A stretch of 64,000 nucleotides of DNA, from positions 1 through 64,000 of IMG/VR virus record IMGVR_UViG_3300035492_000030. One strand, written 5' to 3'. The stretch is from a virus. Below the pieces are notes generated by a model. The model did no database searches and was not told the origin of the DNA. It was given only the letters and a program-made list of their open reading frames with translations. Shown here one piece after another: positions 1-64,000 of this stretch (positions are counted from its first letter, which is position 1; every line of letters begins with the position of its first letter). The translations under genes and the position numbers were made by a program.

Positions 1-82
1 CTTAGCAATGATTTCAATTGCCTCTACACCATCAAACACAGCGTAGTGGTTTGGGGAATGGACCATATCTCTATTTTCCATA
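1..82 (-). CDS. Partial CDS (N-terminal 27 codons; gene runs off the left edge), DUF3310-like small phage protein
   Basis: ATG at 82 with AAGGAGAAG RBS upstream. MENRDMVHSPNHYAVFDGVEAIEIIAK has the P-x-HY...IE-I pattern I associate with DUF3310 (recalled, not searched). Confidence 0.45.
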
Positions 83-92
83 TTTCTTCTCC

Positions 93-1010
93 TTAAACAA
101 TATTAGAAAGAAGTGAGTCGCGTTTTTCTTTGGAGAGTAAATTTACACGACTACGTTTCTGTTGTCCAGTGATTTTATTGCGGTAACGTTGATACTTACC
201 TAGTTGGGTATAATGGAATCCGTCCTTTTCCCACACACTCATGTCAAGAATTTCATCACAATATACGTCAAAGTTTGGAAGCTTGTTATCCCAACTACTT
301 AGGATATTATAAAGCTCTTCAAGAGAAAGAACATCCATTCGGTTATAATCTTCCATCTCTTGCCACGCTTCAAGATTACCCTTTAGGCATTCAGACCAAA
401 GGTCATGTCCGGCAAATTTCTTGTGCTTGCTTTTCTTGAAAGTGGTACAGAGCTTATCTGTCATGTACTCCAGTCGGTTGGAAGTAAACCCAAACTGCTG
501 CTTTGCAATCTCCATGGTATCAATTTGACGATAGGAAGACGGTTTCGGAAGACCGTTTAGGATAAAACGTGCATTAGCTTTCTTGGTATCAAATCGCTTA
601 CTATTTTGCCCAACGACAACATCGGCCTCATTAAGAAATTCCCAAAGCTTAGAGACAAGTTCAAAGTCATCCTCGATATCTACAGCATTGCGTTGGTCGT
701 AGTAGAACACTTCGTCAGAATGTGCCCATTTACAACAGAACGAGAGCATATACCAATCAGATTCAATTTGGCTAAGGCCAACACCTTGCTGCCACATAGA
801 CCACAGATGAGCACGCAGCGGAGCCGTTTCAATATCAAAAAATAGAATCTTAGGACTTAAATTTTTTAACGCCTCTGCTTGTGGTTGCTTAAACAGTTTG
901 CGAAGATAGTCTGAAACAGTTGACTTACTGACCCCAAGTTCCTGTCCAATCTTACGCCAGCTTTTACCACTTAAAGCCATTTCTTGTGCTTTCTCTTTCC
1001 AGTCACTCAC
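93..1010 (-). CDS. DnaQ/RNase H-fold 3'-5' exonuclease with N-terminal HTH
   Basis: 305-aa ORF. HTH-like GKSWRKIGQELGVSKSTVSDYLRK; Exo I FFDIETAP, Exo II GQNSKRFD, Exo III YNRMDV. Confidence 0.65.
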   Translation of the reverse strand: MSDWKEKAQEMALSGKSWRKIGQELGVSKSTVSDYLRKLFKQPQAEALKNLSPKILFFDIETAPLRAHLWSMWQQGVGLSQIESDWYMLSFCCKWAHSDEVFYYDQRNAVDIEDDFELVSKLWEFLNEADVVVGQNSKRFDTKKANARFILNGLPKPSSYRQIDTMEIAKQQFGFTSNRLEYMTDKLCTTFKKSKHKKFAGHDLWSECLKGNLEAWQEMEDYNRMDVLSLEELYNILSSWDNKLPNFDVYCDEILDMSVWEKDGFHYTQLGKYQRYRNKITGQQKRSRVNLLSKEKRDSLLSNIV

Positions 1011-1224
1011 TAATCTTCTCCTCCAATTCTTTAATTCGTTTCTGCATTTGTTTAGCGTAGAAATATGCCACTCTTACAGCGTCTCTTAGATCCTCAACCC
1101 CGAGGCTGTCAGAAAGATAATACACATCTTGAATTGTAGCTACGTAGTTGTTGATATGAGCATTGGTTAGAACAAACTTCTTCTGTTCTTTTTTAGTCGG
1201 GAATAGTTGGACTATGTTAGTCAA
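1003..1224 (-). CDS. Hypothetical protein
   Basis: 73-aa ORF, co-oriented, overlaps neighbour ends by 8 nt on both sides (operon packing). Confidence 0.55.
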   Translation of the reverse strand: MTNIVQLFPTKKEQKKFVLTNAHINNYVATIQDVYYLSDSLGVEDLRDAVRVAYFYAKQMQKRIKELEEKISE

Positions 1225-1399
1225 GTTCGCTCTCCGAAATCAACTGATCTTCTAGCCAAAGCTGGATGACCTTATATTCAACATTTTGGGAATCACACTT
1301 TGTAGCAATAGAAATTTCAAGATTCTCTTTAATATAATCTTTAATTATGCTTTGAATATCGGATCTATGAGCTTCCCTAACAATTTCATATAGTGACAT
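1217..1399 (-). CDS. Hypothetical protein
   Basis: 60-aa ORF, co-oriented, overlapping stop/start with the downstream gene. Confidence 0.5.
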   Translation of the reverse strand: MSLYEIVREAHRSDIQSIIKDYIKENLEISIATKCDSQNVEYKVIQLWLEDQLISESELD

Positions 1400-1516
1400 A
1401 TCAAACCCCTCCTGCTTGCTGCATCATAATGTGACTATAAACTATAAATTCACATACCCATCCGTAAAACATGTAGTTCCAAAATTTATGTTCTTCTGTA
1501 ACGATTTTAGATTTCA

Positions 1517-1711
1517 TTACTCCTCCACATCAATAATCTTATCAACAGTAATTGGTTCATTCCATTCAGCAAGAACATTATCACATCCTTCAGAAACAGA
1601 GTCAAGAATCTTTTTAACCTCTTTCAGCTCACACTCAAGTCTAGATAGACGGTCGGCAATAGCATTCAACTTCTCAAAGATACGACGAAGGTCATATTCA
1701 TTCATGTACAT
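1517..1711 (-). CDS. Hypothetical protein (coiled-coil)
   Basis: 64-aa ORF, co-oriented, overlaps the upstream gene end by 14 nt. Confidence 0.5.
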   Translation of the reverse strand: MYMNEYDLRRIFEKLNAIADRLSRLECELKEVKKILDSVSEGCDNVLAEWNEPITVDKIIDVEE

Positions 1712-2234
1712 TCTTCATTCCCTCTATAAGTATATCCTCTATCTGTTTCCTGCGTCTTGCTTGCGTTGTGTGTGGAGTATAGCCTCTTTTCTCCAGCCAG
1801 TCAACATCTTTTTTCTCTTTACAAAGACGGATAGCCTCTTTGATACAAAGTGCTTCCTCAAAAGAAATTCCCATACGTTCAGCATAGGACTTTACCTTAT
1901 GAGCAGACTTGCTTACAACTGCCATGTTGTCTTTCCCTGTGCAAAGATGCTGAATGAATGGTAGTACATCATCCCAATCTTTCAAAGACACATGACCCTC
2001 TTTGTGGTCAATTTCAGCTTGAGAAATGGCTACCAGTTCACCCGTGAGTTCGCACTCAACAACACATCTAGCCTTACCCGTATAATCTTCGGGCGGTTTC
2101 ATTCCTTTAGAATTTTTATATTTTAACTTTGGAGGGTAAAATTGCCATACGGCTTTACGAAGCCCTGAACGGAGCCAAGTAAAGAACGCAACTTTATTTC
2201 TCCAGATTTCGGGGAATTCTTGCCACGGCTCCAT
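1698..2234 (-). CDS. Hypothetical protein with possible HNH-type nuclease motif
   Basis: 178-aa ORF. CVVECELTG...EIDHKEGH...DNMAVVSKSAHKVK resembles a C..C / DH / N / H beta-beta-alpha-Me layout. Weak call. Confidence 0.5.
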   Translation of the reverse strand: MEPWQEFPEIWRNKVAFFTWLRSGLRKAVWQFYPPKLKYKNSKGMKPPEDYTGKARCVVECELTGELVAISQAEIDHKEGHVSLKDWDDVLPFIQHLCTGKDNMAVVSKSAHKVKSYAERMGISFEEALCIKEAIRLCKEKKDVDWLEKRGYTPHTTQARRRKQIEDILIEGMKNVHE

Positions 2235-3214
2235 TAGGTTACTCCCATTTTATCAAGAATATCTTTTACAACAATACGATCATCTTTCCACCTACGCATA
2301 TGGGCACAGTCAAAGTACGATTGCATCATATCAATGTGGTTTGAAACTCTACCTTCTCCGGTCCAATCTGTGTACATGAATTCTTCTGGATACCAAGATA
2401 GATATAAGTCATGAATCTTCTGCCAGCATTCTTTGTCAGTCTTGAGGTCAGCAAAATCTTTAAAGAAAGATTTTTCACCGTAAGTTGCTTTGCACAACTG
2501 AGTTGGTTTGTATGAGTCAGATGGATCACCAACAGTTGCTTGATAGTAGAGCCACTTCCTGCCAAACCCATCTAGTTTATTTTTTGAGTTGAGGAACACT
2601 TGGCCAAGCCCTTCAATAAACTTAGGTTCACTCATCTTATCCCAATCATAGAGATAACCAGAACATTGCTTTGCGTCCTTGTCAATTGTACATTGAACGT
2701 AGCGTTTTTTACGCTTATAACCTTCCCAAGCATACATTGAAAGAATGTCATCGCTTTCACAGCCATTGGCTTTTTCAGCCTTATATTTCCTTAGTAAATA
2801 GTCTTTTACTTCACCAAGATGGTGTGGACGAATCATGTCTTGACGGCCAGATTTATACTTTACAGGAAGAGGAATATTGTCCCTGAAATTCCCTTCACCT
2901 TGAACGACTACCTTCAGCTCAGAGCATCCTGTTGCAGCTTGAATGTTCTTCAGCATGGCCTTAACAGTATGAAGGCAGTTGGCTATTGGCTCAACAGCTC
3001 GATCATCTTGAATTTCAAAATCATCTTCTGACCATCTGTCGTTTTGTTTAAGCCACTCTTTAAATTCAGTTCGATTGTTGAACTGCTTGCTTCGTTTAGA
3101 TTGTTTATGTGTGACAATAATAAATCGGGTTTCACAGGCTGCTGCCGCCTTGAACCCAATCAAATCTCCGTCCACGATACAAAGGCTCATATCTTCTCCA
3201 ATAAGAAAGCCCAC
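2234..3214 (-). CDS. 5'-3' exonuclease (T7 gp6-like)
   Basis: 326-aa ORF. LCIVDGDLIGFKAAAA, GCESDDILSMYAW, TIDKDAKQ and ATVGDPSDSYKP line up with the recalled T7 gp6 blocks VMDGDWLVFQAMSAAE, LEGDDVMG, SCDKDFKT, TIKGDITDGYSG. Confidence 0.65.
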   Translation of the reverse strand: MGFLIGEDMSLCIVDGDLIGFKAAAACETRFIIVTHKQSKRSKQFNNRTEFKEWLKQNDRWSEDDFEIQDDRAVEPIANCLHTVKAMLKNIQAATGCSELKVVVQGEGNFRDNIPLPVKYKSGRQDMIRPHHLGEVKDYLLRKYKAEKANGCESDDILSMYAWEGYKRKKRYVQCTIDKDAKQCSGYLYDWDKMSEPKFIEGLGQVFLNSKNKLDGFGRKWLYYQATVGDPSDSYKPTQLCKATYGEKSFFKDFADLKTDKECWQKIHDLYLSWYPEEFMYTDWTGEGRVSNHIDMMQSYFDCAHMRRWKDDRIVVKDILDKMGVT

Positions 3215-3259
3215 TAAAACATATTAAATGCTTTAGCAGGCTTTGTCAATTAAATTATT

Positions 3260-3571
3260 TTACCAACCATGAGCCATGAGATAGGCTTTAGGAACAACAC
3301 CAAACTCTTTCTCAAGATTATCTTTAGCTTCTGCGATCAGTTCATCAAGATTTTCCACCTCTGTGTAGGAATAACTCTCTGTCTTTAAAATCTTGCGACC
3401 ATAGATACAATGCTCGGCATCTGCATCGTAATACGGACTAAAAGAATCTAGACCTTTATCTTCACAAAATTCATAAACACCATGCTCATCATCACTGCAA
3501 TAATTTGGAAGATCTTCAATCTCTTCCAAAGTGTAACCAACACAAATTACTCCACGATATTCAATACCCAT
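3260..3571 (-). CDS. Hypothetical protein
   Basis: 103-aa ORF, co-oriented, RBS-like AGGAAGG upstream of the ATG. Confidence 0.55.
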   Translation of the reverse strand: MGIEYRGVICVGYTLEEIEDLPNYCSDDEHGVYEFCEDKGLDSFSPYYDADAEHCIYGRKILKTESYSYTEVENLDELIAEAKDNLEKEFGVVPKAYLMAHGW

Positions 3572-3586
3572 AATTACCTTCCTCTC

Positions 3587-3847
3587 TTAGTCATCATAAT
3601 TAGTGAGTTCTTTGTACTTTTGAACTACTGCACTTGCTTCACCACTGAACTCTTCAAATTTCTGAGCAACTTCTAGGGCCGCTGCCTTCTGAATTACTTT
3701 GATAGTTTCTTTATCAAACCCTGAGGGATTATGATCTTTGTGGAAAGTGACATCATCTTTAAACTGTTTTAGATCCTGTTTGTTAGTTTCAATTTCAGTC
3801 AGGATGTTTACAAAACGTTCAAACATTTGCTTTTCAGATACATTCAT
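3587..3847 (-). CDS. Hypothetical protein
   Basis: ORF-track 3587..3889. Internal ATG at 3847 has AAGGAG 6 nt upstream, so the shorter 86-aa form is preferred. Confidence 0.5.
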   Translation of the reverse strand: MNVSEKQMFERFVNILTEIETNKQDLKQFKDDVTFHKDHNPSGFDKETIKVIQKAAALEVAQKFEEFSGEASAVVQKYKELTNYDD

Positions 3848-3910
3848 ATTATTCTCCTTGACAAAGCTTTGCATTAGTTTGCGAACCACAAGTGATGATT
3901 GGTTGAAAGG

Positions 3911-4156
3911 TCAATCTAGACGATGAGGGTATTGCCAATAATTCGGATCAACAGGCTTACCAATAACATCTACAGGGCTTTGTTCTGGCTGTCTAACTTT
4001 ATCAAACCAATCTTGTACTTGCTCTTTGACCTTAGTTTCTTTCTTAAAGACAAGCTGAAGATGTTCTTTAATCATCTCCCATTGATCTTCATCTGGGCAC
4101 TTACCTTGAAGTTCAATAAAACCTTGTAACCAATAGCAAAAGGATTGTGCATCCAT
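3911..4156 (-). CDS. Hypothetical protein
   Basis: 81-aa ORF, abuts the next gene (4157). Confidence 0.55.
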   Translation of the reverse strand: MDAQSFCYWLQGFIELQGKCPDEDQWEMIKEHLQLVFKKETKVKEQVQDWFDKVRQPEQSPVDVIGKPVDPNYWQYPHRLD

Positions 4157-4378
4157 TTATACAGCCTCCTCAATTTTAATATACAGATGGAAATCCTTTA
4201 CTTCTTTATCAGAGTCTTCGTAAAAGAATTTCACATCCTTCCAATCACTTTCAACAATCTCTCGATCAAGAGCAAGTTCAACCTTCTTCATGATCGAATT
4301 ACATTCTTGATTACCACCAACATAAGCAAGGAGCTTTCCGATGGTCAGAAGTTCTTTTTCAGTGAAATCAATAAGCAT
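4157..4378 (-). CDS. Hypothetical protein
   Basis: The ORF-track start at 4390 is TTG. The ATG at 4378 is preceded by GGAGGAAACA. Confidence 0.55.
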   Translation of the reverse strand: MLIDFTEKELLTIGKLLAYVGGNQECNSIMKKVELALDREIVESDWKDVKFFYEDSDKEVKDFHLYIKIEEAV

Positions 4379-4433
4379 TGTTTCCTCCAATGAAGCCCTC
4401 CATATTTCAGAAGGGCTTTGAATTTAGTTTAGA

Positions 4434-5273
4434 CTAGAATGGTAGATCTTGGTCGTCAAAGTCTGGCGATGGCTCCTGCTGCTCTACAGGCTTCGGCTGT
4501 GGCTTCGGTTTCTGAGCTGGTTTTGGTTGTTGCTTAGTAGTTCCTTCCTTAGCTTCACCCTTTACATAAGCAGTAACTTCAGGAACAACTTGATCCAGAA
4601 GCATTAGAGCCATTTCCTCAACATCCTCAACATTATCTACTAGTTTACATGCGGTGAGGACAGATTGTCCAGCAGCAGCACCGACATCATATTCACTCAT
4701 GTTTGGATTGGCATCTTTATAAGCTTCCTTCACACGCTCGCTAACATCATGTAGCTGTTTTGCAACTTTAGCAATGTAGTCAAGACTGATATTACTCTCA
4801 CCTTGAATCAGGTTCATAGCAGCATTGATAGCATGACCCACTTGCACGCCAGTCATATCCTTTTTAAAGCCGCCAGAAGCGTTCTGAGAGCCTTGTGGAG
4901 TGCGTTGTTGTGGCTGAGAGGGTTTACCCTCGCCTTTCTTCACAAGCTTAATCTTGCTAGTACCGGAGTTATAATAGATTTTACCATTATACTCGTTCTC
5001 TGTTACAACAAGGCGTACTTCATCACCAACTTCAAGGGTTTGCCAATCTGGTTTTGCGTTGTTACCGTTGTTAAAGCGAATCTGCGGATCATACCCTTCC
5101 TTGGTTTTGATTGAGATGTTACCAACCCAATCACCATCAATCAGAACAGAAGCCCGATGCGTATTACCGAACCGATCATTGACAGCTTCTTTGAACATTA
5201 CACGTTCAACAACACCTTTGATAACAGTGATTTCTTCACCAGTTGCGGGGTTCTCTACCTTTGAAATTGCCAT
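4434..5273 (-). CDS. ssb: Single-stranded DNA-binding protein
   Basis: 279 aa, Gly/Pro/Gln-rich linker, acidic C-terminal tail DFDDQDLPF typical of SSB tips. Sits in the replication module. Confidence 0.7.
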   Translation of the reverse strand: MAISKVENPATGEEITVIKGVVERVMFKEAVNDRFGNTHRASVLIDGDWVGNISIKTKEGYDPQIRFNNGNNAKPDWQTLEVGDEVRLVVTENEYNGKIYYNSGTSKIKLVKKGEGKPSQPQQRTPQGSQNASGGFKKDMTGVQVGHAINAAMNLIQGESNISLDYIAKVAKQLHDVSERVKEAYKDANPNMSEYDVGAAAGQSVLTACKLVDNVEDVEEMALMLLDQVVPEVTAYVKGEAKEGTTKQQPKPAQKPKPQPKPVEQQEPSPDFDDQDLPF

Positions 5274-5275
5274 AA

Positions 5276-5449
5276 TTATTTACTCTCCTTCATTTGACGT
5301 TTGATTTGTTTCTCTAGAGCTTTCTGGCATTCAACAGCTACAATCTGAGCTGGAAGACCACGAGGTGCAATATTCTCATATTCTACGTTGGAAGTCAAGC
5401 CTGCTTCTCTAGCTTGACGACGAATAGCTTTTGCTACTTTAGCTCTCAT
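5276..5449 (-). CDS. Small hypothetical protein (57 aa, basic)
   Basis: Not in the ORF track (<60 aa). ATG at 5449 preceded by GGAGGATAAAT. Ends 3 nt before the SSB start. Confidence 0.45.
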   Translation of the reverse strand: MRAKVAKAIRRQAREAGLTSNVEYENIAPRGLPAQIVAVECQKALEKQIKRQMKESK

Positions 5450-5587
5450 ATTTATCCTCCATCAATTTAATTTGGATATTGAGATTGTCCTCCAAATACT
5501 CTTTAATAAGAGTTTGGATCGTTTCTTTGTCCATATTCTCCTCCGTTTGTTTGTATGCGTATATTTTACGGCATTTCTAAAGGTGTG

Positions 5588-6100
5588 TCAACAAGAAATT
5601 TCATTTGAAACAGCATCAATCAGCTTTCGTGCTTCTTGAATGTAGTAATCATAGTTCACATCACCTTTAAAGTCAAGAATGTTGTTACATGTCGAAACTT
5701 TCCAATCCGTGTCAATACCAAGTCTACGCCATTCTTCACCACCGTTCAAAGGAGGCATGATCTTGATTAGCTTACCACCCCCTTGCTTTACAGGATAGTA
5801 GCGGCAGATGTTTTGTTGCTCAATCACTTCACCATCTTCCATTTCAAGCACTAGACGAGATGACTTTGGTACTTTGGTTCGTAGGAAGAAATCATATTTA
5901 TCATCATGTACACGGATGAAATCCTCAAAGTCACCCATACCGAGCAAATGGTATAGAGCGGACATTGGAATAACCATAGCTGATTGATTTTTATGCCAAC
6001 CAATTTTATCAAATGGCATTACCTCATATCTACCTTTTGTTTTTATTTTACCAGACGATATAAGATTTCTAATGATTTTAACTTCTTCATCGTGCGTCAT
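5588..6100 (-). CDS. DNA polymerase C-terminal fragment (putative thumb part of split polymerase)
   Basis: 170 aa from the ATG at 6100 (GAGAGGA RBS; the ORF-track start at 6115 is TTG). GKIKTKGRYEV fits the K-G-x-E block that follows KxY in family-B polymerases. Lies directly after the HEG that terminates the polymerase ORF. Confidence 0.5.
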   Translation of the reverse strand: MTHDEEVKIIRNLISSGKIKTKGRYEVMPFDKIGWHKNQSAMVIPMSALYHLLGMGDFEDFIRVHDDKYDFFLRTKVPKSSRLVLEMEDGEVIEQQNICRYYPVKQGGGKLIKIMPPLNGGEEWRRLGIDTDWKVSTCNNILDFKGDVNYDYYIQEARKLIDAVSNEISC

Positions 6101-6740
6101 AAGGAATCCTCTCAATCATCCAACCTTTAAATTCTATCTTATTTGTCTTGTATTTAAAAAATTTACTAATACAACCTTTTAATCCGAGTTCAGAAAGCTT
6201 TTTGTAAAGCACAATTTCCTCATAATTATCTTTTCGGATTACATACTTGTATTTAGTTAAAGTCTTACTCATCAATTTGGACTGTTCATCTCTATCTCTA
6301 CGCAACCACGATTCTTTTAACTTTAAACCGTGTGAATCTCTTACACCGTTTTCCCATTCTGTTTTTAATCTTTTTGAGATTTTAATTGATGTATCTGGGT
6401 GTGTAATCATACCACCATCAGAATCATTTCTCAAATTATAACCAAAAGATTTATCGTGCGAATTGAAATAATCCATCCAGAATACTTCTCTTTCCGCAAT
6501 TATATCTTGTTCGCAAATTTCTATTATTCTGAAAATAAAATTTTCATATCCGTACTTCACCATAGATTTTAGCATGTATTCATTTATATGTTTTACAGAT
6601 TTTTTACGGAATCCTGTATTATACTGAGAATTTCTTCTGTAGAAACATTTAGTTCTACCTATATAACATTTACCATTTACGGTATTTGTTATTTTGTAAA
6701 TACCTCCACAATCCTTAAATTTTACATCTATCAATTTCAC
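6087..6740 (-). CDS. GIY-YIG homing endonuclease
   Basis: GIYKITNTVNGKCYIGRTKCFYRRNSQY (GIY...YIG...R) at the N-terminus. The start overlaps the polymerase stop by 4 nt. Confidence 0.8.
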   Translation of the reverse strand: MKLIDVKFKDCGGIYKITNTVNGKCYIGRTKCFYRRNSQYNTGFRKKSVKHINEYMLKSMVKYGYENFIFRIIEICEQDIIAEREVFWMDYFNSHDKSFGYNLRNDSDGGMITHPDTSIKISKRLKTEWENGVRDSHGLKLKESWLRRDRDEQSKLMSKTLTKYKYVIRKDNYEEIVLYKKLSELGLKGCISKFFKYKTNKIEFKGWMIERIPYDAR

Positions 6741-8425
6741 TTCTTGTCCTCTTTTACGGCAACATACGAGTTAACATCAGCAATATACATTACAGAGTAG
6801 GTGTCACCTTCCATAGTAAGACCTGTAATATCTTCCCACCATTTGACCCATTTGTCGGCTTCATCAAAATTATCAACATCACACAGATACTCAAAACCAT
6901 CTGTATTGCACATGATAATTGTTGCACCACAATGGTCAATAAGTTTTTCCATCAACATGCAAAGTGATAGCTGTCCACCAATCGTAATTGACATTGTGTA
7001 AGCAGGATCACACAGAGGGCTAAACTCGTTGTTTGAATCCCCGTACACTCCATTCAAAGCAAGCTTTAGAGCTGCGTTTGCCGCACTTCCTTTAGGGTGA
7101 CTCTTACGTTCTTCATAAAGCTCTTTATACACCTTACAGAAGGTTTCACCTAAGTGTTGAGGATAAATCTTGTTAGCAATAGCCATGTTTGGGTAATACG
7201 ATGCAACGTCAAGCGTCCGAATCTTTCGCTTATCATTGCTACGAACAGTGCCTTGAACTGCACCATGAATACCACCAACACCGTAGTCATAACGGAATCC
7301 GTTGATAACTACATTCATCGTTTCAGCTACATTGTAACACCAATAATAACTCTTTGCTCCTTTTGGGGATTTTAGTTCTTTTTCCTCAATCCAACCAAGA
7401 GGCTGCTCTTTGCGAAGCTGTGCGATTTGTTCTTCAGTTGGAACATATCGCTTATTCTTTTTATCAACTGGATCAGATAGTTTTTTCTTCTTGACCACCA
7501 TTGCTGCATATTTAGCAACTTCACCAAGATCATGTTCAAGCAAATCACTAAATACACCTTTTGTTTCAGTAATGACTTGTTTCTTGAACCAATCATGAAC
7601 GGCTTTGAACTCAGGACGATCAAATTTAATGTAAGGAAACAGACAGTCATTAATCACAATTCGATCACGTTTAGTCTGGTTAATAGTTCTACCAAACTTG
7701 TTTCGAGTGTAACAGCAACCCGGACTAACTTCTTCAAGACGACGAATGAACAGTTCTTTGCCGATCTTAGTATCATTAAAATTGGTGCAGTCAAATCCGA
7801 ATTGCTGAGTCAAATCCTCACGAAGTTTTAGCGCATCATAGGAATACCAATAGAACTTCAAAGTTTCACGAATATCATTCTTGTTATATTTTACAACAAT
7901 ATCCATTTGTTCTGGAGACAATACAGTTCCGACAGGAAACGGAAGTTCTTCAATATTCTGAGAACGCATATTAAATTCAAGCATCTTCAGAGAAGTTGAA
8001 CGAGCGGCGTTATCAAAATGGTGAACTTTAAAAAGATCAACTTGAGGAATAATTACCTCTGACTCTTTAATCTTTTTACCAAAACGGTCATCTTTCATGG
8101 AATTGATGATATCCATAGCAACTTTATACAGTTCTTTTGCTGTAATTTTAAGTTGTTCACCATCTTTCTTAGCTTTGCGTGCTTTCTCCAAAATGTAATG
8201 AATAACAGGATAGTCAAACCCCTCATTGTTAAATCCAACCATCCTATATCCACCAGCTTTTACCTTGCGAAGAAAATCAAGCATTTCTTCAGCTTCGTTT
8301 TTACGAGTGCTGATTTCAAAAACACGCTCACCTTTTCCATTAGCGTAAATTACGCCAAGGCTGAAAAAGTTCGGATAAGTCTCGATGTCGAATACCCAGT
8401 CCGTTTTAAACCACTTCTTTTGCAT
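6737..8425 (-). CDS. DNA polymerase, family-B-like, N-terminal part (exonuclease plus palm motifs A-C)
   Basis: Exo I DIETYPNFF, Exo II NNEGFDYPV, Exo III YNKNDI. Motif A LDVASYYPNM, motif B KLALNGVYG, motif C MCNTDGFEY. The ORF ends about 55 aa after motif C. Confidence 0.8.
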   Translation of the reverse strand: MQKKWFKTDWVFDIETYPNFFSLGVIYANGKGERVFEISTRKNEAEEMLDFLRKVKAGGYRMVGFNNEGFDYPVIHYILEKARKAKKDGEQLKITAKELYKVAMDIINSMKDDRFGKKIKESEVIIPQVDLFKVHHFDNAARSTSLKMLEFNMRSQNIEELPFPVGTVLSPEQMDIVVKYNKNDIRETLKFYWYSYDALKLREDLTQQFGFDCTNFNDTKIGKELFIRRLEEVSPGCCYTRNKFGRTINQTKRDRIVINDCLFPYIKFDRPEFKAVHDWFKKQVITETKGVFSDLLEHDLGEVAKYAAMVVKKKKLSDPVDKKNKRYVPTEEQIAQLRKEQPLGWIEEKELKSPKGAKSYYWCYNVAETMNVVINGFRYDYGVGGIHGAVQGTVRSNDKRKIRTLDVASYYPNMAIANKIYPQHLGETFCKVYKELYEERKSHPKGSAANAALKLALNGVYGDSNNEFSPLCDPAYTMSITIGGQLSLCMLMEKLIDHCGATIIMCNTDGFEYLCDVDNFDEADKWVKWWEDITGLTMEGDTYSVMYIADVNSYVAVKEDKK

Positions 8426-8476
8426 AGATTCCTCGTGTCCTGTGAATGGATTGGAGGGATTCTACACCCTCCTTTC

Positions 8477-9070
8477 TCAGAAGTCAAGTGAATTTTGATT
8501 AAAAGCTAATCCGTGCCTATCTGTATAACCATAACCGCAAGAATTTAACTTTTCAATTTGTTTATTTCTAAATTCAATTGCTAGTTTAAAAGCAGTATCT
8601 TCACCGTATTTATCAATACTGAAATATTTACATTTTTCAATACCGTTTTCCCTCCATCTTGTCATAAAGTATTCATTACCGCAACCGTTATTCATTCTTG
8701 TAACACCTGTCACTCCGGTAGAATTTGTACTCCTTAATTTTTGATTTCTTGAATTAATTTCATTTGTTACAATCCTCAAATTAGACGGGTTATTGTTATT
8801 TTTATTACCATCAATATGGTCAATTTGATAGTTTCCATCTAAATCGTTTTCGGAATTTAAACAGTATATTATTCTATGAACCTTATAAGATTTACCAAAT
8901 AACTTTACATCGTAATAACCTGAATGGTGAAGAAATCCAGCATCGTCACCAGCTTTAAATTTAGTATTATTAGATATTTTTCTTTTCAACCAAGTTTTAG
9001 ATTCACTATCTATATAAAAATATTTTGACATTTCATCAAATGAAATTTTATTGTATTTCATTATTATCAC
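8477..9070 (-). CDS. HNH homing endonuclease with AP2-like DNA-binding domain
   Basis: IDHIDGNKNNNNPSNLRIVTNEINSRN (HNH_3-type), then STGVTGVTR...W...AFKLAIEFR (AP2-like). Free-standing between the primase-helicase and polymerase genes. Confidence 0.8.
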   Translation of the reverse strand: MIIMKYNKISFDEMSKYFYIDSESKTWLKRKISNNTKFKAGDDAGFLHHSGYYDVKLFGKSYKVHRIIYCLNSENDLDGNYQIDHIDGNKNNNNPSNLRIVTNEINSRNQKLRSTNSTGVTGVTRMNNGCGNEYFMTRWRENGIEKCKYFSIDKYGEDTAFKLAIEFRNKQIEKLNSCGYGYTDRHGLAFNQNSLDF

Positions 9071-9077
9071 CTACATT

Positions 9078-10835
9078 TTAAAAATCAACAACCATATCTT
9101 GAGATTGCTCATAATTTTTTTGGTCATGTTCATCAACAGTAGCGTAAGGATTCGCTGTTGCAAACATATGAGTTGTTGCGTGGTCATATTTTAACCATCC
9201 AGCTTCACCTGTGTTACCAGTACGACGACACTTGACAAGCTGCACCTTAGTGGCTGAACGCTTCACGGGATCGCTGTTCATCTTGTCCCGACTAATCAAG
9301 ATCGTGTTAAACGCAATTTGATTAATGCTAGAGCTACCCATAAGGTCATATTCACTGACAGCGTGTGGATCTTCCCCAGAAGGTTTACGCATGTGCGATA
9401 CAGCAATTACACTAGTATCGGTCTGCTTTGCAAACTTCAGCAGAGTGTCCATGAACTCAATAATTGCACCGTTGTCACTGCTATTAACACCCGCTTGAAC
9501 GGGATCAATGATAATTACATCACAACCCTCGGCTTTTGCGAGATAATTTAGCTTATCAAAAATCTCAGCAGTTGAGATACTACCCTGATGGTCAACGTAA
9601 ACGAATTGATCTTTCTTAGCAAGCCCCTCAAAGAATCGACGTTTCAGAGAATCAATATCAACCATGTTTCGATCAGCAGTACGCAGATTCACACCAGCAT
9701 CAAGCGACACAAGGTCACGAACAACCTCACGCTTAGTACCTTCAAGATACATTGCACCAACTTTGAACTTAGTGTTCTCAATTAAGTTATAAACAATGTT
9801 ATTAACAATCGAAGATTTGCCAATCGACGTAAGTGCCCCGATGACCGTGATTTCGCCCTTTTCGATACCCCCGTTCATCATCTCGTTTAGATGACTCCAA
9901 GCAGCAGGGAACGGAATTTTTACATTATCATCTTCATTTTCAAAATCTTCCCACATTTGGGATAGGTGCAGAATATCCACACGACTAAAAGGAACAGCCT
10001 TCCAAAAGATTTGCTTTAGTTCGCTAACACGATTCATCCGAAGAAGATCGCAAGCGTCCTTAACATCTGCTGGGAATTTAGCAATAAATGCTTTACCCGG
10101 AGAAATCAGGCGCGCGGCTTCCTCAATATAACGTTGTCCGCTTTCATCATTGTCAAAGGCAAGAATGACTTTTTCAAAGCTGTTAATGTATTCAAAATTA
10201 GCTTTGAATTGTTTGATAATACTACCGTCGCCACAAGTTACGCTAACACAAGGAGTCCAATATTCAACCTTATTACCATCTTTGTCGGTTTGTTCACTGT
10301 AAAGAACCTGAGAAAAAGCCATCGCATCTTCTTCACCCGTGGTGATTACTAGATACTTTTGACCTTTCTCAAATACAGCTTGACCAAACATTTCATTAGT
10401 AGCTTTTACACTACCAATTGCAGCAAAGTCCTTAGTTGCAATAATTCGTTTCTTATAACCTACAATCTTACCGTCTACAGTGGACGGATAGAATCGAGTA
10501 GTTGCCTCATCTTCACCTTGAATCTCAGTGCGGACACCATACTTGCGAGAAGTAATGCGAGTAATAGCGCGAGCCTTCCAACCTCGGAACTGAATCTTTT
10601 CAATATCAGAGAAGTCTACAACTTGATTTTGTTTACTTACTACTTCCACCATTTTTACTCCTGCTTCCTCTACTTTTTCAGGATTAAAATACTTATTACA
10701 AGAGAAACAAAAGGCATCAATTATATTTCCGTCATCTGTTTCTTTAGAGTATACAGCCATTGCATCAGAGCTATCACACTCGATGCAGCTTGCATGATAC
10801 ATCAGTTCACCATTATTTTCTTCGTATTTACTCAA
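9078..10835 (-). CDS. Bifunctional primase-helicase (T7 gp4-like)
   Basis: Zn finger CIECDS...CFSCNKY. TOPRIM TTGEEDAMAF / AFDNDESG. Walker A GALTSIGKSS. Walker B VIIIDPV. Confidence 0.85.
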   Translation of the reverse strand: MSKYEENNGELMYHASCIECDSSDAMAVYSKETDDGNIIDAFCFSCNKYFNPEKVEEAGVKMVEVVSKQNQVVDFSDIEKIQFRGWKARAITRITSRKYGVRTEIQGEDEATTRFYPSTVDGKIVGYKKRIIATKDFAAIGSVKATNEMFGQAVFEKGQKYLVITTGEEDAMAFSQVLYSEQTDKDGNKVEYWTPCVSVTCGDGSIIKQFKANFEYINSFEKVILAFDNDESGQRYIEEAARLISPGKAFIAKFPADVKDACDLLRMNRVSELKQIFWKAVPFSRVDILHLSQMWEDFENEDDNVKIPFPAAWSHLNEMMNGGIEKGEITVIGALTSIGKSSIVNNIVYNLIENTKFKVGAMYLEGTKREVVRDLVSLDAGVNLRTADRNMVDIDSLKRRFFEGLAKKDQFVYVDHQGSISTAEIFDKLNYLAKAEGCDVIIIDPVQAGVNSSDNGAIIEFMDTLLKFAKQTDTSVIAVSHMRKPSGEDPHAVSEYDLMGSSSINQIAFNTILISRDKMNSDPVKRSATKVQLVKCRRTGNTGEAGWLKYDHATTHMFATANPYATVDEHDQKNYEQSQDMVVDF

Positions 10836-11108
10836 TCAAATATCCTCCAAAATTTTAATAGCTTTCTGGATCTTTTCTAGAACTTCGTCATCAACCCCAC
10901 AGTTCTCCCATTTACCAGCTTCAAAACCATCATCATACCCTTCTTCTCTTGCTTCCTCAATAGCTTTGTCCAGATAACCTTCAAGGAAATATTCCAAAAA
11001 GTCACTGAGATCAAATCCTTTACACTCAAGGACTCCATTGTAAGCCCAGTTCCTAAGCTGTTCCGGGCTATATTGGCGATAATTCTTAGAAATGTCAGTA
11101 GTGCTCAC
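10836..11108 (-). CDS. Hypothetical protein (acidic)
   Basis: 90-aa ORF abutting the primase-helicase start. Confidence 0.55.
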   Translation of the reverse strand: MSTTDISKNYRQYSPEQLRNWAYNGVLECKGFDLSDFLEYFLEGYLDKAIEEAREEGYDDGFEAGKWENCGVDDEVLEKIQKAIKILEDI

Positions 11109-11377
11109 TGCGTTTCCTCCTTGGACAAATCAAACATAATTTTCAATGATTCTGCGAATTTACCCTTTACAGGTACTAGATCAAAACATTCTTCCCTATC
11201 CCACTGCTTAAATTCATCCGTTAGGTAGTGGTAGACAAAAGTTTTTAGTAATTTCCACTCACCGTCACATTGAGCTTCAATTTGCATCTGTCGTCCACCA
11301 AAATCTACACAGACGCGCATTTCAAGGATGTTCCATTTACGACCATCAGTGGTAAAGAAGTGGGGCAAGCAGTCCAT
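11105..11377 (-). CDS. Hypothetical protein, first gene of the leftward replication operon
   Basis: ATG at 11377 preceded by GGAGGAGAAACAAT. The ORF-track start at 11413 would lie at or upstream of the predicted TSS. Confidence 0.55.
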   Translation of the reverse strand: MDCLPHFFTTDGRKWNILEMRVCVDFGGRQMQIEAQCDGEWKLLKTFVYHYLTDEFKQWDREECFDLVPVKGKFAESLKIMFDLSKEETQ

Positions 11378-11413
11378 ATTGTTTCTCCTCCAGTTTTCGT
11401 TTCGATACCACAC

Positions 11414-11441
11414 ATCTTATCAGATCCTCCGGTGGAGTCAA
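11414..11441 (-). promoter_or_regulatory. sigma70-type promoter for the leftward replication operon
   Basis: Minus strand reads TTGACT-16 nt-TAAGAT, preceded by an A/T-rich AAAATTTCTTGAAAA UP-like element. Confidence 0.6.
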
Positions 11442-11475
11442 CCCCTATTTTCAAGAAATTTTCTGTTCCTTACGC

Positions 11476-11504
11476 TTGACAACCTAGGAAACGAAGCGTA
11501 GAAT
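11476..11504 (+). promoter_or_regulatory. sigma70-type promoter, start of the rightward early block
   Basis: TTGACA (11476-11481), 17 nt, TAGAAT (11499-11504). Divergent from the promoter at 11414-11441. Confidence 0.7.
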
Positions 11505-11510
11505 GGACAA

Positions 11511-11931
11511 CGTAATGCAGAAAAAGCATTGCTCGGGGTTGGATGGGGTCAGAAATGCAACGTGCGTCCAATCTTTAAAGCTCACAAGGGAGTTGACACA
11601 AAGCAGAGTCTAGTCGAAAGAATCGGGACTCGTCAACGGGGCTGTAAGGGCCTATAAAAGCGATTCAAGAGGGTAGTCTTACCAAGACCCTCCTTGGCTG
11701 TCAGGCGTACCTGTGCGTATTGGCAGAGCCTAGAAAGGCTGTTGTTCTCGTCTCAAGTTTGGATGGCACATTTGTGCTTGACACAGGAAGAGAGTGAGGA
11801 TAACCTAAGCGTGACCTCAATCTCAGTCTAGGCTAAGAGTGTGCTCTTGGTATGGCTGGGATTAGGGGTAATCTCGCTTGGATTATCCGAACTCAGTTTG
11901 GATGGGTATTACATTTGATACAGGATTAGAA
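11511..11931 (+). ncRNA. Long structured untranslated leader / candidate ncRNA upstream of a small HNH gene
   Basis: About 420 nt with no ORF >=60 aa on either strand, visibly more GC-rich than its flanks, many hairpins (e.g. GAGGGTAGTCTT-acca-AAGACCCTC), and AGTTTGGATGG...ACATTTG repeated at 11756 and 11895. Confidence 0.45.
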
Positions 11932-12306
11932 ATGAGTAAGAAGAAAGATTTAGATGAGATATATGCAGACACTTGGAACAGACGAGACTTGATGTTAAAC
12001 GGCATTACTTACAACGAATACCTAAAGACAGACCATTGGAAATCTACGAAGCTAAAAGCACTGAAAAGACCTAACTACAAGAAATGTGAATTCTGTGATT
12101 GTCAAAAGATAGAATTGCATCACACAAGCTATAAACATTTGTTTGACAAAAGAGAGCTTTGCAATATAATTGCTCTTTGTAGGTTGCATCACCAAGAAGT
12201 ACATGACTACGCAAAACATACCGGATTCTCTGTTAGGGTTGCAACAAATCACTTGAGAAGAAAATACAAACCGGATTATACTAAAAAGAACAGGGTGCAA
12301 AATTAA
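11932..12306 (+). CDS. Small HNH endonuclease
   Basis: 124 aa from the ATG at 11932 (the ORF-track start at 11878 is TTG). CEFCDC...ELHHTSY...CRLHHQEVH is a Cys/His HNH layout. Confidence 0.65.
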   Translation: MSKKKDLDEIYADTWNRRDLMLNGITYNEYLKTDHWKSTKLKALKRPNYKKCEFCDCQKIELHHTSYKHLFDKRELCNIIALCRLHHQEVHDYAKHTGFSVRVATNHLRRKYKPDYTKKNRVQN

Positions 12307-12488
12307 TGAAGATTAAGCTTAGAAAGAATTACAAATTCATTGGTGGCCACTTGTTCAAAAATGTATCACATCTTAAAGAGTATGAAGTAGTTGACAAATG
12401 GTGTGTATCGAAGTACATTATCGATGACTCAGGGCAACGAATCTGTGTGAGTAACTCAGCATTCAAGAAATATTTCAAGGAGGTTTGA
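12306..12488 (+). CDS. Hypothetical protein
   Basis: 60-aa ORF with TAATG stop/start overlap with the upstream gene. Confidence 0.5.
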   Translation: MKIKLRKNYKFIGGHLFKNVSHLKEYEVVDKWCVSKYIIDDSGQRICVSNSAFKKYFKEV

Positions 12489-12489
12489 T

Positions 12490-12660
12490 ATGAAAGTATA
12501 TGAATTAATTGAAGTATTGAAGGAGATGGACCCACAAGCTGTTGTGGAATGTCTAGAAGACAGCTACTATATGTCATTCTCTGAAATAACCAAAGTAAAA
12601 CAAGAAGTTTTTGACATTGATGAAGATGGTAATTCAATTAATAAGGTGTTCATTCTATGA
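12490..12660 (+). CDS. Small hypothetical protein (56 aa), MKxxELIxxLKE family
   Basis: Below the ORF-track cutoff. AAGGAGG RBS. ATGA overlap with the next gene. Paralog-like to 27947..28177 and 37054..37233. Confidence 0.5.
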   Translation: MKVYELIEVLKEMDPQAVVECLEDSYYMSFSEITKVKQEVFDIDEDGNSINKVFIL

Positions 12661-12911
12661 AAATTATCGAAAACAATTGGAATCAAAGTAAAGAAGTGGT
12701 GTATAAAGGTAATACTCTAATTGTTCCGATCTGGACTAATTGGGTTGCAACAGACGCAAATGGTTTGGTAGTAGCATACAAAGGGAAACCTGTGCGAGAA
12801 GAACTTTGGTGGGAAGAAAATAGCTGTTTTGATGATATTCAATATATTGGAAAAGCAGAATTTGAAGCAAATGAAGATTGGAAACAATCCCTTGAATATG
12901 TAGGAGAATGA
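12657..12911 (+). CDS. Hypothetical protein
   Basis: 84-aa ORF, co-oriented and tightly packed. Confidence 0.55.
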   Translation: MKIIENNWNQSKEVVYKGNTLIVPIWTNWVATDANGLVVAYKGKPVREELWWEENSCFDDIQYIGKAEFEANEDWKQSLEYVGE

Positions 12912-12914
12912 ATT

Positions 12915-13016
12915 ATGAGTAAATTTAAAGTTGGTGATAAGGTAATTTGTGTAAATGATAAAGGATGGACAAAAGGTTATGTTGTAAACGGGGAGGATTT
13001 ATACAGTAGTAAATAA
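12915..13016 (+). pseudogene. Truncated or frameshifted small ORF (33 codons) that continues in the +1 frame into 13114..13473
   Basis: ATG at 12915 with TAGGAGAATGAATT upstream. The frame breaks at the G-run 12990-12993. The +1 frame is open from 12988 to 13473. Confidence 0.4.
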
Positions 13017-13113
13017 GTGTTATGAACTATGCCTGCCTGATCAAGTTAGCATCAGTTGTGTAAACGGTCCGTTTAGCAAAGATTTTAAACTTTACAAAGA
13101 GGGGAAAGAACAA

Positions 13114-13473
13114 GTGAAATTTGATATGAAAACTCAACCTTGGTTTATTCGGTTTTCGAGTGTAGAAGAGGCAGCATTGGTAGACGAATGGCTTGAAGAA
13201 AACTTTGGTAGTACCCTTAATCTTTACAGCAATAATATTATTGGTGTAACCAATACTGATAATGACGGTAATGCCTCAAATGACTACTTGTATTGGGTGG
13301 ACGAGAGTGCTTTGACAAAAACTAAACGTCATGAAATTAAACTAAATTTCAAAACTATTATTGATAGTGTAGAGTGGCCTTCTTTCAGATCAGAAAAAGA
13401 CCTAAAGATTGAAGAACTAGAAAAGACTATTGCAGAAGCTCAGAAGAAATTACAAGAACTTAAAGAGATGTGA
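13114..13473 (+). CDS. Hypothetical protein (C-terminal coiled coil)
   Basis: 119-aa ORF, GTG start with AGAGGGG RBS. May be the 3' part of a longer frameshifted gene. Confidence 0.5.
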   Translation: MKFDMKTQPWFIRFSSVEEAALVDEWLEENFGSTLNLYSNNIIGVTNTDNDGNASNDYLYWVDESALTKTKRHEIKLNFKTIIDSVEWPSFRSEKDLKIEELEKTIAEAQKKLQELKEM

Positions 13474-13520
13474 CATTGCAGGCTGTTGAGAAGAATTTCA
13501 GAAAATGTCTAATTTTCCTC

Positions 13521-13549
13521 TTGACAGCCTTTTCTTTTGTGTGTAAGAT
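13521..13549 (+). promoter_or_regulatory. sigma70-type promoter
   Basis: TTGACA-17-TAAGAT, with AGAATTTCAGAAAA UP-like element upstream. Confidence 0.65.
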
Positions 13550-13581
13550 TGCTCGCATCAACCCCTAACCGGAATCACATC

Positions 13582-14082
13582 ATGAATATCTTCTGTGTCT
13601 ATGAATGCCCTATAGAATCTGCAAAAGTACTGCCGGATAATTTGACAAATAAGATGATCTTAGAATCGGCTCAGATGCTTTGCACGGCACACGCTGTTCT
13701 TGATGGCGTGCAGAAGAAATACAAGCCTACCCATAGCAATCATCCGTGTTCGGTTTTTGTACGAAAGAGTAAAGAAAATTACAATTGGCTGTATCGTCAT
13801 TTTCAAGCACTTTGCGAGGAATATTCGTACCGGACAGGGAAGGTTCACGCCACAAGCTCTTTGCTGGAAGAATTAAAAACAGCCCCGAAAAACATTGGTA
13901 ACAACCCGCTTTCGATTGATTTTATGTGCATGGATGACAAGTACAAAAAGACCCTTGACACGCACGAGAATTACCGCATATACTTGGCTCACAAGATCAA
14001 GGATTGGGCGGAGCGTACTGAAAAACGCCCTATCATTGCAAGATGGACTAAACGTAATAAACCGGAATTCTTCAATATTTAA
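13582..14082 (+). CDS. Conserved phage protein of unknown function
   Basis: 166 aa from the ATG at 13582. MNIFCVYECPIESAKVLPDNLTNKMILESAQML resembles a widespread phage/viral N-terminal block (..D.P..AA..L.D.H..KMILE.AQ.L). Function not assigned. Confidence 0.55.
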   Translation: MNIFCVYECPIESAKVLPDNLTNKMILESAQMLCTAHAVLDGVQKKYKPTHSNHPCSVFVRKSKENYNWLYRHFQALCEEYSYRTGKVHATSSLLEELKTAPKNIGNNPLSIDFMCMDDKYKKTLDTHENYRIYLAHKIKDWAERTEKRPIIARWTKRNKPEFFNI

Positions 14083-14094
14083 GGAGATTTAAAT

Positions 14095-14271
14095 ATGTTT
14101 GATAAATCAAAATGGATTGGTCGTAAATTCAAATGTAAAAAGACTGGAGAAATCCTAGAACTAACAGAAGAAAATGTTTCTCCTCGGAGGTTTCTGAAAT
14201 TCGGAGAATGTTTTATTGATCTGGGTGATGGATATTATGCCCGCTTTGGTGGGGAAATAGAGGAGATTTAA
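14095..14271 (+). CDS. Small hypothetical protein (58 aa)
   Basis: Below the ORF-track cutoff. AAGGAG RBS 8 nt upstream of the ATG. Confidence 0.45.
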   Translation: MFDKSKWIGRKFKCKKTGEILELTEENVSPRRFLKFGECFIDLGDGYYARFGGEIEEI

Positions 14272-14273
14272 AA

Positions 14274-14408
14274 ATGACTGTAAATGGCAAATACTACTCT
14301 TGGAAAGAGATTTACAACCTTTGTGGTCTTTGTAACGAAGATTTCACATATGACTATGCAGGATCTTACGCAGACCTTGTAGCAGCAATTAAGGAGATTA
14401 AAGAATGA
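14274..14408 (+). CDS. Small hypothetical protein (44 aa)
   Basis: GAGGAG RBS. ATGA overlap with the next gene. Confidence 0.4.
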   Translation: MTVNGKYYSWKEIYNLCGLCNEDFTYDYAGSYADLVAAIKEIKE

Positions 14409-14698
14409 ACTTTCAATATGAAACAGAAATTGAATTTAATGAAGAATTGTGTTCAGCTATTATCACTCTGGATAATATAGAATATGAGCATGTTCCAGGT
14501 AGCTATTCATATAATGCAGTAAGTGATAGGGATTATTATGGTTACACTAACCTCTACTTCACTGTAAAATCTGTTGAAGTAGAAAAACAGAACGGAAGCA
14601 CATTCTACACAAATTCAAAAAATGTAATCAAGGGGCTTATTTCAGATAAATTGTATGCAAGTATTTATGATTGGCTCTTGGATCAAATGAGGAAATAA
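14405..14698 (+). CDS. Hypothetical protein
   Basis: 97-aa ORF with AAGGAG RBS. Confidence 0.55.
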   Translation: MNFQYETEIEFNEELCSAIITLDNIEYEHVPGSYSYNAVSDRDYYGYTNLYFTVKSVEVEKQNGSTFYTNSKNVIKGLISDKLYASIYDWLLDQMRK

Positions 14699-14700
14699 AA

Positions 14701-14916
14701 ATGCAACTTAAGGATAAATTTCTAGTTAAGATTTATTTCAAGAGTGGTAATTCTTATGAAACATGGTTTGATGAAATTTCTACTAAATATTCAGGGGATG
14801 AACTGAAGAGTTTGGAGTGGAAGTTTCATAAAGTAGAACAAAATATTTTCTGGTCACTGAAAGATGTTGAATTTATTCAAATTGTCAAGAAAAGTAAGTA
14901 CATATCTTTCAAATGA
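14701..14916 (+). CDS. Hypothetical protein
   Basis: ATG at 14701 with GAGGAAATAAAA upstream (the ORF-track start at 14671 is unlikely). Confidence 0.5.
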   Translation: MQLKDKFLVKIYFKSGNSYETWFDEISTKYSGDELKSLEWKFHKVEQNIFWSLKDVEFIQIVKKSKYISFK

Positions 14917-15272
14917 TTTCTAAAGAATTGCAATATTGCCTCGATAAATGTCGAGGCATCCCCTACGAAAAAGGAAAGGCTAGGGTGTTCGCAACGATCC
15001 GGGACAAGAAGGGGAAGATTGTTTCTGAGGCAGCAAACAGCTATACCCGTACCCACCCGACTATGCACAGATGTAGCAGAAAGCTGGGGTTGGTAAAAGA
15101 TTATCTCCATGCCGAGGTGTTGGCTGTGCTGAGAGCAAAAGGGAAAGGTTGTAGGTTGTACGTTGCAAGAGTTGATGCCAAGGGAAACCCTGTTCCTGCT
15201 TTTCCGTGTGTTGTATGCAGAGAGGCTATCAGGCTTGAAGGATCAATAAAATCTATCGAGTGTACAGTGTAG
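14913..15272 (+). CDS. Small cytidine/deoxycytidylate-deaminase-fold protein
   Basis: 119 aa with the zinc motifs HAEVLAV and PCVVCREAI (H-A-E ... P-C-x-x-C). Confidence 0.6.
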   Translation: MISKELQYCLDKCRGIPYEKGKARVFATIRDKKGKIVSEAANSYTRTHPTMHRCSRKLGLVKDYLHAEVLAVLRAKGKGCRLYVARVDAKGNPVPAFPCVVCREAIRLEGSIKSIECTV

Positions 15273-15349
15273 AATAGAAATTTTCAATTTGAAACCGTCT
15301 GTATTGCTTGGTAATCTATCAACAATCGGAAAACAACGAGGAATTTTAA

Positions 15350-15580
15350 ATGGAAATTGACATCCGTAAAGATATAGTGGACGAAGTTAAAATTATTCGC
15401 TTTGATGATAAAAGTGAGGAATACTACAATGCAAGCTATCTTGAGAAGGGAATTTGTATTCGTATTTATCACGATAAAGAAGATAAAGAAAAGTTTCTTT
15501 CTTTGACATCAAAACAACATGCAGAGAATCTAATCAAAGCTTTGCAAAAAGCTATTAAACTTGATTGGTGGAAAGAATGA
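15350..15580 (+). CDS. Hypothetical protein
   Basis: 76-aa ORF with GAGGAATTTTAA upstream of the ATG. Confidence 0.55.
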   Translation: MEIDIRKDIVDEVKIIRFDDKSEEYYNASYLEKGICIRIYHDKEDKEKFLSLTSKQHAENLIKALQKAIKLDWWKE

Positions 15581-15753
15581 ACTACAAAGAAACCTACCAC
15601 CTATTCCATTTCTTCATGTTTTTGATTACTGGGATGTTGTGGAGTCCAATTTGGATTTGGAGAACACTATCAAACAATCAACACAATCGAAAGGTTGAAA
15701 TGCAGATGATGCGAGAAAGCCTAGAAGAAATGAAATGTAATAATAGGAAATGA
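15577..15753 (+). CDS. Small membrane protein (58 aa)
   Basis: ATG at 15577 overlaps the upstream stop. Hydrophobic stretch HLFHFFMFLITGMLWSPIWIW. Confidence 0.45.
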   Translation: MNYKETYHLFHFFMFLITGMLWSPIWIWRTLSNNQHNRKVEMQMMRESLEEMKCNNRK

Positions 15754-15755
15754 TG

Positions 15756-15784
15756 TTGACAAGGACACCATGAGAAGGTAGAAT
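15756..15784 (+). promoter_or_regulatory. sigma70-type promoter
   Basis: TTGACA-17-TAGAAT. Confidence 0.7.
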
Positions 15785-15826
15785 ACCTGCCAGCTTGTGG
15801 TGTTTTCTTCATTTGGAGCTTTTGAA

Positions 15827-16417
15827 ATGAGCAGAGTTTATATCCAACCCTCTTGGGTCGATTCATGTTCCGACCATCTTGAGTGGTCTGGTCAGAGTCC
15901 AGACGACAGGAAGCGTAAATCTCACATGATTGGCAACAAAGCCAATCTATCTGCTTATAACGAACCAGAACAAAAGAAAAAGTCAGCTTCGAAGAAGCGA
16001 TCAGCATTTGAGCGGGCAAATTTAGCAGACGCTCATTACGAAAGACTTGAGCAATTATCAATTGAACTCGATGAAGAATTGGACAGCGGGAAATTATCTT
16101 TTGAAGATTGGTCTTGTGCAAGAAATCAACTAGACAAAAGATTAGACAAGGCTTGGCAGCGCGTCTGCTCTGCTAGAAATTGGAATCCAGCGGAAAAAGA
16201 TGATGAGATTTATTCTCTTTGCCTTGATGAGATGGAAGAAAAACACCAACAAAAAAGAACGCAAAAACCAGTTGACAACCAACAAGAACAAGATTTAAGC
16301 TTTAGTCATGAACTGATCGACAGTCTTAGTGATGGAAATTGCTTCAAGTTACCATTGCAAAAACTATTGACAGCGAAAGAAAAGATGGTTAAGATATTGG
16401 AAATCCTCAGAAACTAG
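15827..16417 (+). CDS. Hypothetical protein
   Basis: 196 aa from the ATG at 15827 (GGAG 10 nt upstream). Charged and coiled-coil rich. Confidence 0.55.
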   Translation: MSRVYIQPSWVDSCSDHLEWSGQSPDDRKRKSHMIGNKANLSAYNEPEQKKKSASKKRSAFERANLADAHYERLEQLSIELDEELDSGKLSFEDWSCARNQLDKRLDKAWQRVCSARNWNPAEKDDEIYSLCLDEMEEKHQQKRTQKPVDNQQEQDLSFSHELIDSLSDGNCFKLPLQKLLTAKEKMVKILEILRN

Positions 16418-16426
16418 GAGAGTAAA

Positions 16427-16633
16427 ATGCAAAATATCTACACTAAAGCAGAACGTACAGTAAAGAAATATACCGTTGGTGAAGCAGTAGAATCTGCAAA
16501 ACGGGCACTAAAAGGTATCCCTATGTGCATGAATACGATTGGGAACCGTGATCTAAAAGAAAAGATCACGCTTGAAGAACTTAATAATATTCGTCAATCC
16601 ATTATTGACGACTCGCATTATTATAACTACTGA
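16427..16633 (+). CDS. Hypothetical protein
   Basis: 68-aa ORF with TAGGAGAG RBS. Confidence 0.55.
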   Translation: MQNIYTKAERTVKKYTVGEAVESAKRALKGIPMCMNTIGNRDLKEKITLEELNNIRQSIIDDSHYYNY

Positions 16634-16646
16634 TTCAGGTGATAAT

Positions 16647-16820
16647 ATGTTTGTTGTAATCTACAAAGATTCTGAAGGAAACGAGGACATTTGTGAGAAT
16701 GAAAAAGGAATTAAGCTTTTCAAAACAATTGCAGAAGCACATGCTTGCATTGATTGGTTGGAAAGTGTAGGATATTGGTCAGAATCCTATCGTATTGCAA
16801 AATTGACTTTCATTGACTAA
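16647..16820 (+). CDS. Small hypothetical protein (57 aa)
   Basis: ATG at 16647 (MFVVIYKDSEGNE...) with CAGGTGA upstream. The ORF-track start at 16572 overlaps the previous gene. Confidence 0.45.
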   Translation: MFVVIYKDSEGNEDICENEKGIKLFKTIAEAHACIDWLESVGYWSESYRIAKLTFID

Positions 16821-16832
16821 GGGTGCTAGCAA

Positions 16833-17021
16833 ATGAGTATTAAATCAGAAATTAAACACTACATTGAAGGTCGGCTCCACTATACTTTGAAGGCAGGAGC
16901 AGAGATCCAAGTTTCAGAGTTTGACGAAGATGAAAACGAGACAATTAAAATTGTAAGATTGAAACAAGATGCTATAATGTATCTTGAAAGCGGCAACTGG
17001 GAAGTAGAGATTAAGGATTAA
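16833..17021 (+). CDS. Hypothetical protein
   Basis: 62-aa ORF, co-oriented. Confidence 0.5.
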   Translation: MSIKSEIKHYIEGRLHYTLKAGAEIQVSEFDEDENETIKIVRLKQDAIMYLESGNWEVEIKD

Positions 17022-17027
17022 TTAAAA

Positions 17028-17249
17028 ATGAAATTATTTGTTGGATATGTGTACACAAATGGAGAGAACCCGTTTCCTAAATTTGGAAACTATATCTTCG
17101 ACACAGAATATGACGAGGATGAAAAAGAATGCGTTGAACTTCTAATTAATGAAGGTTATACTTACAAAATTGAGAATAGAATCCTTAGAAGTATCAAGGA
17201 GGATTGTAAAGAACTAAATATCATCTCCGTTAGTAAAATTGAAGGCTAA
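17028..17249 (+). CDS. Hypothetical protein
   Basis: 73-aa ORF, co-oriented. Confidence 0.5.
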   Translation: MKLFVGYVYTNGENPFPKFGNYIFDTEYDEDEKECVELLINEGYTYKIENRILRSIKEDCKELNIISVSKIEG

Positions 17250-17253
17250 GTAA

Positions 17254-17391
17254 ATGAAACAATCTCAAATTGCAAAAGTGACTATGAGCATGGACGAATA
17301 CAAAGCAGAACAACGGAAAGAACACAAGAAAGAAAAAGAATTTCGTAAGATGCGCCGCAATAGAAAATGGCAATGGAGCGGCGGTGAATAA
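17254..17391 (+). CDS. Small basic hypothetical protein (45 aa)
   Basis: Below cutoff. GAAGG upstream. The stop lies inside the ATAGAAAATTTCAA junction motif. Confidence 0.35.
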   Translation: MKQSQIAKVTMSMDEYKAEQRKEHKKEKEFRKMRRNRKWQWSGGE

Positions 17392-17605
17392 ATAGAAAAT
17401 TTCAATTGGAAGCATAGCTAATCTTTGGTTATGCTTCTCTCAACACAAACAACGCAAGTGGTGAACAAAATGTTAGAAATGATTGCAAAGGAAATTTTGC
17501 AAATGGCAACGTGGCTTGTGTTGAAACAAATCACGGCAAACCATAAAGTAAAAGTGAACGCAAAACGCATTTACGCCTAACATTGACATTTAAGGAATAA
17601 GCCAC

Positions 17606-17986
17606 ATGTTCCACACTAATCCTGAAATCAATGCTCAAATCACTGAAGCTATTGCAATGTTCTGCAAAACTAACAAAGTGAACAAAGCAAAAACCGAGCA
17701 ATTCGTCAGCTCAATTCTTGGTATGCTTCCTAAGGCTGGGAAGCCTGTTAGCCAAGAAAGCATTCGCATCCGCAACGAAATCAAAGCAATGATTGAGGAG
17801 CTGAAGCAATTTGAGGAAGGGTTTACGGCTAAGGAGCTTGCGAAGAAGCTAGAAGCAACCCCAGTTGATACCATCAACAATCTCAAGTGGCTTGCACAGA
17901 ACGAAGGAATTATAACGGAATTCGGAAAGCTTGAGCATCAGCCAGGGCAACGTGGTCGGAGGCAGATGCTTTGGCGTGTGGCTTAA
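17606..17986 (+). CDS. Hypothetical protein, possible winged-helix DNA-binding protein
   Basis: 126-aa ORF. FTAKELAKKLEATPVDTINNLKWLAQNEGII looks like a wHTH. Weak call. Confidence 0.5.
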   Translation: MFHTNPEINAQITEAIAMFCKTNKVNKAKTEQFVSSILGMLPKAGKPVSQESIRIRNEIKAMIEELKQFEEGFTAKELAKKLEATPVDTINNLKWLAQNEGIITEFGKLEHQPGQRGRRQMLWRVA

Positions 17987-18001
17987 TCGGAAGATATCAA
18001 A

Positions 18002-18415
18002 ATGCGAAAAGAAATAACGTCAAAATTGCTTCAAACAGTTAAAGTTGTGGCTTGTGTTGATAGTGTAATATATGGGATTCCATATCTTATGCGAGAAGGG
18101 CAGTCGCCAAAAGACGTTAAAGATAAATATCGAGGAGACTGGATTTACCTTCGTAATATGTCAGGGTTTTACGGGGATAAAACCAAAGAAGAACTAGGAG
18201 TAGTAAAAGCATTTCTAGCATTCACGGGGGTGCCAAGTTATAATGGAGAATGGTTTGAAGTTGATTGGCTTTGCCCTGTATGCGGTGACTCGGATTGGCT
18301 TATTCCGTTTTATGAAGATGGTTTATACATGACAGGTTGTATGGGTTGCAAAGCTGAATTCTCCAATAGCTACCAGTTATCAGCAAATAAAAAGCTGATA
18401 GAAAATAATAATTAG
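18002..18415 (+). CDS. Hypothetical protein with CxxC zinc-ribbon motifs
   Basis: 137-aa ORF with CPVCGDSDW ... CMGCKAEF. Confidence 0.55.
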   Translation: MRKEITSKLLQTVKVVACVDSVIYGIPYLMREGQSPKDVKDKYRGDWIYLRNMSGFYGDKTKEELGVVKAFLAFTGVPSYNGEWFEVDWLCPVCGDSDWLIPFYEDGLYMTGCMGCKAEFSNSYQLSANKKLIENNN

Positions 18416-18477
18416 TCAAAATCTTTTGGTGTTGCTAAGATTTAACCATCAAAAGCAAACAACCAACGGTGACGAAA

Positions 18478-18678
18478 ATGCTTAATCAATTCATCTTCAA
18501 AAGCTGGCACGGTAGCGAAACTACAATCTCCGCTTATGACATTTTTGATGCAGAGAAACAAATACTCCAGATCATGCGTGTTTGTGATTTCAAAGGTGAT
18601 TTTGACAAGGCTTTGAAGTGTTACAAAGTCAGCGGCGGAATTAATGCAATCAAGGAAGTCCAAACAATTTACAGTTAA
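18478..18678 (+). CDS. Hypothetical protein
   Basis: ATG at 18478. C/A-rich leader shared with the gene at 19623. Confidence 0.5.
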   Translation: MLNQFIFKSWHGSETTISAYDIFDAEKQILQIMRVCDFKGDFDKALKCYKVSGGINAIKEVQTIYS

Positions 18679-18787
18679 TAGAAAAGATTTATCAGAAGCG
18701 TCTAAACCAATAGAAACAATAAATTAGACGCTCCATCGTTTCAAGGATAATCTAGCTCTAACGAAACGAACATACAGGTAAATACAA

Positions 18788-18967
18788 ATGACTTTCGAGC
18801 AGGCACAGTCACAAGCCATCCGCACCAAAGACTATTTCCCCTTCCGCATTGTTTGGATTAAGGAAGTAGACAATGGCGCCGATTATGAAGTGTATGCAAA
18901 AACAACCAAACACGGGCTGAATAAAGCAATGCGCGAAGGTTGCAAAGTATGGGTGGTTGGAAAATGA
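18788..18967 (+). CDS. Small hypothetical protein (59 aa)
   Basis: Below cutoff. ATGA overlap with the next ORF. Confidence 0.45.
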   Translation: MTFEQAQSQAIRTKDYFPFRIVWIKEVDNGADYEVYAKTTKHGLNKAMREGCKVWVVGK

Positions 18968-19149
18968 AATCTGTCATGCAATACGAATGCACTACAGTGA
19001 ATTGCGGCGGAAAAGATTATCTAGTTTATTTCTGCTATTTGTGGGATGCTGTTACTAGCTGCTGGGTATGGGATGAGGACAAGCTTTCATACAGTGAAGC
19101 TTTGGAACGATACCCTGTTTCTAAGTACGAATGGGAGTTTATTTATTGA
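18964..19149 (+). CDS. Hypothetical protein
   Basis: ATG at 18964 (MKSVMQYECTTVNCGG...), translationally coupled to the upstream ORF. Confidence 0.5.
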   Translation: MKSVMQYECTTVNCGGKDYLVYFCYLWDAVTSCWVWDEDKLSYSEALERYPVSKYEWEFIY

Positions 19150-19394
19150 TTAATTGGATTGAAATTTCAAAATTTAAAGAACCAAAATACACTGACCCTG
19201 AATATGGAGACATTTATCTTTTGTGTAAAGATTGCGGGGAAGGGACTGTACAATCTGTTTCCGTAGGTTGGTACAATCTGCAAGTAAACGGGTGGTGCTT
19301 TGCTGATTCAGACTCGTCCTATACACTCCGAGCAAGAGGCTACAGGGTGACGCATTTTGCAAAAGTGGAGAACTATCCCAAGGTGGCCAAATGA
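19131..19394 (+). CDS. Hypothetical protein
   Basis: 87-aa ORF. The start overlaps the upstream gene by 19 nt. Confidence 0.45.
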   Translation: MGVYLLINWIEISKFKEPKYTDPEYGDIYLLCKDCGEGTVQSVSVGWYNLQVNGWCFADSDSSYTLRARGYRVTHFAKVENYPKVAK

Positions 19395-19546
19395 ATAAAA
19401 GTAAATTAATATGGGCAATTACTGAACTACTGGACACAGTTAAATTCCAAGGTTTTGCTGATGGCTCTTTTAATATCTCAAAAACCCAAATGGATGGACT
19501 AGAAGAACTGATAGACGAACTCTATATTGCAGAAGATAGTGATTGA
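19391..19546 (+). CDS. Small acidic hypothetical protein (51 aa)
   Basis: ATGA overlap with the upstream stop. Followed by a terminator. Confidence 0.4.
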   Translation: MNKSKLIWAITELLDTVKFQGFADGSFNISKTQMDGLEELIDELYIAEDSD

Positions 19547-19559
19547 GAATATCAATTAG

Positions 19560-19587
19560 ACGCCAGCATTCGCTGGCGTTATTCTTT
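19560..19587 (+). terminator. Rho-independent terminator
   Basis: ACGCCAGC-attc-GCTGGCGT followed by TATTCTTT. Confidence 0.65.
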
Positions 19588-19622
19588 ACACATCAAAAGC
19601 AAACACGCCAGCAGGTACCAAA

Positions 19623-19760
19623 ATGTACAGCAAGTGCAAAGAATGCGAATCTACTCTTTGGAGTATGTGCTCCCAAGGAAAAGGAATCTGCCCGGATTGT
19701 GAAGATCTAGACCATGAGAATAAAGATTTAGAGGATCAGCTAGAGGAACTGTATCAATAG
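19623..19760 (+). CDS. Small zinc-ribbon protein (45 aa)
   Basis: CKEC...CPDC. Leader CATCAAAAGCAAACA is identical to the one upstream of 18478. Confidence 0.4.
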   Translation: MYSKCKECESTLWSMCSQGKGICPDCEDLDHENKDLEDQLEELYQ

Positions 19761-19774
19761 AAAGAATTTATCAA

Positions 19775-19804
19775 AGCTGTCTAGAAAATGTTTTCTAGAC
19801 AGCT
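19775..19804. repeat. 30-bp near-perfect palindrome (14-bp arms) in a gene junction
   Basis: AGCTGTCTAGAAAA-tg-TTTTCTAGACAGCT, immediately after the ATAGAAAGAATTTATCAA motif. Confidence 0.8.
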
Positions 19805-19872
19805 TGAGTGAACAGGCTTAACATAGGCACAACAAAACGGACAAAACGTCCAAACACAAAGGAAGAAAGAAC

Positions 19873-20094
19873 ATGGCGCTTTACTATGTAAAAGCTTTTG
19901 ATACTGTTGTTCACGGTCCTTTTAATAGTGATGAGGAGATGATGAGTTATCATTACTCAAACTTTGAAAGTGGGGATTTGCTTTCAATCCACGAAAGCAA
20001 TGAGAGCGCAGAAAAAGAGGCAAATCATAATCTGAAATGTCTACAAGACGAAGCGTCTCAACTTCTGGAGACAGATCCTGCCTATTCTAAATAG
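19873..20094 (+). CDS. Hypothetical protein
   Basis: 73-aa ORF with AAGGAAGAAAGAAC upstream of the ATG. Confidence 0.55.
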   Translation: MALYYVKAFDTVVHGPFNSDEEMMSYHYSNFESGDLLSIHESNESAEKEANHNLKCLQDEASQLLETDPAYSK

Positions 20095-20211
20095 AAAGAA
20101 TTTATCAAGATGGTTTGATGCGATAGAGATGTTTCATTAGACCATCTGAATAAATCCTTTATACTGACCACATCGAAAGGCAAAAAGCCTTTCAAAACTT
20201 GGAGAAACAAC

Positions 20212-20511
20212 ATGACCATCCAGCACACTACCGAATCCCGCGAACTGGCTCTGTACGCTGTGAACGATCGCACTTGCTACAACCAAGCTTGCGCAATCAT
20301 CGAGAGCCTGCAAAAGAAAGTCAAAGCTGGCAAGTATGACGAAAACAAAGCCCAAAAGGCATGGTATAACCTGGCTGTTTTCGCTGCTAAACGTTATGCT
20401 GTAGAATTTGACAGCGCAATAAATTGGTCTAAGATGTTTTCGGTAGCAGATCGCAAGCTTGCCGCTCTGGATTTTGCCAACCACTACAAAGAGCAAATTT
20501 TTCAAGGTTGA
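20212..20511 (+). CDS. Hypothetical protein
   Basis: 99-aa ORF with GGAGAAACAAC upstream. Codon usage visibly more GC-rich than the bulk of the window. Confidence 0.55.
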   Translation: MTIQHTTESRELALYAVNDRTCYNQACAIIESLQKKVKAGKYDENKAQKAWYNLAVFAAKRYAVEFDSAINWSKMFSVADRKLAALDFANHYKEQIFQG

Positions 20512-20579
20512 GGCTTGGCAAGCGTAAAGCGTGCAGTTATGATGGCGGCACGTTTCAACAAACTATAGGAAATCACAAA

Positions 20580-20699
20580 ATGTCTGGTAAATTCTTCTCC
20601 CAAGAAACAGCTTTCAAAATGGCTTGGACTTTTGCAAAAGCTGGTAAGGTTGTAAGGCTGAGCAAAGAGAATGGACAATGGGTCGTACTTATTAAGTAA
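20580..20699 (+). CDS. Small hypothetical protein (39 aa)
   Basis: ATG at 20580 with AGGAAA upstream. The ORF-track start at 20508 is TTG. Uncertain. Confidence 0.3.
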   Translation: MSGKFFSQETAFKMAWTFAKAGKVVRLSKENGQWVVLIK

Positions 20700-20732
20700 G
20701 TACTCCCGGAAAAAAGAATTTCAAAAAGATGC

Positions 20733-20761
20733 TTGACACACTGAAAACCACCTAGTAGAAT
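20733..20761 (+). promoter_or_regulatory. sigma70-type promoter
   Basis: TTGACA-17-TAGAAT with AAGAATTTCAAAAAG UP-like element. Confidence 0.7.
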
Positions 20762-20821
20762 GTGCAGCAAGAGAAGAGAAATGGTTCTTTCCTCAAATCA
20801 CCAAAGATAGGATTCTAGATA

Positions 20822-21178
20822 ATGGCTACCTTTACCTATAACGGCGCTACCCTCTCCTGTGAAATTAGCAGCAAAGCAAAGGAAATGAACATTGAAGCTT
20901 TCAGCATTAAGGGTGTGCGTTGGTTCCAAAAGTCTTTTGGTAACACTTACCACATTGCCTATATTTCCGCGCTTATTGATGGCACTTGGGTGGAGCTGGG
21001 ATCTACTGAAATGAGTTACGGTTATGGGGATCACTACCTTGTAACTGCTGGCGATTGGTTGATTGAGAATGGTTTCATTAATTGCGCCACTGGTTATGCT
21101 CTGGCTGGTTGTGGAGTTCGTGAAGCTCTAAATATTGAGCACTATTCCGAAGACGTGAAGCGTAAAAAAGACATGTAA
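20822..21178 (+). CDS. Hypothetical protein
   Basis: 118-aa ORF. The initiation region TAGGATTCTAGATAATG is shared with the next cassette. Confidence 0.6.
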   Translation: MATFTYNGATLSCEISSKAKEMNIEAFSIKGVRWFQKSFGNTYHIAYISALIDGTWVELGSTEMSYGYGDHYLVTAGDWLIENGFINCATGYALAGCGVREALNIEHYSEDVKRKKDM

Positions 21179-21184
21179 AAACGC

Positions 21185-21213
21185 TTGACGCATTAAAGCA
21201 GAACCACTAAGAT
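21185..21213 (+). promoter_or_regulatory. sigma70-type promoter
   Basis: TTGACG-17-TAAGAT. Confidence 0.65.
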
Positions 21214-21281
21214 AGGCAACAGAAAGCGAGGAACGGGGTACAAAGGGTGTTCCTCTCGCTTCCACCAAAGGACTCTAGATC

Positions 21282-21635
21282 ATGAAAACTACCGTTAACT
21301 TCTCCGCTTTTGTTGATGCTTTCCGTTCCATGAACCGCATGGATAACTTTTCTTATGAGGATCTGGAAGCCCTGTTCGATTATCTGGAGCAATACGAACA
21401 GGATAGCGGCGAAGAAATGGAACTCGATGTTATTGCTCTGTGCTGCGATTATGACGAAAGTGATGTTATGACTATTACTCAGGATTATCAGATCGACCTG
21501 AGCGAAGCAGATCAAGCAATCGATGAGGAAACAAAACAAGATATTATCCTCGAAACCGTTTGTGAATACTTGAACGACAATACAATAGTAGCTGGTGTTC
21601 TGGATAACGGAAACATTGTTTACGCTAATTTCTAA
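21282..21635 (+). CDS. Highly acidic hypothetical protein
   Basis: 117-aa ORF rich in D/E (YEDLEALFDYLEQYEQDSGEEMELDVIALCCDYDESD). Own promoter and a long 5'-UTR hairpin at 21224-21259. Confidence 0.6.
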   Translation: MKTTVNFSAFVDAFRSMNRMDNFSYEDLEALFDYLEQYEQDSGEEMELDVIALCCDYDESDVMTITQDYQIDLSEADQAIDEETKQDIILETVCEYLNDNTIVAGVLDNGNIVYANF

Positions 21636-21655
21636 CTAGAATTTTATCGAAGCGT

Positions 21656-21684
21656 TTGACAAGCTCAGGCGCTTCCAGTAAGAT
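21656..21684 (+). promoter_or_regulatory. sigma70-type promoter
   Basis: TTGACA-17-TAAGAT with TAGAATTTTATCGAAGCG UP-like element. Confidence 0.7.
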
Positions 21685-21720
21685 TGCTTACATACTCAGA
21701 CAGACAACGGATCAGCAACC

Positions 21721-21891
21721 ATGACAATCTCCGAAGCTTCTAAGCGTATTGCACAAGCATTGCATGACGGGCGTATATCTTTTGAAGATGCTGTTAAGGC
21801 TCAAGCCGCTATCCGTGAGCGGAAGTATTATGGTAACAGCATGACTCCCCGAGCACGTCAGAGCATCATCGAAAATCGGTTTGATATCTGA
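21721..21891 (+). CDS. Small hypothetical protein (56 aa)
   Basis: ATG about 30 nt after the predicted TSS. Co-oriented alternative to the antisense track ORF 21712..21933. No clear SD. Confidence 0.4.
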   Translation: MTISEASKRIAQALHDGRISFEDAVKAQAAIRERKYYGNSMTPRARQSIIENRFDI

Positions 21892-22017
21892 CAATAGATA
21901 AAGCCTATTGACGCGATAGAATCTTTCAATCAATAAAAAGCTTTACATCACACTCTGATTTTGGTTTAATAGCTTCAACAGCAAGGCACAACGCCTAGCA
22001 AAGCCGGAGTAACGGAC

Positions 22018-22368
22018 ATGACCAAGCAAGAAATCCTCTTCCAAGCCAAAGCTCACGAACGCTTCCAACGTGAACTGGCAGAAGCTAACAACGAACTGAT
22101 GCACTGGGACATCTCTGATGTTCTGAACGAAGAATACGAAGTTGAAGTGTTCCACGTGGAACAAACCAAGATTGAAGTAGGCTCCAAAGTGACCATGATC
22201 AATGATCTCCCGGTAGCATGGTTCAAGAACAACCGTTCCAAAACCTACCCGGTTAACCTCACTGGTATAGTGACTAAAGTGTTTAAAAATGGTCGAGTAG
22301 CCCTTCGGGTTAAGGAGCTGGACAACAAGAGCATGAACTACCCGATGACCGAGCTAACCCTCATCTAA
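22018..22368 (+). CDS. Hypothetical protein
   Basis: 116-aa ORF with GGAG RBS. Contains the 16-bp palindrome TGTTCCACGTGGAACA at 22148-22163. Confidence 0.6.
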   Translation: MTKQEILFQAKAHERFQRELAEANNELMHWDISDVLNEEYEVEVFHVEQTKIEVGSKVTMINDLPVAWFKNNRSKTYPVNLTGIVTKVFKNGRVALRVKELDNKSMNYPMTELTLI

Positions 22369-22388
22369 TTCAATTGGAGAGTGTGACA

Positions 22389-22511
22389 ATGAACATCAAA
22401 ACCACTATCAGCATGTACCTCAAACAAGCCAAGAAGTACAAAGCTATGAACCTTCCTGTGCAACGTAAGAATGCTACCGAGTTTGCTTTGTTCTATAGAA
22501 AGATGCGTTAA
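22389..22511 (+). CDS. Small basic hypothetical protein (40 aa)
   Basis: TGGAGAG RBS 7 nt upstream of the ATG. Followed by a terminator. Confidence 0.35.
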   Translation: MNIKTTISMYLKQAKKYKAMNLPVQRKNATEFALFYRKMR

Positions 22512-22529
22512 CACACAAATACATAATAT

Positions 22530-22556
22530 AGCCCCTCTCAGTAGGGGCTTTTTATT
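22530..22556 (+). terminator. Rho-independent terminator ending the rightward early block
   Basis: AGCCCCT-ctcagt-AGGGGCT followed by TTTTATT. Confidence 0.7.
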
Positions 22557-22559
22557 GCC

Positions 22560-23270
22560 TATTATTCAGCCCTCACATGAGGGCTATTACATGCCCATTA
22601 ATAGCGTGCATGGTGCACGCACAATCGCACGCTATGCGTGCTCTGCACATGTTCCACGTGGAACATACACAACGCTTTTATGCCCATTAATAGGCTGTTA
22701 TATGCTGCCCGTAACGTAGATGTGTTTGTTAAGCATATTCCTTTCTCAATATCAACTCTTTCTGTTAACCAACAGTTAACTAATACATAACACATCTTCG
22801 ATGTTATATATGCCCATATAACAACATATATGTAACACATACTCTTATGTTGTTATGGGGTATTACATTGTCTCTTATTACATGTAACACCATACAAGAG
22901 ACAATATATTAGTTCCTATATTATGCCCAGTATTAGCTGTCCATTGGACAGCACATTTAGGCGTACTCACGCCTGAATAGCCCTAATGGGCATAATGCGC
23001 CATAGGCGCTACACACTACGCCAATCCTACCCACTGGGTAGGTATAGGCTAGCGAAAGCAAAGCCCCTGTGGGGCTATCCTGGCCCATATGGGCCTATTA
23101 ATGCCCATGTATTAACCTAATGATATTTTATCATTTGATTTTATAAAATGGGTCGGCACATGGGGTGCCGTTAAACCCATCAGATACCTATCCAAGAATT
23201 ATAGAATATAGGAATATTTCTTATTGATATTATGCCCATGAAAAGCGAATAACACATGTGAATGTGTTGT
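22560..23270. repeat. Non-coding field of >=16 short unrelated palindromes/hairpins plus about 7 copies of ATGCCCAT
   Basis: See findings. Examples: 22604-22620, 22649-22666, 22818-22856, 22867-22905, 22936-22952, 22997-23009, 23026-23042, 23082-23095. ATGCCCAT at 22591, 22680, 22810, 23101, 23232, ATGCCCAG at 22923, inverted copy at 22986. Confidence 0.85.
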
Positions 23271-23401
23271 GAGATTTTTAGGGGGTTGGGTAGAAATATA
23301 AAGACGAAGTCTTATTCTTGTCTATATACTCTACCACGGATCACTACCTCCAGAGTTCATCAGTGTTTCAGACGATCAATTCTCCAAAAAAGGGGACGAA
23401 A

Positions 23402-24094
23402 TTATTTAACTGAAGGAAACAGCTTATCTGGGTGTATTCTGCACTCACTGTTATTGTTATAAGCGAGTACAGATATTTCTTTCATTGCTTTTAGAATGCT
23501 GTCTTTACCTTTCAGGAATGGGTTGTGTTCATCTCTAGTCATTAGGTGTTCAAGGTCATCCCTGATTACAATTGACTGTAGATAGTGTTCTTTAGCAATC
23601 TCCAGTAAAGACATATCACCTCTCCAAGAAAGTAGTGGATTCACTCTGATTACAATATCACCTCTAAATGGGATATTTCTGTATGACACAGACAGGATGG
23701 TTCCTTCTAAAGACTTCAACACTTCTGCAAGGTGTTTGGATTCAATACACTCGGATAGGTGTTTGATATTTCCAATGTAGTAATTCCATGCTGTAATATT
23801 TTCAGCTAGGAATGTGATTAGTTTGATTTGTCTTTTAGTGTAGTGTGATACAGCACAGGCTAGTAGATATTTGCTGTTAATTAGTGGCTTGTTCTTTATG
23901 TAAGGGTCGATGTTCTCTAAGGATTCAATCAGATGGTCTTGTGTCTTACACTCAGAAGGCCATTTGGTTTCTATTCCAATGTATTTCTTGTAGTGTGATT
24001 TCTTTCCTTTTGGTCTCTTTGTTTCTATGATTTCTCCTGTAAGATCATCAATTAGGAGTGGTCTGTGTTTCTCGTCGTGTTCCAATTTTAACAT
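23402..24094 (-). CDS. Hypothetical protein, possible wHTH DNA-binding protein; paralog of 36190..36744
   Basis: 230-aa ORF. Shares TGEII/TGEVV, WPSEC/YPSEC, ITFLAENITAWN/IKFLSLNVVAHN and VNPLLSWRG/MNPVLMYKG blocks with the 36190 ORF. Confidence 0.6.
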   Translation of the reverse strand: MLKLEHDEKHRPLLIDDLTGEIIETKRPKGKKSHYKKYIGIETKWPSECKTQDHLIESLENIDPYIKNKPLINSKYLLACAVSHYTKRQIKLITFLAENITAWNYYIGNIKHLSECIESKHLAEVLKSLEGTILSVSYRNIPFRGDIVIRVNPLLSWRGDMSLLEIAKEHYLQSIVIRDDLEHLMTRDEHNPFLKGKDSILKAMKEISVLAYNNNSECRIHPDKLFPSVK

Positions 24095-24114
24095 TTATGT
24101 TCTCCAAATATAAG

Positions 24115-24136
24115 AAACCCTCAATTAAGAGGGTTT
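24115..24136 (-). terminator. Hairpin terminator (works in both orientations)
   Basis: AAACCCTC-aattaa-GAGGGTTT with T-runs on both sides. Overlaps the stop of the 24121 gene. Confidence 0.5.
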
Positions 24137-24321
24137 TTATTATTTTCTAAATATTCTGAATATCTTTTCTTTATCTCTTTACCAATACGCCCGCCTTGGT
24201 CTAAATGCCAATCCACCTCTTTCCATCCAAACCAATATTTCTTTTGAATAGAATACACAAATTCGTGTGACTTTTCAAATCCCCTATCGTTTACTTGTCT
24301 TACAATGCGATATTTAGTCAT
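24121..24321 (-). CDS. Hypothetical protein
   Basis: 66 aa from the ATG at 24321, which abuts the upstream stop. The ORF-track start at 24405 overlaps the upstream gene. Confidence 0.45.
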   Translation of the reverse strand: MTKYRIVRQVNDRGFEKSHEFVYSIQKKYWFGWKEVDWHLDQGGRIGKEIKKRYSEYLENNKNPLN

Positions 24322-24322
24322 A

Positions 24323-24538
24323 TCAAATCTCTGAATTGTTGTAGATGAGACGCCAACACCCATTACTGAGTTGCCCAAACTGACCACCAGTAATTCTAAA
24401 GGCATGAATGAAATCTGTCAATGCTGAAAGAGATTTAAAATCCATACTACGTTGCTGTGGAGATTGTAGCTCCCCTTCAATTGCAAAGTCATTCAGAATT
24501 TCTTCGTTTTGATTTTGAGACATCTCTGTTTGACTCAT
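24323..24538 (-). CDS. Hypothetical protein
   Basis: ATG at 24538 preceded by GGGAGGTAAAGGA, overlapping the upstream stop. Confidence 0.5.
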   Translation of the reverse strand: MSQTEMSQNQNEEILNDFAIEGELQSPQQRSMDFKSLSALTDFIHAFRITGGQFGQLSNGCWRLIYNNSEI

Positions 24539-24828
24539 TCCTTTACCTCCCACACTTGATTCGCTTCCAACCATACATCCCAGACCCATTCTGAATCCAT
24601 GTGCTGTCCAACAGGACCAATTAGTTTGTAGACTCGCCCAGAAGATGTTTTCACATCTCCACCTTCCATCACTTCTTCAACAGCACTTGATACACGACCA
24701 AACCCATTCACAAGGCCGATAAGATGTTTTGTTTTATATCCACCACCATCTGTCACTGTGCGGAAAGACCAATGAGACATTTCTACAATTGGTTGTTCAC
24801 CAACACTGTTAGGCTTGAATGCAGTCAC
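24535..24828 (-). CDS. Hypothetical protein
   Basis: 97-aa ORF with a 4-nt start/stop overlap. Confidence 0.55.
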   Translation of the reverse strand: MTAFKPNSVGEQPIVEMSHWSFRTVTDGGGYKTKHLIGLVNGFGRVSSAVEEVMEGGDVKTSSGRVYKLIGPVGQHMDSEWVWDVWLEANQVWEVKE

Positions 24829-25085
24829 AGATCATTCACCTCGTCGATCCAGTTTAGAGTAAGATCAACATCTTCAAAAATTCTGTAGTCCCCAGAATTA
24901 TCTTTTCTAACTTTCATAACACGATCTTTATCGTCTACTGGTTGGAAGTGATAATAGGTTTTAGTTTCTTTTACCACCTTACCAGCAATAATCCATCCGG
25001 ATTTAGTCGCCAAAATACTCATCCCCTTTCCTCCGTTCTTGTTGTTCAGTCCAAATGATGAAGCTGATTTGATCAAGCTGTTCAT
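24825..25085 (-). CDS. Hypothetical protein
   Basis: 86-aa ORF. The alternative ATG at 25022 has a much stronger RBS (ACGGAGGAAAGGGG). Confidence 0.5.
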   Translation of the reverse strand: MNSLIKSASSFGLNNKNGGKGMSILATKSGWIIAGKVVKETKTYYHFQPVDDKDRVMKVRKDNSGDYRIFEDVDLTLNWIDEVNDL

Positions 25086-25103
25086 CTTCTATCTTGTGTA
25101 GGT

Positions 25104-25133
25104 ATTTTAGTATTGTGGAGGTAGCTATGTCAA
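25104..25133 (-). promoter_or_regulatory. Candidate sigma70-type promoter
   Basis: Minus strand reads TTGACA-18-TAAAAT. Confidence 0.45.
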
Positions 25134-25144
25134 CCTTTTCTTGT

Positions 25145-25297
25145 TCAGTCTTTTTCATTCAAAATACGCTCATAAGCTTCATCACAATTATCCATGATGC
25201 TACAGACAGATGCATCAATCAGGTCAGGAGATCCTGCGGTAAGTATAATCCACAATGTTATAAATGTAAATAAAATCAGATCATCCCAACTTTTCAT
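25145..25297 (-). CDS. Small membrane/secreted protein (50 aa), lysis-cassette member
   Basis: Below cutoff. N-terminal hydrophobic LILFTFITLWIILTAG. Overlaps the end of the 25281 gene. Confidence 0.35.
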   Translation of the reverse strand: MKSWDDLILFTFITLWIILTAGSPDLIDASVCSIMDNCDEAYERILNEKD

Positions 25298-25505
25298 TAG
25301 TTTTATTCTCCTTTGACATTTCACCTACCAGATGAAGAGCTACAGCAATCATACCAAGAACAGTTAACAGCAGAATCTTCCACCAAGGAACGTGTATAAA
25401 AATCATAATTGTAAAGAATCCAATTGCTAGTGCAACTTCTGCTATGAGAAATCCTAGAATAACCCATACAAGTAAGCCTAGACAAAACTTATAAGACAAT
25501 TTCAT
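25281..25505 (-). CDS. Multi-pass membrane protein, holin candidate
   Basis: 74 aa with 2-3 hydrophobic segments and a charged C-terminus (SKENKTNEKLG). Downstream of the endolysin. Confidence 0.5.
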   Translation of the reverse strand: MKLSYKFCLGLLVWVILGFLIAEVALAIGFFTIMIFIHVPWWKILLLTVLGMIAVALHLVGEMSKENKTNEKLG

Positions 25506-25630
25506 TTCTTTTGAATCTCTTGCAGTTTGATAATTTCTTGTTTAATCGAATGCAAATCCACCCTGTTTTGATAACCGTTAATCATTAATACCATCCAGAG
25601 GGATACCATCCACACAGTGAATGTTACCAT
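25502..25630 (-). CDS. Small membrane protein (42 aa)
   Basis: Below cutoff. MVTFTVWMVSLWMVLMI TM segment. ATGA overlap with the 25281 gene. Confidence 0.35.
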   Translation of the reverse strand: MVTFTVWMVSLWMVLMINGYQNRVDLHSIKQEIIKLQEIQKK

Positions 25631-25634
25631 GCCC

Positions 25635-25907
25635 TTATTCATTATCTTCTCCTTTCCAAATTGATTCCAATAGTTCTTTCTTTTGTTCTGTAGAAAGATA
25701 GTCTGCTCGATTGATAATTGCTGTTACAAATGAAAGAACACTATATTTGATGTTAGCTTGTTCTTTCAAGGCTTGGTTGAGCCTTTCGGTGAGTTCCTTA
25801 CGTTCTGAATTAATCATTAAATTCTCCTGCGATAAAATCGCATCGTTAATTATTTGTGTTTTCTGTTCTTCTGTTAAATTCTCTAAGAATTCTTTAAATG
25901 ATTTCAT
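25635..25907 (-). CDS. Hypothetical protein
   Basis: 90-aa ORF with a 4-nt overlap with the endolysin gene end. Confidence 0.55.
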   Translation of the reverse strand: MKSFKEFLENLTEEQKTQIINDAILSQENLMINSERKELTERLNQALKEQANIKYSVLSFVTAIINRADYLSTEQKKELLESIWKGEDNE

Positions 25908-26473
25908 TTCATAAACCGATGTTCACCAATTGTGACTACATACTCAAGCTTGTCAGACCACTTAGGATTCACCTTGTTAGGGTTGTAGTAGTGCGTAGCT
26001 CCGTTGGACACATCACCTATCTTACCATGAATCGTATCATATGCAACCACTTTAGCAGCATTCCAGTCTGATTCTTTGGGTTGTTTCTGCATATGCATGT
26101 CTTTTAGGTAACTAAATTGCTTAGGTTGATGAATAACAGATGTGATCGTGTTAGGCCATTTCTTTGAGTGTACACGATTCATAACAACGTTGGCTACAGC
26201 GAACATCCCCATAAGGCTTTCCGATCTTTCCTCGTATACAACAGCCTCAAAGAGCTTCTTGCACTGAGAACTTTGAGAGCACCAAAGGATCTTTTCTTTC
26301 AGTGTGATCTGCTTTACTGCCAGTGGAGGTAGCTTTGGAATATAAGCTGAAAAGGTTTTGTATTCAGGAACATCGTAGTCTTTCCAAACAACCCTATCAA
26401 CCAAAAATAAGGATAGTCCGATAGCTCCAGACAAGCATCCAAACTTCACCAATTCGTAAGTATTCTGGTTCAT
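25904..26473 (-). CDS. Endolysin, SleB/CwlJ-type cell-wall hydrolase with N-terminal signal-anchor
   Basis: AVVYEERSESLMGMFAVANVVMNRVHSKKWPNTITSVIHQPKQFSY matches the Hydrolase_2 (SleB) signature. N-terminal hydrophobic FGCLSGAIGLSLFLV. Confidence 0.7.
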   Translation of the reverse strand: MNQNTYELVKFGCLSGAIGLSLFLVDRVVWKDYDVPEYKTFSAYIPKLPPLAVKQITLKEKILWCSQSSQCKKLFEAVVYEERSESLMGMFAVANVVMNRVHSKKWPNTITSVIHQPKQFSYLKDMHMQKQPKESDWNAAKVVAYDTIHGKIGDVSNGATHYYNPNKVNPKWSDKLEYVVTIGEHRFMK

Positions 26474-26475
26474 CT

Positions 26476-26805
26476 TTAGAATCCTACATCCGGTTCATAT
26501 TGACATCCGCAATCCCCTGTACCAAAAGAAAAGCCAATCTTATCACCGCAATAGGGGCATCTGGTAGTATTCTCATACTCCACACTGATAAATAGCTTAG
26601 ATTCTTGCTTTGGTTTTGGCGATAGAATAAAAGCATTAGACAGCAAACCACCGCTATAGTGCTTTTTAGTGTGTTGTACTGATTTATCTTCTACTGATTG
26701 TGTGCCGTGGTTATCACCTTTACGACTGTTTGGACAAGCTAAGAATTCCCCAAACCGCCCACTACGAACAATCATGCCTTCACCGCACTTTTTACACTTG
26801 TCCAT
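26476..26805 (-). CDS. Zinc-finger protein (topoisomerase-type C4 finger)
   Basis: CKKCGEGMIVRSGRFGEFLACPN resembles zf-C4_Topoisom. A second Cys cluster follows: CPYCGD...CGC. Confidence 0.5.
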   Translation of the reverse strand: MDKCKKCGEGMIVRSGRFGEFLACPNSRKGDNHGTQSVEDKSVQHTKKHYSGGLLSNAFILSPKPKQESKLFISVEYENTTRCPYCGDKIGFSFGTGDCGCQYEPDVGF

Positions 26806-26878
26806 TTTAGACCACTCCTTGTTTTGATGTGCTTAGGATAGCAAAAAGCCCCACCGCAGTCAAGCAGCAGGGCTAAAA

Positions 26879-27253
26879 TTATTTCAAGAACATTTGTTCA
26901 TAGTACGGTTTTACGAATTTGACGAGATGTTTGTGGCAGTGGACCGTTTTATTCTTTTTGTTAGCTGTCAGATTTACATGGTGAACAATTTTTGCTGACT
27001 TGGCTTTGTTCCAAGTGTACAAATCAAATCCAAATCGTTCGTATTCTCTGCCGTGATTATCGCAGTTTTCTTGGTTGTGCAACATCACCATTGTTTTGAA
27101 CGACAGTCTGTTCTTTTCTGAACCACAGTCAAAATCAGTGAACAAGTTATCTTCAAAATAACCAAACGGAGTGAGCCAATACCCAAGAACTGATGCAAAT
27201 TCTTGTAGACTGCAAAGTTGCAAATCTTTTGTATCTTTAACTTCAAAGTCCAT
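26879..27253 (-). CDS. Hypothetical protein
   Basis: ATG at 27253 preceded by TTGGAGGAAAAT. Confidence 0.55.
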   Translation of the reverse strand: MDFEVKDTKDLQLCSLQEFASVLGYWLTPFGYFEDNLFTDFDCGSEKNRLSFKTMVMLHNQENCDNHGREYERFGFDLYTWNKAKSAKIVHHVNLTANKKNKTVHCHKHLVKFVKPYYEQMFLK

Positions 27254-27277
27254 ATTTTCCTCCAATTTAAATTTACA

Positions 27278-27589
27278 TTACAGGTAATTAATTGCTTCTT
27301 TTTTGGAAATCTTTTTACCTTTCCATTTTTGATAATAAGGTGCTTGCTCAAGAAGGTCATAAATATATACTGAGTACCACTCAAGATAAGCATTCATACA
27401 TACAACTCCTTGAGGAGAACTGTAGAAAATAACATTGTCTTCAATATTATCCTCATCTTTGATATTCAGCAAATACCACTCGCCTTCTTTTAGAATTCCT
27501 TTCTTTTTCTTCATAAGATGTTCTTCTTTACGAAGATTGTTTTCCAGCTCAATTATTTTATTTTTAAGTTCATTGATAGTATTGTTCAT
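27278..27589 (-). CDS. Hypothetical protein
   Basis: 103-aa ORF, co-oriented. Confidence 0.55.
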   Translation of the reverse strand: MNNTINELKNKIIELENNLRKEEHLMKKKKGILKEGEWYLLNIKDEDNIEDNVIFYSSPQGVVCMNAYLEWYSVYIYDLLEQAPYYQKWKGKKISKKEAINYL

Positions 27590-27611
27590 TTTAGAATTCC
27601 CCTAATCTATT

Positions 27612-27950
27612 TTAACTATGTTTTCCTTCGTACATTCCGCGAATAAATATATCTGCTGTCACTTTTACACGAAGTGGATAATCACTTTCTTTCAGGTTGT
27701 ACCCTGAGCCAGCTTTCAGCATATCTTTTGTGACCAAACTCTTGTGCTCATGTTCTAGTGATTCATAATGATCGTACATCCATTTACTGAGCTTGTCAAA
27801 TGTTTCATCTTTGAAAAGTGATTCATTTTTCAGGTAGTAGCAATAGCTCCCAACCAGCCAGAATGAGATACAGGAATTCTTGTTCTTCTTAAAACACTCC
27901 CTCACCACTTCATCATAATTTCCGTTGATTGGTTTGAATATATCAATCAT
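27612..27950 (-). CDS. Hypothetical protein
   Basis: 112-aa ORF with a 4-nt overlap with the upstream gene. Confidence 0.55.
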   Translation of the reverse strand: MIDIFKPINGNYDEVVRECFKKNKNSCISFWLVGSYCYYLKNESLFKDETFDKLSKWMYDHYESLEHEHKSLVTKDMLKAGSGYNLKESDYPLRVKVTADIFIRGMYEGKHS

Positions 27951-28177
27951 GGGTAAATTACAATTCTTTGAATAAAATCTTCTGGATCAAATTCATCTTC
28001 AATTACATCTTCCTCCGATGAGTAGTTAATTTCTAAATCATCGTCGGTGTAACAAGCCTCCGCCCCTCGAACTTCGTGATAGTAATTACCTTCTTGATCT
28101 GATTGTAAGATTACACTAATATTCCCATGAATTTTGTATAGTTCTTCAAGATGTTTAATTAGACTTTTGATTTTCAT
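27947..28177 (-). CDS. Hypothetical protein, MKxxxLIxxLEE family
   Basis: 76-aa ORF, paralog-like to 12490..12660 and 37054..37233. Confidence 0.55.
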   Translation of the reverse strand: MKIKSLIKHLEELYKIHGNISVILQSDQEGNYYHEVRGAEACYTDDDLEINYSSEEDVIEDEFDPEDFIQRIVIYP

Positions 28178-28449
28178 GATACAATCTCCACTTCAATATT
28201 CAGATTTTTAGCTTCTTCTTTGAGTTGTTCAAGTGGCATGTGCCAAAGAGATTCTTCATATTCGTCTGTAATATTATATCTGCCAATTTCAGTAATGATA
28301 CTTTGAGTGTAGCAATCTTCCATACTAAATGCACTACCAAGTCGTGAATCAGTGTCGCTAGAACTGTACAGTTCCACCCAAGACCCTTCACAACAGTCAC
28401 AAGCTGGCCGTTCATGGTAACTTTCGTCGTAAAAAGTATATAGCTTCAT
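28174..28449 (-). CDS. Hypothetical protein
   Basis: 91-aa ORF with GGAGGACTAGTAA upstream of the ATG. Confidence 0.55.
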   Translation of the reverse strand: MKLYTFYDESYHERPACDCCEGSWVELYSSSDTDSRLGSAFSMEDCYTQSIITEIGRYNITDEYEESLWHMPLEQLKEEAKNLNIEVEIVS

Positions 28450-28452
28450 TTA

Positions 28453-28566
28453 CTAGTCCTCCGAATACTGTTCTACAAATACACCGTGTCTCTTAAGGAA
28501 ATTCACACCATCCATGCTCCGATATTGTTCATCGTAGATTACTCTCTCTACACCTGCTTGGTACAT
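28453..28566 (-). pseudogene. Remnant duplicate of the dCMP deaminase C-terminus
   Basis: MYQAGVERVIYDEQYRSMDGVNFLKRHGVFVEQYSED parallels the C-terminus of the intact gene (IVDAGITEFYYKYDYRCDKGVKYLKDNNVIVYRFEED). Lies just downstream of the HEG. Confidence 0.5.
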
Positions 28567-28573
28567 CTGCTTA

Positions 28574-29296
28574 CTACAATTCAGATACGTCATTCAGTAT
28601 AGCACCTTCTCCATGAATTTCAACAGCTTTCTTATTATAAGCCATGGCTGCTTCCTGTTCGGATGCAAACTGACCTATCCAAATATATCCACCATTTCCG
28701 TCTCCAATTCTAGCAACCCAAGGTTTATTCCTATCTTTACTAAAAGATACCCCTCTATATTTTGAAGTATTCTTTTCTGTCTTTTCTTGTCGACGATTAT
28801 ATGACTGAGTACGCCTGTTTGACCATCTACAATTTTCTTTACAATAACCTCTATCTACATCAATCCTGTCTAAAGAAGTTCCTTCTGGGCGTTCTCCCAT
28901 GTCGTGTAGAAAATTTAAAAATCCATTAGGGCTTTCCTCTAACCAAGATTCTTCTTCTACAATAATCCCCCTACCACCATAATTTTCCCAACCAAGCCTT
29001 TTATCATTATAGCACCTGTGCATCATCGCAATAAAACTTTGATATTCGGGAGTATTTTTACCATCTTGATAACCACCATGCTTTCTATTTGATTCCGAAA
29101 GCATTTGACTTGTTGCGCAACCACAGGATTTTGTACTACCGTTTTTAAGACGCTGATGAGTTGTGTCATGTAAATTACCACAATCGCATTTACAAGTCCA
29201 TTTCTTTGACTTACTATAATCCTGTGCTCGGTATAAAACCGTCAGCATACCGAATTTAATTCCTTCCAGTTTAAGTTTTCGTAAAGCCATTTTCAA
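28574..29296 (-). CDS. Homing endonuclease (degenerate HNH DRID..GY..NCRW plus AP2-like domain)
   Basis: CKCDCGN...SCGC zinc motif, GERPEGTSLDRIDVDRGYCKENCRWS, then SKYRGVSF...WVARI (AP2-like). Paralog of 42612..43526. Confidence 0.65.
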   Translation of the reverse strand: MKMALRKLKLEGIKFGMLTVLYRAQDYSKSKKWTCKCDCGNLHDTTHQRLKNGSTKSCGCATSQMLSESNRKHGGYQDGKNTPEYQSFIAMMHRCYNDKRLGWENYGGRGIIVEEESWLEESPNGFLNFLHDMGERPEGTSLDRIDVDRGYCKENCRWSNRRTQSYNRRQEKTEKNTSKYRGVSFSKDRNKPWVARIGDGNGGYIWIGQFASEQEAAMAYNKKAVEIHGEGAILNDVSEL

Positions 29297-29727
29297 TCCT
29301 CTTCAAATCTATAAACTATTACGTTGTTGTCTTTTAAATATTTCACACCCTTGTCGCACCTATAATCATATTTATAATAAAATTCTGTGATGCCTGCGTC
29401 TACAATATCCACAGCACATATCTCACAGCAGGCGTGCGTACAAATTAGTGTTGCACCTACGGCAGATTCATTAGATTTGATTAGTCCAAGCAACGCATTC
29501 TTTTCACTGTGCCTAACATGTGGTTTCGTATTGCCATCTTCATCTTCCAAGCTACCCTTCATGTGTTCTGGAAGTGCATTATAACCACAAGAAATAATTC
29601 GATTATTTTTTACGATAACACTGCCCACTTTAAGCCGTTTTGAATCTGAGCATTCTGCAAAAGCTTCAGCGCACTTGAAGTATGCCTTTAGATGCTTATT
29701 TTTCACTATTCCTCCAAATAATTTCAA
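29293..29727 (-). CDS. dCMP deaminase
   Basis: 144 aa. HSEKNAL and CTHACCEICA zinc motifs. C-terminal AGITEFYY...VKYLKDNNVIV is typical of dCMP deaminases. Confidence 0.7.
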   Translation of the reverse strand: MKLFGGIVKNKHLKAYFKCAEAFAECSDSKRLKVGSVIVKNNRIISCGYNALPEHMKGSLEDEDGNTKPHVRHSEKNALLGLIKSNESAVGATLICTHACCEICAVDIVDAGITEFYYKYDYRCDKGVKYLKDNNVIVYRFEED

Positions 29728-30023
29728 ACGGTTTTCTTTAAGTGGCTGGCGAAGCCTTTCCTGCTGTTAGAGCCAGAGCATGTGTAGCTGCCACTTCCAG
29801 TATCCATCTTAGCTTGTCGAACAGTGTAGAACCCTTTTCCGTATTCTCGGTCTACTTCCGCTTGTGCTTCAGCTCGTGAACGGACATGGTAAAATTTGTA
29901 ATCACCCAGCGAAGTGACGATGTAGTATTTACTAGGAAACTTTACAATATAAGATTGTGACTCTTCGTCCCATTGTTCCATATCTTCTTGCTTTACAACA
30001 GTGATTTTGATTTCTTTAGTCAT
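29724..30023 (-). CDS. Hypothetical protein
   Basis: ATG at 30023 with AAGGAAAACAAT upstream. Confidence 0.5.
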   Translation of the reverse strand: MTKEIKITVVKQEDMEQWDEESQSYIVKFPSKYYIVTSLGDYKFYHVRSRAEAQAEVDREYGKGFYTVRQAKMDTGSGSYTCSGSNSRKGFASHLKKTV

Positions 30024-30252
30024 ATTGTTTTCCTTCAAATTCATAAGAAAGTTTCAGACAGCATTTTAGATAATTATAAAGAATAGAGTATTCTTCTTCA
30101 TCTTTAACTTTAAACCAAAGAACAGAATCTTCCACTTTAGACTTATCAAGGACAAGTTTGAGATAGATCGTGCCATCTCCATATTCTTTTTGAAATGCTT
30201 GAATGGTATTTTTATTTACCACAAAATCCTGAATTTCAATAAAATCACTCAT
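30016..30252 (-). CDS. Hypothetical protein
   Basis: ATG at 30252 (MSDFIEIQDF...) with TGGAGA upstream. Confidence 0.5.
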   Translation of the reverse strand: MSDFIEIQDFVVNKNTIQAFQKEYGDGTIYLKLVLDKSKVEDSVLWFKVKDEEEYSILYNYLKCCLKLSYEFEGKQYD

Positions 30253-30397
30253 AATAATTCTCCACATATTCTTTAGCTGCGTAGTATGTATTTCCGTATT
30301 CCATCTCACTCTTCCACTGCTGTTGAGAAAGAATAGAAAGATTCTCTACCATGTCTTCTTCGTTGTCAACATCATTTTCGATAATTTCAACAGTCAT
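30245..30397 (-). CDS. Small acidic hypothetical protein (50 aa)
   Basis: Below cutoff. Its ATG directly follows the TGA of the upstream gene. Confidence 0.4.
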   Translation of the reverse strand: MTVEIIENDVDNEEDMVENLSILSQQQWKSEMEYGNTYYAAKEYVENYYE

Positions 30398-30727
30398 TCA
30401 GAAAATCTCCATGCCTTCTACTTCACTTATGTCATTCAGTGCTTGGTACTTTGAACTGTACTTCACAAATGCGATAAAATCAAGAGGTTCTTCATCTACA
30501 CGATACCTGATACAAAAGGTTCGTAGACGGTTTTCTGGTTGAATTTTACAAGCAAACTTCGCATAGACTATATCACCTACTTTAACCGCAGCCAGACTTC
30601 GCTGTGTCACCCACCCTTTAGTTCGATATGCTACACCGGCTTTATCAAGATTACAAGCAAAGATGCGAGCAAATTTAGAAGGTGAGATGACTCGCTTTTC
30701 TTTATGATTACGATTTTTATAACCCAT
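30398..30727 (-). CDS. Hypothetical protein
   Basis: 109-aa ORF. Its start overlaps the upstream stop. Confidence 0.55.
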   Translation of the reverse strand: MGYKNRNHKEKRVISPSKFARIFACNLDKAGVAYRTKGWVTQRSLAAVKVGDIVYAKFACKIQPENRLRTFCIRYRVDEEPLDFIAFVKYSSKYQALNDISEVEGMEIF

Positions 30728-30855
30728 TATTCTTTCTCCTTCAGTTCAATCAGAGTTGTTAGTTTTGAACTAATTTCACCAAGATACAAATTAACAAAAA
30801 CTAGTTGGGTAGTCAAGGTAAAGATAAGCAAACCACTCATAAAATGATCTTTCAT
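30727..30855 (-). CDS. Small membrane protein (42 aa)
   Basis: ATG at 30855 preceded by TTGGAGGAATTTAT. TM segment SGLLIFTLTTQLVFVNLYL. Confidence 0.45.
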   Translation of the reverse strand: MKDHFMSGLLIFTLTTQLVFVNLYLGEISSKLTTLIELKEKE

Positions 30856-30923
30856 ATAAATTCCTCCAAATTTAGGCGTAAAGAAAGACGACCCCGCTAT
30901 AATAGCCAAGCCGTCTTCTTGTG

Positions 30924-31745
30924 TCAAGCGTTTTGTGGTTTTACATCTTTATTAAAATCTGCTTCATTGAACTCTTTATAATTTTCAATTACAACAGGAT
31001 CGATCTTAGGTTGTTTCTTCTGAGCTTTCTGCATTGCTTTCTTTTCCTTAGCTGCTCGTTGGTCTAGAACTTTGTGTAGGGTAGATTCTACTGCATCAGC
31101 GATTAGCTCGTCAAGAGATTTCATTTCTTGAACATTTTCGCCTTTTGCTTTGAGTTCTTCAAGTTGCTCAGAGAATTTATCTTCACGATACATGGAAAGC
31201 ATTTCAAGACGCTCCGCAAGCTGTTCATCGTCAAAGTAAAATGGGGTGCCTTTAATTACATCCTCAATCTCACCTTCGCTAAGATACCCACTGTACACCT
31301 TTTCATACAGCTTACGCAACTGACGACGAGAGAAATTTGCGTGCTCGAAAATATCCGTATCCTTTGCACGACCAAACCCATAAGTAGAGGTGTGGATCAT
31401 GAGACTAGATGTGTCATCAAGAATGAATTCCTCACAGCTAAGTGCAATGATGCTGCCAGCACTCGCACAAGATGGGCCAATCACAGCAACAGTGTGAGCT
31501 GCTGTGTTACGCAGTGCTCGATTGAACAGCATGGCCGTATCCATACATCCACCGTCAGTACATAGATCAAGGACGACGGTGTCTTCTGGTAGAGCGGAGT
31601 TAATCACATCAAATTCTTCGCTGTATTCGTCAGGATAGCCAATATCTTCATGTAGACGAATTACATAAGTATTGATAGTTTGTTGATTGGTTTTAATGCG
31701 AGATTGTTTACCTTGCATTGGAATAATTAGCTGTTGTTCGTTCAT
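30924..31745 (-). CDS. ClpP/S49-like serine protease with C-terminal coiled-coil/basic tail
   Basis: 273 aa from the ATG at 31745 (AAAGGAGGTAAATAAT RBS). CTDGGCMDTAMLFNRAL...VIGPSCASAGSIIAL resembles the ClpP-fold Ser region. Confidence 0.6.
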   Translation of the reverse strand: MNEQQLIIPMQGKQSRIKTNQQTINTYVIRLHEDIGYPDEYSEEFDVINSALPEDTVVLDLCTDGGCMDTAMLFNRALRNTAAHTVAVIGPSCASAGSIIALSCEEFILDDTSSLMIHTSTYGFGRAKDTDIFEHANFSRRQLRKLYEKVYSGYLSEGEIEDVIKGTPFYFDDEQLAERLEMLSMYREDKFSEQLEELKAKGENVQEMKSLDELIADAVESTLHKVLDQRAAKEKKAMQKAQKKQPKIDPVVIENYKEFNEADFNKDVKPQNA

Positions 31746-31746
31746 A

Positions 31747-32538
31747 TTATTTACCTCCTTTAGATTTTTCATACTCTTGGAATGCCATACCCCACATCTT
31801 AGCTTCTTCTGATCGCACACAGTATTCCCAAGAATCAAAGTTAATGAGTGTAATCGGCAGTTTTGCAAATTCCGCAACATCCAACAGAAACTCAAGACCT
31901 GAATTCTTTTTAAGGTCTTGTTGCATAATATCGCCAGTTACAACAAGCTTAGAATTCACACCTTGACGACCAACAAGACTCTTTGCAACCTCCGGCTCAA
32001 GGTCTTCAGCCTCGTCTACTAGAATGAATGCATTGTCCCAAGACCTACCCTTCACATGCTCCAAACTTAAAAGCTCTATCTTACCGTTGTTGATAAACGC
32101 TTCGTAATTACCAAGACCAAGGCGAGTCTTTAGTGTATCCGTAATTGGAGCACACCAAGGTTCTAGTTTATCATTCTTATCCCCTTTAAGGAAGCCGATT
32201 GATTTACCTTTACCTTCTGCCGGACGTGCGATGATGATACGGTCAACTTTCTTATCAAGAAGCATATCAGCAGCAATCATTGAGGGGATAAAGGTTTTCG
32301 AGGAACCCCATACTCCGACACAAATCACAAATGACTCATTCTGTACTGCACTAATATACTGCCGTTGCTTTTCATTCATTGGGCGTAGCGGAGGCCGATT
32401 TTGACGTGTTGCATCAACAGCACGCTCTTTAATATGCTCGGGAAGTCCTCCATTACGAGTGCGACGGGTATTTTTGCGAGGAACTTCAACAATATCACCA
32501 TCTACATCAATTTGTACAGTGCGCTTGCCCATAATCAC
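31747..32538 (-). CDS. phoH: PhoH-like ATPase
   Basis: Walker A GVWGSSKT, Walker B FILVDEAEDL, VVTGDIMQQDL (PhoH GD.xQ.DL block). Confidence 0.75.
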   Translation of the reverse strand: MIMGKRTVQIDVDGDIVEVPRKNTRRTRNGGLPEHIKERAVDATRQNRPPLRPMNEKQRQYISAVQNESFVICVGVWGSSKTFIPSMIAADMLLDKKVDRIIIARPAEGKGKSIGFLKGDKNDKLEPWCAPITDTLKTRLGLGNYEAFINNGKIELLSLEHVKGRSWDNAFILVDEAEDLEPEVAKSLVGRQGVNSKLVVTGDIMQQDLKKNSGLEFLLDVAEFAKLPITLINFDSWEYCVRSEEAKMWGMAFQEYEKSKGGK

Positions 32539-33008
32539 TTACCCTCTTGCTGCTTGAGAATGTTGAAGATACAAATATCTTTATTACGATTAAAGCAATT
32601 ATAACTTCTACCTAACATCTTAAGCTTCTCCCACTCCATATCATACAGTTCTTCTTTCGTGTAATTCTGTACAGCAAGATGTTTTTCTCGCCACACCCTT
32701 ACAGAAGACATTCCTGCCAGATTTGCATTGAGAGTAGAATAGTCTAGTTCCCAGTGCTTGTAAACAAAAAATTGCAGTTTTTCACATAGCTCTGCAAAAG
32801 AAGGAGCTTCGATAACAAGCTCTGTAGCATTAGGCTTGAATTCTACAAGCTGAGGAAGGTCATCTTTCTGTTTTACAAGTGTACACTCTACGAGGGTTGG
32901 TTGCAAGACAAGAGCAAAACGTTTGTTGTCTAGCGTCCACCCATCACGAATAGCGTTGGTAAATTCAGATAGGAATGATACAGGGTTGTTTGCAACAATG
33001 TTTTTCAT
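32535..33008 (-). CDS. Hypothetical protein
   Basis: 157-aa ORF with a 4-nt overlap with phoH. Confidence 0.55.
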   Translation of the reverse strand: MKNIVANNPVSFLSEFTNAIRDGWTLDNKRFALVLQPTLVECTLVKQKDDLPQLVEFKPNATELVIEAPSFAELCEKLQFFVYKHWELDYSTLNANLAGMSSVRVWREKHLAVQNYTKEELYDMEWEKLKMLGRSYNCFNRNKDICIFNILKQQEGK

Positions 33009-33175
33009 TAATAGTCCTCTTCATATTCTACATCATTGAATCCCAGAAGATTGAACATCTGCACAAGCTCAGTTTTATCATCTTCTTGAGAGAACCAAAA
33101 ATGTTTTACTAGCTTATCTTCTTTGTAAACATCAATAGAAAAACCATCACATGCTTCTAATACAACTACTTTCAT
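33005..33175 (-). CDS. Small acidic hypothetical protein (56 aa)
   Basis: Below cutoff. Fills the 33009-33178 gap. Overlapping stop/start with the 32535 gene. Confidence 0.4.
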
Positions 33176-33178
33176 ATC

Positions 33179-33559
33179 TTATTCTCCCTTGTCACTGAAG
33201 ATATCACGAATTTCATTAAAATTAATTTTACGGATTTGGAATTTATCATTCACACGAAGATGTTCAAACCCGTTAGGATTGAATGCAAGACCCTTCCCTT
33301 CTCCTGTAACATAAACCATCTGACCTTTACACTCCTCCAGATTGTTTACGTTAAAGAATAGAAGAAGTTGACGAATCATCTCACAACCATATGCAGTACC
33401 AACACGGGTTTTACGCTCTTTATCGTAATCATCAAGGCAAATACCACCAACACCCTGACTAAAACCATCTTCATAATCAACAAAGACCCAGAAGTTTAGA
33501 ATACCACGTTCTTTAATTTCAAGAGTAGCACTCTTTACTTTGGCAAGTTTCTTTTCCAC
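33179..33559 (-). CDS. Hypothetical protein
   Basis: 126-aa ORF, co-oriented. Confidence 0.55.
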   Translation of the reverse strand: MEKKLAKVKSATLEIKERGILNFWVFVDYEDGFSQGVGGICLDDYDKERKTRVGTAYGCEMIRQLLLFFNVNNLEECKGQMVYVTGEGKGLAFNPNGFEHLRVNDKFQIRKINFNEIRDIFSDKGE

Positions 33560-33563
33560 AATT

Positions 33564-34085
33564 TTATTCCTCCACAGCTTTAGCTTTACGAGAACGACGT
33601 TGTTTCTTTGGTTGTTCTTCTACAAGATTAGTATCTTTGAACAGGTGGCGTGTAAAGTTTTCTTCTGGGATATTACTGGCTGCACTAAGTTTCCTAATCT
33701 GATTCAACTCTTCTTTGGTAAGTGGACCATCGTCTAGTTCATAGACAACATTCTGTTCTTTTTCAACAGCTTCCACAAAAGCATCTTGTTGAACAACTTT
33801 TTCTTTTGGGTCATCCATCTCTCCCTCTGCTACAAAACTCAGCACGTTTCCGTGGGCGGCTTCAACGATTTCTGCAACCTTTTTCAGAACAAGCTCTTTA
33901 GCATTTTCATCTGTCTTAGCAAGAGTGTCTTTATACAGAGTAGTGATTTCTTTTTCATTGCTCAGAGTGCCACAGAAGAATCCAACCTTGTGTTGGAATT
34001 TCACAAGCATAAAGCCTTGCTTTTGTTCTTGACGCAGAGTGTTGATGAAGGTGTTGAATGTGGAAGTTGAAATATTTTTAATCAT
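33564..34085 (-). CDS. Hypothetical protein (basic C-terminal tail)
   Basis: 173-aa ORF ending in KKQRRSRKAKAVEE. Confidence 0.55.
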   Translation of the reverse strand: MIKNISTSTFNTFINTLRQEQKQGFMLVKFQHKVGFFCGTLSNEKEITTLYKDTLAKTDENAKELVLKKVAEIVEAAHGNVLSFVAEGEMDDPKEKVVQQDAFVEAVEKEQNVVYELDDGPLTKEELNQIRKLSAASNIPEENFTRHLFKDTNLVEEQPKKQRRSRKAKAVEE

Positions 34086-34379
34086 TTAGTTAATCTCCTG
34101 TTTATTAGTTGGTTTTGGTAGCTCAACCACTTTAGTAATATCTTCTAAAGAATCTATTAGCTCGTATGTAGCTAATGAGATCGCCTCATTGTACCGTCTA
34201 CATTCTTCACTATGCAAGAACTTATCTACACGTTCAAAATCCTGCGGTGAAATGTGTTCATAAAGAATCTTGTAAAATTCTTTCTCTAGTGCAGTTAAGT
34301 CAAGTTGATGAAGCAATTGTAGCACATCTGGTTTATCAATGTAAAGGCTTTTCAAACTATCAAGAATTATTGTACTCAT
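34086..34379 (-). CDS. Hypothetical protein
   Basis: 97-aa ORF that abuts its neighbours. Confidence 0.55.
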   Translation of the reverse strand: MSTIILDSLKSLYIDKPDVLQLLHQLDLTALEKEFYKILYEHISPQDFERVDKFLHSEECRRYNEAISLATYELIDSLEDITKVVELPKPTNKQEIN

Positions 34380-34555
34380 CTTAGAATAATACTCTTGTCA
34401 ATACAAATATAAGGGTCGCTACCTGCTACACGAACAAGTATACCCCCTTTTTCAGAACAATTTAAAATCTTTCCCTGCTGTTCACTACCTTCCCGAACCA
34501 CAATGAGAAGAAGTATAATTGATGCTGTAACAAATATTGCAGTAAATATGTTCAT
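34376..34555 (-). CDS. Small membrane protein
   Basis: ATG at 34555 preceded by GGAGGAAGAA. TM segment IFTAIFVTASIILLLIVV. Confidence 0.5.
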   Translation of the reverse strand: MNIFTAIFVTASIILLLIVVREGSEQQGKILNCSEKGGILVRVAGSDPYICIDKSIILR

Positions 34556-34764
34556 TTCTTCCTCCAAACTTTAATAATTGCAAAGATAGCAGTAATAGGC
34601 CAAAAAGCAGCTCCAACGAATACACCACAACGAAATAGCTTTTCTCGTTCAATAATATCTTGTGGAGCTGTTCCAAGAAGCTTGTCGTCTTTCCACTCCC
34701 TCATTGTAGCATGATCTACAAGAAAAGCAACAACGCAATACAGAATTACAAGAATAGTTGTCAT
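34552..34764 (-). CDS. Membrane protein
   Basis: 70-aa ORF with two hydrophobic segments. ATGA coupling to the downstream gene. Confidence 0.5.
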   Translation of the reverse strand: MTTILVILYCVVAFLVDHATMREWKDDKLLGTAPQDIIEREKLFRCGVFVGAAFWPITAIFAIIKVWRKK

Positions 34765-34949
34765 TGAAGTTCTCTTTTACTGTAGGAGTTTTTATTTTCT
34801 TCGTCAAACAGTTCTGACAGAACTTCTCGCATAAGAGCCATTTCTGCTTTCCCGTGCACCGGCAGGCCACTTCCTCCGCCGTAATACTCTTCTGCAATTT
34901 CATTCAATTTAATTATAATTTTATTCATAAATTCTTTAGTGGGTTTCAT
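34761..34949 (-). CDS. Hypothetical protein
   Basis: 62-aa ORF with a 4-nt overlap. Confidence 0.5.
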   Translation of the reverse strand: MKPTKEFMNKIIIKLNEIAEEYYGGGSGLPVHGKAEMALMREVLSELFDEENKNSYSKRELQ

Positions 34950-35140
34950 CGAATTTCTTTTCCTCCTTTGATTGTGTCAATACATTTATCTACATGAATT
35001 GGCGCTATATAACAGTCCATAATGTATTTAATATTCTTTAGATACAATTCATTCCCAACCTCTTCTCTTACAAATTGACTGAAAGCATGGAAGCTGTCAG
35101 TCGGTTTTGGTTGTTTCTTGGCAGTCATATTAGTGTCCAC
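34946..35140 (-). CDS. Hypothetical protein
   Basis: 64-aa ORF with a 4-nt overlap. Confidence 0.5.
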   Translation of the reverse strand: MDTNMTAKKQPKPTDSFHAFSQFVREEVGNELYLKNIKYIMDCYIAPIHVDKCIDTIKGGKEIR

Positions 35141-35489
35141 AATTCATCCTCTCGTTATGCCACTCTAGAAGCAAGCCGACTTCAGCATAAGCTGGAAAGC
35201 TTGAATTCAATGCTACCAACTTCTTCAACGTAGTGCAACCACTATCCTCCAAATATTCTTTCAAATCAATATTCAACTTTGTAGCAATTCGTTTCAAATA
35301 TTTCGTCTCTGTGTTCGGGATATGAGAAGCAGGTAGACGCACACCAAGCCGACTACCTAAATTTCTCCAATAATTTTCATCAAGAAAATCCTGCTTGAGA
35401 TGTTCTCCAGCTTTCTTCTTTTCTTCACGAGCAATACGAGCTTTCTCAAGAGCTTCTGCTCTTTGTTCAGGTGTTAGATTTCCAAGCAT
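35130..35489 (-). CDS. Hypothetical protein, possible DNA-binding protein
   Basis: ATG at 35489 preceded by TTGGAGGATAAA. LTPEQRAEALEKARIAREEKKKAG looks like a helix-hairpin-helix-type N-terminus. Weak call. Confidence 0.5.
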   Translation of the reverse strand: MLGNLTPEQRAEALEKARIAREEKKKAGEHLKQDFLDENYWRNLGSRLGVRLPASHIPNTETKYLKRIATKLNIDLKEYLEDSGCTTLKKLVALNSSFPAYAEVGLLLEWHNERMNCGH

Positions 35490-35602
35490 TTTATCCTCCA
35501 ATTAATTTAAATTGTTCTAAGGCATACACAGCGAAGGGTACAATATCGAACGCAATTTTAACATATCATTTTCCTTAGTATCAATGTTTTTCATAGGCAA
35601 TT

Positions 35603-35836
35603 CTACAGCGTTTCTAAAGGCTTTGCAAGCCAATCCATTTCTTCTTCCTCATTATGCAACACCCAGCCATCTTCTTCAAGCTCTTTTGCACAATCAAGGC
35701 AGTAACTTCCGTAGTGAATGCAGTGTTTATAACCATCGTAGTCACATGTGGTTGCGGCTAAAGTAAGGTTAACACAAAGCTCGTTCCCTTCTTCATCCTC
35801 TAACAGTTCGTGTCCACACGACAAGTAGTGTGTCAT
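35603..35836 (-). CDS. Hypothetical Cys-rich protein
   Basis: 77-aa ORF with a 4-nt overlap with the upstream gene. Confidence 0.5.
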   Translation of the reverse strand: MTHYLSCGHELLEDEEGNELCVNLTLAATTCDYDGYKHCIHYGSYCLDCAKELEEDGWVLHNEEEEMDWLAKPLETL

Positions 35837-36033
35837 TTTGGTTCCTCTAGTGGCCCACAGAATTCAATTCCATCTTCTTTGGTGTACGGATCATCCCAAC
35901 ATTCAAACACATCATTATAAGAAGCCCCTTTCTTGAGCTTATCAATCCACACACCCCATTTATCCCTCATCCAATACCACCCATCTTCTGTTGGAATCTC
36001 TTTAGTCCATTGTTGCACGGTAGTGTTCTTCAT
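35833..36033 (-). CDS. Hypothetical protein, first gene of the leftward 36.0-23.4 kb block
   Basis: 66-aa ORF with GAGGAGGACTCATAA upstream of the ATG. Confidence 0.55.
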   Translation of the reverse strand: MKNTTVQQWTKEIPTEDGWYWMRDKWGVWIDKLKKGASYNDVFECWDDPYTKEDGIEFCGPLEEPK

Positions 36034-36189
36034 TTATGAGTCCTCCTCTGATTGAATGTGAAACAAGCATAGCACAACGAAGAAAAGGAATGCAAGCTCT
36101 TTGTTGGAGAAATCTCTATACAAGATGTTGTTGACATTGTACTCGGTGTTGGTGTATCCTTACCTTTCAGATTACACAAAGGAGGTAGT

Positions 36190-36744
36190 ATGAGCTTTGA
36201 AAACGTAAAAGATAAGAACGTAGTTCTTGTAGTCAACACAGAAACAGGAGAGGTTGTTTCAAAAGTCCACACCAAAGAAAAGTTTGCACCACTACCGTTG
36301 GTATTTACAGAGAAGGGTAAATATGTTGGTGTGGATGTAAAATACCCAAGTGAATGTCTGTGTGCTGAACAATATTTTGATGCAGTATGTCAATTGGACG
36401 GACTTGCAACCAACAAAGTGAAGGTGAACACAGAAATGGTTCTTGACAACGTAGCAGAGGGGTTGTGGTCTGTTGGCGATGTTAAGATGATTAAATTCTT
36501 ATCCTTGAATGTAGTAGCGCATAACAGGGTATTCACAACCACTAAGGAGATTGAAGAATCTCTTAACGTTAGGAGTAGTCATCTGTCAAGATGGTTTAAG
36601 AACAACACAGGAATTTGTAAGGTAGTGAAGAAAAGAGGTACATTGATCATTGACATGAATCCTGTGTTGATGTATAAAGGCTCAGAAGAGTGGAGATCCT
36701 ACCATCTCTCTGTATGGTGTTCACAAATCCCTTATATTAAGTAG
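36190..36744 (+). CDS. Hypothetical protein, possible wHTH DNA-binding protein; paralog of 23402..24094
   Basis: 184-aa ORF with AAAGGAGGTAGT RBS. Conserved blocks shared with the 23402 ORF (see that entry). Confidence 0.6.
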   Translation: MSFENVKDKNVVLVVNTETGEVVSKVHTKEKFAPLPLVFTEKGKYVGVDVKYPSECLCAEQYFDAVCQLDGLATNKVKVNTEMVLDNVAEGLWSVGDVKMIKFLSLNVVAHNRVFTTTKEIEESLNVRSSHLSRWFKNNTGICKVVKKRGTLIIDMNPVLMYKGSEEWRSYHLSVWCSQIPYIK

Positions 36745-36862
36745 GTATGGATCACCTTTTCAGTATTGGTGTGGGCTTCAGGGGTTTTGAAGTTACCACG
36801 CATGGTAAGTTTGACAAGTAAGTGGTTAAGATGGTTAAATTTTGAACACTTTTGGGGGTAGT

Positions 36863-37054
36863 ATGAAACGTGATTGTGATGTTTGCACAGGAAGTGGTGT
36901 CGTGGTGTCTGAGGGAGATACCTATGATTGTTACCATTGTGGTGGGAAAGGAGAGGTAGAAGGTTGTATTTGTTTTGCACGAGAACCTTTTGAGTGTTCG
37001 TGTGGTGGATGGGATGATGTAGATATAGACCAATGGTATGGAGATGATTACTGA
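36863..37054 (+). CDS. DnaJ-type CxxCxGxG zinc-finger mini-protein
   Basis: 63 aa from the ATG at 36863, with CDVCTGSG and CYHCGGKG repeats. Confidence 0.5.
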   Translation: MKRDCDVCTGSGVVVSEGDTYDCYHCGGKGEVEGCICFAREPFECSCGGWDDVDIDQWYGDDY

Positions 37055-37233
37055 TGAAGATTAAAGAGCTAATCAAAGAGTTACAGAAATACGATCAAGA
37101 AGCTATTGTATGGGTGTGGCAAAAGTCATTTCTTGGAGAGGAAAGTGGACAGAACAGAATCTATCGCAGTAAGCTGGAGTTTGTAACACAGTCTAAAAAC
37201 AATGTTCTTAAAATCTACTTGGATGGAGAGTGA
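37054..37233 (+). CDS. Small hypothetical protein (59 aa), MKIKELIKELQK family
   Basis: Below cutoff. ATG overlaps the upstream TGA. Paralog-like to 12490 and 27947. Confidence 0.45.
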   Translation: MKIKELIKELQKYDQEAIVWVWQKSFLGEESGQNRIYRSKLEFVTQSKNNVLKIYLDGE

Positions 37234-37235
37234 TA

Positions 37236-37715
37236 ATGAGTGAGCATGAGAAGTGTGTTGGTGAATCTGATGAATGGTATACTCCTAAATCTATTTTTGA
37301 TGCGATTGGCCTTACTTTTGACCTAGACCCGTGTTCACCAAGCAAAGAACATTGGACCCCGGCAAAGAAATTCTATACAAAGGAAGACGACGGACTGTTA
37401 TCGGAGTGGCAAGGTTTGGTGTGGATGAACCCTCCTTTTGGCGGTAGGAACGGACAAGTCCCTTGGCTTAGGAAATTCATTTCTCACGGAAATGGGATTG
37501 CACTTGTTGCAGCAAGAACTTCGTCTGGATGGTTCCATGAAATTGCTCCTCAGATGGATGGAATGCTTTTTCCAAAAGGAAAGACAAAATTTGTAAAACC
37601 AGACGGGACGATTGGAAAGTCACCCGGCACAGGCGTTGTGTTGTTTTCTTTAGGTCAGGTTGCATCAAATGCGCTTAAAAACAGCGGTCTGGGGATTTAT
37701 CTTGATATTAAATAA
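37236..37715 (+). CDS. dam: DNA N6-adenine methyltransferase (phage Dam-type)
   Basis: SDEWYTPKSIFDAIGLTFDLDPCSP and WMNPPFGG (NPPF catalytic motif). Confidence 0.75.
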   Translation: MSEHEKCVGESDEWYTPKSIFDAIGLTFDLDPCSPSKEHWTPAKKFYTKEDDGLLSEWQGLVWMNPPFGGRNGQVPWLRKFISHGNGIALVAARTSSGWFHEIAPQMDGMLFPKGKTKFVKPDGTIGKSPGTGVVLFSLGQVASNALKNSGLGIYLDIK

Positions 37716-37738
37716 TCCCTGAATTTATAAATTAAGTC

Positions 37739-37767
37739 TTGACAAAGAAACTTTAAGTTGATAGACT
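37739..37767 (+). promoter_or_regulatory. sigma70-type promoter
   Basis: TTGACA-17-TAGACT with GAATTTATAAATTAAG UP-like element. Confidence 0.6.
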
Positions 37768-37808
37768 ATAAGAAATCCAAGCAATTAACAAAAATAAAGG
37801 AATTTCTT

Positions 37809-37958
37809 ATGTCTTACACAGAGCTAGATGAACATGATTTGAAATACATTATAGAAGAGGAAGAAGAAACTAAAGAGCCTAAATTTAGATGGGAGTATTC
37901 TCATGAGTCTCTTACTGAATCAAACAGCATCTTTAAAAGAATTCTTCCTGATTATTAA
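37809..37958 (+). CDS. Small acidic hypothetical protein (49 aa)
   Basis: ATG at 37809 with AAGGAA upstream. Confidence 0.4.
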   Translation: MSYTELDEHDLKYIIEEEEETKEPKFRWEYSHESLTESNSIFKRILPDY

Positions 37959-37965
37959 ATATAGC

Positions 37966-37994
37966 TTGACAATATGAAATATTTATGTTATATT
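37966..37994 (+). promoter_or_regulatory. sigma70-type promoter driving a short non-coding transcript
   Basis: TTGACA-17-TATATT. Confidence 0.65.
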
Positions 37995-38000
37995 TGGCAC

Positions 38001-38172
38001 TGAATGACTAATAGCGTCAAGAAAGTAAATTTCATAACGTTTCTCCTCCAAAACGGGAATGTCACGAACACATATTCCTCCTACTGTGTTCATATAATAC
38101 CCGTAAACAAACCGCGCAATGTGGTTTAGCCTTATCCACTTATTCCTCCTAGAGAGGATAAGGCTTTTTCTT
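38001..38172 (+). ncRNA. Candidate sRNA of about 170 nt with three CCUCC (anti-SD-like) motifs
   Basis: Bounded by the 37966 promoter and a strong intrinsic terminator. TTCTCCTCC at 38041, ATTCCTCCTA at 38075 and 38142. No plus-strand ORF. Confidence 0.5.
38128..38172 (+). terminator. Rho-independent terminator
   Basis: AGCCTTATCC-18 nt-GGATAAGGCT followed by TTTTCTT. Confidence 0.75.
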
Positions 38173-38310
38173 ATGTTGTGTAAATGTACAGGCTGATGTA
38201 CGGGCGTCAACCGCTTAAACGATGCCAGAACGCGAAAGCGTCGCGGAACTCGCCGGAGATCGTGGGTAAGGCCGGCATGTCGGAGATCAGTACCGACTAC
38301 ACAACATAAT
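38171..38310 (+). other. GC-rich multi-hairpin element closed by a 12-bp stem
   Basis: TTATGTTGTGTA (38171-38182) pairs with TACACAACATAA (38298-38309). Inside are about 5 hairpins, two with the same CGGAGATC 5' side. Confidence 0.6.
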
Positions 38311-38350
38311 AAAGAGCCTTAGATAATAAATATTAAAAGGACAATGAATT

Positions 38351-38740
38351 ATGAGTGGGAATAAAAACCCAAGTCACAAGTTTCCGAAAAACAATGATTT
38401 TGGAAACAAAAATGGTAGTCCAGCAAAAACAAGGATTACCAAATCAAAGCTTCGTAAGCTGGCAGACAAACTTCGTGAACGTGAAGACATTGCTCTTGCA
38501 ATCGTTGACCGCTCTCTTGCAGAACAAGAAGTAGCTAATGATGTTGTGTCTACTGCCAAGTGGGTGCTAAATAGTATCGTTACCATTGAAAAGGCTGCTT
38601 CAGCAGAAGAAATTTCTAACTTCAATGCAAGGATGAAGGGTAGAGAGTCTGACGAAGAAGAACAGACCCCTGAAGAGATTGCAGCAGAGGCACCTAAGAG
38701 ACTATCCCTCGTCTATCAAGCACCAGACGATGAGGATTAA
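38351..38740 (+). CDS. Hypothetical protein (possible small terminase subunit; weak)
   Basis: 129-aa ORF. Basic N-terminus (KNNDFGNKNGSPAKTRITKSKLRKLADKL) and acidic C-terminus. Function is inferred only from composition and neighbourhood. Confidence 0.55.
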   Translation: MSGNKNPSHKFPKNNDFGNKNGSPAKTRITKSKLRKLADKLREREDIALAIVDRSLAEQEVANDVVSTAKWVLNSIVTIEKAASAEEISNFNARMKGRESDEEEQTPEEIAAEAPKRLSLVYQAPDDED

Positions 38741-39004
38741 AGAATTTACCTGAGAAGATTGGGAGTTCCTAGTCGTTCCAAACAAGATCGTTTGGCAGGT
38801 AAACCAAATCCGGCTCGGCCGGTATCTTCGCAATTATAGCCTAGTTCCGAAGATAGCCCGATAAACCAAAGGCAATTTTATATTGCTACTATCGGGCGAT
38901 TTAATTCGTGCATACTAAATGTTGCACATATGTGGGGAGGGGAATCGCTTATGGATTCTCGGATAGTGAGCAGGTAGCTGTGGCTACACTATCACGATTT
39001 CTAT

Positions 39005-39088
39005 GCGGGAGTAGCCGAGGGGAGCTTCTAACTCCTTATCCGTAAATGGAGCTGAAAATGTGCGTTCGACTCGCACCTTCCCGTGCCA
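39005..39088 (+). other. tRNA-like fragment with canonical T-arm and encoded CCA but aberrant D-arm
   Basis: GTGCG-TTCGACT-CGCAC T-arm, acceptor-like GCGGGAG/TTCCCGT, ...GCCA end, GGGAG-CTTCTAA-CTCCT anticodon-like arm. Cannot be folded into a standard cloverleaf. Confidence 0.3.
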
Positions 39089-39093
39089 AATTT

Positions 39094-39171
39094 GCCGATG
39101 TAGCATAGATGGATATGCACTAACCTTGTAAGTTAGATCAGGTGGGATCGTTACCTTCACCATCGGCACCA
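39094..39171 (+). tRNA. tRNA-like gene, anticodon UGU (Thr), non-canonical T-arm
   Basis: Acceptor GCCGATG/CATCGGC 7/7 bp. D-arm GCAT-AGATGGAT-ATGC. Anticodon arm CTAAC-CTTGTAA-GTTAG. Discriminator A plus encoded CCA. The T-arm GTGGG/TTCAC has two G-U pairs and a 9-nt loop. Confidence 0.45.
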
Positions 39172-39199
39172 ATTCTATCTATCTTAGGAATTTATAATA

Positions 39200-40024
39200 A
39201 TGAAAACATTGAGCCTAGTAGATAGCGATATTTACTACAATATCTATACAGAAAGTGAATATCCACAAGGAACAACTCTTGTTGTTCATAACAGAACATC
39301 AGATGTATTATTCGTAACGCACTCAGCTACTCAACCTGATCCAGATACACTTCTCTGTGAATTTATTGCTGTTGGTCAAACTGTAGTAGTTCATGCCAAC
39401 GGTCTTCCTATCTGGATTAAAGGTAGTAATGGTCCTATTGTTGTCCAAGCAATTACAGAAAAACTTGTTGCTCCTTTTGAAGTGAGTGACCTTCCTCATG
39501 ATGTATTTACATGGGATCAAGAAGGGTATCGTAGACTTAGGGTAGACAGCGGTCAGACAAGCTTCTTCACAGGCCGGCAAGGTAGAAGCTTTAAAGAATT
39601 CAGTATTGCAGCAGCAGGAACATATTTGATTCAGGTAGTTGTTCCAGTGGATACTGTTCTGTGGAATGTTAGTTTGACAGTTGATGCAGGCAGCGTTAGA
39701 TTTGCTACCTATTCTGGTGGTACACCTTCAGTAACACTCACTGATCCAATCCCATCTATTCCTAAAAATACAATGTCGTCAAGACCTACTCCCCTATACA
39801 CCCTACAAAATACTCTTGTGGGAGGTGTAGCTACTTTAACAGGCGGCACTCTGATTGACGTTGCAAGAGTTGTTACAAGTGGGGCTACAGCACAACAAAC
39901 AACAGTAGGTAGTAGCCCATTCAGCGAACGTGGTGTTGGTATCGGCACTTATCATTTTGTGTTGAACAACTTTAGTAATGGTACAGCAACTGGTGTCCTA
40001 AGCCTCTATTGGGAAGAGCGTTGA
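39200..40024 (+). CDS. Putative virion structural protein (tail-fibre-associated / receptor-binding candidate)
   Basis: 274-aa ORF, Thr/Ser/Gly/Val-rich beta-type composition, immediately upstream of the tailspike cassette. Confidence 0.5.
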   Translation: MKTLSLVDSDIYYNIYTESEYPQGTTLVVHNRTSDVLFVTHSATQPDPDTLLCEFIAVGQTVVVHANGLPIWIKGSNGPIVVQAITEKLVAPFEVSDLPHDVFTWDQEGYRRLRVDSGQTSFFTGRQGRSFKEFSIAAAGTYLIQVVVPVDTVLWNVSLTVDAGSVRFATYSGGTPSVTLTDPIPSIPKNTMSSRPTPLYTLQNTLVGGVATLTGGTLIDVARVVTSGATAQQTTVGSSPFSERGVGIGTYHFVLNNFSNGTATGVLSLYWEER

Positions 40025-40045
40025 AAATAAGTAGTATTATAGAAG

Positions 40046-40081
40046 CCTCTTGAAATCAGAAAAATTTCTTGAGGTTTTTAT
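40046..40081 (+). terminator. Rho-independent terminator
   Basis: CCTCTTGAAAT...ATTTCTTGAGG (2 internal mismatches) followed by TTTTTATT. Confidence 0.55.
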
Positions 40082-40105
40082 TAATTCTATTTAAGAGAAT
40101 TCAAT

Positions 40106-40375
40106 ATGAAAATCTCAATAATTATTTTTTCAATATTTCTCATTCTATCTTGTTCTGTTTTTAATCCAGCTACACCAAAGATGGTGAGGAATACATCGAC
40201 GATCACGATTGTTGAGAATCCACATATTAAAACAGATGGTTACGCAAGATGGTATGGTGACGTCTGTTTCATAGAGTTGAAGAGATATCCTGTATGTCTT
40301 GCTCATGAAGTAAGGCATTGCTTAGAAGAACATTTTCATCCTGAAGGAATATACAGTTCTGAGGATTGTAATTAA
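40106..40375 (+). CDS. Small lipoprotein with HExxH motif
   Basis: Signal peptide plus lipobox MKISIIIFSIFLILSC. LAHEVRHCLEEHFH (HExxH...H). Confidence 0.55.
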   Translation: MKISIIIFSIFLILSCSVFNPATPKMVRNTSTITIVENPHIKTDGYARWYGDVCFIELKRYPVCLAHEVRHCLEEHFHPEGIYSSEDCN

Positions 40376-40392
40376 ATATTTTGGAGAAATAA

Positions 40393-42210
40393 GTGACAAA
40401 TCTTACAGAAAATAGCGTATGGGAAAGTGGAATCTATCAACTAGAAACAGATGATCCTACCCTCGGCGGTCCTCCCGGTTTTAATCTTGGTGAGCCAGTA
40501 ACGGGACATGCTAATGCTCAAGCCCAGCAACTAGCTAATAGAACCTCTTATCTAAAAAATACACATGAAGTTTTTGTTTCTGATCTCGCCAACGCAACCG
40601 ACCCGGCGAAGGGGGCGGGGTTAGTTGGGTGGAACCGTGGAACCGTGCATAGTGAGTCCCGCGACTTGGGTGAAAAAGCTAGAACAGAGCAACGATCTGT
40701 TCTCGACTTCATCCCGAAATCGCAGCACTCGGCAATCCTGGGTGGCACTTCTACGTGGGACGCTTCTGCCGCCGTCAACTACGCAATCAGAGAATTGGGC
40801 GGTGGCGAGATCTTAATCCCTAAAGGAGTCAGGCTTGCCATCGCTGCGCCTATAGACATTATCAGGGGCACACTACTGAAAGGTGGTGGTCCTTTCGATG
40901 ACGCGGCCGGAGTCGGTTCCAAGATATACTTGCTACCGGGATCGAACTGCCCCATGCTCCGAACTCCAGCAGCGATCCTTGGAGCATCTGCTGCGACCCA
41001 TTTCATGGGACTGGAGAATCTACTTTTCGACGGCAACAAATCCGGTCAGACGGTTGAAAGTGAAGCTGTCCAGTTCCACGGGGTATGGGTTGGTAGTTGG
41101 TTGCGCAATATAGCAATCCACAATGCGCTTGGGTCCGCGCTCACTCTACAGGCAGGCAGCGACCTAGAGATTGATCACCTATGGATTCTCGGTACTCAGT
41201 CCGAGTCTGGTTATGCGTTTGACACGAACAAGGATATTGCTACAGGTGCGCAAGGTCTACTGAATATCAATCACATGTACGTCGAGAATACCAGCAACAA
41301 GGCTGGTGGCGCACCGCGCACGGTTGAAGCTGATCGGGGGAAAAACATCCGACTGCACCGCCTGGTTACGTGCAATATCAACGAGGTGCACACCGAGGGT
41401 GCTTTGAGGCCGATAGACCTTGAGGCCAACCATTTAGTACGTATCGGCAAGGTTTCTGCGGCTTTCTGCGGAGTCGCTGCTGAAGCGGACAGCGCCATCG
41501 TGCGCAACGTCGGAAACGGGAATAGATCAATATCCATCGGGGCAATGGAGTCTTATCGGCACGCAGATGGAACTAAGTTCGTCGGACTATCGGCAGGAAC
41601 AACGTCGAACAACTTCCAAGAACTCCCTATGGAGAATCCAACCGTCCCATATGTTGGCGGGTATACGGCGGTCAATGCTGATGGCTACGGAACGCAACGC
41701 CAAGCGCCGACGATCTTCTCCCGCTCCGGTGGCGTCCAAGCCGTAGGGGGCGCAGCAACATCTACTTGGCGTTTCTACAATTCCACATTGGGATCAAGTC
41801 ACTATCTCAAGCAGAACGGGCAAACTCTTTCCATTGGATCGAATTGGCTTCAACCAAGCTCCGCTGACAAGAACTTCATCGACATTTTTAGTTCAGGTAA
41901 TGCGGGTGACAGGGTAGACATCAACGTCCCGTTCCGACTTCCAGCAAGATCTTCTGCAAACACAATTGCAGCCACGGCAATGTGGCGTTGCGATACAAAT
42001 GTCGGCTTTGGTGTTGGTCCAGTGTACCAACGATCCGTAGGGTCTAATGCTGACGCAGACACTATAGCGACAGTTAGAAGGGGATCAGGTGCTCCTACTA
42101 TTTCTGCAGATTATATCGGCCAGCAATATGTGGACATCACGAACAGGGCTGGCTACATGGCGGTTAACTTTGGCACAGGCGCGACCGACTGGAAGCAAGT
42201 AACTGCATGA
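40393..42210 (+). CDS. Tail fibre/tailspike with conserved N-terminal anchor and GC-rich beta-helix-like (depolymerase-type) body
   Basis: 605 aa, GTG start with GGAGAAATAA RBS. N-terminus SVWESGIYQLETDDPTLGGP...ANAQAQQLANRTSYLKN is a common tail-fibre N-terminal block. GGGEILIPKGVRLAIAAPIDI fits a pectate-lyase-type start. GC content rises sharply from about 40575. Confidence 0.7.
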   Translation: MTNLTENSVWESGIYQLETDDPTLGGPPGFNLGEPVTGHANAQAQQLANRTSYLKNTHEVFVSDLANATDPAKGAGLVGWNRGTVHSESRDLGEKARTEQRSVLDFIPKSQHSAILGGTSTWDASAAVNYAIRELGGGEILIPKGVRLAIAAPIDIIRGTLLKGGGPFDDAAGVGSKIYLLPGSNCPMLRTPAAILGASAATHFMGLENLLFDGNKSGQTVESEAVQFHGVWVGSWLRNIAIHNALGSALTLQAGSDLEIDHLWILGTQSESGYAFDTNKDIATGAQGLLNINHMYVENTSNKAGGAPRTVEADRGKNIRLHRLVTCNINEVHTEGALRPIDLEANHLVRIGKVSAAFCGVAAEADSAIVRNVGNGNRSISIGAMESYRHADGTKFVGLSAGTTSNNFQELPMENPTVPYVGGYTAVNADGYGTQRQAPTIFSRSGGVQAVGGAATSTWRFYNSTLGSSHYLKQNGQTLSIGSNWLQPSSADKNFIDIFSSGNAGDRVDINVPFRLPARSSANTIAATAMWRCDTNVGFGVGPVYQRSVGSNADADTIATVRRGSGAPTISADYIGQQYVDITNRAGYMAVNFGTGATDWKQVTA

Positions 42211-42252
42211 TGCCGGCACCTGACTTGGAGTCAGGTCTCTCCACCCTCTAAG

Positions 42253-42277
42253 GCCCCGCACTGCGGGGCTTTTTCTT
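42253..42277 (+). terminator. Rho-independent terminator
   Basis: GCCCCGC-act-GCGGGGC followed by TTTTTCTT. Confidence 0.75.
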
Positions 42278-42490
42278 GGGCTGACCAGGCCTCGGGCGCC
42301 CATCGGGCGCATCAGCCACCGGCAATCCGCCATCTGTCGTGACGCCATACTGGCCCGCAACGACCATTGCGGGTTTATTGTTAGAATGTCAGCACAATAC
42401 AACTGGACTCGACCATGCTAGACCTTCGTGGTATCAGGATTGACATAAAAGCTATCAGTGATTCTGTAGGGTATAATTTACACCGAGATA

Positions 42491-42520
42491 TTGACAAATA
42501 GAAGTAATATTTGCTAATAT
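42491..42520 (+). promoter_or_regulatory. sigma70-type promoter upstream of the HEG/terminase genes
   Basis: TTGACA-18-TAATAT. Confidence 0.55.
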
Positions 42521-42611
42521 ATGTTTTATTGACTCGTTGTGAAACGCTCCGCTTTATTTGAAAGACACGTCGAGATGACGCTCAGTTTCTTAGATTTATA
42601 GGAGACTGAAT

Positions 42612-43526
42612 ATGATAGAAGATAGGCCGAAGGGATTTGTTGATTACACAGGGTTTAAAACTGGTAAAGTAACAGTCCTTGAATTCCACTCTTGGCATGT
42701 TCAACCAAGTGGTCAACGAAAGTCTAAATGGCTTTGTCAGTGTGACTGCGGAAACAAGTTTGTTGCTCTTGGATACAACATTAAGAAAGAAGGTCATACT
42801 ACTTCTTGTGGTTGTGAAAAGAAAGTAACAATTAAAAAGTTTTGGGCAAAAGTAAATTCAGGTGAATGGGTTCCAGAGAAACTTATTGGTGAAAGATTTG
42901 GTAGGCTTTTTGTAAATGGATTCAGTCATTGGCATGAAAGCGAATCACAAAGAACATCCGTATGGGATTGCACTTGTGACTGCGGTAATACAGTGAAGAT
43001 GCGACGTCCATATCTAATGAGTAATGAAGTTTCAAGCTGTGGTTGTTATAAATCAGAAATTCTTTCCGCACTGCAAACAAAACACGGGATGCATGGAACA
43101 CCTACTCATAAATCTTGGACGAAGATGAAAGAGCGGTGCCTATCAGAGTACTATAAAGAGAAAGAGTATTATCAAGACAGAGGTATTACAATCTGTCAAG
43201 AATGGATTGACTCTTTTGAAGCGTTTTATGCAGACATGGGCGAACGACCAGAGGGAACTTCTTTAGATAGGATTGACCCTAATAAAGGTTACTATAAAGA
43301 AAATTGTCGATGGTCTGATCTTACTATCCAAGCGTACAATCGCAGGATGAACACCAATAACACATCAGGTAGGACTGGCGTCTATCAACTTAAAAACGGC
43401 AACTGGCAAGCAATTATTGTCCACTATAAAGAAAGAATCACATTAGCATATGATGTTTCCTATGAGGAGGCTTGTAAAGCGAGAGAAGAAGGAGAGTTGA
43501 AATACTATGGCTGGACAAAACAATGA
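42612..43526 (+). CDS. Homing endonuclease (degenerate HNH plus AP2-like), paralog of 28574..29296
   Basis: Two CxCDCGN...SCGC repeats, GERPEGTSLDRIDPNKGYYKENCRWSD, NTSGRTGVY...WQAII (AP2-like). Its 3' end overlaps the terminase start. Confidence 0.65.
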   Translation: MIEDRPKGFVDYTGFKTGKVTVLEFHSWHVQPSGQRKSKWLCQCDCGNKFVALGYNIKKEGHTTSCGCEKKVTIKKFWAKVNSGEWVPEKLIGERFGRLFVNGFSHWHESESQRTSVWDCTCDCGNTVKMRRPYLMSNEVSSCGCYKSEILSALQTKHGMHGTPTHKSWTKMKERCLSEYYKEKEYYQDRGITICQEWIDSFEAFYADMGERPEGTSLDRIDPNKGYYKENCRWSDLTIQAYNRRMNTNNTSGRTGVYQLKNGNWQAIIVHYKERITLAYDVSYEEACKAREEGELKYYGWTKQ

Positions 43527-45030
43527 AAATATAATTGGACCTCAGTCAAAATTTCAGCAGGACTACTTGGCTTCAGATGCTAGGATTCTGGTAGCGGGGG
43601 GTGCAGCCGGCTCATCGAAGAGTCACATAGGCCTTATGAGACATTTGAGATGGATGGATGATCCACTCTATCGCGGTTTCTGTATCCGTAAAAACTCAAC
43701 TGCTATTATGAAAAGCGGCGGTCTTTTTGACGCCGCTGTTCACTTATATTCTCAAGTTGATGATATTAAGATTAAGATGAAGGACCAGCGTATCGTGTTC
43801 TCATCAGGAGCTTCAGTGTCATTTTCGCACTATGAAAATGATAAAGCCGGTCAGCTATATCATGGTCTAGAACTTAGTAATGTGTTCTATGACGAGTGTA
43901 CACACGCATCAGAAAGTCATATTTGGTGGCTTATTTCTCGCCTAAGAACTAAAGCTAACATGGACCCTTCAATCTGGCTTTCATGCAACCCTGATCCTGA
44001 TAGTTTTTTATTCGATTGGGTTAAATGGTGGTTATACCCAGAAGGCCATGAAAAACATGGATTGCCTGACCCAGAAAAGAACGGAAAAGTTCGTTGGATT
44101 CTTCGTAGAGAAGGAGTTATGTTTTGGGGTGACTCTAAGGAAGAAATGATTATCAAATATGGTAATCCAAACCTTCCAATGGATCATCCAAAACAAGTTA
44201 AACCTCTGAGTTTTCAAGTTGTTCTTGGTACAATTTACGATAATCCGTGGCTAATAGAAAATCAACCCGAATACTTGGCTTCACTTGAAGCACTTCCCGA
44301 TGTTGAGAGAAGAAGACTTCTACTTGGTGATTGGACAGCTCGTGAATCTGCTTCAACATTCTTCTCCAGAAGCTGGGTAAAAGAGACAGTCGAAGAGCCT
44401 CCGCAATCTGAAATTGTAAAAACTGTTCGTGTTTATGACTTCGCTGGAACGCTCAAATCAGATTCAAACCCTTCCCCGGATTACTTTGCAACAGTTAAAA
44501 TGAGTAAATTAAAATCTGGCGAATACTTTGTACATGATGTACAGAGAACCAGACTTAGGTTTGGTGACTGGAAAGAATTTATTCTCCGAAATGCTTATTC
44601 TGACGGACCTAAAGTTGATGTTGTGCTTCCTGTTGACCCTAACCCAGCAGCTAAAGCCGCTACAACAATTCTGTCGCGTGAGATTGCTGAAGAGGGGTTT
44701 TATGTGCGCACTGTTAAAAGTAGCACAAGTAAACTCGATAGATTTAGGCCATTCTCATCATTGGCAATGAATGGTAGCGTAGTGTTCCTTAAAAATTGTG
44801 GAACAGACTACGAGAATAAAATCTATAGCGACTTAGGATTTGTATATAAAGAGCTTGAAGGTTTTACTGGCCAGCGCCGTGGAGGAGAATCGGGTCATGA
44901 CGATATTGTCGACTGTCTGTCCGACTGTGTACATATTCTAGCTCAAAAAGTTACAATCCCGAACTTCTTAGGTGGACTTCAGTCAGCAAGCTCATCTCTA
45001 ACAACATCTAACCCATTCGTAAGGAACTGA
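43507..45030 (+). CDS. terL: Terminase large subunit
   Basis: Walker A VAGGAAGSSKSH, Walker B NVFYDECTH, C-terminal nuclease-like VRVYDFAGT...HDDIVD. Upstream of the portal gene. Confidence 0.8.
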   Translation: MAGQNNENIIGPQSKFQQDYLASDARILVAGGAAGSSKSHIGLMRHLRWMDDPLYRGFCIRKNSTAIMKSGGLFDAAVHLYSQVDDIKIKMKDQRIVFSSGASVSFSHYENDKAGQLYHGLELSNVFYDECTHASESHIWWLISRLRTKANMDPSIWLSCNPDPDSFLFDWVKWWLYPEGHEKHGLPDPEKNGKVRWILRREGVMFWGDSKEEMIIKYGNPNLPMDHPKQVKPLSFQVVLGTIYDNPWLIENQPEYLASLEALPDVERRRLLLGDWTARESASTFFSRSWVKETVEEPPQSEIVKTVRVYDFAGTLKSDSNPSPDYFATVKMSKLKSGEYFVHDVQRTRLRFGDWKEFILRNAYSDGPKVDVVLPVDPNPAAKAATTILSREIAEEGFYVRTVKSSTSKLDRFRPFSSLAMNGSVVFLKNCGTDYENKIYSDLGFVYKELEGFTGQRRGGESGHDDIVDCLSDCVHILAQKVTIPNFLGGLQSASSSLTTSNPFVRN

Positions 45031-45098
45031 GGGATGGGGGTTAAATTATTAATTACCCTATTCGTAAGAAATTAAATTTCGCCAAAGGAGCGTAATAC

Positions 45099-46568
45099 AT
45101 GGCAGAAGAAAATACGCTAACCCAAGGCGTAGAAAGCACTATCCCACGATTAAAACTTGGGCAAACTTCTTATAACGGCCTTTGGACACTAGGTGGTAAT
45201 GTCTTTGAAGACTGCCAACAGGAGCTAAGGTGGCCTCACGCAATCCACACATACAAGAAGATGGCAAAGGATGCTACTATTGCTCCCGCTCTAAATCTTG
45301 TAGAAATGGCAATTGCTCGTGTACCTTGGACTGTTAAGATTCCAGAAGGTTATGAAGACCAACTAAAAGATAAAGCTGAATTCCTTCGTCAATGCATGAA
45401 TGATATGGAACATTCTTGGGGTGCTTTCATTCGTCAATGCGTTACATTCAATCGTTACGGATTCTCTGTCCATGAGAAAGTGTATCGGAGGCGACTGAAA
45501 CAGAAAGGAAGTAAATACAATGATGGATTGATTGGCATTCAATCCCTGCCGATCATTGCTCAAGACACCATTGATTCTTGGGACTGGGATGATGAAGGGC
45601 GTAAGCTCACTGGCCTGTATCAGCTTGTTGTTAAGCCAACGGGGAAAGATAAAGTACAATACATTGGTATTTCCGATGATGTATTTATCCCTAGGAAGAA
45701 GTTTCTACATTTCCGTAATCAGCCAATTAAAGATGACCCCTGCGGACAATCGCCATTGGCAAATTGCTGGTGGGCTTGGAAGTTTAAGACTGCGTTGGAA
45801 GAACAAGAGGCTATGGGTATTAGCTCTGATCTTCGTGGTCTGCGTGTTCTTTATATCCCGCCTCGTTACATGGCAGAAGATGCTTCTCCTGAAGACAAGG
45901 CTGTTTATGAAGAATATAAAAAGATCATGCGTAATATTCACATGAATGAGCAGAGTGGTCTTATTCTTCCGCAGGTATTGGATGAGCAAGGTGAACAGTA
46001 TTTTAAGTTTGATGTAATCTCTATTACTGGCCAAAAGGCACATGACGTTCACGCTGTAATCAATCGTTATAAAAATGAGATTATCAGTTCTCTGATGGCT
46101 TCTCAACTTGTTCTTGGTCAAGATGGGGGAGGTTCTTTTAGCCTCGCTGAAAGCCTACAAGGTATTTCAGATATGGCTGTTGAGTCCAAGTTAATTGAGA
46201 TTCAAGAACAGCTTAATCATGACCTTGTACCTCAGCTATTTTCACTAAATGGTTGGAGCACAGAAGTTCTCCCATACTTTGAATTTGGTCGAGTTAAAGA
46301 CACTGATCTCGATGTTCTGTCGAAGTATGTGCAACGTGTTGCAAGCGTTGGCCTCCTTCCGAAGACTCCAGATGTTGTCAACTATCTCACTGAAGAAATG
46401 GGTGTGCCTGCTCAATTCGCCCCAGATGAAGACCAGATGGAAATGGATGCACTGATGACTGGTGCAACTAGCAGGGCTGGTGATGGACTTTCAACACCGG
46501 GAGAGGGTACGTCAACAAGTGTGATTGGTGCAGACGATGCTTCTGCTGGAAATATGGAGAATAGTTGA
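45099..46568 (+). CDS. Portal protein
   Basis: 489-aa ORF between terminase and prohead protease. Acidic/Gly-rich C-terminus. Assigned by position and size. Confidence 0.65.
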   Translation: MAEENTLTQGVESTIPRLKLGQTSYNGLWTLGGNVFEDCQQELRWPHAIHTYKKMAKDATIAPALNLVEMAIARVPWTVKIPEGYEDQLKDKAEFLRQCMNDMEHSWGAFIRQCVTFNRYGFSVHEKVYRRRLKQKGSKYNDGLIGIQSLPIIAQDTIDSWDWDDEGRKLTGLYQLVVKPTGKDKVQYIGISDDVFIPRKKFLHFRNQPIKDDPCGQSPLANCWWAWKFKTALEEQEAMGISSDLRGLRVLYIPPRYMAEDASPEDKAVYEEYKKIMRNIHMNEQSGLILPQVLDEQGEQYFKFDVISITGQKAHDVHAVINRYKNEIISSLMASQLVLGQDGGGSFSLAESLQGISDMAVESKLIEIQEQLNHDLVPQLFSLNGWSTEVLPYFEFGRVKDTDLDVLSKYVQRVASVGLLPKTPDVVNYLTEEMGVPAQFAPDEDQMEMDALMTGATSRAGDGLSTPGEGTSTSVIGADDASAGNMENS

Positions 46569-47581
46569 TGCCTTGGTCAAAAAATGATGTGCCGGCGGCA
46601 GCCAAAAACCTAAAAGGGAAAGCTCTTGAAATCTTTGTAGCGGCTGCTAATGCAGCCCTCAAAGAATATGATGGTGATGAAGGTAGAGCTATTGCCACAG
46701 GGTTGGCTGCTGCTAAGAAAGAAAAAGAGAAAATTAAGAAAGCTGAATACACCAGAAACGAAGATGGTACTATTGAATATCGTGGGGAGAAATACCCCGG
46801 CTTCAATAAGCCAAAGAAAGATTCTGGTGATAAACAAGGTAAAGTTCTTGTAAAGCGTGGTGATAAAATTAAGGTTGTTCGCTTTGGCGATCCATCTCTT
46901 TCCGACAACGGCAGTGTAGAAGCTAACGATGCTTTCTATGCTCGTTTCGGTGGTCAAGATGGTATGGATGATCCTTTCTCCCCTTTGTATTGGTCGGCTC
47001 GTTGGCTTTGGCCTCGGGGTAAGATGAAGGGTAAAGGTCCAAAGGAATTCTTTTCTATAAATAAATCAAAAAGTATTTCAGAAATATTGACAGAAAAAAT
47101 TAATTCTGTTATTATTAAATATTTCGGGAGTACAGAAAAAGAAGAGATTCCTACCGAAGTAATTAAAACATCAGAAGAGATGGTGTCATATGAAGTCGTA
47201 TATGAACCATTCATTAAAGATGCTCATGGTCAATGGATGAGTGATACCACTCTACAGAAAGCTTGTGAGAATTTCAACGAGAATCTGAAGAAAGGTGTTG
47301 TTCAACCAAACCTATTCCACCTAGAAAATACCAAAGCATTCACCATTGAAGATTCTTGGATTCAGAAAGAACTTGATGTAGTTGTTGAAGCTACAGGTGA
47401 AAAGATCAAAGCCGGTACTTGGATTTGTAAACTCAAATATCATGACAATGACCTCTGGACTCTGAAGAAGGCTGGGGTGGTTGGTGGTGTGAGTATTGGT
47501 GCTCGGGGTAATGTTAATCACGAAACAGGTGAAATTACCAATGTAACTTTTGATGGAGACTCTGATGACTCTAGTAATTAA
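46568..47581 (+). CDS. Prohead protease (XkdF-like) with N-terminal ChaB-like domain
   Basis: N-terminus WSKNDVPAAAKNLKGKALEIFVAAANAAL (ChaB-like). C-terminus VYEPFIKDAHGQWMS...FHLEN...GTWICKLKYHDNDLWTLKKAGVVGGVSIGARG resembles the XkdF family. Confidence 0.6.
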   Translation: MPWSKNDVPAAAKNLKGKALEIFVAAANAALKEYDGDEGRAIATGLAAAKKEKEKIKKAEYTRNEDGTIEYRGEKYPGFNKPKKDSGDKQGKVLVKRGDKIKVVRFGDPSLSDNGSVEANDAFYARFGGQDGMDDPFSPLYWSARWLWPRGKMKGKGPKEFFSINKSKSISEILTEKINSVIIKYFGSTEKEEIPTEVIKTSEEMVSYEVVYEPFIKDAHGQWMSDTTLQKACENFNENLKKGVVQPNLFHLENTKAFTIEDSWIQKELDVVVEATGEKIKAGTWICKLKYHDNDLWTLKKAGVVGGVSIGARGNVNHETGEITNVTFDGDSDDSSN

Positions 47582-48518
47582 AACATCTGGAGAACAAGAG
47601 AGTTCTCCACATCTCGCTATCACTCACGCCGCTCAAGGCTTTAGCGCAAACAACCGTCATGTATCTCTGCTAATGAAGTCAGTAGACGAACTGAGTGATG
47701 AAGTAAAACAACAAGTTATTAAAGCTCTTGAAAATCTTGGTATTAAAGATTCTTCTGAGATTAATAAAGCTGCATTCTATAGTCAGATGCGTAATGCTAT
47801 GCAAGAGGCAGTGAAAGAGAAGTTTGGCGATGATAAAGAATGGATTTATGTAGAAGACTTCAACGATGAAGTTGTTGTGTTCTGCAATGAGAAAGGACTC
47901 TACATCGTCAACTACACGTCGAATCCAGATGGTTCTGTTGAACTGGAAGATTTGGCTACTCCAGCTACAAGTAACATTGTCTATGTTCCGCAAGAAGGCA
48001 AGATGCTGCTGTCGGAAGATGCTGAGGACAAGCTGGAAGAGGGTGTCTACTCCCTGATGAAATCGTGCGTAGAGTCTTCTACCACAGTTGAGCATCTGCA
48101 AAAGATGTTTGAACATAAACATAATGAGGAAATTATCTTGCAAGAAGAAATCCAAAAAGCTGTAGCTGAGGTAGAAACTCTGCTGAAAGCACAAGTAGCT
48201 GATCTTACTGAAAAACTAGAGAAGGCTCAAGCTAAAGTTGCTGAATATGAGCAAGCTGAAAAAGAAGCTGTTGAGAAAGCACGCAAAGATGCTATTGCTT
48301 CTGTTGAGAAAGATGAAGCTAAAGCAGAAGAACTTTTCAAATCGCTTGAAGCTCTTTCACAAGACGCATTTGATGTTGTAATTAAGAGTCTGAAAGCTAA
48401 AGAAGAAAAGCTGGAAGATTCCGACCTGTTTGTTCAAAAGAGCAAAAACTCTGACGTTGAACACGAAGAAGTTAATGGCACTGCTGCCATCCTAAAAGCC
48501 AAATACGCACAACAATAA
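47550..48518 (+). CDS. Scaffolding protein
   Basis: 322-aa ORF, E/K/A-rich coiled coil (KLEKAQAKVAEYEQAEKEAVEKARKDA), between protease and capsid genes. Start codon uncertain. Confidence 0.6.
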   Translation: MMETLMTLVIKTSGEQESSPHLAITHAAQGFSANNRHVSLLMKSVDELSDEVKQQVIKALENLGIKDSSEINKAAFYSQMRNAMQEAVKEKFGDDKEWIYVEDFNDEVVVFCNEKGLYIVNYTSNPDGSVELEDLATPATSNIVYVPQEGKMLLSEDAEDKLEEGVYSLMKSCVESSTTVEHLQKMFEHKHNEEIILQEEIQKAVAEVETLLKAQVADLTEKLEKAQAKVAEYEQAEKEAVEKARKDAIASVEKDEAKAEELFKSLEALSQDAFDVVIKSLKAKEEKLEDSDLFVQKSKNSDVEHEEVNGTAAILKAKYAQQ

Positions 48519-48539
48519 TAAAATCTGGAGAATTAAAAT

Positions 48540-48938
48540 ATGACTATCGTTGCTCAAGATACCGCTCGTCTTTCTAATCTTGTCAAGCATGAACTGTGGC
48601 CTGAAACTGGTTACTGCCGTAAAGTTGTCACTGTGAACGAAGCTGCTGAAGCAACCTACGCAGTAGGCACTGTCCTCGGTAAAGTAACTGCCGATGGTAA
48701 GTACAAGATTGCCGTTCAAACCGCTATTGATGGTAGTGAAATTGCTGATGCTGTTGTTCTCGGTGATTATACCATCGCTGCTGCCACTGACACTCAAGTT
48801 CTTGTTCTAGTTAAAGGTCCAGCCGAAGTTAGCCAAGACGCTCTGGTTCTGGATGCCACCTATGACCAAGATGCTGAGAAAGCTGCTGTCTACGCTGCTC
48901 TTGAAGCCAAAGGCATCAACGTCCTCACCACTGTATAA
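48540..48938 (+). CDS. Head decoration protein
   Basis: 132-aa Ala/Val/Thr-rich ORF directly upstream of the E-type major capsid gene. AVGTVLGKVTADGKYKIA fits decoration-protein families. Confidence 0.55.
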   Translation: MTIVAQDTARLSNLVKHELWPETGYCRKVVTVNEAAEATYAVGTVLGKVTADGKYKIAVQTAIDGSEIADAVVLGDYTIAAATDTQVLVLVKGPAEVSQDALVLDATYDQDAEKAAVYAALEAKGINVLTTV

Positions 48939-48975
48939 GATAATTAACAATAATAACTAAAGGAAATATTTGACT

Positions 48976-49995
48976 ATGGCTATCATTCGTTCTCTCAGCA
49001 ATCCTTTTGAAATTCAGGATTGGACTCAAGAGCTACTTGTTGTTCCTAACATCTACGGTAAAGTTCAACAAATGGGTCTGTTCGACGTTGAATCTGTTGC
49101 TACCCACACTGTTACTTTCGAGCAAATCAACCAGTCTCTAGGTCTGATCGGTGACAAAGTTCGTGGTGAGCGTAACAACGTCTCCAAAGATTATACCCGC
49201 CTGCTCCGTGCATACGCAATCCCCCACTTCCCGCTAGACGATGCAATCAAACCTGAAGACATTCAAGGTAAGAGTGCTTATGGTGGTAGCGGTGCTGGTG
49301 TACCAGAAGTTCTAGACCAAGTTCGTGCTCGTAAACTGGAGCGTATTCGTCGTTCCCATGCACAAACTCTGGAAGTTGCTCGTATGAAGGCTCTGACCAC
49401 TGGCGACATCTATGCTCCTAACGGCACTGTCGCTGGTAACTTCTACACCGACTTCAGCGTCTCCCGTAAAGAAGTTGACTTCGACATGGATACCGGCACT
49501 ACTGAAGTGCAGCTGAAGATTGAAGAAGTTGTTGCCCACATTCAAGACAACCTGTTCACTGGTGATGTTGCCACTGAAATCGTTGCTCTGTGTTCTCCGG
49601 GCTTCTTCAACCGTCTAATTACCCATCCGACTGTAAAAACTGCTTATCAGTATTACACCTCCACTCAAGAGCCTCTGCGTAACCGTCTGGGCACTGGTCT
49701 TGATCGTGAGTTCGTGTTTGGTGGTGTTCGCTTCATGGAGTATCGCGCTACTGTTGCTGGCAGCCCTCTGGTTCCTGCTAACGATGCCTACTTCTTCCCG
49801 CTGGGTACTTTCGATGTGTTCAAAACCTACTTTGGCCCAGCCAACCGTTTCGACACTGTGAACACCCTCGGTATGGAAGCCTACATGTTTGAGTTCCGTA
49901 ATCAAACCGACACCGAGATTCAGCTCCAGTCTGAATCCAACTTCATCAACATTATCCGTCGTCCACAAGTTGTTGTACGTGGTTACACTGGTTAA
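48976..49995 (+). CDS. Major capsid protein (lambda gpE-like)
   Basis: 339 aa from the ATG at 48976. High-expression codon usage. Followed by a strong terminator. The N-terminal block IRSLSNPFEIQDWTQEL.VVPN..G.....GLF matches the recalled gpE-family layout. Confidence 0.75.
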   Translation: MAIIRSLSNPFEIQDWTQELLVVPNIYGKVQQMGLFDVESVATHTVTFEQINQSLGLIGDKVRGERNNVSKDYTRLLRAYAIPHFPLDDAIKPEDIQGKSAYGGSGAGVPEVLDQVRARKLERIRRSHAQTLEVARMKALTTGDIYAPNGTVAGNFYTDFSVSRKEVDFDMDTGTTEVQLKIEEVVAHIQDNLFTGDVATEIVALCSPGFFNRLITHPTVKTAYQYYTSTQEPLRNRLGTGLDREFVFGGVRFMEYRATVAGSPLVPANDAYFFPLGTFDVFKTYFGPANRFDTVNTLGMEAYMFEFRNQTDTEIQLQSESNFINIIRRPQVVVRGYTG

Positions 49996-50007
49996 TGATT
50001 GATTCGT

Positions 50008-50047
50008 AGGGAGGGGGAGGGACAATTCCCTCTCCTCCTTATTTTTA
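50008..50047 (+). terminator. Rho-independent terminator after the capsid gene
   Basis: GGGAGGGGGAGGG-acaatt-CCCTCTCCTCC followed by TTATTTTT. Confidence 0.7.
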
Positions 50048-50061
50048 CATAAGGAGTCCCT

Positions 50062-50505
50062 ATGGCTTTAACAGATGTTGATAAGGTTAGGTTGCTAATT
50101 GGTATTGGGCCTAACTCACCATTCAATAGTTTTATGACCGATGAAGAGATTCAATGGTTCTTGGACTATAATGGTGGTAACGTAATTTATGCTGCAAGAA
50201 TGGCAGCAGTTGCTCTTTCATTACAATTATCTGGAGTATCATCACGCGAAAGGGTAGGTGACATAGACGTGTGGAATAATGTCTCCACAGCATATCTCAA
50301 AGCTCTTGATAACTTCATTAAAGATGCTTCAGCTAATACTCTGCCGAATGGTTTGATGCCATATGCTTCAGGGATTAGCTGGTCTGATATGAAAGCTAAT
50401 GACAACAACCCTGATAACGTTCGTAGTCCATTAACTCAAATTCGTCTTTGTGATGAAACAGGAAGCTTCTACAACGATCCATTCTCTGTTCCTTGTAATT
50501 GCTAG
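50062..50505 (+). CDS. Head-tail connector protein (gp6-like)
   Basis: 147-aa ORF in the first position after the capsid gene. LTDVDKVRLLIGI...DEEIQWFLD looks like an adaptor N-terminus. Confidence 0.45.
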   Translation: MALTDVDKVRLLIGIGPNSPFNSFMTDEEIQWFLDYNGGNVIYAARMAAVALSLQLSGVSSRERVGDIDVWNNVSTAYLKALDNFIKDASANTLPNGLMPYASGISWSDMKANDNNPDNVRSPLTQIRLCDETGSFYNDPFSVPCNC

Positions 50506-50513
50506 GAGGAGAG

Positions 50514-50984
50514 ATGAAACTAGAAGTTGATAAATCTGTTTGGAATAAGCTAAAAAAGAACCTTATAAAAGATGATGTTGAGCTGAGGATTGGTTTCTTT
50601 GAGGGAAGCAGGTACGGCCCCGAGAACGACAATCTGCCGGTTGCGCAAGTAGCTAAATGGAACAATGAAGGTACAGAGAAAGCCCCTCCTCGTGCATTTA
50701 TGAAAGATTGGGCTGACACGCTTAAAACAAATATGTACAAATCTTATTTAAATGATGCTGTTAAAAGTATCTATGAGGGTTCGAGTACATATTCAGCTCA
50801 GTATCAAATTCTTGGACCTGTTTTTAGAGAAGACCTCCAAGAGACTATTGAAAGATGGACAACCCCACCTAACGCACCGCTTACAATTGAACTCAAAGGG
50901 TTTAACAACCCACTTATTGATACAGAGACGATGTTGAATTCGGTAAGCTGGATGGTTGCTAAATCTGGAAGTAAGGAGGATTAA
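50514..50984 (+). CDS. HK97 gp10-like head-tail joining protein
   Basis: TAGGAGGAGAG RBS. RIGFFEGSRY...LPVAQVAKWNNEGTEKAPPRAFM matches the gp10-family signature (..NE.GT...P.RPF). Confidence 0.55.
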   Translation: MKLEVDKSVWNKLKKNLIKDDVELRIGFFEGSRYGPENDNLPVAQVAKWNNEGTEKAPPRAFMKDWADTLKTNMYKSYLNDAVKSIYEGSSTYSAQYQILGPVFREDLQETIERWTTPPNAPLTIELKGFNNPLIDTETMLNSVSWMVAKSGSKED

Positions 50985-51352
50985 TGCTAGTACCAAACTT
51001 CCTCCTGACTAAAACAGTTCCAATCACCATCTATCGCAAAACACAAGGTTCTTATGTTGATGGTATTTATGTTCCCGGCACAGAAACTCAAGTCACTAGG
51101 AATGTGAACATTCAACCACTAAAACCTTCTGAAATTATGCTAATGCCAGAATCAGAACGTACTAAGGAATGGTATAAACTCTATTGTGCTGAAGATCTGC
51201 TCACTCTACAAGAAGGAGCTTCTGGTCACGACGCAGATGAATTTGTCTGGCAGGGTTATCGCTATCGTATTATGAAAGTGAAAAACTATGCGATGGGGAT
51301 TCTGAACCATCACTGCGCATATGCCAGTCGTATAAGTGTTACACCAAACTAA
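50984..51352 (+). CDS. Neck/tail-completion protein (unassigned)
   Basis: 122-aa ORF with ATG/TAA overlap, in the connector module. Confidence 0.45.
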   Translation: MLVPNFLLTKTVPITIYRKTQGSYVDGIYVPGTETQVTRNVNIQPLKPSEIMLMPESERTKEWYKLYCAEDLLTLQEGASGHDADEFVWQGYRYRIMKVKNYAMGILNHHCAYASRISVTPN

Positions 51353-51361
51353 GGAGAGAAA

Positions 51362-52009
51362 ATGAATCTATACTCCACTCTCCGAACAGGTATTAGGAAT
51401 GTTGTTCTGAAAGCATTGTCTGTTGACTTTCCAACAATGCCTTGCATTTTCACCCATCAAAGTGGCCCTGAACCAGCAGAAAGCTATTCAGCAATATACG
51501 TTCTATCCACAAGGCAAGTTGGGCATAGTCAAAACTCCACGCTAACCAGCACCACAGAAGAACTATCTTTTGGTGTTGTATATGAAGCTGATATTCAAAT
51601 TAGTTTCTTTGGTAGTTTGTCTGGTGATGCTATTCATAGTTTTGTACAGAATATAAATAATAATCCAGTTGTTCTTGAAGAAATTAAAAAGAATAATCTC
51701 GGGTTTATGCGTAAAACACAGATTAGAAGTAATCCACAAAAAAGAGATACACAGTGGGTTGATTCTTTCAATATTACGCTGACAGTCAACTATATTGTTG
51801 GTACTACTCAGTTGGTTGATGTTGTTGAGAATGTGATTATTGAGTCTCAATACAATGATGTTATTCCTCCTTTTGGTACGAATGCTCAACTGGTAAGTGC
51901 AACCAATAGTCAACTAGATATTATTTGGGAACCATCTTTTGATGGCGAACAAACATTTAATGGTACTGTTAGCTATGACTCTGACGGTGCTTATACAGTT
52001 ATTCCTTAA
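51362..52009 (+). CDS. Neck/tail terminator candidate
   Basis: 215-aa ORF with AAGGAGAG RBS, last connector-module gene before the sheath region. Confidence 0.45.
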   Translation: MNLYSTLRTGIRNVVLKALSVDFPTMPCIFTHQSGPEPAESYSAIYVLSTRQVGHSQNSTLTSTTEELSFGVVYEADIQISFFGSLSGDAIHSFVQNINNNPVVLEEIKKNNLGFMRKTQIRSNPQKRDTQWVDSFNITLTVNYIVGTTQLVDVVENVIIESQYNDVIPPFGTNAQLVSATNSQLDIIWEPSFDGEQTFNGTVSYDSDGAYTVIP

Positions 52010-52026
52010 AATTATAAGAGGTATAA

Positions 52027-52830
52027 ATGCAAGATAAAGAAGCTACATTTTATCTCTATAAAATAACAAATAAAGTGAATAATAAAGTTTATATTGGGGT
52101 TACTAAAAATCCAAAACTCCGGCATAGACAACATATGACAAAACTCTCTGTTAAAAATCTTGTTGCTAAGGCAGTTAAAAAGTACGGGAAAGAGAATTTT
52201 GAATTTGAAGTTTTATGTATTGGCACTAAAGAGTATATATGCTCGTTGGAACAAAAGGCCATTGAAGTCTATAACTCAAATGCCGTCACAGGCCACGGTT
52301 ACAACATTGCCTCTGGTGGTTATGGCGGAAGCCTTCCACGACGAGGAAAGGTCAGTTCAAGAAAAGATGATAAGTCAGTGTATGTTTCTGGGTTTTGGTT
52401 TCCTAATAAGAGAACTGCTTTACTTACGTTGAACTGGACTAACTCAAAATTTCGATACAGACGCGACATGGGGTTTCTTGGTGAAACTTTTATTCAAACC
52501 AGAGTAGAGCTACCTAACAGAAATACAATAACCTCTGTACCGATTTATTATAAAGGATTTTGGTTTTCTGGTATAAACAAAGCATGTGAAGTGTACAACA
52601 TGAACTCAGAGGCAATAAAGAAAGATATAAGAAATCGTCGTTTTGAACAATCCGATGAAATTCAAAATTTTAATATTGCAAGAAAATATCTGGTGCATGG
52701 TAAACCTTACACAACACTGAAAGATGCTTCACAGGATCTTGATATTCCTATCACGACCCTAAAAGGGAGATATGATAGAAAGAAAGATACTATTAATTAT
52801 TCATATACATACATTAAAGAGGATGTATAA
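52027..52830 (+). CDS. GIY-YIG homing endonuclease
   Basis: FYLYKITNKVNNKVYIGVTKNPKLRHRQH. Paralog of 54190..55047 (shared VSGFWFPNKRTA block). Confidence 0.8.
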   Translation: MQDKEATFYLYKITNKVNNKVYIGVTKNPKLRHRQHMTKLSVKNLVAKAVKKYGKENFEFEVLCIGTKEYICSLEQKAIEVYNSNAVTGHGYNIASGGYGGSLPRRGKVSSRKDDKSVYVSGFWFPNKRTALLTLNWTNSKFRYRRDMGFLGETFIQTRVELPNRNTITSVPIYYKGFWFSGINKACEVYNMNSEAIKKDIRNRRFEQSDEIQNFNIARKYLVHGKPYTTLKDASQDLDIPITTLKGRYDRKKDTINYSYTYIKEDV

Positions 52831-54123
52831 ATGTCAGAACTTGACTCAATTATTTCTATTCAAATCACCCGAGAGACAACTCCAGTTTCAGTTGCATCTT
52901 TCCAAATCCCCCTAATTCTTTCACAGCACACTAATTTCTCTGAGCGTTATCGTGTATACACCGATATTGATGCCGTTGCTGATGATTTCGATTCTACCGA
53001 CAAAGCATATGTTATTGCTCAGAAGATTTTTGGTCAATCAGGTGCTCGCGTTCCATCCATTGTAATTGGTCGTCGCCAAGTAGATGAAGTTGATGGCAGC
53101 ATTGCAACTGTTTCTAACAACACTGCATACGCTGTAACAATCAACGACACCGCTTTCAGTTTTACTTCTGACGGTACTGCACTTGCTACTGAAATCGTCG
53201 CTGGCCTGAAAGCTGCATTCGATGCTGCACCTATCGCTGGAATCACTTTTACTGACAACCTTGATGGTACTTTCTCTGTTGCTGTGACTACCCCAGGCAC
53301 TGCTTGGAGTATTACCAGCTCCGCTAACGTCACCCTTGCTCATGTTGCTCCAACTGAAACTTGGGTTGAAGCTCTTGATGCTGTAACCAATGTAAATGAC
53401 ACTTGGTATGCTCTTGTTGCCGAAACTCATGTACAAGCTGATGTAGAAGCTCTTGCTGCTGCGATTCAATCTCGTCGTAAGATCTATGGTACATCCACTC
53501 AAGACGCAACTGTGCCTACTTCTGGTACTACTGATATTGCATATGTTCTTGATGCTCAGAACTACGGTCGTACATTCGTTGTATATCTGCCTACCGCAGA
53601 TACTCAGTATCCTGAAGCAGCTTGGATTGGTAGCCAACTTGCCTACACTCCGGGCAGCAACGATTGGGACTTCAAACGTGGCACTGGTGTTACGGTGAGT
53701 GGTCTTACTGACTCTCAGCGTGCCTTCCTGCGCGGTAAAAACTGCAATATGTTCACCACTGTTGCTGGCGTCGATATCTTCCAAGATGGTAATATGGCAG
53801 ATGGTCGCCCAATTGACGAGCAAATTATTGTAGACTGGACTTATGCTCGTCTACAAGAATCTATTTTCTTCCGTCTAATCAATAGCCTGAAGATCCCGAT
53901 GACTCAGGCAGGGCTTGTCATTGTAGAAAATGAGATTCGTTCTGTTCTGGCACAAGGTGAAGCCAACGGTGCATTTGATCGTGGTTGGTCAGTACAAACT
54001 CCGAATGTTCTAGACATTCCAGCTAACCTTCGCGCTCAGCGTACAGCAGGTACTTTCGTATTCCGTGCTCGTCTTGCCGGTTCGATCCGTCGCATTGTAA
54101 TCGAAGGGTTTTTGTCGGTATAA
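52831..54123 (+). CDS. Tail sheath protein (DUF3383-type)
   Basis: 430-aa ORF upstream of the tube genes, high-expression codon usage. Assigned by position, size and recalled family resemblance. Confidence 0.6.
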   Translation: MSELDSIISIQITRETTPVSVASFQIPLILSQHTNFSERYRVYTDIDAVADDFDSTDKAYVIAQKIFGQSGARVPSIVIGRRQVDEVDGSIATVSNNTAYAVTINDTAFSFTSDGTALATEIVAGLKAAFDAAPIAGITFTDNLDGTFSVAVTTPGTAWSITSSANVTLAHVAPTETWVEALDAVTNVNDTWYALVAETHVQADVEALAAAIQSRRKIYGTSTQDATVPTSGTTDIAYVLDAQNYGRTFVVYLPTADTQYPEAAWIGSQLAYTPGSNDWDFKRGTGVTVSGLTDSQRAFLRGKNCNMFTTVAGVDIFQDGNMADGRPIDEQIIVDWTYARLQESIFFRLINSLKIPMTQAGLVIVENEIRSVLAQGEANGAFDRGWSVQTPNVLDIPANLRAQRTAGTFVFRARLAGSIRRIVIEGFLSV

Positions 54124-54128
54124 ATCTA

Positions 54129-54158
54129 TTGACTTTCTCCTCCTTGTAATGGTAAGAT
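54129..54158 (+). promoter_or_regulatory. sigma70-type promoter for the HEG
   Basis: TTGACT-18-TAAGAT. Confidence 0.55.
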
Positions 54159-54189
54159 ATAGTTTCTTATTTATTACTTGGAGGAGTAA

Positions 54190-55047
54190 ATGTCAGAGAT
54201 CAAGGAAACACCCTACTACTTGTATAAGATTACCAATAATGTGAATGGTAAGTTGTATATTGGAATAACTAAAAATCCAAAAGCCAGAAAGCGCCAGCAT
54301 TGGAACTTTGAAAGAAAGTTTAATGGTAAAACTATCAATATTTTATACCAAGCCATGCGAAAATATGGTTTGGAGAATTTTGATTTTGAAGTAATCTGTA
54401 TTGGAAATAAAGACTATATTCTTGACCTAGAAGTGAAAGCTATCTCTGCTTACCGAACTACAGAAAAGAAATTTGTATATAACATTAAACCGGGTGGTGA
54501 GAGTGGTCGTGGTTACACTGTAACTGATACTCCGAGAGATGTTCCTGTTTTTGTTTCTGGGTTTTGGTTTCCTAATAGAAGGACGGCAGTTAAAAAGCTA
54601 AACATAACTGTTGCAGTCTATAAGAATAGGCAAAGATCTGGCACTCTTGGAGATGTTTGCAGGAAAGTAGAAAGAAACAATATTAGATGTAAAGTTCTCA
54701 ATGCTAACAAATATAAGTCATGTTATGTTGGAGGATTTTGGTTCCCTGATCTAGAAACGGCCATTGAGAAACTAAATAGGCCAGAATCTACACTCAGAGC
54801 CAGAATTAGGAAGGGTTTAGTGAATGCTGAGCCTAATAAAAGAATTCCTCATAATAAAGGAAAGAAATCACCCATACATGATAGTAACCATCCAAGTGCA
54901 AAACCTGTTTATGTAGAAGGTGTAGTTTATGGTTGCATAAAAGAAGCAACATCTGCTACTGGTTATTCAAAATATATTATTACAAATAGAATTAAAGAAT
55001 GTCATCCAGACTTCAAATTTATTAAAGAGGAATTAAATAGTGGCTAG
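54190..55047 (+). CDS. GIY-YIG homing endonuclease
   Basis: YYLYKITNNVNGKLYIGITKNPKARKRQH, with GFWFP repeats. Confidence 0.8.
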   Translation: MSEIKETPYYLYKITNNVNGKLYIGITKNPKARKRQHWNFERKFNGKTINILYQAMRKYGLENFDFEVICIGNKDYILDLEVKAISAYRTTEKKFVYNIKPGGESGRGYTVTDTPRDVPVFVSGFWFPNRRTAVKKLNITVAVYKNRQRSGTLGDVCRKVERNNIRCKVLNANKYKSCYVGGFWFPDLETAIEKLNRPESTLRARIRKGLVNAEPNKRIPHNKGKKSPIHDSNHPSAKPVYVEGVVYGCIKEATSATGYSKYIITNRIKECHPDFKFIKEELNSG

Positions 55048-55567
55048 TTCTAGTTTTATTGGCAACTACAGCCCCGAGTCAGTGGTTGTAACAATTGCAA
55101 AAGGTAATTTCGTACACCAAGTCACAGGCTTTGCGGACGGGACTTTCCTATCTGCCGAGAGACTTGTACCTTCGTCAACTCCGTACATTGGAAGCGACCT
55201 AACGGGGGGTAGGGTGAAGCGTCGTAACCATTCTATGAATGTCACCCTGACTCTGCACAGTCTTGCATCGTCGAATCTTGTACTGCAAAGTCTACAACAG
55301 GCCGATGCTGATGCTGACAGTAATCAGTGGATTTTCAGTATGACCATTAAGGATCTTTCTGGTCAAACACTAATCTTTTCTGACCAGTGCTGTATCCAAG
55401 CTCCACCAACAAAATCATTCTCCACCGAAGTTGATAGTCTTGATTGGGCAATCTTCATGTTCAATGGTGAAGCTCGGATCGGCGGTAATACCGTACTTGG
55501 TGAAGCAGAAATTCAAGCAATTGAAGCTACCGGCGCAATTACTATTGAAGATTCTTGGCGCGCGTAA
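55040..55567 (+). CDS. Tail tube protein (paralog 1 of 3)
   Basis: 175 aa, GTG start with AGAGGA RBS. NYSPESVVVTIAKG N-terminus shared with the next two ORFs. Confidence 0.55.
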   Translation: MASSSFIGNYSPESVVVTIAKGNFVHQVTGFADGTFLSAERLVPSSTPYIGSDLTGGRVKRRNHSMNVTLTLHSLASSNLVLQSLQQADADADSNQWIFSMTIKDLSGQTLIFSDQCCIQAPPTKSFSTEVDSLDWAIFMFNGEARIGGNTVLGEAEIQAIEATGAITIEDSWRA

Positions 55568-55624
55568 TGTTTAAGGGAAAGAGGGGTGTACAAAATACCC
55601 CTCCTCTCTTTAAGGAGGATTCCC

Positions 55625-56125
55625 TTGAGTTTATTTACATATAATCCCGAATCTGTAAACGTCCTTATCGCAGGGCTTGTAAACGTAACAGGGTTTGTTG
55701 ATGGCACGTTCGTTGATGTTACTAAAGATGTTGTCCCTTTCTCTGCTGCAAGAACAGCAGATGGAACTGTAGCAAGAATGTACAACAACGATCAAACCTA
55801 TACAATCACCCTCACACTCCATTGTGGTAGTAATTCAAATGATGTACTAACTAAGCTTTGGCAACTTGATGAAATCACCCAAAGGGGTAAATTCCATCTA
55901 CTAATTAAAGATTTCAGTGGAAGTGATTTATTCTTTTCCACAACAACTTGGATTGAAGGTATACCAACCATCTCCAAGAGCAATGGAATTGATAGCAGAA
56001 TTTGGGTACTAAGAAGCAGCCAAGCAACAACCAATGTTGGCGGTAACATGGAGCCGAGTAAGCTCCTAGAAGATATTACCAATCTAGCAATTTCATCTCT
56101 GCCAGCAATTGAAGGGATTTTGTAA
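55625..56125 (+). CDS. Tail tube-like protein (paralog 2 of 3)
   Basis: TTG start 6 nt after AAGGAGGA, giving (M)SLFTYNPESVNVLIAGL, homologous to the other two N-termini. Confidence 0.5.
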   Translation: MSLFTYNPESVNVLIAGLVNVTGFVDGTFVDVTKDVVPFSAARTADGTVARMYNNDQTYTITLTLHCGSNSNDVLTKLWQLDEITQRGKFHLLIKDFSGSDLFFSTTTWIEGIPTISKSNGIDSRIWVLRSSQATTNVGGNMEPSKLLEDITNLAISSLPAIEGIL

Positions 56126-56126
56126 A

Positions 56127-56612
56127 ATGGCTAATTCTTTCACGGTAAATACCTATAGTCCAAAGGATGTATCTTTGTCATTCGGTGGTTATCAAATTGC
56201 TGGTTGGGATAGTATCACTATCACTAGAACATCCCCAAGTTTCATCACTGTCAAGGGTATTCGTGGTAAACATACTCGTGTTCCTTCAGGTGACACTTCA
56301 GCTACCATCACTGTAAATATCCTGCAAACTTCCCCAAGTAACGATGTGCTCTCTGAAGTGCACAGGCAAGATATTGAAACTGACACTGGTCGACTTGATA
56401 TTATGCTCAAGGATAATAGTGGTAATAGTGTGTTCTCATCAGATGAAGCATACATCACTTCCTATCCTGAGACAACTTATTCTGGTAACTTTGAATACCG
56501 CACTTGGACAATTTATTGTCAAACCACTAAATCATATGTTGTTGGCGGTAATAGTTATCCAGAAACGAATCTTTTTAATGCGGCACTAAATGTTGTAAGA
56601 AACATCTTTTAA
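56127..56612 (+). CDS. Tail tube-like protein (paralog 3 of 3)
   Basis: ATG at 56127. MANSFTVNTYSPKDVSLSFGG. Confidence 0.5.
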   Translation: MANSFTVNTYSPKDVSLSFGGYQIAGWDSITITRTSPSFITVKGIRGKHTRVPSGDTSATITVNILQTSPSNDVLSEVHRQDIETDTGRLDIMLKDNSGNSVFSSDEAYITSYPETTYSGNFEYRTWTIYCQTTKSYVVGGNSYPETNLFNAALNVVRNIF

Positions 56613-56645
56613 TTTTCTTCTTTTCTTTCCGAGGTATAAATAATT

Positions 56646-56978
56646 ATGGCTACTAAGCTAAATCTAGCAGAGATTGCTCTGCCACAAACCACTGTTGAAC
56701 TGAACGGTGAAGAATATATGATTGAGGCTCTACCTGCAACTTACGCTCTTGAGTTTATGGAGAAATACCAAGTTGCTATTGAGAGCGGCAAGCCTGATTT
56801 GAAGATTATGAAAGAAGTAATCTGCAAGTCAGTATATAAAGATAACAAGCTGATTGATGGTAAGCGATTCGATATTGTCTTTGCTCGTAAATTCCGTCTT
56901 ATTTCTGAACTTTATCAGGAAATTCTAAAGTTCAACTTTGAAGACCTTTTTACTCAAGGCGAAGATTCCGAGGAGTAA
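56646..56978 (+). CDS. Tail assembly chaperone (G-like, short form)
   Basis: 110-aa acidic ORF between the tube and tape-measure genes. Confidence 0.6.
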   Translation: MATKLNLAEIALPQTTVELNGEEYMIEALPATYALEFMEKYQVAIESGKPDLKIMKEVICKSVYKDNKLIDGKRFDIVFARKFRLISELYQEILKFNFEDLFTQGEDSEE

Positions 56979-57214
56979 GTTCTTCAGGGTCTTCGCAACT
57001 CTCACCGCTTGAAAGAAAACTTCAAGAAGAATTCTCCCAAAGATGGGAAGTGTATCGTGTAGCCACACATGAACTCGGTTCAATTTCTTTTGTTAAAGAT
57101 GTTGACAGGTGTTCATTGAAACAGCTTTACGATATGTTAGAAGTATTGGATGTATATGATGCATTAAAGAAAGCAGCTCACGATAAAATGCTTGCTGAAT
57201 CAAAACAAAAATAA
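56646..57214 (+). CDS. Tail assembly chaperone, -1 frameshift extension (GT-like long form)
   Basis: The -1 frame is open from 56942 to the stop at 57212-57214, with no start codon of its own. T5 run CCTTTTTAC at 56945-56953. Confidence 0.5.
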
Positions 57215-57226
57215 AGAGGTATATTT

Positions 57227-59245
57227 ATGGCAGCAGGTGGAGCCGTCACGCGCTATTTTGCTACGTTAGGGTTCAAAGTAGATAAGAGTGAACTTGCTAA
57301 TATTGACCGCACGTTATCTAATATCGAAAAGAAGCTAAGAGCTTTTGGTAAGAATATTGATAAACACCTTAACATCACTTTGAAAGTTGATAAGGTGGAT
57401 ATTGATAAGAATAAAATGAGAGCTGCTGTAGGCAACACTCTCGACTGGATTAGCAAGAATACAGTATTTGAAGTAAGCAGATTCGCAGTAAATGACAGAG
57501 CACTACAGGCTGCACTAACCAGAGCTAACAGATTGGCAAATGGTAGGATGCGTCAAACCACTCCTGCCACGCAACCAACTGTTAATCCACAAGTTGCCCC
57601 TGCTCAACAAACAAGACCAACAAGAGCTGAAGCAAGTTACTCTAGGGCCAACTACCTTCACGCTGGTGGAGCAGCAGGAGCTTTTGCTCGTTATGGTGCA
57701 GCAAGCCTCCCTTTCGTTGGTGGTGTGTATGGTCTTACCACGTTAAACCAGAATATTCAAGAGCTACAATCAACTGAGATTGCAGCAGGTAGTATCTTTG
57801 GAGACAGAGCACAAGAAGCTCAAAAATGGCTAGAACAACAGGCAGACTATGTAGGTTTTAACTACATGGAAACAATGCCAATCTTCAGTTCATTCATGGC
57901 TTCCGGTATGCCTTTGATGGGCTATGACCAATCTAAAGGTGTATTCCAGTCATTAACAGAATTTGGCCGTACTCGTGGTGCTGATGCCGTTAGTATGAAG
58001 CGTGCCATGTATGCAATTCAGCAGATGGCAGCTAAAGGTCAAGTGATGACCGAGGAATTGAAAAACCAGCTGTCAGAGGCAAAAGGTTTTGGTGAATCTC
58101 GTCAAATCTTCGCTGAAGCGTATCAAATTCAAACAGGTGGTAGTCTCACTGGTCAAGAAGCCTCTGCTGCACTTATTGACGCCATGCAAAAAGGCCAAGT
58201 TAAGTCGGCAGACATTCTACCAATTGTTGCTAGACTTATGTCAGAAAGGGCTGCCGGTGGTTTGGAGGCTGCTAGAACTAGCCTCACAGCAGAGCAGATG
58301 CGTTTCCAGAATGAACAGACAAGACAGCTCAGAGCTTTCACTGAAGCTGGTGGTAGTAGTGGTTTTGCTAGACTATTCAGATCAATGACTGTTGCATTGA
58401 AAGAAGGTCAGCCTCTTATTGAAGGTATGGCTCGTGCTTTTGATGAAATGAGTAAGTATGCTGCATTTGTATTCCAACTTCCACAATCCTTTAAAAGAGC
58501 TTTTGAAGGGAGAGATAGTTGGGTTGCAGATATGATGGGTGAGGCTAACGTTCAAATTGCTAAAGATTTCTATGAAGGATTAAAAGAACTTGCTGGCGCC
58601 ATTAAAGAGACTCTAGGCATTGCGTTGGATGGATGGAAGCTCATTTTTGAAACATTTGGGGATGATTTCTTAGGTTTTATCGTAACAATTAAAGATGTCC
58701 TTCTCTATTCATTTAAGATTATCAATTCTGCGATTAAAGGTGATTTAGACGCAGCTAGCAGATTTAGTGATGCTATGTTTGCCAGTATGATGGGTGCTGA
58801 TGCTGAAACAGTAAAAGCGATTGCAGAAGGCAAACCAACCCCTGCAATGCAGAATGCTGGCAATGTTAATCCTATGCAAATGGCAGTCGGTGCGCTTACT
58901 GGCCTACAAAATCTTCCAAGGGCTGAAGGGCTAATGGAAGTCTTTACTAGGGCTGGTGCTGGTTTTGATTATCAGAGGCAATATGACAAGGCTCGCAACA
59001 TTGCTGTAAATGATCCCACATCTGTCTATTACATGAACCCAAAAGGTTTTGATCTAGATGCACAACATTCTTTCAGAGCTGCAATGGATTCTAATTACAC
59101 CCCAGACCAAGGAACAGGTCTTGCCCCTACTGAGATTAATGTTACTGTACAGGCTGTTCCGGGTAGGGAGGTTGATGCAGAAGCTACTGGTAATGTCATC
59201 GCAACCAAGATTAAAGAAGCTCTACAATTCTTCACAGAAAAATAA
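57227..59245 (+). CDS. Tape measure protein
   Basis: 672 aa. MKRAMYAIQQMAAKGQVMTEELKNQLSEA matches the tape-measure N-terminal domain signature. Position after the chaperone. Confidence 0.75.
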   Translation: MAAGGAVTRYFATLGFKVDKSELANIDRTLSNIEKKLRAFGKNIDKHLNITLKVDKVDIDKNKMRAAVGNTLDWISKNTVFEVSRFAVNDRALQAALTRANRLANGRMRQTTPATQPTVNPQVAPAQQTRPTRAEASYSRANYLHAGGAAGAFARYGAASLPFVGGVYGLTTLNQNIQELQSTEIAAGSIFGDRAQEAQKWLEQQADYVGFNYMETMPIFSSFMASGMPLMGYDQSKGVFQSLTEFGRTRGADAVSMKRAMYAIQQMAAKGQVMTEELKNQLSEAKGFGESRQIFAEAYQIQTGGSLTGQEASAALIDAMQKGQVKSADILPIVARLMSERAAGGLEAARTSLTAEQMRFQNEQTRQLRAFTEAGGSSGFARLFRSMTVALKEGQPLIEGMARAFDEMSKYAAFVFQLPQSFKRAFEGRDSWVADMMGEANVQIAKDFYEGLKELAGAIKETLGIALDGWKLIFETFGDDFLGFIVTIKDVLLYSFKIINSAIKGDLDAASRFSDAMFASMMGADAETVKAIAEGKPTPAMQNAGNVNPMQMAVGALTGLQNLPRAEGLMEVFTRAGAGFDYQRQYDKARNIAVNDPTSVYYMNPKGFDLDAQHSFRAAMDSNYTPDQGTGLAPTEINVTVQAVPGREVDAEATGNVIATKIKEALQFFTEK

Positions 59246-59254
59246 GGAGGCTCA

Positions 59255-60112
59255 ATGTCTTTCAGTTTGAAATGGGGTGACGAGTCTCCCGAGAATGCTG
59301 GATTCATCTACTTCGATGCTGTTACCAACTGGCAACAAAACTACTCTGGCAAAGTCACAAGTCACCCTGTAGATGGCGGTGGGAATATCTCTGACCACTT
59401 CATCAGGGATAACCCTAAGTTCACGCTGTCAGGTGTAATTTCTAGTATTGATTTGTCAGTTAATTCTTGGCTAATTGCTGATCCCGTAGATCAATCTACA
59501 CCCCTAAACGTCAGAGTTGCGCCTGCTAGTGTGAATGTACAGTCCACGGATTTGAGTGTTCTGAACAGGTTTATTCCTAACAGTCTTGGTCAATTCATTC
59601 CAGATAATCTCCCGTCCGTAGAAAGTGATTCAAGTAGAGATGCTGGGCAACAGATTGTTGAATCTGTAAAAGACGCACTGATTCGACTCATCTACAGCGG
59701 TAAGACTTACAACGAAACAACTAAGCAGTTTGACAGCATTGTAAACACTGTAACTATATACGAATATGGCGGTCAGAACGGAACTTCTATTGTCAGAGCA
59801 TGGCCTGAATTCCCCACCGAAAAGCTAGTTGTAACTAACGTAGTTTTTAGGGAAGATGTAAACACAGGTCAAGGTCTTTACTGTGATATTACTTTCGAAC
59901 AAGTTGAATTTGTTTCTTTACAGAAAGTTGAGATTCCTAAACGGGTTGTTTCTTCTTTGAATAAGAAAGCCGCTGGAAAGAAGAATGTCTGCAAGTGTGA
60001 CAGCTCTGTTAAAGACACAACAGATCCCAATAACGCAGATCCTCAAGCAAAGAAGAATACAATCCAAGATCTAGACCCCCAGAGAACTACTGTACAGGAG
60101 ATTAATCAATGA
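59255..60112 (+). CDS. Baseplate/tail-tip protein (unassigned)
   Basis: 285-aa ORF with AAGGAGG RBS. VTSHPVDGGGNISDHFIRDNPKFTLSGVIS is a recurrent motif in post-tape-measure proteins. Confidence 0.5.
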   Translation: MSFSLKWGDESPENAGFIYFDAVTNWQQNYSGKVTSHPVDGGGNISDHFIRDNPKFTLSGVISSIDLSVNSWLIADPVDQSTPLNVRVAPASVNVQSTDLSVLNRFIPNSLGQFIPDNLPSVESDSSRDAGQQIVESVKDALIRLIYSGKTYNETTKQFDSIVNTVTIYEYGGQNGTSIVRAWPEFPTEKLVVTNVVFREDVNTGQGLYCDITFEQVEFVSLQKVEIPKRVVSSLNKKAAGKKNVCKCDSSVKDTTDPNNADPQAKKNTIQDLDPQRTTVQEINQ

Positions 60113-60435
60113 CACAATACGTTGATATTCCATTGTCTCCTGATCCGTTCTACGAGCTGTCAATCTCTCTGGAAGGTAACTCATATATCATTGAGTTTGT
60201 TTATAATGAACGTGCTCAGTTATATTTCATAAGTCTTTACAATTCAGACAGAGAACCTATTGTTTTGGGGCAAGCTCTTATTCCTGAGTATCCAATCTTT
60301 CTTGATTACAATCTTCCAAATCTTTCTGGATACTTCTGGTTGTTGAAGAAAGCAACTCTTGTAAGCGAACCTTATAAAACTTACCCAGACAGCATTCACC
60401 AATACTATGATCTTGTTTATATTTTAGGAGAGTGA
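60109..60435 (+). CDS. Baseplate-module hypothetical protein
   Basis: 108-aa ORF with a 4-nt overlap. Confidence 0.5.
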   Translation: MTQYVDIPLSPDPFYELSISLEGNSYIIEFVYNERAQLYFISLYNSDREPIVLGQALIPEYPIFLDYNLPNLSGYFWLLKKATLVSEPYKTYPDSIHQYYDLVYILGE

Positions 60436-60439
60436 TTTA

Positions 60440-60783
60440 ATGGTAGACTTAGTACAAAAGGATAGAATTTACGAACTGAAGGTTGGTGACACGTCTACAG
60501 GGAACGGTCTGCTCATTACGAACAATCTTCAAATCAGTTTTGATGTTAGTAAATCTAGCAGTAACAAAGACCGCACCAATTCAGCCACAATCGAAATCGT
60601 GAATCTCAGTGATGAAAGCTTAAAGCTGATTGACGTAGATTATCCCTTTGCTTCTTTGAGCGCGGGTTATCGTGCTATTGGATTGAAGCAACTTATTTCT
60701 GGGCAAGTAACTGATGTTTCTACCAGAAAGAACGGCACGGACAGAATCACGCAGTTGACTATCGGAAGTGCTTATACAAAGCT
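60440..60783 (+). CDS. Baseplate hub-like protein, exon 1
   Basis: The ORF reads to a stop at 60791, but a td-like intron begins after T60783. See the intron entry. Confidence 0.6.
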
Positions 60784-60853
60784 TAAAATTTAGGCTCTTT
60801 TAACAGTAATGTTAATCGAAAATTCTCTAATTGCCGGAAACTCCTGCTAGGTG

Positions 60854-60883
60854 TTGACTACCGAGATATTATAGTGATATAAT
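60854..60883 (+). promoter_or_regulatory. sigma70-type promoter inside the intron, upstream of the HNH ORF
   Basis: TTGACT-18-TATAAT. Confidence 0.55.
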
Positions 60884-60984
60884 ATACTCACGTAATGTAA
60901 TGGTTACGGTGTGGTAAAAACGTCAACAATAGGGACAATCGGCAGCTAAAAATCTTGTCCTTGAATACCAGTAGAGGAAATCTT

Positions 60985-61704
60985 ATGTCTGAATCTGAAG
61001 TAATAAAATTTGAAAAACTATACAAAATTTTACCGGACTTTCCAAACTACGCTGTAACGGAAGATGGTGAAGTTTTAAATGTGAAAACGGGGAAAATTAT
61101 TTCTCAATTTCTTTGTGGAATTCCTCCATATTATTCAGTAAATTTTACTATAAATGGAAAGAGCAAGCAACAGAGGGTGCATCGAGTGGTTGCGATGGCT
61201 TGGTTAGTCAACGATGACCCTGAAAATAAAATTCAGGTAAACCATAAAGACGGAAACAAGCTAAACAACCATGTAGATAATCTTGAATGGTGCACTCCAT
61301 CTCAAAATCAACAACATGCCATTTCCACAGAGCTAAAGAATTCAAGTTACAAAATGCAAAATGCCTCATTGACCGAGGCCCAAGCCCATAGTATTTGTCA
61401 GTTACTTATGGATGGTTGGACAACTAAAGATGTTGCTGTTAAATTTGAAATTCCTAGATCAACAGTTTTAAAAATTAGGTGTGGTGATGTTTATAAGGAT
61501 ATTAGAAGTCTATATGACATACCAACCAATAAAAAATATAATCTATCTGAACAAACAGTAAGATGGGTTTGTGAACAAATTATTAACGGGTTTAGTGATA
61601 GTGCCATTGCCGATATGGCTAATAATAAAGCAATTACTACAATCATGGTTAAGAAGATTAGATATAAGATTAGGTTTAAAAGTATATCTTCTGAGTACTT
61701 TTAA
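60985..61704 (+). CDS. Intron-encoded HNH homing endonuclease
   Basis: 239 aa from the ATG at 60985 (AGAGGA RBS). VNHKDGNKLNNHVDNLEWCTPSQNQQHA. N-terminal NUMOD4-like YAVTEDGEVLN. Confidence 0.8.
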   Translation: MSESEVIKFEKLYKILPDFPNYAVTEDGEVLNVKTGKIISQFLCGIPPYYSVNFTINGKSKQQRVHRVVAMAWLVNDDPENKIQVNHKDGNKLNNHVDNLEWCTPSQNQQHAISTELKNSSYKMQNASLTEAQAHSICQLLMDGWTTKDVAVKFEIPRSTVLKIRCGDVYKDIRSLYDIPTNKKYNLSEQTVRWVCEQIINGFSDSAIADMANNKAITTIMVKKIRYKIRFKSISSEYF

Positions 61705-61866
61705 CCAAGATATAAGTTCAACGACTAGTCGAAAGACGTACACCCAAGTGGGTGGAAATGGGAATCTCCTCGAACTGAGGATGAAGATATAGTCTGATCT
61801 GCATGGAGACATGCAGCAGCTTGAATAAAGCGGGGGAGGCGTAACGACCCTCCCTGAACACTAATG

Positions 61867-62413
61867 TAATCACGAGCTAATTTCAAAGACACTTCCTCCG
61901 GGTAAAGCTAGAGATGCTTTTGAAGAGCTGGCTAAACAGATTGGTGTTAGTAGAACTGTTTTTAATAGTGTAAATCTTGAAAGTCCGATCATCAATGGTT
62001 ATCCCCTGTCTGGAACAAAGCGTGAAATGCTTGACGAATTGTCAGAGAAGTATAGCGTTGACTGGCAGATTGATGACGATACACTGTATGTTCATGACTC
62101 TGACCGTGGTAACTCTGAAAAGTTTGAATTAGCTTATGTAGTGTCAAAGTATACAGGGTTGGTTGACAACGCTTACAGAACTTCAGGTGATGTCAGGCGA
62201 TCTGAAAAAGATAAAGTCAAGAAACCCAGTATCCAATTCAAAATGATGTTGAATCCGGATATTGTTGCCGGATCTATTATCAAACTGGACGACACCTTAA
62301 TTAAAGGTTGGATTAAAGTTGATTCACTCAGGCATTGGGGTGGTTGGAGAGATACACCGTGGTATACGGAAGTACAAGGGTCAATGATTGAGAAGGTGGT
62401 GAATAATGGCTAG
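61867..62413 (+). CDS. Baseplate hub-like protein, exon 2
   Basis: The frame is open from 61865 with no start codon until 62027. It continues exon 1 in phase (junction codon CT|T). Confidence 0.6.
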
Positions 62414-63143
62414 GGAAGCATCCTTACAAGAATTACTTGGTGCATCTTTTCAATCCCAAATTAACAACGTTTACACTAGCATCCCATGCATTGTTGTTGG
62501 TGTAAATCTAACCACATCTACAGTGGATATTCAACCATCAATCAATCAGAAATTAAAAGATGGTAGTGTTCTAGAACGTCCAGTTATCCTCGGTGTTCCA
62601 ATCTCATTCCCTGTGTCTAAAACAGCAGGTATTACATTCCCAATTGAAGTTGGTGATACAGGCATGGCTGTATTCTCAATGAGGGATATGGGTGCGTGGA
62701 AAGCTGGTAATGGTAGGCCGGCAAGTCCTTTGAACAATGCCAAGATGGATAAGAGTGACGCTATCTTTATTCCCGGTATTCAACCTCTATCTGTAGCTGT
62801 AAATGATCCAGCAAAGAGGGTGTTGGCTCATAGTACAACTGACACCGTGGTTGTCAATAACATTGGCTCTGGCAATGAAGTTGAAATTCGCCTGACGGCT
62901 AATGGTGACATTGAGATAAATGCCCCTACTAAAGATGTTACTGTAAATTGTCAAACATCCAATATTAATGCCAATGAAAGTGTTTCTGTTGATGCCCCAG
63001 ATATTTATTTCTTTGGGAATATCACACACCAAGGGAGCTACACCGCCGTAGGCACTATGACATTTAACGGTATTGATTTTGGAACACACAAGCATGTTGG
63101 CGTTGATCCGGGAGCTGGTACTTCTGGTGGACCTACTAATTAA
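62406..63143 (+). CDS. Baseplate central spike (OB-fold N-domain plus beta-helix)
   Basis: 245 aa. IPCIVVGV...VDIQPSINQKL.DGSV.ERPVILGVPISFP...GDTGMAVFSMRD resembles the gp138-N/gpV-type spike N-domain. Confidence 0.55.
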   Translation: MAREASLQELLGASFQSQINNVYTSIPCIVVGVNLTTSTVDIQPSINQKLKDGSVLERPVILGVPISFPVSKTAGITFPIEVGDTGMAVFSMRDMGAWKAGNGRPASPLNNAKMDKSDAIFIPGIQPLSVAVNDPAKRVLAHSTTDTVVVNNIGSGNEVEIRLTANGDIEINAPTKDVTVNCQTSNINANESVSVDAPDIYFFGNITHQGSYTAVGTMTFNGIDFGTHKHVGVDPGAGTSGGPTN

Positions 63144-63154
63144 AAGGAGTCATT

Positions 63155-63520
63155 GTGGACTTACTGATGGATTCAAGTGGAGACTTAGTTTTCCACAACG
63201 GCACTTTAACTCAAGAATACACAACTCAACCATTCACCCAAGTGGTGGCTCAGAGACTAGTTATTAGACTGAGAACATGGGAGACAGAATGGTTCCTTGA
63301 TACTGAATACGGTGTTCCATATTTCGATATTATCGGTAGAAAGGTTCCAAAAAGTAGAGTTGATAGTATTCTTCAACAAGAAATTCTAGCAGAGCGTGGT
63401 GTGAAGGAAATTGTATCTTTCACTTCCACTCTACAAAACAGACAATATTCAGCTTCATTTCGTGTCAAAGTGAGCACAGGTGAAACTACAGATGTAATTA
63501 CAATTACTCCAACAAGTTAA
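63155..63520 (+). CDS. Baseplate wedge protein (gp25/W- or XkdS-like)
   Basis: 121 aa, GTG start with AAAGGAG RBS. LVIRLRTWETEWFLDTEYGVPYF motif. Sits between the spike and baseplate-J genes. Confidence 0.5.
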   Translation: MDLLMDSSGDLVFHNGTLTQEYTTQPFTQVVAQRLVIRLRTWETEWFLDTEYGVPYFDIIGRKVPKSRVDSILQQEILAERGVKEIVSFTSTLQNRQYSASFRVKVSTGETTDVITITPTS

Positions 63521-63532
63521 GAGAGGTTGTGG

Positions 63533-64000
63533 ATGGCGAATTTCGGCCTCAGTAACGAGGGCTTTACCCTCAAACGTTTACAAGACATTTTAAACGAACA
63601 AAGACAAAAAGCTGTAGAGCTTTTTCAAGACCTTGTGCAGCCGGGTGATGTCGTAGACACATCAGATAGCTCAGCTCTTGGTAGGATTATTGCTCTAGAT
63701 GCTGCTGGTGATGCTGATCTTTGGGAAGTGGCTCAAATGCTTTATAGTGCATTTGATCCAAACTCCGCAACAGGTATTGCCCTTGATAACATTGTTGCTT
63801 ACGGCGGTATATCACGTTTTGGTGAATCATTCACTACAGCAGTGGCACTATTTGCTGGTGACAACGGCATTCTGATTCCTTCAGGTAACACTGTTAAAGC
63901 ATCTATTAGCAATAATCAATTTACAACAGTGGATAGCGTAGCTCTTTCTCCATCTGCTGCTTCTGGTGTTACAGTTACTATCCTTTCTGTTACAAACAAC
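63533..64000 (+). CDS. Baseplate J-like protein (partial; runs off the right edge)
   Basis: MANFGLSNEGFTLKRLQDILNEQRQKA...SSALGRIIALDAAGDADLWEVAQMLYSAFDPNSATGIALDNI is typical of the gpJ/gp47 N-terminus. Confidence 0.6.
   Translation, partial: MANFGLSNEGFTLKRLQDILNEQRQKAVELFQDLVQPGDVVDTSDSSALGRIIALDAAGDADLWEVAQMLYSAFDPNSATGIALDNIVAYGGISRFGESFTTAVALFAGDNGILIPSGNTVKASISNNQFTTVDSVALSPSAASGVTVTILSVTNN

Follow-up and report, generated by a model that had tools for sequence, protein, structure and literature searches.

Small RNAs with several hairpins, the C-rich loops of which pair with the G-rich Shine-Dalgarno (SD) regions of many mRNAs, are known from bacteria, e.g., RNAIII and RsaE of S. aureus and sX13 of Xanthomonas. 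In phage T4, a class of the phage's early mRNAs is inactivated by the endoribonuclease RegB via the GGAG in their SD sequences. The closest analogue of the RNA described here, although not a homologue, is the cuckoo/alpha-r14 family of the Alphaproteobacteria (NfeR1, CcsR/RSs0680; RF02344). Cuckoo RNAs consist of 2-4 hairpins with an anti-SD (aSD) motif in every loop, and their stems are dominated by compensatory mutations (PMC4615179). In NfeR1, three aSD motifs redundantly silence the targets via occlusion of the ribosome-binding site (RBS) (PMC10746234). Very few small RNAs have been described from virulent phages, and a mechanism is available for almost none. The band C and D RNAs of T4 have remained unexplained since the 1970s; like sRNA1 and sRNA2 of phage PAK_P3, they are encoded in or beside the tRNA cluster of a large virulent phage, are abundant in infection, and have no known function (PMC4933390).

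The locus studied here is located in a stretch of 64,000 nt of phage DNA, called the window below. It consists of an intergenic element on the plus strand (37966-38350), directly upstream of a gene for a 129-aa protein (38351-38740, plus strand). The element very probably encodes a divergent member of an undescribed and widespread family of folded phage RNAs with pyrimidine hairpin loops, here designated CU-loop RNAs; that these are real, structured plus-strand RNAs is almost certain. With the cuckoo RNAs they share the 2-4 adjacent hairpins with a C/U-rich, anti-SD-like motif in each loop, stems of barely conserved sequence with many compensatory changes, and a conserved neighbourhood beside a gene of unknown function. 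However, their loops contain CUCUCCU or UUCCUCCU, whereas those of cuckoo contain the ultraconserved CCUCCUCCC, which is present in no loop listed for the window or the family. They further differ in being encoded by virulent-type phages instead of bacterial chromosomes or plasmids, and in their usual fusion to a tRNA 3' end, with a long stem (stem B) further downstream. A search with the cuckoo model RF02344 at its gathering score found no match in the window or in 16 family loci; a search of 37700-38400 at E ≤ 10 was negative as well. RNAIII, RsaE, and sX13 differ from the CU-loop RNAs by their unrelated sequence, by being host-encoded, and by their UCCC or CCCC motifs in place of CUCUCCU. 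The likeness to RegB is a functional analogy only, RegB being a protein nuclease and the agent proposed here an RNA complementary to GGAG, and the band C and D RNAs of T4 are likened to CU-loop RNAs by their description.

Promoter, terminator and fold of the RNA

The phage in the window is distantly related to Pseudomonas phage vB_PsaM_M1, and the related cultured phages infect Pseudomonas. Phage vB_PsaM_M1 belongs to the Ounavirinae, and the clade carrying the CU-loop RNA family is uncultivated and related to it. The locus has the following features:

37966-37994, plus strand: sigma-70-type promoter TTGACA-17-TATATT with TG upstream of the -10 element; it scores 11/12 and is the top sigma-70-like site in 33000-43000
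38001-38038, plus strand: variable 5' leader, holding the complement of a 15-codon minus-strand ORF; not alignable with relative L025
38039-38052, plus strand: single-stranded 5' motif GUUUCUCCUCCAAA (CU motif 1, CCUCC at 38045), unpaired in the fold
38053-38104, plus strand: hairpin A with loop UAUUCCUCCUAC (CU motif 2, CCUCC at 38077), from the fold and the relatives
38109-38127, plus strand: hairpin B, AAACCGC/GUGGUUU with loop GCAAU; three pairs with compensatory double changes among four relatives
38128-38172, plus strand: terminator hairpin with a 10-bp stem and an 18-nt loop containing AUUCCUCCUA (CU motif 3, CCUCC at 38145), followed by UUUUCUU
38160-38320, plus strand: long stem B (5' arm 38160-38182, 3' arm 38299-38320), from whole-leader folds
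38183-38298, plus strand: branched insert at the tip of stem B, G+C ~60%
38351-38740, plus strand: conserved 129-aa gene, the anchor of the locus, with 44 homologues

Judged from its sequence, 37966-38172 is an independently transcribed, non-coding plus-strand RNA of ~170 nt. A first-pass annotation of this DNA had proposed such a discrete RNA between a near-consensus promoter and an intrinsic terminator with a 10-bp stem. Both elements are present, and the discrete RNA is supported by the conservation of the motif-bearing hairpins with compensatory changes. Transcription is expected to start near 38001. Equivalent promoters are found in the relatives L006 (TTGACA-17-TATAGT) and L151 (TTGACA-17-GATAAT, read by eye from the sequence); in L025, TGnTATAAT with a weak -35 element was read from the alignment and was not called by the promoter scan. 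In the terminator, AGCCTTATCC (38128-38137) pairs with GGATAAGGCT (38156-38165), and this G+C-containing stem is directly followed by a U-rich tract (TTTTCTT, 38166-38172), as in Rho-independent terminators. The terminator scan missed it because the loop limit of the scan is 8 nt, whereas the loop here measures 18 nt. The stem shows a compensatory change from U-A to C-G in L025, L151, and L148, and the family model described below aligns the hairpin to family hairpin H4 with its conserved tail UUUCUUAA.

The segment 38000-38175 folds with a free energy of -43.3 kcal/mol (z = -4.3), and none of 200 shuffled sequences folded equally well. CU motif 1 is unpaired in this fold, and CU motifs 2 and 3 are in hairpin loops. 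L025 has an identical motif 1 and L151 a shorter version, GUUUCUCCAAAA; the family model aligns motif 1 to the invariant AGUUUCACC at the 5' end of the family RNAs. Hairpin A, aligned by the model to family hairpin H2, has an outer stem (38053-38057/38100-38104) and an inner stem (38066-38072/38085-38091); in the outer stem, three pairs show compensatory double changes among the four relatives, with 100% of the cells paired. The 5' leader varies in length among L025, L151, and L148.

The three CCUCC motifs counted in the annotation are indeed there (CCTCC at 38045, 38077, and 38145), as is TTCTCCTCC at 38041. Both reported copies of the 10-mer ATTCCTCCTA exist as well, the second at 38142, but the first is at 38074 instead of 38075. 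Three CCTCC in ~105 nt are only modestly unusual within the window (p ~0.1 in a genome-wide scan, a rough estimate), which contains 85 copies on both strands against 63.7 ± 8.3 expected. What is decisive for the motifs, on sequence grounds, is the comparative evidence and not this count. Among 51 non-redundant loci, the 450 nt upstream of the orthologous gene contain 181 occurrences of CCTCC, CTCTCC, CTCCTC, or CCCTCC on the plus strand vs. 9 on the minus strand. The four close relatives that form the window subgroup (the window, L025, L151, and L148) keep the CCUCC motifs in their loops while the stems show compensatory changes, and UUCCUCCU is invariant in the loops of all four. In the window, the loops UAUUCCUCCUAC and ACUUAUUCCUCCUAGAGA present a pyrimidine-only motif with core CUCCU on at least two covarying hairpins. 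This core, common to the CUCUCCU and UUCCUCCU loops, is the complement of the SD core AGGAG.

The annotation had also stated that the transcript contains no plus-strand ORF and had suggested that it could form a type I toxin-antitoxin pair with a gene on the opposite strand. A plus-strand ORF does exist (41 codons from an ATG, 38004-38129), but it was rejected as a gene, since it is not conserved in L006 or the wider family. On the minus strand, GGAGGAGAAACGTT-ATG and the 15-codon frame are present as described, and the encoded peptide (37988-38035), the RBS and start codon of which would be masked by the plus-strand RNA, is hydrophobic. A toxin function is nevertheless extremely improbable, and the proposal was rejected because the 15-codon ORF is not conserved. 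The ORF is located in the non-conserved leader 38001-38038; MKFTFLTLLVIQCQI is without a counterpart in L025 and L006, which lack a comparable ATG or frame, L151 and L148 have leaders of unrelated sequence, and ~33 other family members show no conserved minus-strand ORF. Furthermore, the GGAGG regarded as a strong RBS is the unavoidable complement of CU motif 1, membrane-spanning type I toxins are longer than 15 residues, and the minus strand offers only weak promoter-like sites: those at 38210-38183 and 38184-38155 reach only 9/12, and the regional total of such sites is not above that of shuffles. A longer minus-strand ORF (75 aa, 37983-38210), which according to the annotation itself could prove to be a conserved protein gene, is not conserved either; it has no Pfam or PHROG match, and in L025 only an unrelated ORF of 30 aa is left.

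A family of RNAs with pyrimidine loops

A four-hairpin RNA with nearly pure C/U loops (core CUCUCCU) is encoded at this position and in this orientation in approximately 35 uncultivated relatives. The fold of the family consists of three or four adjacent hairpins, the stems of which vary by compensatory change while the loops stay pyrimidine; the loops read CUCUCCU in most members and UUCCUCCU in the window subgroup. Separate minimum-free-energy folds of 23 members all gave the same architecture, i.e., H1-H4 and stem B, with the CU motifs in the loops. CUCUCCU is present in 54 and UCUCCU in 66 of 76 CU loops, which are 8-16 nt long and composed of 51% C, 43% U, 6% A, and 1% G. The RNAs are located in a tRNA/non-coding island that precedes the 129-aa gene, where the block of structural genes begins. 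In L014, L015, L019, L036, and L062, the 3' end of a tRNA abuts the 5' end of the RNA, which often starts exactly at the CCA end of the tRNA (CCA followed by GUUUCACC at the junction). A tRNA transcript presumably carries the RNA as its trailer in most relatives; in the window subgroup, the RNA would be made from a promoter of its own and end at a strong terminator.

Because the stems have no sequence in common, H2 was the only hairpin that RNAalifold recovered from a plain MAFFT alignment. Single-sequence folds were projected onto the alignment, and a covariance model, R1, was then built. R1 identified 33 loci at E < 0.01, with the element at the same position as in the window (either preceding the 129-aa gene or within the tRNA island). 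In the R1 alignment, 86.0% of the cells are paired, compared with 58.9% after shuffling and 36-43% after sliding, the pairing being somewhat inflated by fitting of the alignment to the model's own structure. Double (compensatory) changes are found in 45 of the 46 pairs, and the covariation score is 0.486 vs. 0.148 (shuffled) and ≤ 0.084 (slid).

With the filters off, the top match of R1 in 2.5 kb of the window is 38038-38174 on the plus strand (18.7 bits, E 1.7e-4; next match 4.5 bits), a low score that a default-filter scan of the whole window missed. In this match, the 5' motif, H2, H4, and the tail follow the order of the model; H1 is missing, and H3 has been replaced. R1 also matched the close relatives L025 (E 0.044) and L006 (E 2.6e-4). 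Another match in the window, at 35360-35449 (E 0.012), covers 90 nt of the 187-position model and is antisense to a gene; it was taken as chance. Within the window subgroup, 100% of 78 cells are paired (30-43% in slid controls), with double changes in six pairs. The core of the RNA is 97% identical to that of L025, vs. ~50% identity for the adjacent proteins.

Most of the hairpin structure would also form in a minus-strand RNA, with loops reading AGGAGAGG or AGGAGGAA. These contain GGA, which in loops is a recognition feature of CsrA/RsmA, and, with related cultured phages infecting Pseudomonas, a phage-encoded sponge for CsrA/RsmA of the RsmY/RsmZ type could be envisaged. However, the promoters in the window, L006, and L151 and the U tract of the terminator are on the plus strand, the element is joined head-to-tail to plus-strand tRNAs, and all flanking genes are on the plus strand. 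Moreover, G.U exceeds A.C at the paired positions (99 vs. 50), and the minus-strand promoter-like sites reach only 9/12. An RNA from the opposite strand is thus highly unlikely; unlike in the GGA-loop sponges CsrB/RsmY/RsmZ, the promoter, the U tract, and the abutting tRNAs are on the strand where the loops read C/U.

Neither Rfam 15 nor cultured-phage genomes contain the CU-loop family. At the gathering score, Rfam 15 matched only tRNAs in the whole window and 16 family loci, and a BLAST search of 50,697 phage genomes with the region and with a canonical member gave no near or distant match. An exact-pattern scan of IMG/VR for the window terminator found none, and a literature search for the loop motif yielded only unrelated microRNA papers and no description of the family. 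An E-value scan of 37700-38400 gave only a weak match to the Betaproteobacteria toxic small RNA (RF02278), in which a single-stranded UCUCCUCC anti-SD motif at the 5' end is followed by a terminator hairpin, as at 38040-38172. Membership was rejected: this best Rfam alignment reaches 15.9 bits vs. a gathering score of 50 (E = 1.9) and covers only the motif and the terminator, with unmatched insertions of 71 and 18 nt. PAK_P3 sRNA1 begins with UCACCACACGAA, recalling the AGUUUCACCACAC of the CU-loop family, but it is without CU loops, scores 1.8 bits with R1 (E 7.4), and was rejected as a homologue.

Stem B, the following gene and a possible role in cis

The 5' arm of stem B overlaps the 3' arm and the U tract of the terminator, and stem B forms only in read-through transcripts, in which the U tract would refold to become part of a long stem immediately before the following gene. 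Whole-leader folds of the window and L025 favour stem B. The sequences of the arms differ between the two with the pairing kept (AUGUUGUGU/ACACAACAU in the window vs. AUACACUAU/AUAGUGUAG in L025), and an equivalent UUUCUUAAG...CUUAAGAAA stem is found in all family members folded. In the window, the tail UUUCUUA with the U tract is the 5' arm, and the stem ends just before the next RBS, 30 nt before the start codon (about 20-30 nt across loci). Stem B is plausibly a processing or stabilising element. The insert at its tip has no Rfam match at E ≤ 5-10; L025 and L151 have unrelated sequence there, and in L148 it is absent.

The 129-aa protein has a basic, disordered N-terminus followed by helices. 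It has no match in Pfam or PHROG, its AlphaFold model (pLDDT 72.7) has no structural match at E < 1, and the syntenic ORF of phage M1 shows no detectable similarity to it. No relative of the gene was found in GTDB genomes, which gave no clue to the host. A single-protein scan of IMG/VR with the 129-aa protein yielded nothing, whereas profile scans did find the relatives.

The hairpin array and stem B could together form a 5' untranslated region that controls the following operon. Such control might be exerted by read-through of the terminator (attenuation), by processing by RNase III/E that parts the tRNA precursor from the mRNA and stabilises the latter, or by pyrimidine loops that recruit ribosomes or S1 and that stem B places close to a weak RBS. 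The element is located directly upstream of the same gene, in the same orientation, in nearly all loci; such a placement in most members also fits a cis-acting role and counts against a reading in trans. The RBS of this gene is weak and GGAG-free (AAAGGA or AUAGGU), stem B, with the overlap and the position described above, covaries between the window and L025, and the H4 tail UUUCUUAA of the family is only a moderate terminator, suggesting that read-through is likely. In contrast, the RNA's own promoter in the window, L025, L151, and L006 and the strong terminator in the window fit a discrete RNA. Approximately 13 relatives have the 129-aa gene without the element, and the element is kept where a tail-fibre-like gene or an additional ORF lies between it and the gene (L103 and L035/L036). 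Furthermore, a specific loop motif in three or four hairpins exceeds the needs of a processing site. A cis-acting leader is an unlikely explanation of the element, but roles in cis and in trans are compatible and not mutually exclusive.

Proposed pairing with ribosome-binding sites and other possible modes of action

The RNA probably tunes translation during infection. The annotation had suggested an anti-SD translational regulator, and with the motifs conserved and cuckoo/NfeR1 as a precedent, this is the best mechanism available; the mechanism itself we infer by analogy, and we regard the case for anti-SD base pairing as close to evenly balanced. The exposed loops and the 5' single strand would pair with AGGAG/GGAGG RBSs of mRNAs and occlude them, and the RNA would act as a multivalent translational repressor. 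As a whole, a member of the CU-loop family that acts by anti-SD pairing is our best explanation of the locus, put forward tentatively and just short of what we would call probable.

GGAG is present in the RBS of ~45% of the genes of the window phage. Perfect complements to the CU motifs are located exactly at the RBSs of four of them:

11105-11377, minus strand: 12 nt, complementary to CU motif 1
93-1010, minus strand: 11 nt
33179-33559, minus strand: 10 nt
29293-29706, minus strand: 9 nt

The best-matching sites are RBSs of left-arm (minus-strand) phage genes, which suggests that one gene class may be shut off during infection; host mRNAs are further possible targets. At GGAGG in minus-strand RBSs, pairing of the motif flanks averages 7.70 nt vs. 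6.83 nt with shuffled flanks (p ~0.035), and nine sites pair over at least 9 nt vs. 2.7 in controls (p ~0.026), a marginal result (p ~0.03) from one genome in which several tests were run. No such excess is found at RBSs on the plus strand (p 0.24) or at sites outside RBSs (p 0.84). The types of loop and RBS show only a non-significant trend toward co-variation: GGAGG is found in 17 of 44 RBSs in the window vs. 8 of 36 in phages with CUCUCCU loops, the p-value being ~0.1 by our own estimate and the relatives being represented by pieces of only ~4 kb. A CUCCU seed would match phage and host mRNAs alike, which counts against the specificity of anti-SD pairing. The commonest loop of the family, CUCUCCU, is not the best complement of the canonical SD sequence (AGGAGG).

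Loops in multiple copies on stable stems are also the design of protein-titrating RNAs, i.e., CsrB/RsmY/RsmZ, CrcZ, and 6S; in CsrB and RsmZ, GGA loops are presented to CsrA. By analogy, the three or four pyrimidine loops might form a multivalent platform for a protein that binds single-stranded C/U sequences. Rho, ribosomal protein S1, and cold-shock or KH proteins would be candidates, as would a host ribonuclease or a defence toxin that attacks the anti-SD end of 16S rRNA. Primary binding sites of Rho bind YC dinucleotides, and CUCUCCU, the loop found most often, consists of successive YC steps and is not a perfect anti-SD sequence; with ~94% C+U, 8-16 nt, three to four copies, and stable stems, the loops would suit such a platform. 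The location of the element in a tRNA island may also be considered in this respect, as phage tRNAs counter host defences that target translation. However, Rho-binding sites are normally unstructured, the neighbouring 129-aa protein gave no informative fold match, and the present data would fit protein binding and base pairing alike. We consider a protein sponge improbable.

Rather unlikely, too, but of wider consequence, is a broader proposal: a multivalent RNA in the tRNA operons of large virulent phages, the pyrimidine loops of which imitate the anti-SD end and which serves as a decoy or as a RegB-like switch. As a decoy, it could soak up Rho, sparing the untranslated phage tRNA and late transcripts, or a ribonuclease directed against the 3' end of 16S rRNA. 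As a switch, by analogy with RegB, it could turn off a class of phage or host mRNAs at GGAG sites; for the targeting of early genes, this draws on the marginal statistic given above.

The CU-loop RNAs form a well-defined family, with ~35 members, strong covariation, a sharp sequence signature, and a positional link to phage tRNA genes. With no entry in Rfam 15 and no match in cultured-phage genomes, the family could serve as a marker for an uncultivated clade related to vB_PsaM_M1. It offers a directly testable hypothesis, i.e., pairing with AGGAG ribosome-binding sites. If this hypothesis is true, phages use a multi-loop anti-SD design that alphaproteobacteria evolved independently, and an RNA tool would be added to the known means by which phages reprogram translation. 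If, instead, the decoy or the RegB-like reading is true, the CU-loop RNAs would represent a new class of phage RNAs for translation takeover or anti-defence.

The element and its genomic setting

The window is a phage genome, carrying genes for a large terminase, an HNH endonuclease and a Dam-type methylase as well as tail-fibre-like genes. Its terminase is closest, among cultured relatives, to that of Pseudomonas phage vB_PsaM_M1 (Ounavirinae), with 82% identity at a nearly identical coordinate, followed by those of phiPMW and SYP (~63% identity). No nucleotide-level match to the window was found among 50,697 phage records. The genes of the left arm, up to ~35.8 kb, lie mostly on the minus strand, and those from 36.1 kb on lie on the plus strand. 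The element, a plus-strand RNA of ~170 nt, lies within a 392-nt gap between two genes:

37809-37958 (+): 49-aa gene
37966-37994 (+): promoter, TTGACA-17-TATATT, with TG upstream
38045, 38077 and 38145 (+): CCTCC of CU motifs 1, 2 and 3
38128-38137/38156-38165 (+): 10-bp terminator stem, followed by UUUUCUU
38351-38740 (+): 129-aa gene, whose product gave no functional clue

The promoter, the terminator and the three motifs reported in the first-pass annotation were all recovered, the promoter (11/12) being the top promoter-like site within 10 kb. Both copies of a reported 10-mer are present, one of them starting at 38074 rather than 38075, and the region, said to be devoid of plus-strand ORFs, does contain a mechanical one of 41 codons (38004-38129). 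The predicted fold of 38000-38175 is far more stable than those of shuffled sequences (z = -4.3, 0/200 as good), with motif 1 single-stranded and motifs 2 and 3 in hairpin loops. The occurrence of three CCTCC motifs is only mildly surprising when judged within one genome, and the main weight of the evidence for the element is comparative.

A structured RNA family in related phages

A total of 44 homologues of the 129-aa protein were found in metagenomes. Scanning guided by profiles and looking up contigs yielded ~70 loci, mostly on viral contigs of 80-95 kb. For 51 non-redundant loci, the 450 nt preceding the gene contain CCTCC-like hexamers or pentamers 181 times on the gene strand vs. 9 times on the other, the background being ~1.2 CTCC per 450 nt. 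Reading of the upstream regions and separate folding of 23 of them revealed a single shared architecture:

5' end: conserved AGUUUCACC
H1: hairpin with an A-rich loop
H2, H3 and H4: hairpins with pyrimidine loops (CU loops)
H2-H3 linker: conserved ACUUAAAG
Tail: UUUCUUAAG, which doubles as the 5' arm of stem B
Stem B: long stem with CUUAAGAAA as its 3' arm, ending ~20-30 nt ahead of the start codon

The CU loops consist of 51% C, 43% U, 6% A and 1% G; 54 of 76 contain CUCUCCU and 66 UCUCCU. Because the stems share no sequence, alignment by sequence alone was unsuccessful. Single-sequence folds of ten members, projected onto a MAFFT alignment, gave a covariance model, R1 (187 positions, 46 pairs), which matched 33 loci at E < 0.01. 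In the R1 alignment, 86.0% of cells pair, vs. 58.9% after shuffling and 36-43% with the partners slid, compensatory double changes occur in 45 of the 46 pairs, and the covariation score is 0.486 (0.148 shuffled, ≤ 0.084 slid); this alignment was fitted to the model and is hence biased towards the structure, but the margin is still large. Independent single-sequence folds concur with the R1 structure. As to the strand, G.U outnumbers A.C at paired positions (99 vs. 50), plus-strand promoters are present in the window and in two relatives (L006 and L151), and the plus strand also carries the U tract of the terminator, the tRNAs that abut the element and the genes on either side. The element is a conserved, structured plus-strand RNA that exposes loops with a CUCCU core.

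In five loci (L014, L015, L019, L036 and L062), the element starts at the final base of a tRNA, i.e., CCA directly followed by GUUUCACC, and there the RNA must arise as a tRNA trailer. In locus L103 (IMG/VR UViG_3300042147_000025), the RNA is parted from the 129-aa gene and followed by a tail-fibre-like gene, and in L035/L036 ~1.2 kb containing an ORF intervenes, which shows that the RNA and the gene normally next to it can be separated by insertions. In L006, the leader (2612-2650) contains a strong AGGAGG and, after it, an 8-codon ORF, MKDSWEDY, immediately 5' of UUUUCUCCUCC, which could pair with this AGGAGG; the window shows no such feature.

Downstream of the 129-aa gene, tRNA-Thr(UGU) is present in the relatives M1, L002, L006 and L013, directly preceding the homologue of a 274-aa gene in M1. 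ARAGORN and a whole-window Rfam scan reported no tRNA in the window. A focused scan with the Rfam tRNA model revealed a tRNA-Thr(UGU)-like gene with an aberrant T arm at 39094-39168(+) (38.5 bits vs. a gathering score of 29) and, upstream of it, a weaker tRNA-like stretch at 39005-39084(+) (22.4 bits, E 0.11). Hence, the seemingly empty 460-nt gap (38741-39199) represents a tRNA cluster that has decayed. Another conserved non-coding block (…AATCGCAGTACACAGGAA…GGCTGGACACTACTTAGGG) is common to the tRNA island of cultured vB_PsaM_M1 (L001 5195-5310) and metagenomic relatives (L016 ~1497-1615; L043) and absent from the window; it may represent another unannotated phage RNA. In M1, the place of the 129-aa gene is taken by an unannotated ORF of 126 codons (L001 4535-4915(+), i.e., OP714164.2 38534-38914), where the record instead has an overlapping minus-strand CDS, UZS00911.1; pairwise similarity between this ORF and the 129-aa protein was not detectable.

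Membership of the window's RNA

The top R1 match in 37000-39500, with filters off, is 38038-38174(+) (18.7 bits, E 1.7e-4; runner-up 4.5 bits), a weak score that a default-filter scan of the whole window did not detect. The order of elements is kept, with GUUUCUCC aligned to AGUUUCACC, hairpin 38066-38091 to H2, the terminator to H4 and UUUUUCUUAU to UUUCUUAA; H1 is absent, and a small hairpin takes the place of H3. In its position, its strand, the motifs in its loops and its stem B, the RNA does agree with the family. A further, weak R1 match, at 35360-35449(+) (19.6 bits, E 0.012), lies on the strand opposite to gene 35130-35489, extends over only 90 nt of a model with 187 positions and is probably due to chance.

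Closer relatives settle the question of conservation. The RNA core of L025 is 97% identical to that of the window over ~90 nt, whereas the adjacent proteins are only ~50% identical. L151 and L148, whose neighbour proteins share 64% and 78% identity with that of the window, retain the three hairpins with changed stem sequences. In an alignment of these four sequences, 78 of 78 cells are paired (30-43% in slid controls), with double changes in six pairs. The motifs are conserved: UUCCUCCU occurs unchanged in the loop of the terminator, and CCUCC always lies within the loop of hairpin A (38053-38104); in two relatives, motif 1 has only CUCC in place of CUCCUCC. Covariation between the window and L025 extends to stem B. 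At the tip of this stem, the window, L025 and L151 have G+C-rich inserts of similar size but unrelated sequence, and L148 lacks an insert. The window's insert (38183-38298) is multi-branched, with 60% G+C in a genome of otherwise ~40%, and matched neither Rfam nor tRNAs; small mobile or tRNA-derived sequences may insert recurrently at this site.

An alternative reading had been a toxin-antitoxin-like pair with a 15-codon minus-strand ORF. This ORF sits in the variable 5' leader; it is missing from L025 and L006, and the leaders of L151 and L148 are unrelated sequences. A 75-aa minus-strand ORF is without family match and not conserved either. Since neither ORF is conserved, this reading was rejected.

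Proposed mode of action and relation to known RNAs

The CUCCU-core loops would pair with AGGAG/GGAGG ribosome-binding sites, which we infer to be the mode of action. GGAG is present in the ribosome-binding sites of ~45% of the phage's genes. Perfect complements of 12, 11, 10 and 9 nt to the CU motifs lie exactly on the ribosome-binding sites of four minus-strand genes, and the CCUCC flanks lengthen the pairing at minus-strand sites compared with flank-shuffled controls (p ~0.03). No such effect was found at plus-strand ribosome-binding sites or at GGAGG elsewhere. This marginal statistic hints at shut-off of left-arm genes by the RNA. Co-variation of loop type with ribosome-binding-site type across phages was not significant. 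Many left-arm genes have a common extended ribosome-binding site, UUGGAGGA(A/U) (e.g., minus-strand 35495, 34561, 30863, 29711, 27259, 10844 and 4384), which on both flanks deviates from what is usually complementary to the 16S 3' end, AAGGAGGU, and whose flanks are matched by the CU motifs.

A cis-acting role, as leader or in processing, is a less likely alternative: stem B and the element's close association with the gene that follows would fit it, but the element has its own promoter and terminator, some relatives carry the gene without the element, and at some loci other genes intervene. As another less likely alternative, the RNA may act as a protein decoy.

As for known RNAs, a search of the window and 16 family loci against Rfam 15 gave no family at threshold, with the Betaproteobacteria toxic sRNA giving the sole weak alignment (15.9 bits vs. 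a gathering score of 50), and no match to the family was found among cultured phages. The sRNA1 of PAK_P3, an abundant late RNA adjoining the tRNAs of that phage (PMC4933390), starts with a similar UCACCACACGAA, yet does not match R1. In design, the cuckoo/alpha-r14 family comes closest among known RNAs, with 2-4 hairpins, CCUCCUCCC in every loop and stems in which compensatory mutations predominate (PMC4615179). In NfeR1, a member of that family, ribosome-binding sites are occluded by three motifs that act redundantly (PMC10746234). The phage RNAs are set apart by their motif, host, link to tRNAs and stem B, and they fail the RF02344 model; they are cuckoo-like on paper but not members of that family. 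The finding is genuine and leads to a family of phage RNAs not described before, which has an analogue whose mechanism is known.

Follow-up and report, generated by a model that had tools for sequence, protein, structure and literature searches.

The stretch from position 38171 to position 38309 on the plus strand of the window, by which we mean the whole 64,000 nucleotides of viral DNA analysed here (positions 1 to 64,000 of IMG/VR record IMGVR_UViG_3300035492_000030), very probably specifies a structured RNA and belongs to a family of RNAs that have an outer frame in common, called the shell in what follows. The element is about 139–140 nt long and has six helices: a 12-bp closing stem (P1) and five hairpins (P2 to P6). 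The family is widespread in phages and prophages, it is unannotated, and it was found neither in Rfam nor described; the papers searched with its conserved strings and with descriptive terms held no description of it, and others may hold one. As to what the RNA does, we favour the reading that the shell is a tRNA-like scaffold that would let a variable RNA centre be excised and kept stable, and we give this a probability of about 0.45.

The window comes from a phage, with genes for TerL (43507–45030), a portal protein (45099–46568) and a Dam methylase (37230–37715). Its nearest relative in GenBank is Pseudomonas phage vB_PsaM_M1 (Ounavirinae), with a TerL identity of 82%, and M1 is without the element. 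Upstream of the element there is a strong sigma-70-type promoter at 37966–37994 (TTGACA, 17 nt, TATATT, with a TG), from which, judging by the sequence, an RNA of ~170 nt would be transcribed. This upstream RNA has three hairpin loops of the type UUCCUCC/CUCCUCC and a terminator hairpin at 38128–38165 followed by a U-tract. The element itself lies 3' of that terminator, and the window shows no separate promoter for it. Beyond the gene that follows it (gene 38351), there is a second non-coding stretch with a tRNA (39094–39168, 38.5 bits) and a tRNA-like sequence. The parts of the element and its immediate surroundings are listed in the table.

Table. Parts of the element and its flanks, in positions of the window.
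Feature	Positions	Strand	Remarks
Upstream context	37966–38170	+	promoter-like site, then putative ~170-nt RNA ending in terminator
Outer P1 extension, 5' half	38159–38170	+	pairs with 38310–38321; shared with the upstream terminator (its 3' arm and U-tract)
P1, 5' strand	38171–38182	+	inner 8 bp (38175–38182) are the family P1
J1/2, AAU	38183–38185	+	invariant in 76 of 76 aligned members
P2, GUACA-GGCUGA-UGUAC	38186–38201	+	3 of 5 pairs compensated (5 sequences)
P3, GGCGUC, 12-nt loop AACCGCUUAAAC, GAUGCC	38203–38226	+	as in alignment A5
P4, ACGC, GNRA tetraloop GAAA, GCGU	38230–38241	+	stem co-varies
J4/5, GCGG	38243–38246	+	candidate pseudoknot partner of CCGC in the P3 loop (38211–38214)
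P5, GCCGG, loop AGAUCGUGGGUAAGG, CCGGC	38252–38276	+	3 of 5 pairs compensated
P6, GUCGG, loop AGAUCAGUA, CCGAC	38279–38297	+	abuts P1, no spacer
P1, 3' strand	38298–38309	+	exact complement of 38171–38182
Outer P1 extension, 3' half, UAAAGAGCCUUA	38310–38321	+	completes a 24-nt, 92% inverted repeat
Gene 38351, 129 aa	38351–38740	+	conserved family without annotation; 41 nt 3' of the element

Part of this structure is visible in the window itself. The perfect 12-bp closing stem claimed in the original prediction is there: TTATGTTGTGTA (38171–38182) and TACACAACATAA (38298–38309) are exact complements, and when the 392-nt intergenic region was shuffled 300 times with its dinucleotides preserved, a perfect 12-bp inverted repeat came up once. 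The repeat extends outwards to 24 nt with 92% complementarity (38159–38182 with 38298–38321), and nowhere in the 64-kb window is there a longer inverted repeat within 300 nt. The outer part of the 24-nt repeat shares its sequence with the upstream terminator, namely with the 3' arm and the U-tract. The interior is GC-rich, as had been noted, with a GC content of 0.60 at 38200–38299 against 0.23–0.45 in the flanks. Folding energy is informative up to a point. The whole element reaches −52.8 kcal/mol (z = −3.7), and the stability of the 115-nt interior alone is no greater than that of its shuffles (z = +0.13), so that the energy supports the closing stem only and the five hairpins needed comparative evidence. 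An account in which the five hairpins were due to chance and the interior was a junk loop in a processing stem was entertained, and was overturned by the homologues. The 5' half that the last two hairpins were said to share, CGGAGAUC, does occur twice in the window and both copies are inside the element; the count itself is within chance, since it was reached in 32 of 100 shuffles. The copy in P6 is part of the kissing loop found across the family.

The comparative evidence begins with four close homologues (L040, L041, L042 and L043), all on phage contigs in IMG/VR. The first two sequence patterns tried there gave no match, an exact interior 24-mer from P3, GGCGTCAACCGCTTAAACGATGCC, retrieved L040 and L041, which are GC-rich, and a gapped pattern added the other two; a search of GenBank phages with the window sequence found nothing. 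In the alignment of the window with these four (A5), all six helices are kept through compensatory changes. Here 97.6% of the pair cells are paired, compared to 27–43% when the 3' partner is slid by 1–3 columns, and 20 of 42 pairs change on both sides, a number reached by none of 500 shuffles. RNAalifold, run independently on the homologues, returned the same six helices. Covariation among homologues, which the original prediction had named as a check together with an Rfam search, was thus found. As an example, P1 reads UUAUGUUGUGUA in the window and UGAGAGUG, AGAGGGUG, AAGUGG and UGUUGGUG in the others, and all eight pairs of the family P1 change on both sides among these five sequences, as they do among the 76 members of the wider family. 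Two further contigs (L038 and L039, from genome_contigs), considered as a host origin of the GC-rich interior, contain bare 23-mers in GC-rich coding DNA and are put down to chance.

Covariation in the homologues upholds four of the five hairpins as they had been drawn by eye. The third is better drawn in another register: its pairing CGCGA/UCGCG is broken in L041, and the register ACGC-GAAA-GCGU, with a GNRA loop, co-varies. The stems of this hairpin, P4, are CGC/GCG, CGG/CCG or CUC/GAG, and its loop always stays within GNRA (GAAA, GCAA, GUAA). In P2 the 5' strands are GUACA, GCGCA, GUGUA or GCGUA, with GUACA/UGUAC exchanged for GCGCA/UGCGC and GUGUA/UACAC, and the first G of this helix together with the AAU of J1/2 makes up the family signature GAAUG. 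The sequence of P3 is nearly invariant in the window-type subfamily and keeps a G·U pair in four of the five sequences (columns 35/52); another conserved G·U pair is at columns 58/71, and since these pairs are conserved on the plus strand, the RNA strand is the plus strand. The P5 loop AUCGUGGGUAA is invariant across the window-type subfamily, and in P6 three of five pairs are compensated among the five close sequences and four of five among the 76 members.

Outside the helices, one contact is proposed and another has support from covariation. CCGC in the P3 loop and GCGG in J4/5 are complementary and invariant in all five sequences, and may pair as a pseudoknot; because of the invariance covariation cannot test this pairing, which stays a proposal. 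The case of the P2 and P6 loops is different in that GCUGA in P2 is complementary to UCAGY in P6 with a variable pair that is G-C, A-U or G·U, and it is this combination of complementarity and covariation that indicates a kissing loop. In the window its 5' partner is made up of the P2 loop bases 38192–38196, which pair with UCAGU at 38287–38291 in the P6 loop. A structured or stable RNA had been one of the options in the original prediction, and it is the one borne out, by compensation in six helices, G·U pairs on the plus strand, a tetraloop of the GNRA type only and a loop-loop contact that co-varies.

A covariance model built from A5 (R1) gives the window element 159.9 bits, which is expected, as the element is among the sequences that R1 was built from. 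R1 also matched L042:1150-1251 and L012:742-897, and these have P1, GAAUG, P2 and P6 in common with the window and a different centre. The shell that emerges from such matches consists of P1, AAU, P2 (GCGCA-GGCUGA-UGCGC), a centre, P6 (GCCGG-AGAUCAGCA-CCGGC) and then P1 again. A pattern for the shell, GAATGCGYAGRCTGATRCGC, matches at least 120 IMG/VR contigs. The matches to R1 comprise 76 elements in 71 sources, with two copies at several loci; this set was gathered with a pattern that fixes P2, so that P2 covariation is under-sampled and the breadth of the family is biased. In the alignment of the 76 members (A6), which was fitted to R1 and favours the structure of that model, 97.3% of the cells in the shell are paired and compensation is seen at 17 of 23 pairs, among them eight of eight in P1, four of five in P6 and two of the kissing loop. 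The variable kissing pair is G-C in 66 members, G·U, as in the window, in seven, and A-U in three, and at the second kissing pair 75 members have C-G and one has G-C. The window has each of the shell's parts: P1-AAU-P2 with the loop GGCUGA at 38173–38201, a 5-bp P6 with the loop AGAUCAGYA abutting the 3' strand of P1 (38279–38309), and complementarity between the two loops (GCUGA with UCAGY). Some candidates were discarded on the way. L044 and L045, considered as members, are both coding sequences, and an R1 match at 35383–35517 on the minus strand of the window has 17 bits and many non-standard pairs, and lies inside an ORF.

The family is not confined to IMG/VR contigs. GenBank has 135 phage records with one subtype, among them mEp460, Stx2 phages, the P1-like phage RCS47, HK620, SfV and Klebsiella phages. 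Of 5426 complete E. coli genomes, 846 have the same subtype, with copies on chromosomes as well as plasmids. There is no annotated feature at the match in any of the 12 E. coli records listed. The Rfam search was run as proposed, and produced no matching family. With Rfam 15 (4227 models), the whole window gave 0 matches at the gathering threshold, a 1.6-kb region gave nothing on 38173–38309 at E <= 10, 19 family loci gave nothing on the elements at E <= 0.1, and the HK620 leader gave an 18-nt rydB fragment only at E <= 10.

What differs between members is the centre. The 76 centres fall into 68 unrelated groups and are 24–160 nt long; one of them (in L050) contains a hammerhead core, and three have T-loop-like motifs. 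In the window-type centre, P3–P5, runs of as many as 24 bases stay unchanged in phages of widely different base composition, AT-rich and GC-rich alike. The shortest members (84–91 nt) fold as four-way cloverleaf junctions, and R1 can be aligned with the tRNA gene of the window, helix by helix, at 11 bits, with P1 as the acceptor stem and P2 as the D arm. A tRNA gene is located within 1 kb of 12 of the 76 elements, on the same strand in 11 of these cases, and tRNA genes stand beside two of the four closest homologues. Even so, the element is not a tRNA, and its overall topology alone matches. The comparison was made on detection by tRNA models, a 7-bp acceptor stem, consensus D- and T-loops and a 7-nt anticodon loop: ARAGORN reports no tRNA in the window, the Rfam tRNA model does not match the element, the shell loops GGCUGA and AGAUCAGYA are without D- or T-loop consensus, and there is no 3' CCA.

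A second layer of structure becomes apparent when contigs encoding the same or a related 129-aa protein are compared at this locus. The outer pairing GGCUUUUUCU/AGAAAGAGCC is kept in L002, L003, L011 and L013 whatever lies inside, and the insert that it encloses has a length of 115 nt in the window, as against 16 nt (L002), 17 nt (L013), 76 nt (L003 and L026) and 81 nt (L011). The flanks of the locus are 84–94% identical in L002, L003 and L026. The inserts of the window's relatives show no detectable similarity to one another or to the window interior in either orientation, and the interiors of L026 and L011, which had been considered as diverged copies, are different inserts. By eye, the slot in L003 and L026 keeps only the fragments GAAUGCG and GCCGGAGUCAG. 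More distant relatives, with 50–64% protein identity, have one or two similar stems (UUUCU.../...AGAAA), and in L020 the stem-enclosed insert scores 26.4 bits to the tRNA model. In a set of stems of this kind (A3), 14 of 19 pairs co-vary and 88% of cells are paired, compared to 42–50% when slid, a percentage that is biased by the set having been chosen partly for complementarity. Our reading of the outer stem is that it is double-stranded and specific to the lineage, and that it encloses small-RNA inserts that can be exchanged. The element is absent from close relatives such as L002 and L013, and the phage can therefore dispense with it.

In the scaffold reading, the shell would mimic the L-shape of a tRNA and for that reason act as a natural scaffold. 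P1 stacked on P6 (~13 bp) would correspond to the acceptor and T arms, the contact between the P2 and P6 loops to the elbow formed by D-loop and T-loop, and the centre to the anticodon arm; that R1 aligns the window's tRNA helix for helix fits such mimicry. The centre would be a small RNA payload, cut from a longer leader or read-through transcript and accumulating as a stable RNA. In the window, the unit would form the tip of the lineage-specific 24-bp stem, a putative RNase III-type double-strand processing site, and a cut there would separate the upstream RNA with the CUCC loops, the element RNA and the mRNA of gene 38351. Transcription, processing and stability of the element RNA are all predictions of this kind. 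The payload P3–P5 may bind a conserved cellular partner or ligand in trans, and such a partner is expected from its invariant stretches in AT- to GC-rich phages. It is conceivable, if rather doubtful, that phages swap unrelated payloads (aptamer-like, hammerhead, T-arm-like) into the shared scaffold, as a modular delivery of small RNAs expressed in lysogens or in early infection. If this were true, the payloads could be, for example, decoys or inhibitors of host defence or of translation factors, and the P3–P5 domain of the window would be one conserved payload.

Several other explanations have to be set against the scaffold. The element could instead be a cis-acting leader, with a riboswitch-like aptamer, a put-like polymerase-modifying RNA or a translational operator on late or packaging genes, and we regard this as unlikely. 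Its position just upstream of gene 38351 would suit such a role, and so would the places where some other members are found: in HK620 the element (record positions 16093–16188) is between qut and the late terminator tQ, within the short pR' transcript, in L108 it has a Q-like antiterminator upstream and a holin downstream, in L050 TerS is 109 nt downstream, and three of the four closest homologues (L041, L042, L043) have TerS or TerS-like genes 0.5–1.9 kb downstream. Junction and loop bases are also invariant while the stems co-vary, as in aptamers. However, there is no shared expression platform downstream of P1, and there is no constant partner gene or consistent gene class either, as 68 downstream ORFs make up 64 unrelated clusters. 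Members also stand beside a repressor gene (in mEp460, 390 nt downstream of it on the same strand) or after an ssb gene (L057), the centre, which would have to be the ligand pocket, is not conserved across the family, and the window element comes after a terminator, not before one. What the loci have in common is a place at the border or in the leader of an operon, with transcription early or in the lysogen, rather than a packaging function. Another possibility, which we consider improbable to a greater degree, is a decaying or selfish module derived from a tRNA, such as a pseudo-tRNA, a former integrase attachment target or a mobile RNA gene, with a shell that persists by promoting its own spread or insertion. 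Its presence or absence among relatives with 90–94% identical flanks would agree with this, as would the two copies at several loci, the wholesale replacement of centres, the fragments left in L003 and L026 and the cloverleaf-like shape. Against it, the shell is under strong structural selection: it is 97% paired, and its P1, its P6 and its kissing loop have compensated pairs, in hosts as far apart as E. coli and those of GC-rich soil phages. The window-type centre is also conserved, with covariation, and no transposase or integrase is consistently adjacent.

The remaining two explanations take the element for something other than an RNA. The original prediction had offered a pac site or protein-binding DNA hairpins, and a DNA element of this type, whether a pac or cos site or hairpins that the gene 38351 product would recognise, is now very improbable. 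Such an explanation draws on the inverted repeat near a candidate small-terminase gene and on four close homologues that stand upstream of genes which score as, or resemble, terminase genes of the small type. Gene 38351 remains a candidate for that function, as the literature notes the lack of a recognised TerS in Felix O1 and in its relative V22 (PMC7289586). TerL is 4.8 kb downstream of the gene. Its product has no Pfam, PHROG or PDB-sequence match and no Foldseek match at E <= 0.001, a comparison with the TerS-like protein of L042 by hhalign is not significant (E = 0.13), and an IMG/VR search for relatives of the 129-aa protein found nothing. Against a DNA site stands covariation of the RNA type, with G·U tolerated on one strand only, the identity of the GNRA loop preserved and a loop-loop contact that co-varies. 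Members are also found between Q and holin or beside a repressor, and those of HK620 and mEp460 are far from packaging genes. The ends of long contigs of relatives vary in their distance from the locus. The intergenic regions that flank gene 38351 are probably a cluster of RNA genes and no packaging signal. As for the conserved peptide raised as an alternative, a 41-codon frame (38184–38309) is indeed open across the entire element, and we give a protein-coding gene there next to no credence: it has no ribosome-binding site and no homologue among 5.8 billion proteins, the frame is shifted by indels in L040, L041 and L042 and meets an early TAA in L041, and the substitutions are of the stem-compensating kind.

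The scaffold reading invites comparison with several known systems. Phage T4 species 1 and species 2 RNAs (rnaC, rnaD) are tRNA-like small stable RNAs from phage tRNA clusters. With these and with tRNAs, the shell shares a closing helix formed by the two ends, a last hairpin that stacks on this helix, a contact between the loops of the first and last hairpins, and, in the minimal members, a four-way cloverleaf; some members are located among phage tRNA genes, and the size is similar (~85–220 nt). Unlike tRNAs, the shell has no T-/D-loop consensus or CCA and is missed by tRNA models, its loops are in contact through a 5-bp Watson-Crick kissing helix instead of the G18/G19 contacts, and a hypervariable domain stands at the position of the anticodon arm. 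Bacterial Y RNAs (YrlA) are tRNA mimics with canonical T- and D-loop motifs and are present in some phages. They are likewise modular, with an end-formed stem and a tRNA-like domain, but the shell family is without their canonical T- and D-loop motifs, no Rfam family was matched, and no rsr/Ro or rtcB was present near the elements among the adjoining ORFs examined. Another parallel is artificial. Ponchon and Dardel reportedly engineered tRNA scaffolds, a tool based on true tRNAs, for the expression of recombinant RNA. There, too, a constant tRNA-shaped frame carries an arbitrary insert that replaces the anticodon arm and is processed and protected; the shell, in contrast, is natural and not a tRNA, and in its case the insert's processing and protection are putative.

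RNase III processing stems are known from rRNA operons and from the early transcripts of phage T7. The stem of ~24 bp in the window's lineage, with one or two internal mismatches, resembles them in bracketing an RNA and in connecting it to the upstream RNA and to the mRNA downstream, and stems of that kind co-vary freely. Cleavage here is putative, and outside the window's phage lineage P1 is only ~8 bp long, so that the 24-bp stem is a lineage-specific layer and no property of the family. Lastly, the FMN riboswitch (RFN element) is also a six-helix junction closed by P1 with peripheral hairpin loops in contact, but there is no similarity to it in sequence or model, no expression platform and no link to metabolic genes.

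If the family is truly undescribed, it would be among the more widespread unannotated structured RNAs of phages, with one subtype alone carried by 16% of the complete E. coli genomes and also by model phages, HK620 for instance. A conserved frame, a tertiary contact that co-varies and a freely exchangeable centre are an unusual combination, and the frame with its exchangeable centre suggests a general route by which phages could express and protect small RNAs. The family also has a bearing on existing annotation, as hypothetical ORFs placed over the element on the opposite strand, for example in mEp460, are probably mis-annotated.

Members of the RNA family, in which a conserved shell surrounds an exchangeable centre, are not always single. 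In five of the comparison sequences (L042, at 667-802 and 1150-1251; L047; L110; L116; L123) a locus has two members whose centres differ, placed in tandem or near one another. One member (L050:3649-3849, minus strand) carries in its centre a canonical hammerhead core, CUGAUGA-GGCC...GGCC-GAAAC, which reaches 28 bits against Rfam HH9, under the threshold. In phage mEp460 two hypothetical CDS, mEp460_036 and mEp460_037, overlap the element (L166:3517-3653) on the other strand; their annotation is probably mistaken. Of 5426 complete E. coli genomes, 846 contain this subtype, and in none of the 12 E. coli records listed does the match coincide with an annotated feature.

L012 comes from a phage closely related to that of the window; its 129-aa protein is 80% identical to that of gene 38351, the candidate small-terminase gene directly downstream of the element. 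L012 has a family member downstream of the gene for this protein (see the table), a position taken in the window by tRNA-like genes. In two other sequences the window's slot, between the upstream RNA and gene 38351, is filled by an insert (L003:114-219, L026:1124-1229) that starts with GAAUGCG and includes GCCGGAGUCAG. Inspected by eye, the two motifs resemble leftovers of P2 and P6 of the shell, but they are not detected by R1, the covariance model of the family. The insert may be a rearranged former family member.

Features of the window and of related loci
Feature	Position	Remarks
Promoter and ~170-nt RNA	window 37966-38170	strong sigma-70-like match: TTGACA, 17 nt, TATATT, with TG
tRNA-like sequence, long variable arm	window 39005-39084	just 5' of tRNA gene; 22 bits to tRNA-Sec model
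tRNA gene	window 39094-39168	38.5 bits, over Rfam threshold
HNH endonuclease gene	window 42612-43526	adjoins and slightly overlaps TerL gene
Large-terminase gene (TerL)	window 43507-45030	phrog_979 match, from profile position 146
Family member, different ~100-nt centre	L012:742-897	3' of 129-aa-protein gene
Long stems UUUCU.../...AGAAA, one or two per locus	L015-L035 and L008, e.g. L020:2261-2324, 2331-2432	upstream of gene 38351 homologues

The long UUUCU/AGAAA stems covary in 14 of 19 pairs, frequently have a 2x2 internal loop CA/GC, and enclose unrelated inserts; that of L020 is tRNA-like (26.4 bits). Neither ARAGORN nor the gathering-threshold scan picked up the window's own tRNA gene.

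The ~170-nt upstream RNA would be driven by the sigma-70-like promoter. Each of its three hairpin loops contains UUCCUCC or CUCCUCC, a complement of Shine-Dalgarno sequences. L002, L003 and L013 have kept this RNA, and it is again present in relatives at 50-60% identity, with loops CUCUCC or CUCCUC. A possible role for this phage RNA is to sequester ribosome-binding sites or RNAs with GGA motifs.

No annotation library has a match for the 129-aa protein family (window 38351-38740), for which 44 relatives were found. In phage vB_PsaM_M1 the equivalent position holds a similarly built ORF of 126 aa that is not annotated (L037:2976-3356), and the CDS annotated there on the other strand (L037:3198-3662) seems to be spurious. 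The overlap of the HNH endonuclease and large-terminase genes is also found in this phage.

Follow-up and report, generated by a model that had tools for sequence, protein, structure and literature searches.

The stretch between positions 38741 and 39199 of the window, by which we mean the 64,000 nt of viral DNA analysed here (positions 1 to 64,000 of IMG/VR record IMGVR_UViG_3300035492_000030), is a phage tRNA locus in which conserved RNA hairpins are followed by a tRNA-Arg gene (unit 1) and then by a tRNA-Thr gene (unit 2), confirming what a first-pass annotation, made from the letters alone, had observed there. It is likely that the locus supplies a working tRNA-Thr(UGU) and a working tRNA-Arg(UCU) built on a phage-only plan, with the hairpins forming part of the same transcript. 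The annotation had left three options for the two units: decayed tRNAs, functional odd tRNAs, or processing or mimicry elements. The second is favoured for both, because the relatives of each unit carry compensatory stem changes, because a close relative holds canonical tRNA-Arg(UCU) and tRNA-Thr(UGU) genes in the same slot and order, and because the genome has no other tRNA for the codons concerned.

The phage genome (80.9 kb, 40% G+C) is related to Pseudomonas phage vB_PsaM_M1 (M1). AGA accounts for 26% of its Arg codons and ACA for 32% of its Thr codons, and hosts with a high G+C content, Pseudomonas for example, seldom use either codon. ARAGORN in default and relaxed modes revealed no other tRNA gene in the genome apart from one doubtful call, and none for the codons of either unit. 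The annotation was right that no credible ORF lies in 38741–39199; between 38740 and the ATG at 39200 there are just short ORFs of 26–62 aa, on either strand, that overlap the RNA genes. The ORF 38351 protein (Table 1) belongs to no PHROG family and has 44 homologues, several of them on phage contigs of 34–96 kb; searching viral contigs with the ORF 39200 protein found no close relatives. Two promoter matches, TTGACA-17-TAGACT (10/12) and TTGACA-17-TATATT (11/12, with TG), are candidate start points of a transcript that would include the RNA genes, and no tRNA remnants were found in 37650–38400. The folding energy of 38741–39199 as a whole is −146.9 kcal/mol, where shuffled sequences average −126.4 (z = −3.0); neither unit is covered by the RNA-library contigs that overlap this stretch.

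In related phages the same slot holds tRNA clusters, as emerged from the comparison the annotation had suggested. M1 carries Pro, Asn and Thr tRNAs immediately 5′ of its ORF 39200 homologue, and Pseudomonas phage phiPMW has six tRNAs before the terminase. Metagenome contig L182, whose neighbouring gene is 93% identical to the ORF 39200 product, has canonical Arg(tct), Thr(tgt) and Pro(tgg) in the slot, with Arg(UCU) and Thr(UGU) in the order of units 1 and 2. X3, a soil contig of about 91% identity, retains units 1 and 2, and no indel is listed for it from 38869 to 39191. In L182 and X4 canonical tRNAs take the place of the slot content, so that the lineage can dispense with either unit. As grounds for doubt the annotation had named scores below pseudogene thresholds in tRNA finders and unrelated sequence in relatives; under sensitive filters unit 2 scores above the Rfam tRNA threshold, and at the slot some relatives have unrelated tRNAs and others have homologues of each unit.

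Table 1. Features of the tRNA locus and its flanks, in window coordinates
Feature	Coordinates	Strand	Description
Candidate sigma-70-like promoters	37739–37767, 37966–37994	+	upstream of ORF 38351; consensus matches only
ORF 38351	38351–38740	+	upstream gene, 129-aa conserved hypothetical protein; anchor for fetching relatives
Element E1	38745–38806	+	8-bp closing stem TTTACCTG/CAGGTAAA enclosing two hairpins; CCA directly after
Hairpin	38778–38795	+	CCAAAC/GTTTGG
Small GC hairpin	38811–38823	+	first of three consecutive hairpins in 38811–38897
Hairpin c	38823–38855	+	TATCTTCG/CGAAGATA, 8-bp stem
Hairpin d	38856–38897	+	GCCCGATA/TATCGGGC, 8-bp stem
Hairpin	38908–38927	+	GTGCA/TGCAC
Conserved leader	38932–38994	+	GTGGGGAGGG, hairpin A (38940–38960), hairpin B; directly 5′ of unit 1
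Hairpin B	38962–38994	+	GATAGT..GTAGC-tgtg-GCTAC..ACTATC
Unit 1, non-canonical tRNA-Arg(UCU)	39005–39088	+	family models score it at 93.7 and 91.7 bits; covariation
Unit 1 acceptor	39005–39011 with 39077/8–39084	+	7 bp, two G-U
Unit 1 long-range helix	39013–39015 with 39051–39053	+	bases 9–11 with 47–49
Unit 1 anticodon arm	39020–39036	+	anticodon TCT 39027–39029; loop CUUCUAA
Unit 1 core motif CGTAA..GGAG	39041–39051	+	
Unit 1 T arm	39060–39076	+	GTGCG-TTCGACT-CGCAC, fully canonical
Unit 1 discriminator and CCA	39085–39088	+	G+CCA encoded
Unit 2, tRNA-Thr(UGU)	39094–39171	+	anticodon TGT 39127–39129; loop CUUGUAA; Rfam, ARAGORN -ps, homologues
ORF 39200	39200–40024	+	downstream gene, 274 aa, PHROG 13935, unknown function; marks the syntenic slot

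The rewired phage tRNA-Arg family

Unit 1 has the textbook T arm and CCA end that the annotation had described and, again as described, no D hairpin; with just seven bases between the acceptor and anticodon stems, such a hairpin is impossible. Its tRNA-like character stands, and to it we add two elements that had escaped notice: an Arg(UCU) anticodon arm and a long-range helix that replaces the D arm. The alternative pairing GGAG...CTCC...GGAG proposed for this unit does not survive, as it is a coincidence of the window copy and is not conserved in the family. The first GGAG and CTCC are the strands of the anticodon stem, which covaries and takes many sequences across the family, and the second GGAG is the invariant core motif.

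We collected 54 members of this family. Two independent search patterns, each leaving the other's motif free, recovered the same family, a first loose DNA pattern having given mostly chance matches; two family models (R1 and R2) were built in this analysis, and covariation was read from a 45-sequence alignment. The consensus, 83 nt in total, runs U8-A9-N-C-C-G-A-G, anticodon arm, ..C-GUAA-nn-GGA-G-N′-U-G-AAAA-U and a canonical T arm. The family has no D hairpin, and a covarying long-range helix, 9–11:47–49, encloses the anticodon arm. In the alignment 97.8% of the cells are paired, and covariation scores 0.92 versus 0.24 in shuffles. Pair 10:48, both columns of which were free in both patterns, is G-C in 29 sequences, A-U in 13, G-U in two and U-A in one, with none unpaired, and one paralogue carries a double compensatory change in the helix. 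Beyond pair 10:48 the core is invariant, and pairing there is thus unreadable from covariation.

Unit 1 possesses every invariant base of the family, with G10:C48. It is the sole 84-nt member among the 45 aligned, the others being 83 nt; the additional base sits in the 3′ acceptor strand, is either unpaired between the T and acceptor stems or a bulge, and could impair the tRNA. Its minimum-energy fold in RNAfold contains the acceptor, anticodon and T arms and the 9–11:47–49 helix, together with a few extra pairs. Three further pairings were considered and rejected: an additional hairpin in unit 1 at 35–37/44–46, drawn from the first 14 members, since later members vary freely at 35–36 with GGA fixed; a small RNAalifold hairpin at 36–38/43–45, which shows no double-sided change; and the tRNA-Arg(ccg) that ARAGORN assigns to unit 1 and to its homologue in Vibrio phage PG07, whose anticodon stem lacks covariation (columns 32/42 are U-C and U-U), whereas the UCU/ACG hairpin covaries. 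As a lead only, G44-G45-A46 resembles G18-G19-A20 and reads GGA in the Arg class and GGU in the Ile class; an elbow contact by G44-G45 is geometrically doubtful in a simple stacking model.

Compared with a canonical tRNA-Arg(UCU) (L182, 15–90), the family shares the 7-bp acceptor, a G/A/U discriminator, a usually encoded CCA, the 5-bp anticodon stem with the loop C/U-U-UCU-A-A/C, the T-arm bases G53, T54, T55, C56, R57, A58 and C61, and a position in tRNA clusters. C35 and U36/G36 are ArgRS determinants in E. coli, where argU is a canonical tRNA-Arg(UCU); C35 with U36 or G36 is common to the rewired family and canonical tRNA-Arg, the window anticodon being UCU. The differences are the missing D hairpin, with its seven-base connector, and a conserved 22-nt segment after the anticodon arm, three bases of which pair to 9–11.

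The anticodons in the family are UCU, ACG, UCG, CCU and GCG, all Arg, together with an Ile subclass, and for 31 of the 54 members another tRNA is found no more than 300 nt away. The carriers are T5-like Vibrio phages, Microbacterium phages, a Sinorhizobium jumbo phage and many uncultured phages. A search of 596 Gb of prokaryote genomes returned only four true members, all on short MAG contigs; the family is phage-restricted.

ARAGORN in default mode misses 49 of the 54 members, unit 1 among them, and the relaxed run that the annotation had proposed calls unit 1 only at -ps90 and with the wrong anticodon (ccg). The best Rfam match of unit 1 is tRNA-Sec (22.4 bits, threshold 47), in an alignment that deletes the D arm, and the unit falls below every Rfam threshold, including that of the tRNA model RF00005. 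About half of 16 other members pass RF00005 (threshold 29) marginally; members score 30–39 bits or nothing there, against 45–73 bits for canonical tRNAs in the same loci. Of the cultured-phage records shown, none annotates its member as a tRNA.

The tRNA-Thr(UGU) gene

Unit 2 is as the annotation described it, with a perfect 7-bp acceptor, a D arm with GG (GCAT/ATGC, the GG lying in the loop), a UGU anticodon loop and A+CCA, and the assignment to Thr(UGU) was right. In unit 2 as in unit 1, the 5-bp anticodon stem covaries among relatives, and its 7-nt loop has U33 and a purine at position 37. The T arm of unit 2 is indeed unusual. It carries a 2-nt (UU) bulge in the 3′ strand of the T stem or, equivalently, a 9-nt T loop, and it matches the canonical pattern only with the two U bulged, with A54 and U58. 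This arrangement is conserved in three relatives (L185, L188 and L189). When unit 2 is compared with them, 100% of the cells are paired; nine pairs have changed on both sides, versus 3.0 in shuffles and 0–1 in slid controls, and no pair is broken. Among the nine are two tertiary pairs, 19:56 (G:C versus C:G) and 54:58 (A:U versus U:A). An alternative T arm from RNAfold (AGGUGG/UUACCU) is not kept in L185 and was rejected.

In Rfam, unit 2 reaches 38.5 bits with the tRNA model (threshold 29) under sensitive filters and was missed in a default-filter scan of the whole window. ARAGORN likewise finds nothing by default and with -ps calls tRNA-Thr(tgt) with a 9-nt T loop, so that the proposed relaxed search succeeds for this unit. 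A blastn search of cultured phages with unit 2 gave no match.

Canonical tRNA-Thr(UGU) genes (M1, L114 3314–3389; L182, 96–170; L183; L186) share with unit 2 G1-C72, C2-G71, the loop CCUUGUAAG and the genomic place, and those of M1, L183 and L186 share A73 as well. Unit 2 and its three homologues differ from them in the D arm and in the T arm, whose 3′ side is longer by two bases. Three of these four have C19:G56 in contrast to the near-universal G19:C56, which the window copy keeps, and the window copy has A54:U58 where canonical tRNAs have U54:A58. Unit 2 retains the identity elements for ThrRS established in E. coli (G1-C72, C2-G71, G35 and U36).

Hairpins upstream of the tRNA genes

All hairpins listed by the annotation are present where it had placed them. 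The region of E1 (38741–38822) folds at z = −3.0 relative to shuffles and 38820–38900 at z = −4.4, a fold that none of 200 shuffles equalled. If the E1 stem is taken as 7 bp, A and then CCA follow it. In L185 its closing stem and the following CCA are kept with a compensatory change (TTTACATG/CATGTAAA) around a different interior, and hairpins of different sequence occupy the positions matching those of 38811–38897 (z = −4.3). In X3, exactly 38746–38806 is exchanged for a 30-nt hairpin, showing E1 to be dispensable, and all deletions in hairpins c and d fall in the loops, leaving both 8-bp stems intact. The leader block recurs in M1 directly before tRNA-Pro, with compensatory changes in five of the seven pairs of hairpin A and in two pairs of hairpin B, and L185 has a third version directly before tRNA-Thr. 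The hairpins are conserved in structure; they would be part of the same transcript as the tRNAs and most likely act as processing or stability elements.

Alternatively, 38741–39004 might comprise independent stable small RNAs or regulatory elements in place of passive hairpins, E1 being a CCA-ending tRNA-like minihelix or the hairpins being attenuators that control read-through into late genes. The A+CCA after the E1 stem and the preservation of that stem in L185, the conservation of the leader in three phages directly before the first tRNA, and an ACCA-ending hairpin in the tRNA cluster of PG07 are all consistent with such a role. We nevertheless hold it to be unlikely: X3 and X6 have an unrelated hairpin in place of E1, L188 and L189 lack the entire array and have the Thr gene directly after the ORF, the array has no T-run terminator on the + strand, and the hairpins have no Rfam match, no copy elsewhere in the genome and, for 38741–39004, no blastn match in cultured phages. 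The annotation had invoked the T4 species 1/2 RNAs, which are stable, are not tRNAs and are released by processing from the transcript of a phage tRNA cluster. For units 1 and 2 that analogy is superfluous, as a tRNA reading suffices, and for E1 and the hairpins it is a loose one; Rfam gave no match that would tie the stretch to such RNAs.

Probable decoding and possible decay or evasion of host defences

The locus would most likely be transcribed together with ORF 38351 from host-type promoters, and the transcript would then be cut by host RNase P and 3′ trimming enzymes; as the CCA is encoded, no CCA addition would be needed. From unit 2 a working tRNA-Thr(UGU) would arise whose T stem has two additional bases in its 3′ strand and whose elbow is intact. 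Unit 1 would fold with canonical acceptor, anticodon and T arms, its D hairpin replaced by a 3-bp helix between bases 9–11 and the segment after the anticodon arm. Since 9–11 pairs beyond that arm, the arm would be nested inside the helix, and in the three-dimensional arrangement we envisage the core would be filled by the invariant C-GUAA-nn-GGA-G motif and a purine-rich linker (GAAAAU). Both tRNAs would read codons that the phage uses heavily (AGA and ACA). Charging by ArgRS and ThrRS and decoding on the ribosome are predicted for the two units from their identity elements, from covariation and codon usage, and from the synteny with canonical isoacceptors.

Many anti-phage systems cut tRNAs, which makes the rewired family a candidate escape route, and both such defences and phage tRNAs that evade them are on record (PMC10264068, PMC11555353, PMC13056530, PMC13096335). 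Phages may have evolved alternative tRNA body plans that host ArgRS, ThrRS and ribosomes accept and that tRNA-targeting immune nucleases or tRNA surveillance do not recognise, one plan being an Arg tRNA with its D stem rebuilt around the anticodon arm and the other a Thr tRNA in which the T stem is bulged and elbow pairs are swapped. On this proposal, which is speculative and which we consider improbable, the window genes would be immune-evasive replacements of the canonical Arg(UCU) and Thr(UGU) genes found at the slot in relatives.

Could one or both units instead be decaying pseudogenes, remnants of a cluster that gives the window phage no working tRNA? Neither is found by default ARAGORN, unit 1 lies below all Rfam thresholds and is alone in its family in having a 1-nt insertion in the acceptor 3′ strand, and close relatives have canonical tRNAs in the slot. 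Set against this, unit 1 matches, bar the inserted base, all invariant positions of the 45-member family at 91.7 bits, the oddity of unit 2 is common to three relatives and its changes are only compensatory, the ~91% identical relative has no indel across either unit, and, although AGA and ACA are used heavily, no further tRNA for Arg or Thr is encoded in the genome. Decay is a quite unlikely account of the locus.

Least probable, and in our judgement very unlikely, is that the unusual bodies serve mainly a purpose other than codon supply, as spares unrecognised by host tRNA-cutting nucleases or as decoys, with decoding secondary or absent: documented tRNA-cutting defences and escaping phage tRNAs, the phage restriction of the rewired family, the extra bases that both units carry on the 3′ strand of the acceptor/T helix, and the fact that clusters with a rewired Arg(UCU) often hold a canonical Arg(UCU) next to it (L004, L026, L055, L154, L156 and L158), a redundancy that fits poorly with plain codon supply and argues for a second function, all favour it, but the anticodon loops are fully canonical, contrary to the published loop-mutation escape route, and the window has no Arg tRNA but the rewired one, at the place where a relative has a canonical Arg(UCU), so that ordinary decoding is explanation enough.

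Nearly all tRNAs outside organelles share one cloverleaf, and the known exceptions, tRNA-Sec, tRNA-Pyl and the allo-tRNAs, each opened a line of work. The rewired Arg family is a further exception, widespread and phage-restricted, in which the D stem is made from two segments flanking the anticodon arm, and unit 2 represents a second, smaller family, in which a bulge in the T stem is tolerated and the elbow pairs carry compensating changes. Because standard finders miss the rewired genes, phage tRNA inventories and analyses of codon compensation undercount Arg and Ile tRNAs. The family is also a test of the extent to which ArgRS, EF-Tu, RNase P and the ribosome depend on the tRNA core, and it could supply orthogonal tRNA scaffolds. 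Our search of the literature found neither the Arg nor the Thr architecture described, an absence that is no proof of novelty.

The nearest known types differ from the rewired family in distinct ways. Metazoan mitochondrial D-armless tRNAs, such as mt-tRNA-Ser(AGY), are ~60 nt long, have a plain replacement loop and often have weak T arms (PMC7609411). The phage family resembles them in the absent D hairpin, the short acceptor–anticodon connector and the decoding still expected of both; however, it is longer than normal (83–84 nt), has a textbook T arm and contains a covarying long-range helix and an invariant core, its D stem being rebuilt and not lost, and it shows none of the unstructured loop, reduced size and short variable region of the mitochondrial type. 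tRNA-Sec and allo-tRNAs have 8/4, 9/3 or 9/4 acceptor/T geometries, and allo-tRNAs favour Arg and Ile(UAU) anticodons (PMC7609411). Like these, the phage family is non-canonical outside organelles, and it shares Arg/Ile anticodons with the allo-tRNAs, but its acceptor/T geometry is the normal 7/5 and it has neither a long variable stem nor a normal D arm. Finally, an unannotated tRNA-like gene of Salmonella phage Felix O1 (25951–26032, L187) scores 41.3 bits against the family model (E ~1e-10). It has the Arg(UCU) anticodon arm, the canonical T arm, A+CCA, the tRNA-cluster position and the lack of a D hairpin; its core differs on both sides of the anticodon arm and lacks the CGUAA..GGAG motif, which makes it a distant cousin, whereas the window copy (91.7 bits) belongs to the tight core family.

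A predicted arginine tRNA family without a D hairpin

In a blastn search against cultured phages, unit 1, a non-canonical tRNA-Arg(UCU), was the only part of the gene-free stretch to find matches; these lie in T5-like Vibrio phages at 77–78% identity and were never annotated, and in Vibrio phage D260 the match exactly fills an empty slot between tRNA-Leu and tRNA-Pro. We scanned IMG/VR with two independent patterns, one fixing the core motif 3′ of the anticodon arm and the other fixing just the 5′ connector, the UCU loop, GTTCGA and the spacing between them. The second pattern recovered 54 loci against a chance expectation of about one, and the sequences found with each pattern also contain the motif fixed in the other. 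Members are exactly 83 nt long, with the window copy as sole exception. Aligning 45 sequences gave 95–99% pairing in the acceptor, anticodon and T stems, with two-sided changes in 16 of 17 pairs; the covariation score over the 20 pairs tested was 0.92, where shuffles gave 0.24 and slid controls no more than 0.19.

The first-pass annotation saw no foldable D-arm in unit 1, and indeed too few bases are available for a D hairpin. Between the acceptor stem and G15, which faces U33 at the base of the anticodon stem, the linker has just seven bases, U8 A9 N C C G A. Covariation is perfect between base 10 and the second base 3′ of an invariant GGA: this 10:48 pair is G-C in 29 of the 45 sequences, A-U in 13, G-U in two, U-A in one and unpaired in none, and both columns were left free in both patterns. 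Flanked by A9:U49 and C11:G47, it forms a 3-bp helix enclosing the anticodon arm, and in one paralogue two of the three pairs are compensatorily changed (ACA/UGU). We call tRNAs of this type rewired. The RNAfold minimum-energy fold of the window copy has the same main helices and a few extra pairs without family support. Since the core is invariant (C37-G-U-A-A, G44-G45-A46-G47, G50 and U55 are so even among the sequences found without requiring them), covariation cannot resolve it. In the fold we propose, the 3-bp helix would stack on the anticodon stem and stand in for the D stem at equal length, with U8 leading into its far end; the CGUAA..GGA segment would loop out between this helix and the anticodon stem, and the GAAAAU linker would run from the helix top to the T stem.

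The anticodon loop is always C/U-U-NNN-A-N. Anticodons in the aligned set are UCU or ACG and the copies added by model searches, with the same body, read UCG, CCU, ACG and GCG, so that the main class carries Arg anticodons exclusively. Judged from sequence, this class, unit 1 included, is an arginine tRNA. A divergent subclass has Ile anticodons (UAU, GAU) and reads GGU where the Arg copies read GGA; because A20 is used by E. coli ArgRS this difference is suggestive, as a lead only. CCA is encoded in 32 of 45 members, and 31 of 54 have another same-strand tRNA within 300 nt. The Ile-anticodon genes have a related body, also without a D hairpin, and the three whose loci were scanned in full (two in L026, one in L004) are uncalled by ARAGORN. 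Some single phage contigs carry two or three rewired Arg tRNAs in tandem, mixing the anticodons UCU, UCG, CCU and ACG and often adjoined by canonical Arg tRNAs.

The pattern search of 596 Gb of prokaryote genomes gave four true members, each of them on a short MAG contig, and five unrelated matches, a number close to chance expectation. Cultured carriers include about 295 T5-like Vibrio phages, the Microbacterium phages Pumpernickel and Zooman, and the Sinorhizobium jumbo phage Phosso; in none of 40 cases among the cultured-phage records listed is the gene annotated as a tRNA. ARAGORN with default settings missed 49 of the 54 members and named one alone correctly, while about half of 16 tested members pass the Rfam tRNA model, at 30–39 bits against 45–73 for neighbouring canonical tRNAs. 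A distant cousin of the family is present, unannotated, in Salmonella phage Felix O1: a tRNA-like gene with an Arg(UCU) anticodon and no D hairpin (41.3 bits with the family model), which extends over the annotated start of an HNH endonuclease CDS. Other RNA elements were seen near family members. In D260, itself T5-like, the tRNA cluster is followed about 1.4 kb downstream by a full-length GOLLD RNA (177 bits with Rfam, against a threshold of 150). A permuted (alpha-type) tmRNA gene adjoins a rewired Arg tRNA on a viral contig, and inside the tRNA cluster of Vibrio phage PG07 a long hairpin with an ACCA end, another CCA-ending non-tRNA element, lies directly 3′ of the rewired Arg tRNA.

What is new here is a core-family member in the phage lineage of the window, replacing canonical Arg(UCU). 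The 3′ acceptor strand of this copy has one additional base, a C that is either bulged or left unpaired between the T and acceptor stems, and this lowers confidence that the copy is fully active. In several phages a rewired Arg(UCU) stands beside a canonical one, which hints that it does more than serve codon supply; in the window the rewired copy is the sole Arg tRNA.

A predicted threonine tRNA with a bulged T stem

ARAGORN missed unit 2 by default and called it with -ps as tRNA-Thr(tgt) with a 9-nt T loop, the same specificity and loop as in the first-pass annotation. It scores 38.5 bits against the Rfam tRNA model (threshold 29) with filters relaxed, and is missed under default filters. 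Relatives were fetched via homologues of the upstream gene: contig L185 has a homologue with the same T arm (GTGGG-N7-CC-TT-CAC), and a pattern scan added homologues in contigs L188 and L189. Across the three distinct sequences compared, the proposed pairs are standard in every case, and nine change on both sides, versus 3.0 in shuffles and 0–1 in slid controls. Four of the changed pairs belong to the acceptor, two to the anticodon stem and one to the D stem; the remaining two are tertiary, namely 19:56, which is G:C in the window copy and C:G elsewhere, and 54:58, which is A:U versus U:A. On the most economical model of the T arm, which comes from aligning the L185 copy to Rfam, two U bulge out of the 3′ strand, the loop is 7 nt long and the stem consists of five Watson-Crick pairs, G53-C61 among them. 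E. coli ThrRS uses G1-C72, C2-G71, G35 and U36, and unit 2 has them all. It thus looks like a tRNA under purifying selection and not a wreck, one of a new, predicted tRNA-Thr family with a bulged T stem and tertiary covariation. The soil contig X3 (~91% identical) has no indel between 38869 and 39191 and therefore appears to share both this bulge and the extra base of unit 1.

Rfam 15 holds no family for either architecture and we found no description of either in the literature searched; a 2020 review of non-canonical tRNAs gives no phage case and no such topology (PMC7609411).

The tRNA slot in related phages

Comparison with the tRNA clusters of related phages, which the first-pass annotation had proposed, places tRNAs in this slot in three of them. 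The closest cultured relative, Pseudomonas phage vB_PsaM_M1 (terminase identity 82%), has tRNA-Pro, -Asn and -Thr(tgt) immediately 5′ of its ORF 39200 homologue, and in the more distant phiPMW six tRNAs precede the terminase. On the metagenome contig L182, whose ORF 39200 copy is 93% identical, the slot holds canonical Arg(tct), Thr(tgt) and Pro(tgg) (50–59 Rfam bits). Units 1 and 2 have the first two of these specificities in the same order, in unrelated sequence; given this content they occupy the place of a close relative's canonical tRNAs. Among other relatives' contigs slot content is swapped as cassettes: X4 has 184 other bases in place of both units, and in X6 the 3′ end of a different canonical tRNA abuts position 39175. 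In the window's genome ARAGORN found no other tRNA by default; relaxed settings gave the two units and a doubtful His(atg) (-ps90), which lies inside the leftward gene block and is probably a false positive.

Of the Arg codons in the phage, 26% are AGA and 15% AGG, and of the Thr codons 32% are ACA. In a G+C-rich host such as the Pseudomonas that M1 infects, these codons are rare. The simplest reading is that the two units supply the phage with these two tRNAs.

Upstream hairpins and genome setting

The stretch folds more strongly than shuffled sequence (z = −3.0 overall, −4.4 for 38820–38900 and −3.0 for 38741–38822). It bears just spurious ORFs of 26–62 aa, in keeping with the gene-free reading made at first pass, and all the hairpins listed then were found in place. 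A conserved hairpin array upstream of the units is also new. Its leader (GTGGGGAGGG, hairpin A, hairpin B) is common to M1 and L185 and sits directly 5′ of the first tRNA in all three phages, whichever that is (rewired Arg, Pro or the unusual Thr), with most stem pairs compensatorily changed. In X3 the stems of hairpins c and d are kept and every deletion falls in loops, and L185 has hairpins of other sequence at their positions (z = −4.3). Element E1 has a 7–8-bp closing stem around two hairpins, followed by (A)CCA; L185 (about 2902–3004) keeps the closing stem with compensatory change around a variable interior, and in X3 and X6 a small hairpin (30 nt in X3) replaces exactly the E1 segment. 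A minihelix RNA with a CCA end is one possibility for E1, a mobile cassette another. The whole array is absent from L188 and L189. There is a modest case for it as a processing or stability structure of a common transcript.

Coordinates of features in the window and in related contigs
Feature	Location	Strand	Remarks
Upstream neighbour gene	window 38351–38740	+	conserved, 129 aa
E1	window 38745–38806
Hairpin c	window 38823–38855
Hairpin d	window 38856–38897
Two-hairpin leader	window 38932–38994; L114 (M1) 3078–3143; L185 3336–3402		about 65 nt, starts GTG(G/C)GGAG
Hairpin A	window 38940–38960
Hairpin B	window 38962–38994
Unit 1	window 39005–39088
Unit 2	window 39094–39171
Unit 2 homologue	L185 3411–3488
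Downstream neighbour gene	window 39200–40024	+	274 aa
Ile-anticodon genes	L026 9649–9731, 9820–9901; L154 6155–6238	−	UAU, GAU
Ile-anticodon genes	L004 2238–2317; L156 537–616		UAU, GAU
Tandem Arg arrays	L164 6288–6370 and 6376–6458; L176 1650–1929; L154 5298–5690
tRNA-like gene	L187 (Felix O1) 25951–26032
HNH endonuclease CDS	L187 (Felix O1) 26003–26395
GOLLD RNA	L002 (D260) 4032–4447
tmRNA	L134 3405–3727	−
ACCA hairpin	L001 (PG07) about 2583–2640
tRNA-His(atg) call	window 21433–21521
Short ORF	window 37230–37715
A+T-rich stretch	window 37715–38350		636 nt, gene-free
HNH endonuclease gene	window 42612–43526

The viral record is complete (80,904 bp with terminal repeats, 40% G+C) and probably derives from a tar-pit metagenome; the window is its first 64 kb. 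Up to about 35.5 kb the genes point leftward, and from 36.2 kb on they point rightward, with the RNA stretch early in the rightward block; beyond ORF 39200 come a tail-fibre-like gene, an HNH endonuclease, the large terminase and the portal. Two good sigma-70-like promoter matches lie upstream of ORF 38351, and no T-run terminator was found on the + strand of the stretch. The A+T-rich stretch contains both of these, the two best promoter matches, gave no RNA family match and follows a short ORF matching just the middle of DNA methyltransferase profiles (PHROG 111, positions 63–199 of 345). The large terminase gene begins at 43507, within the HNH endonuclease gene, and the matching region of M1 is annotated as terminase plus homing endonuclease.
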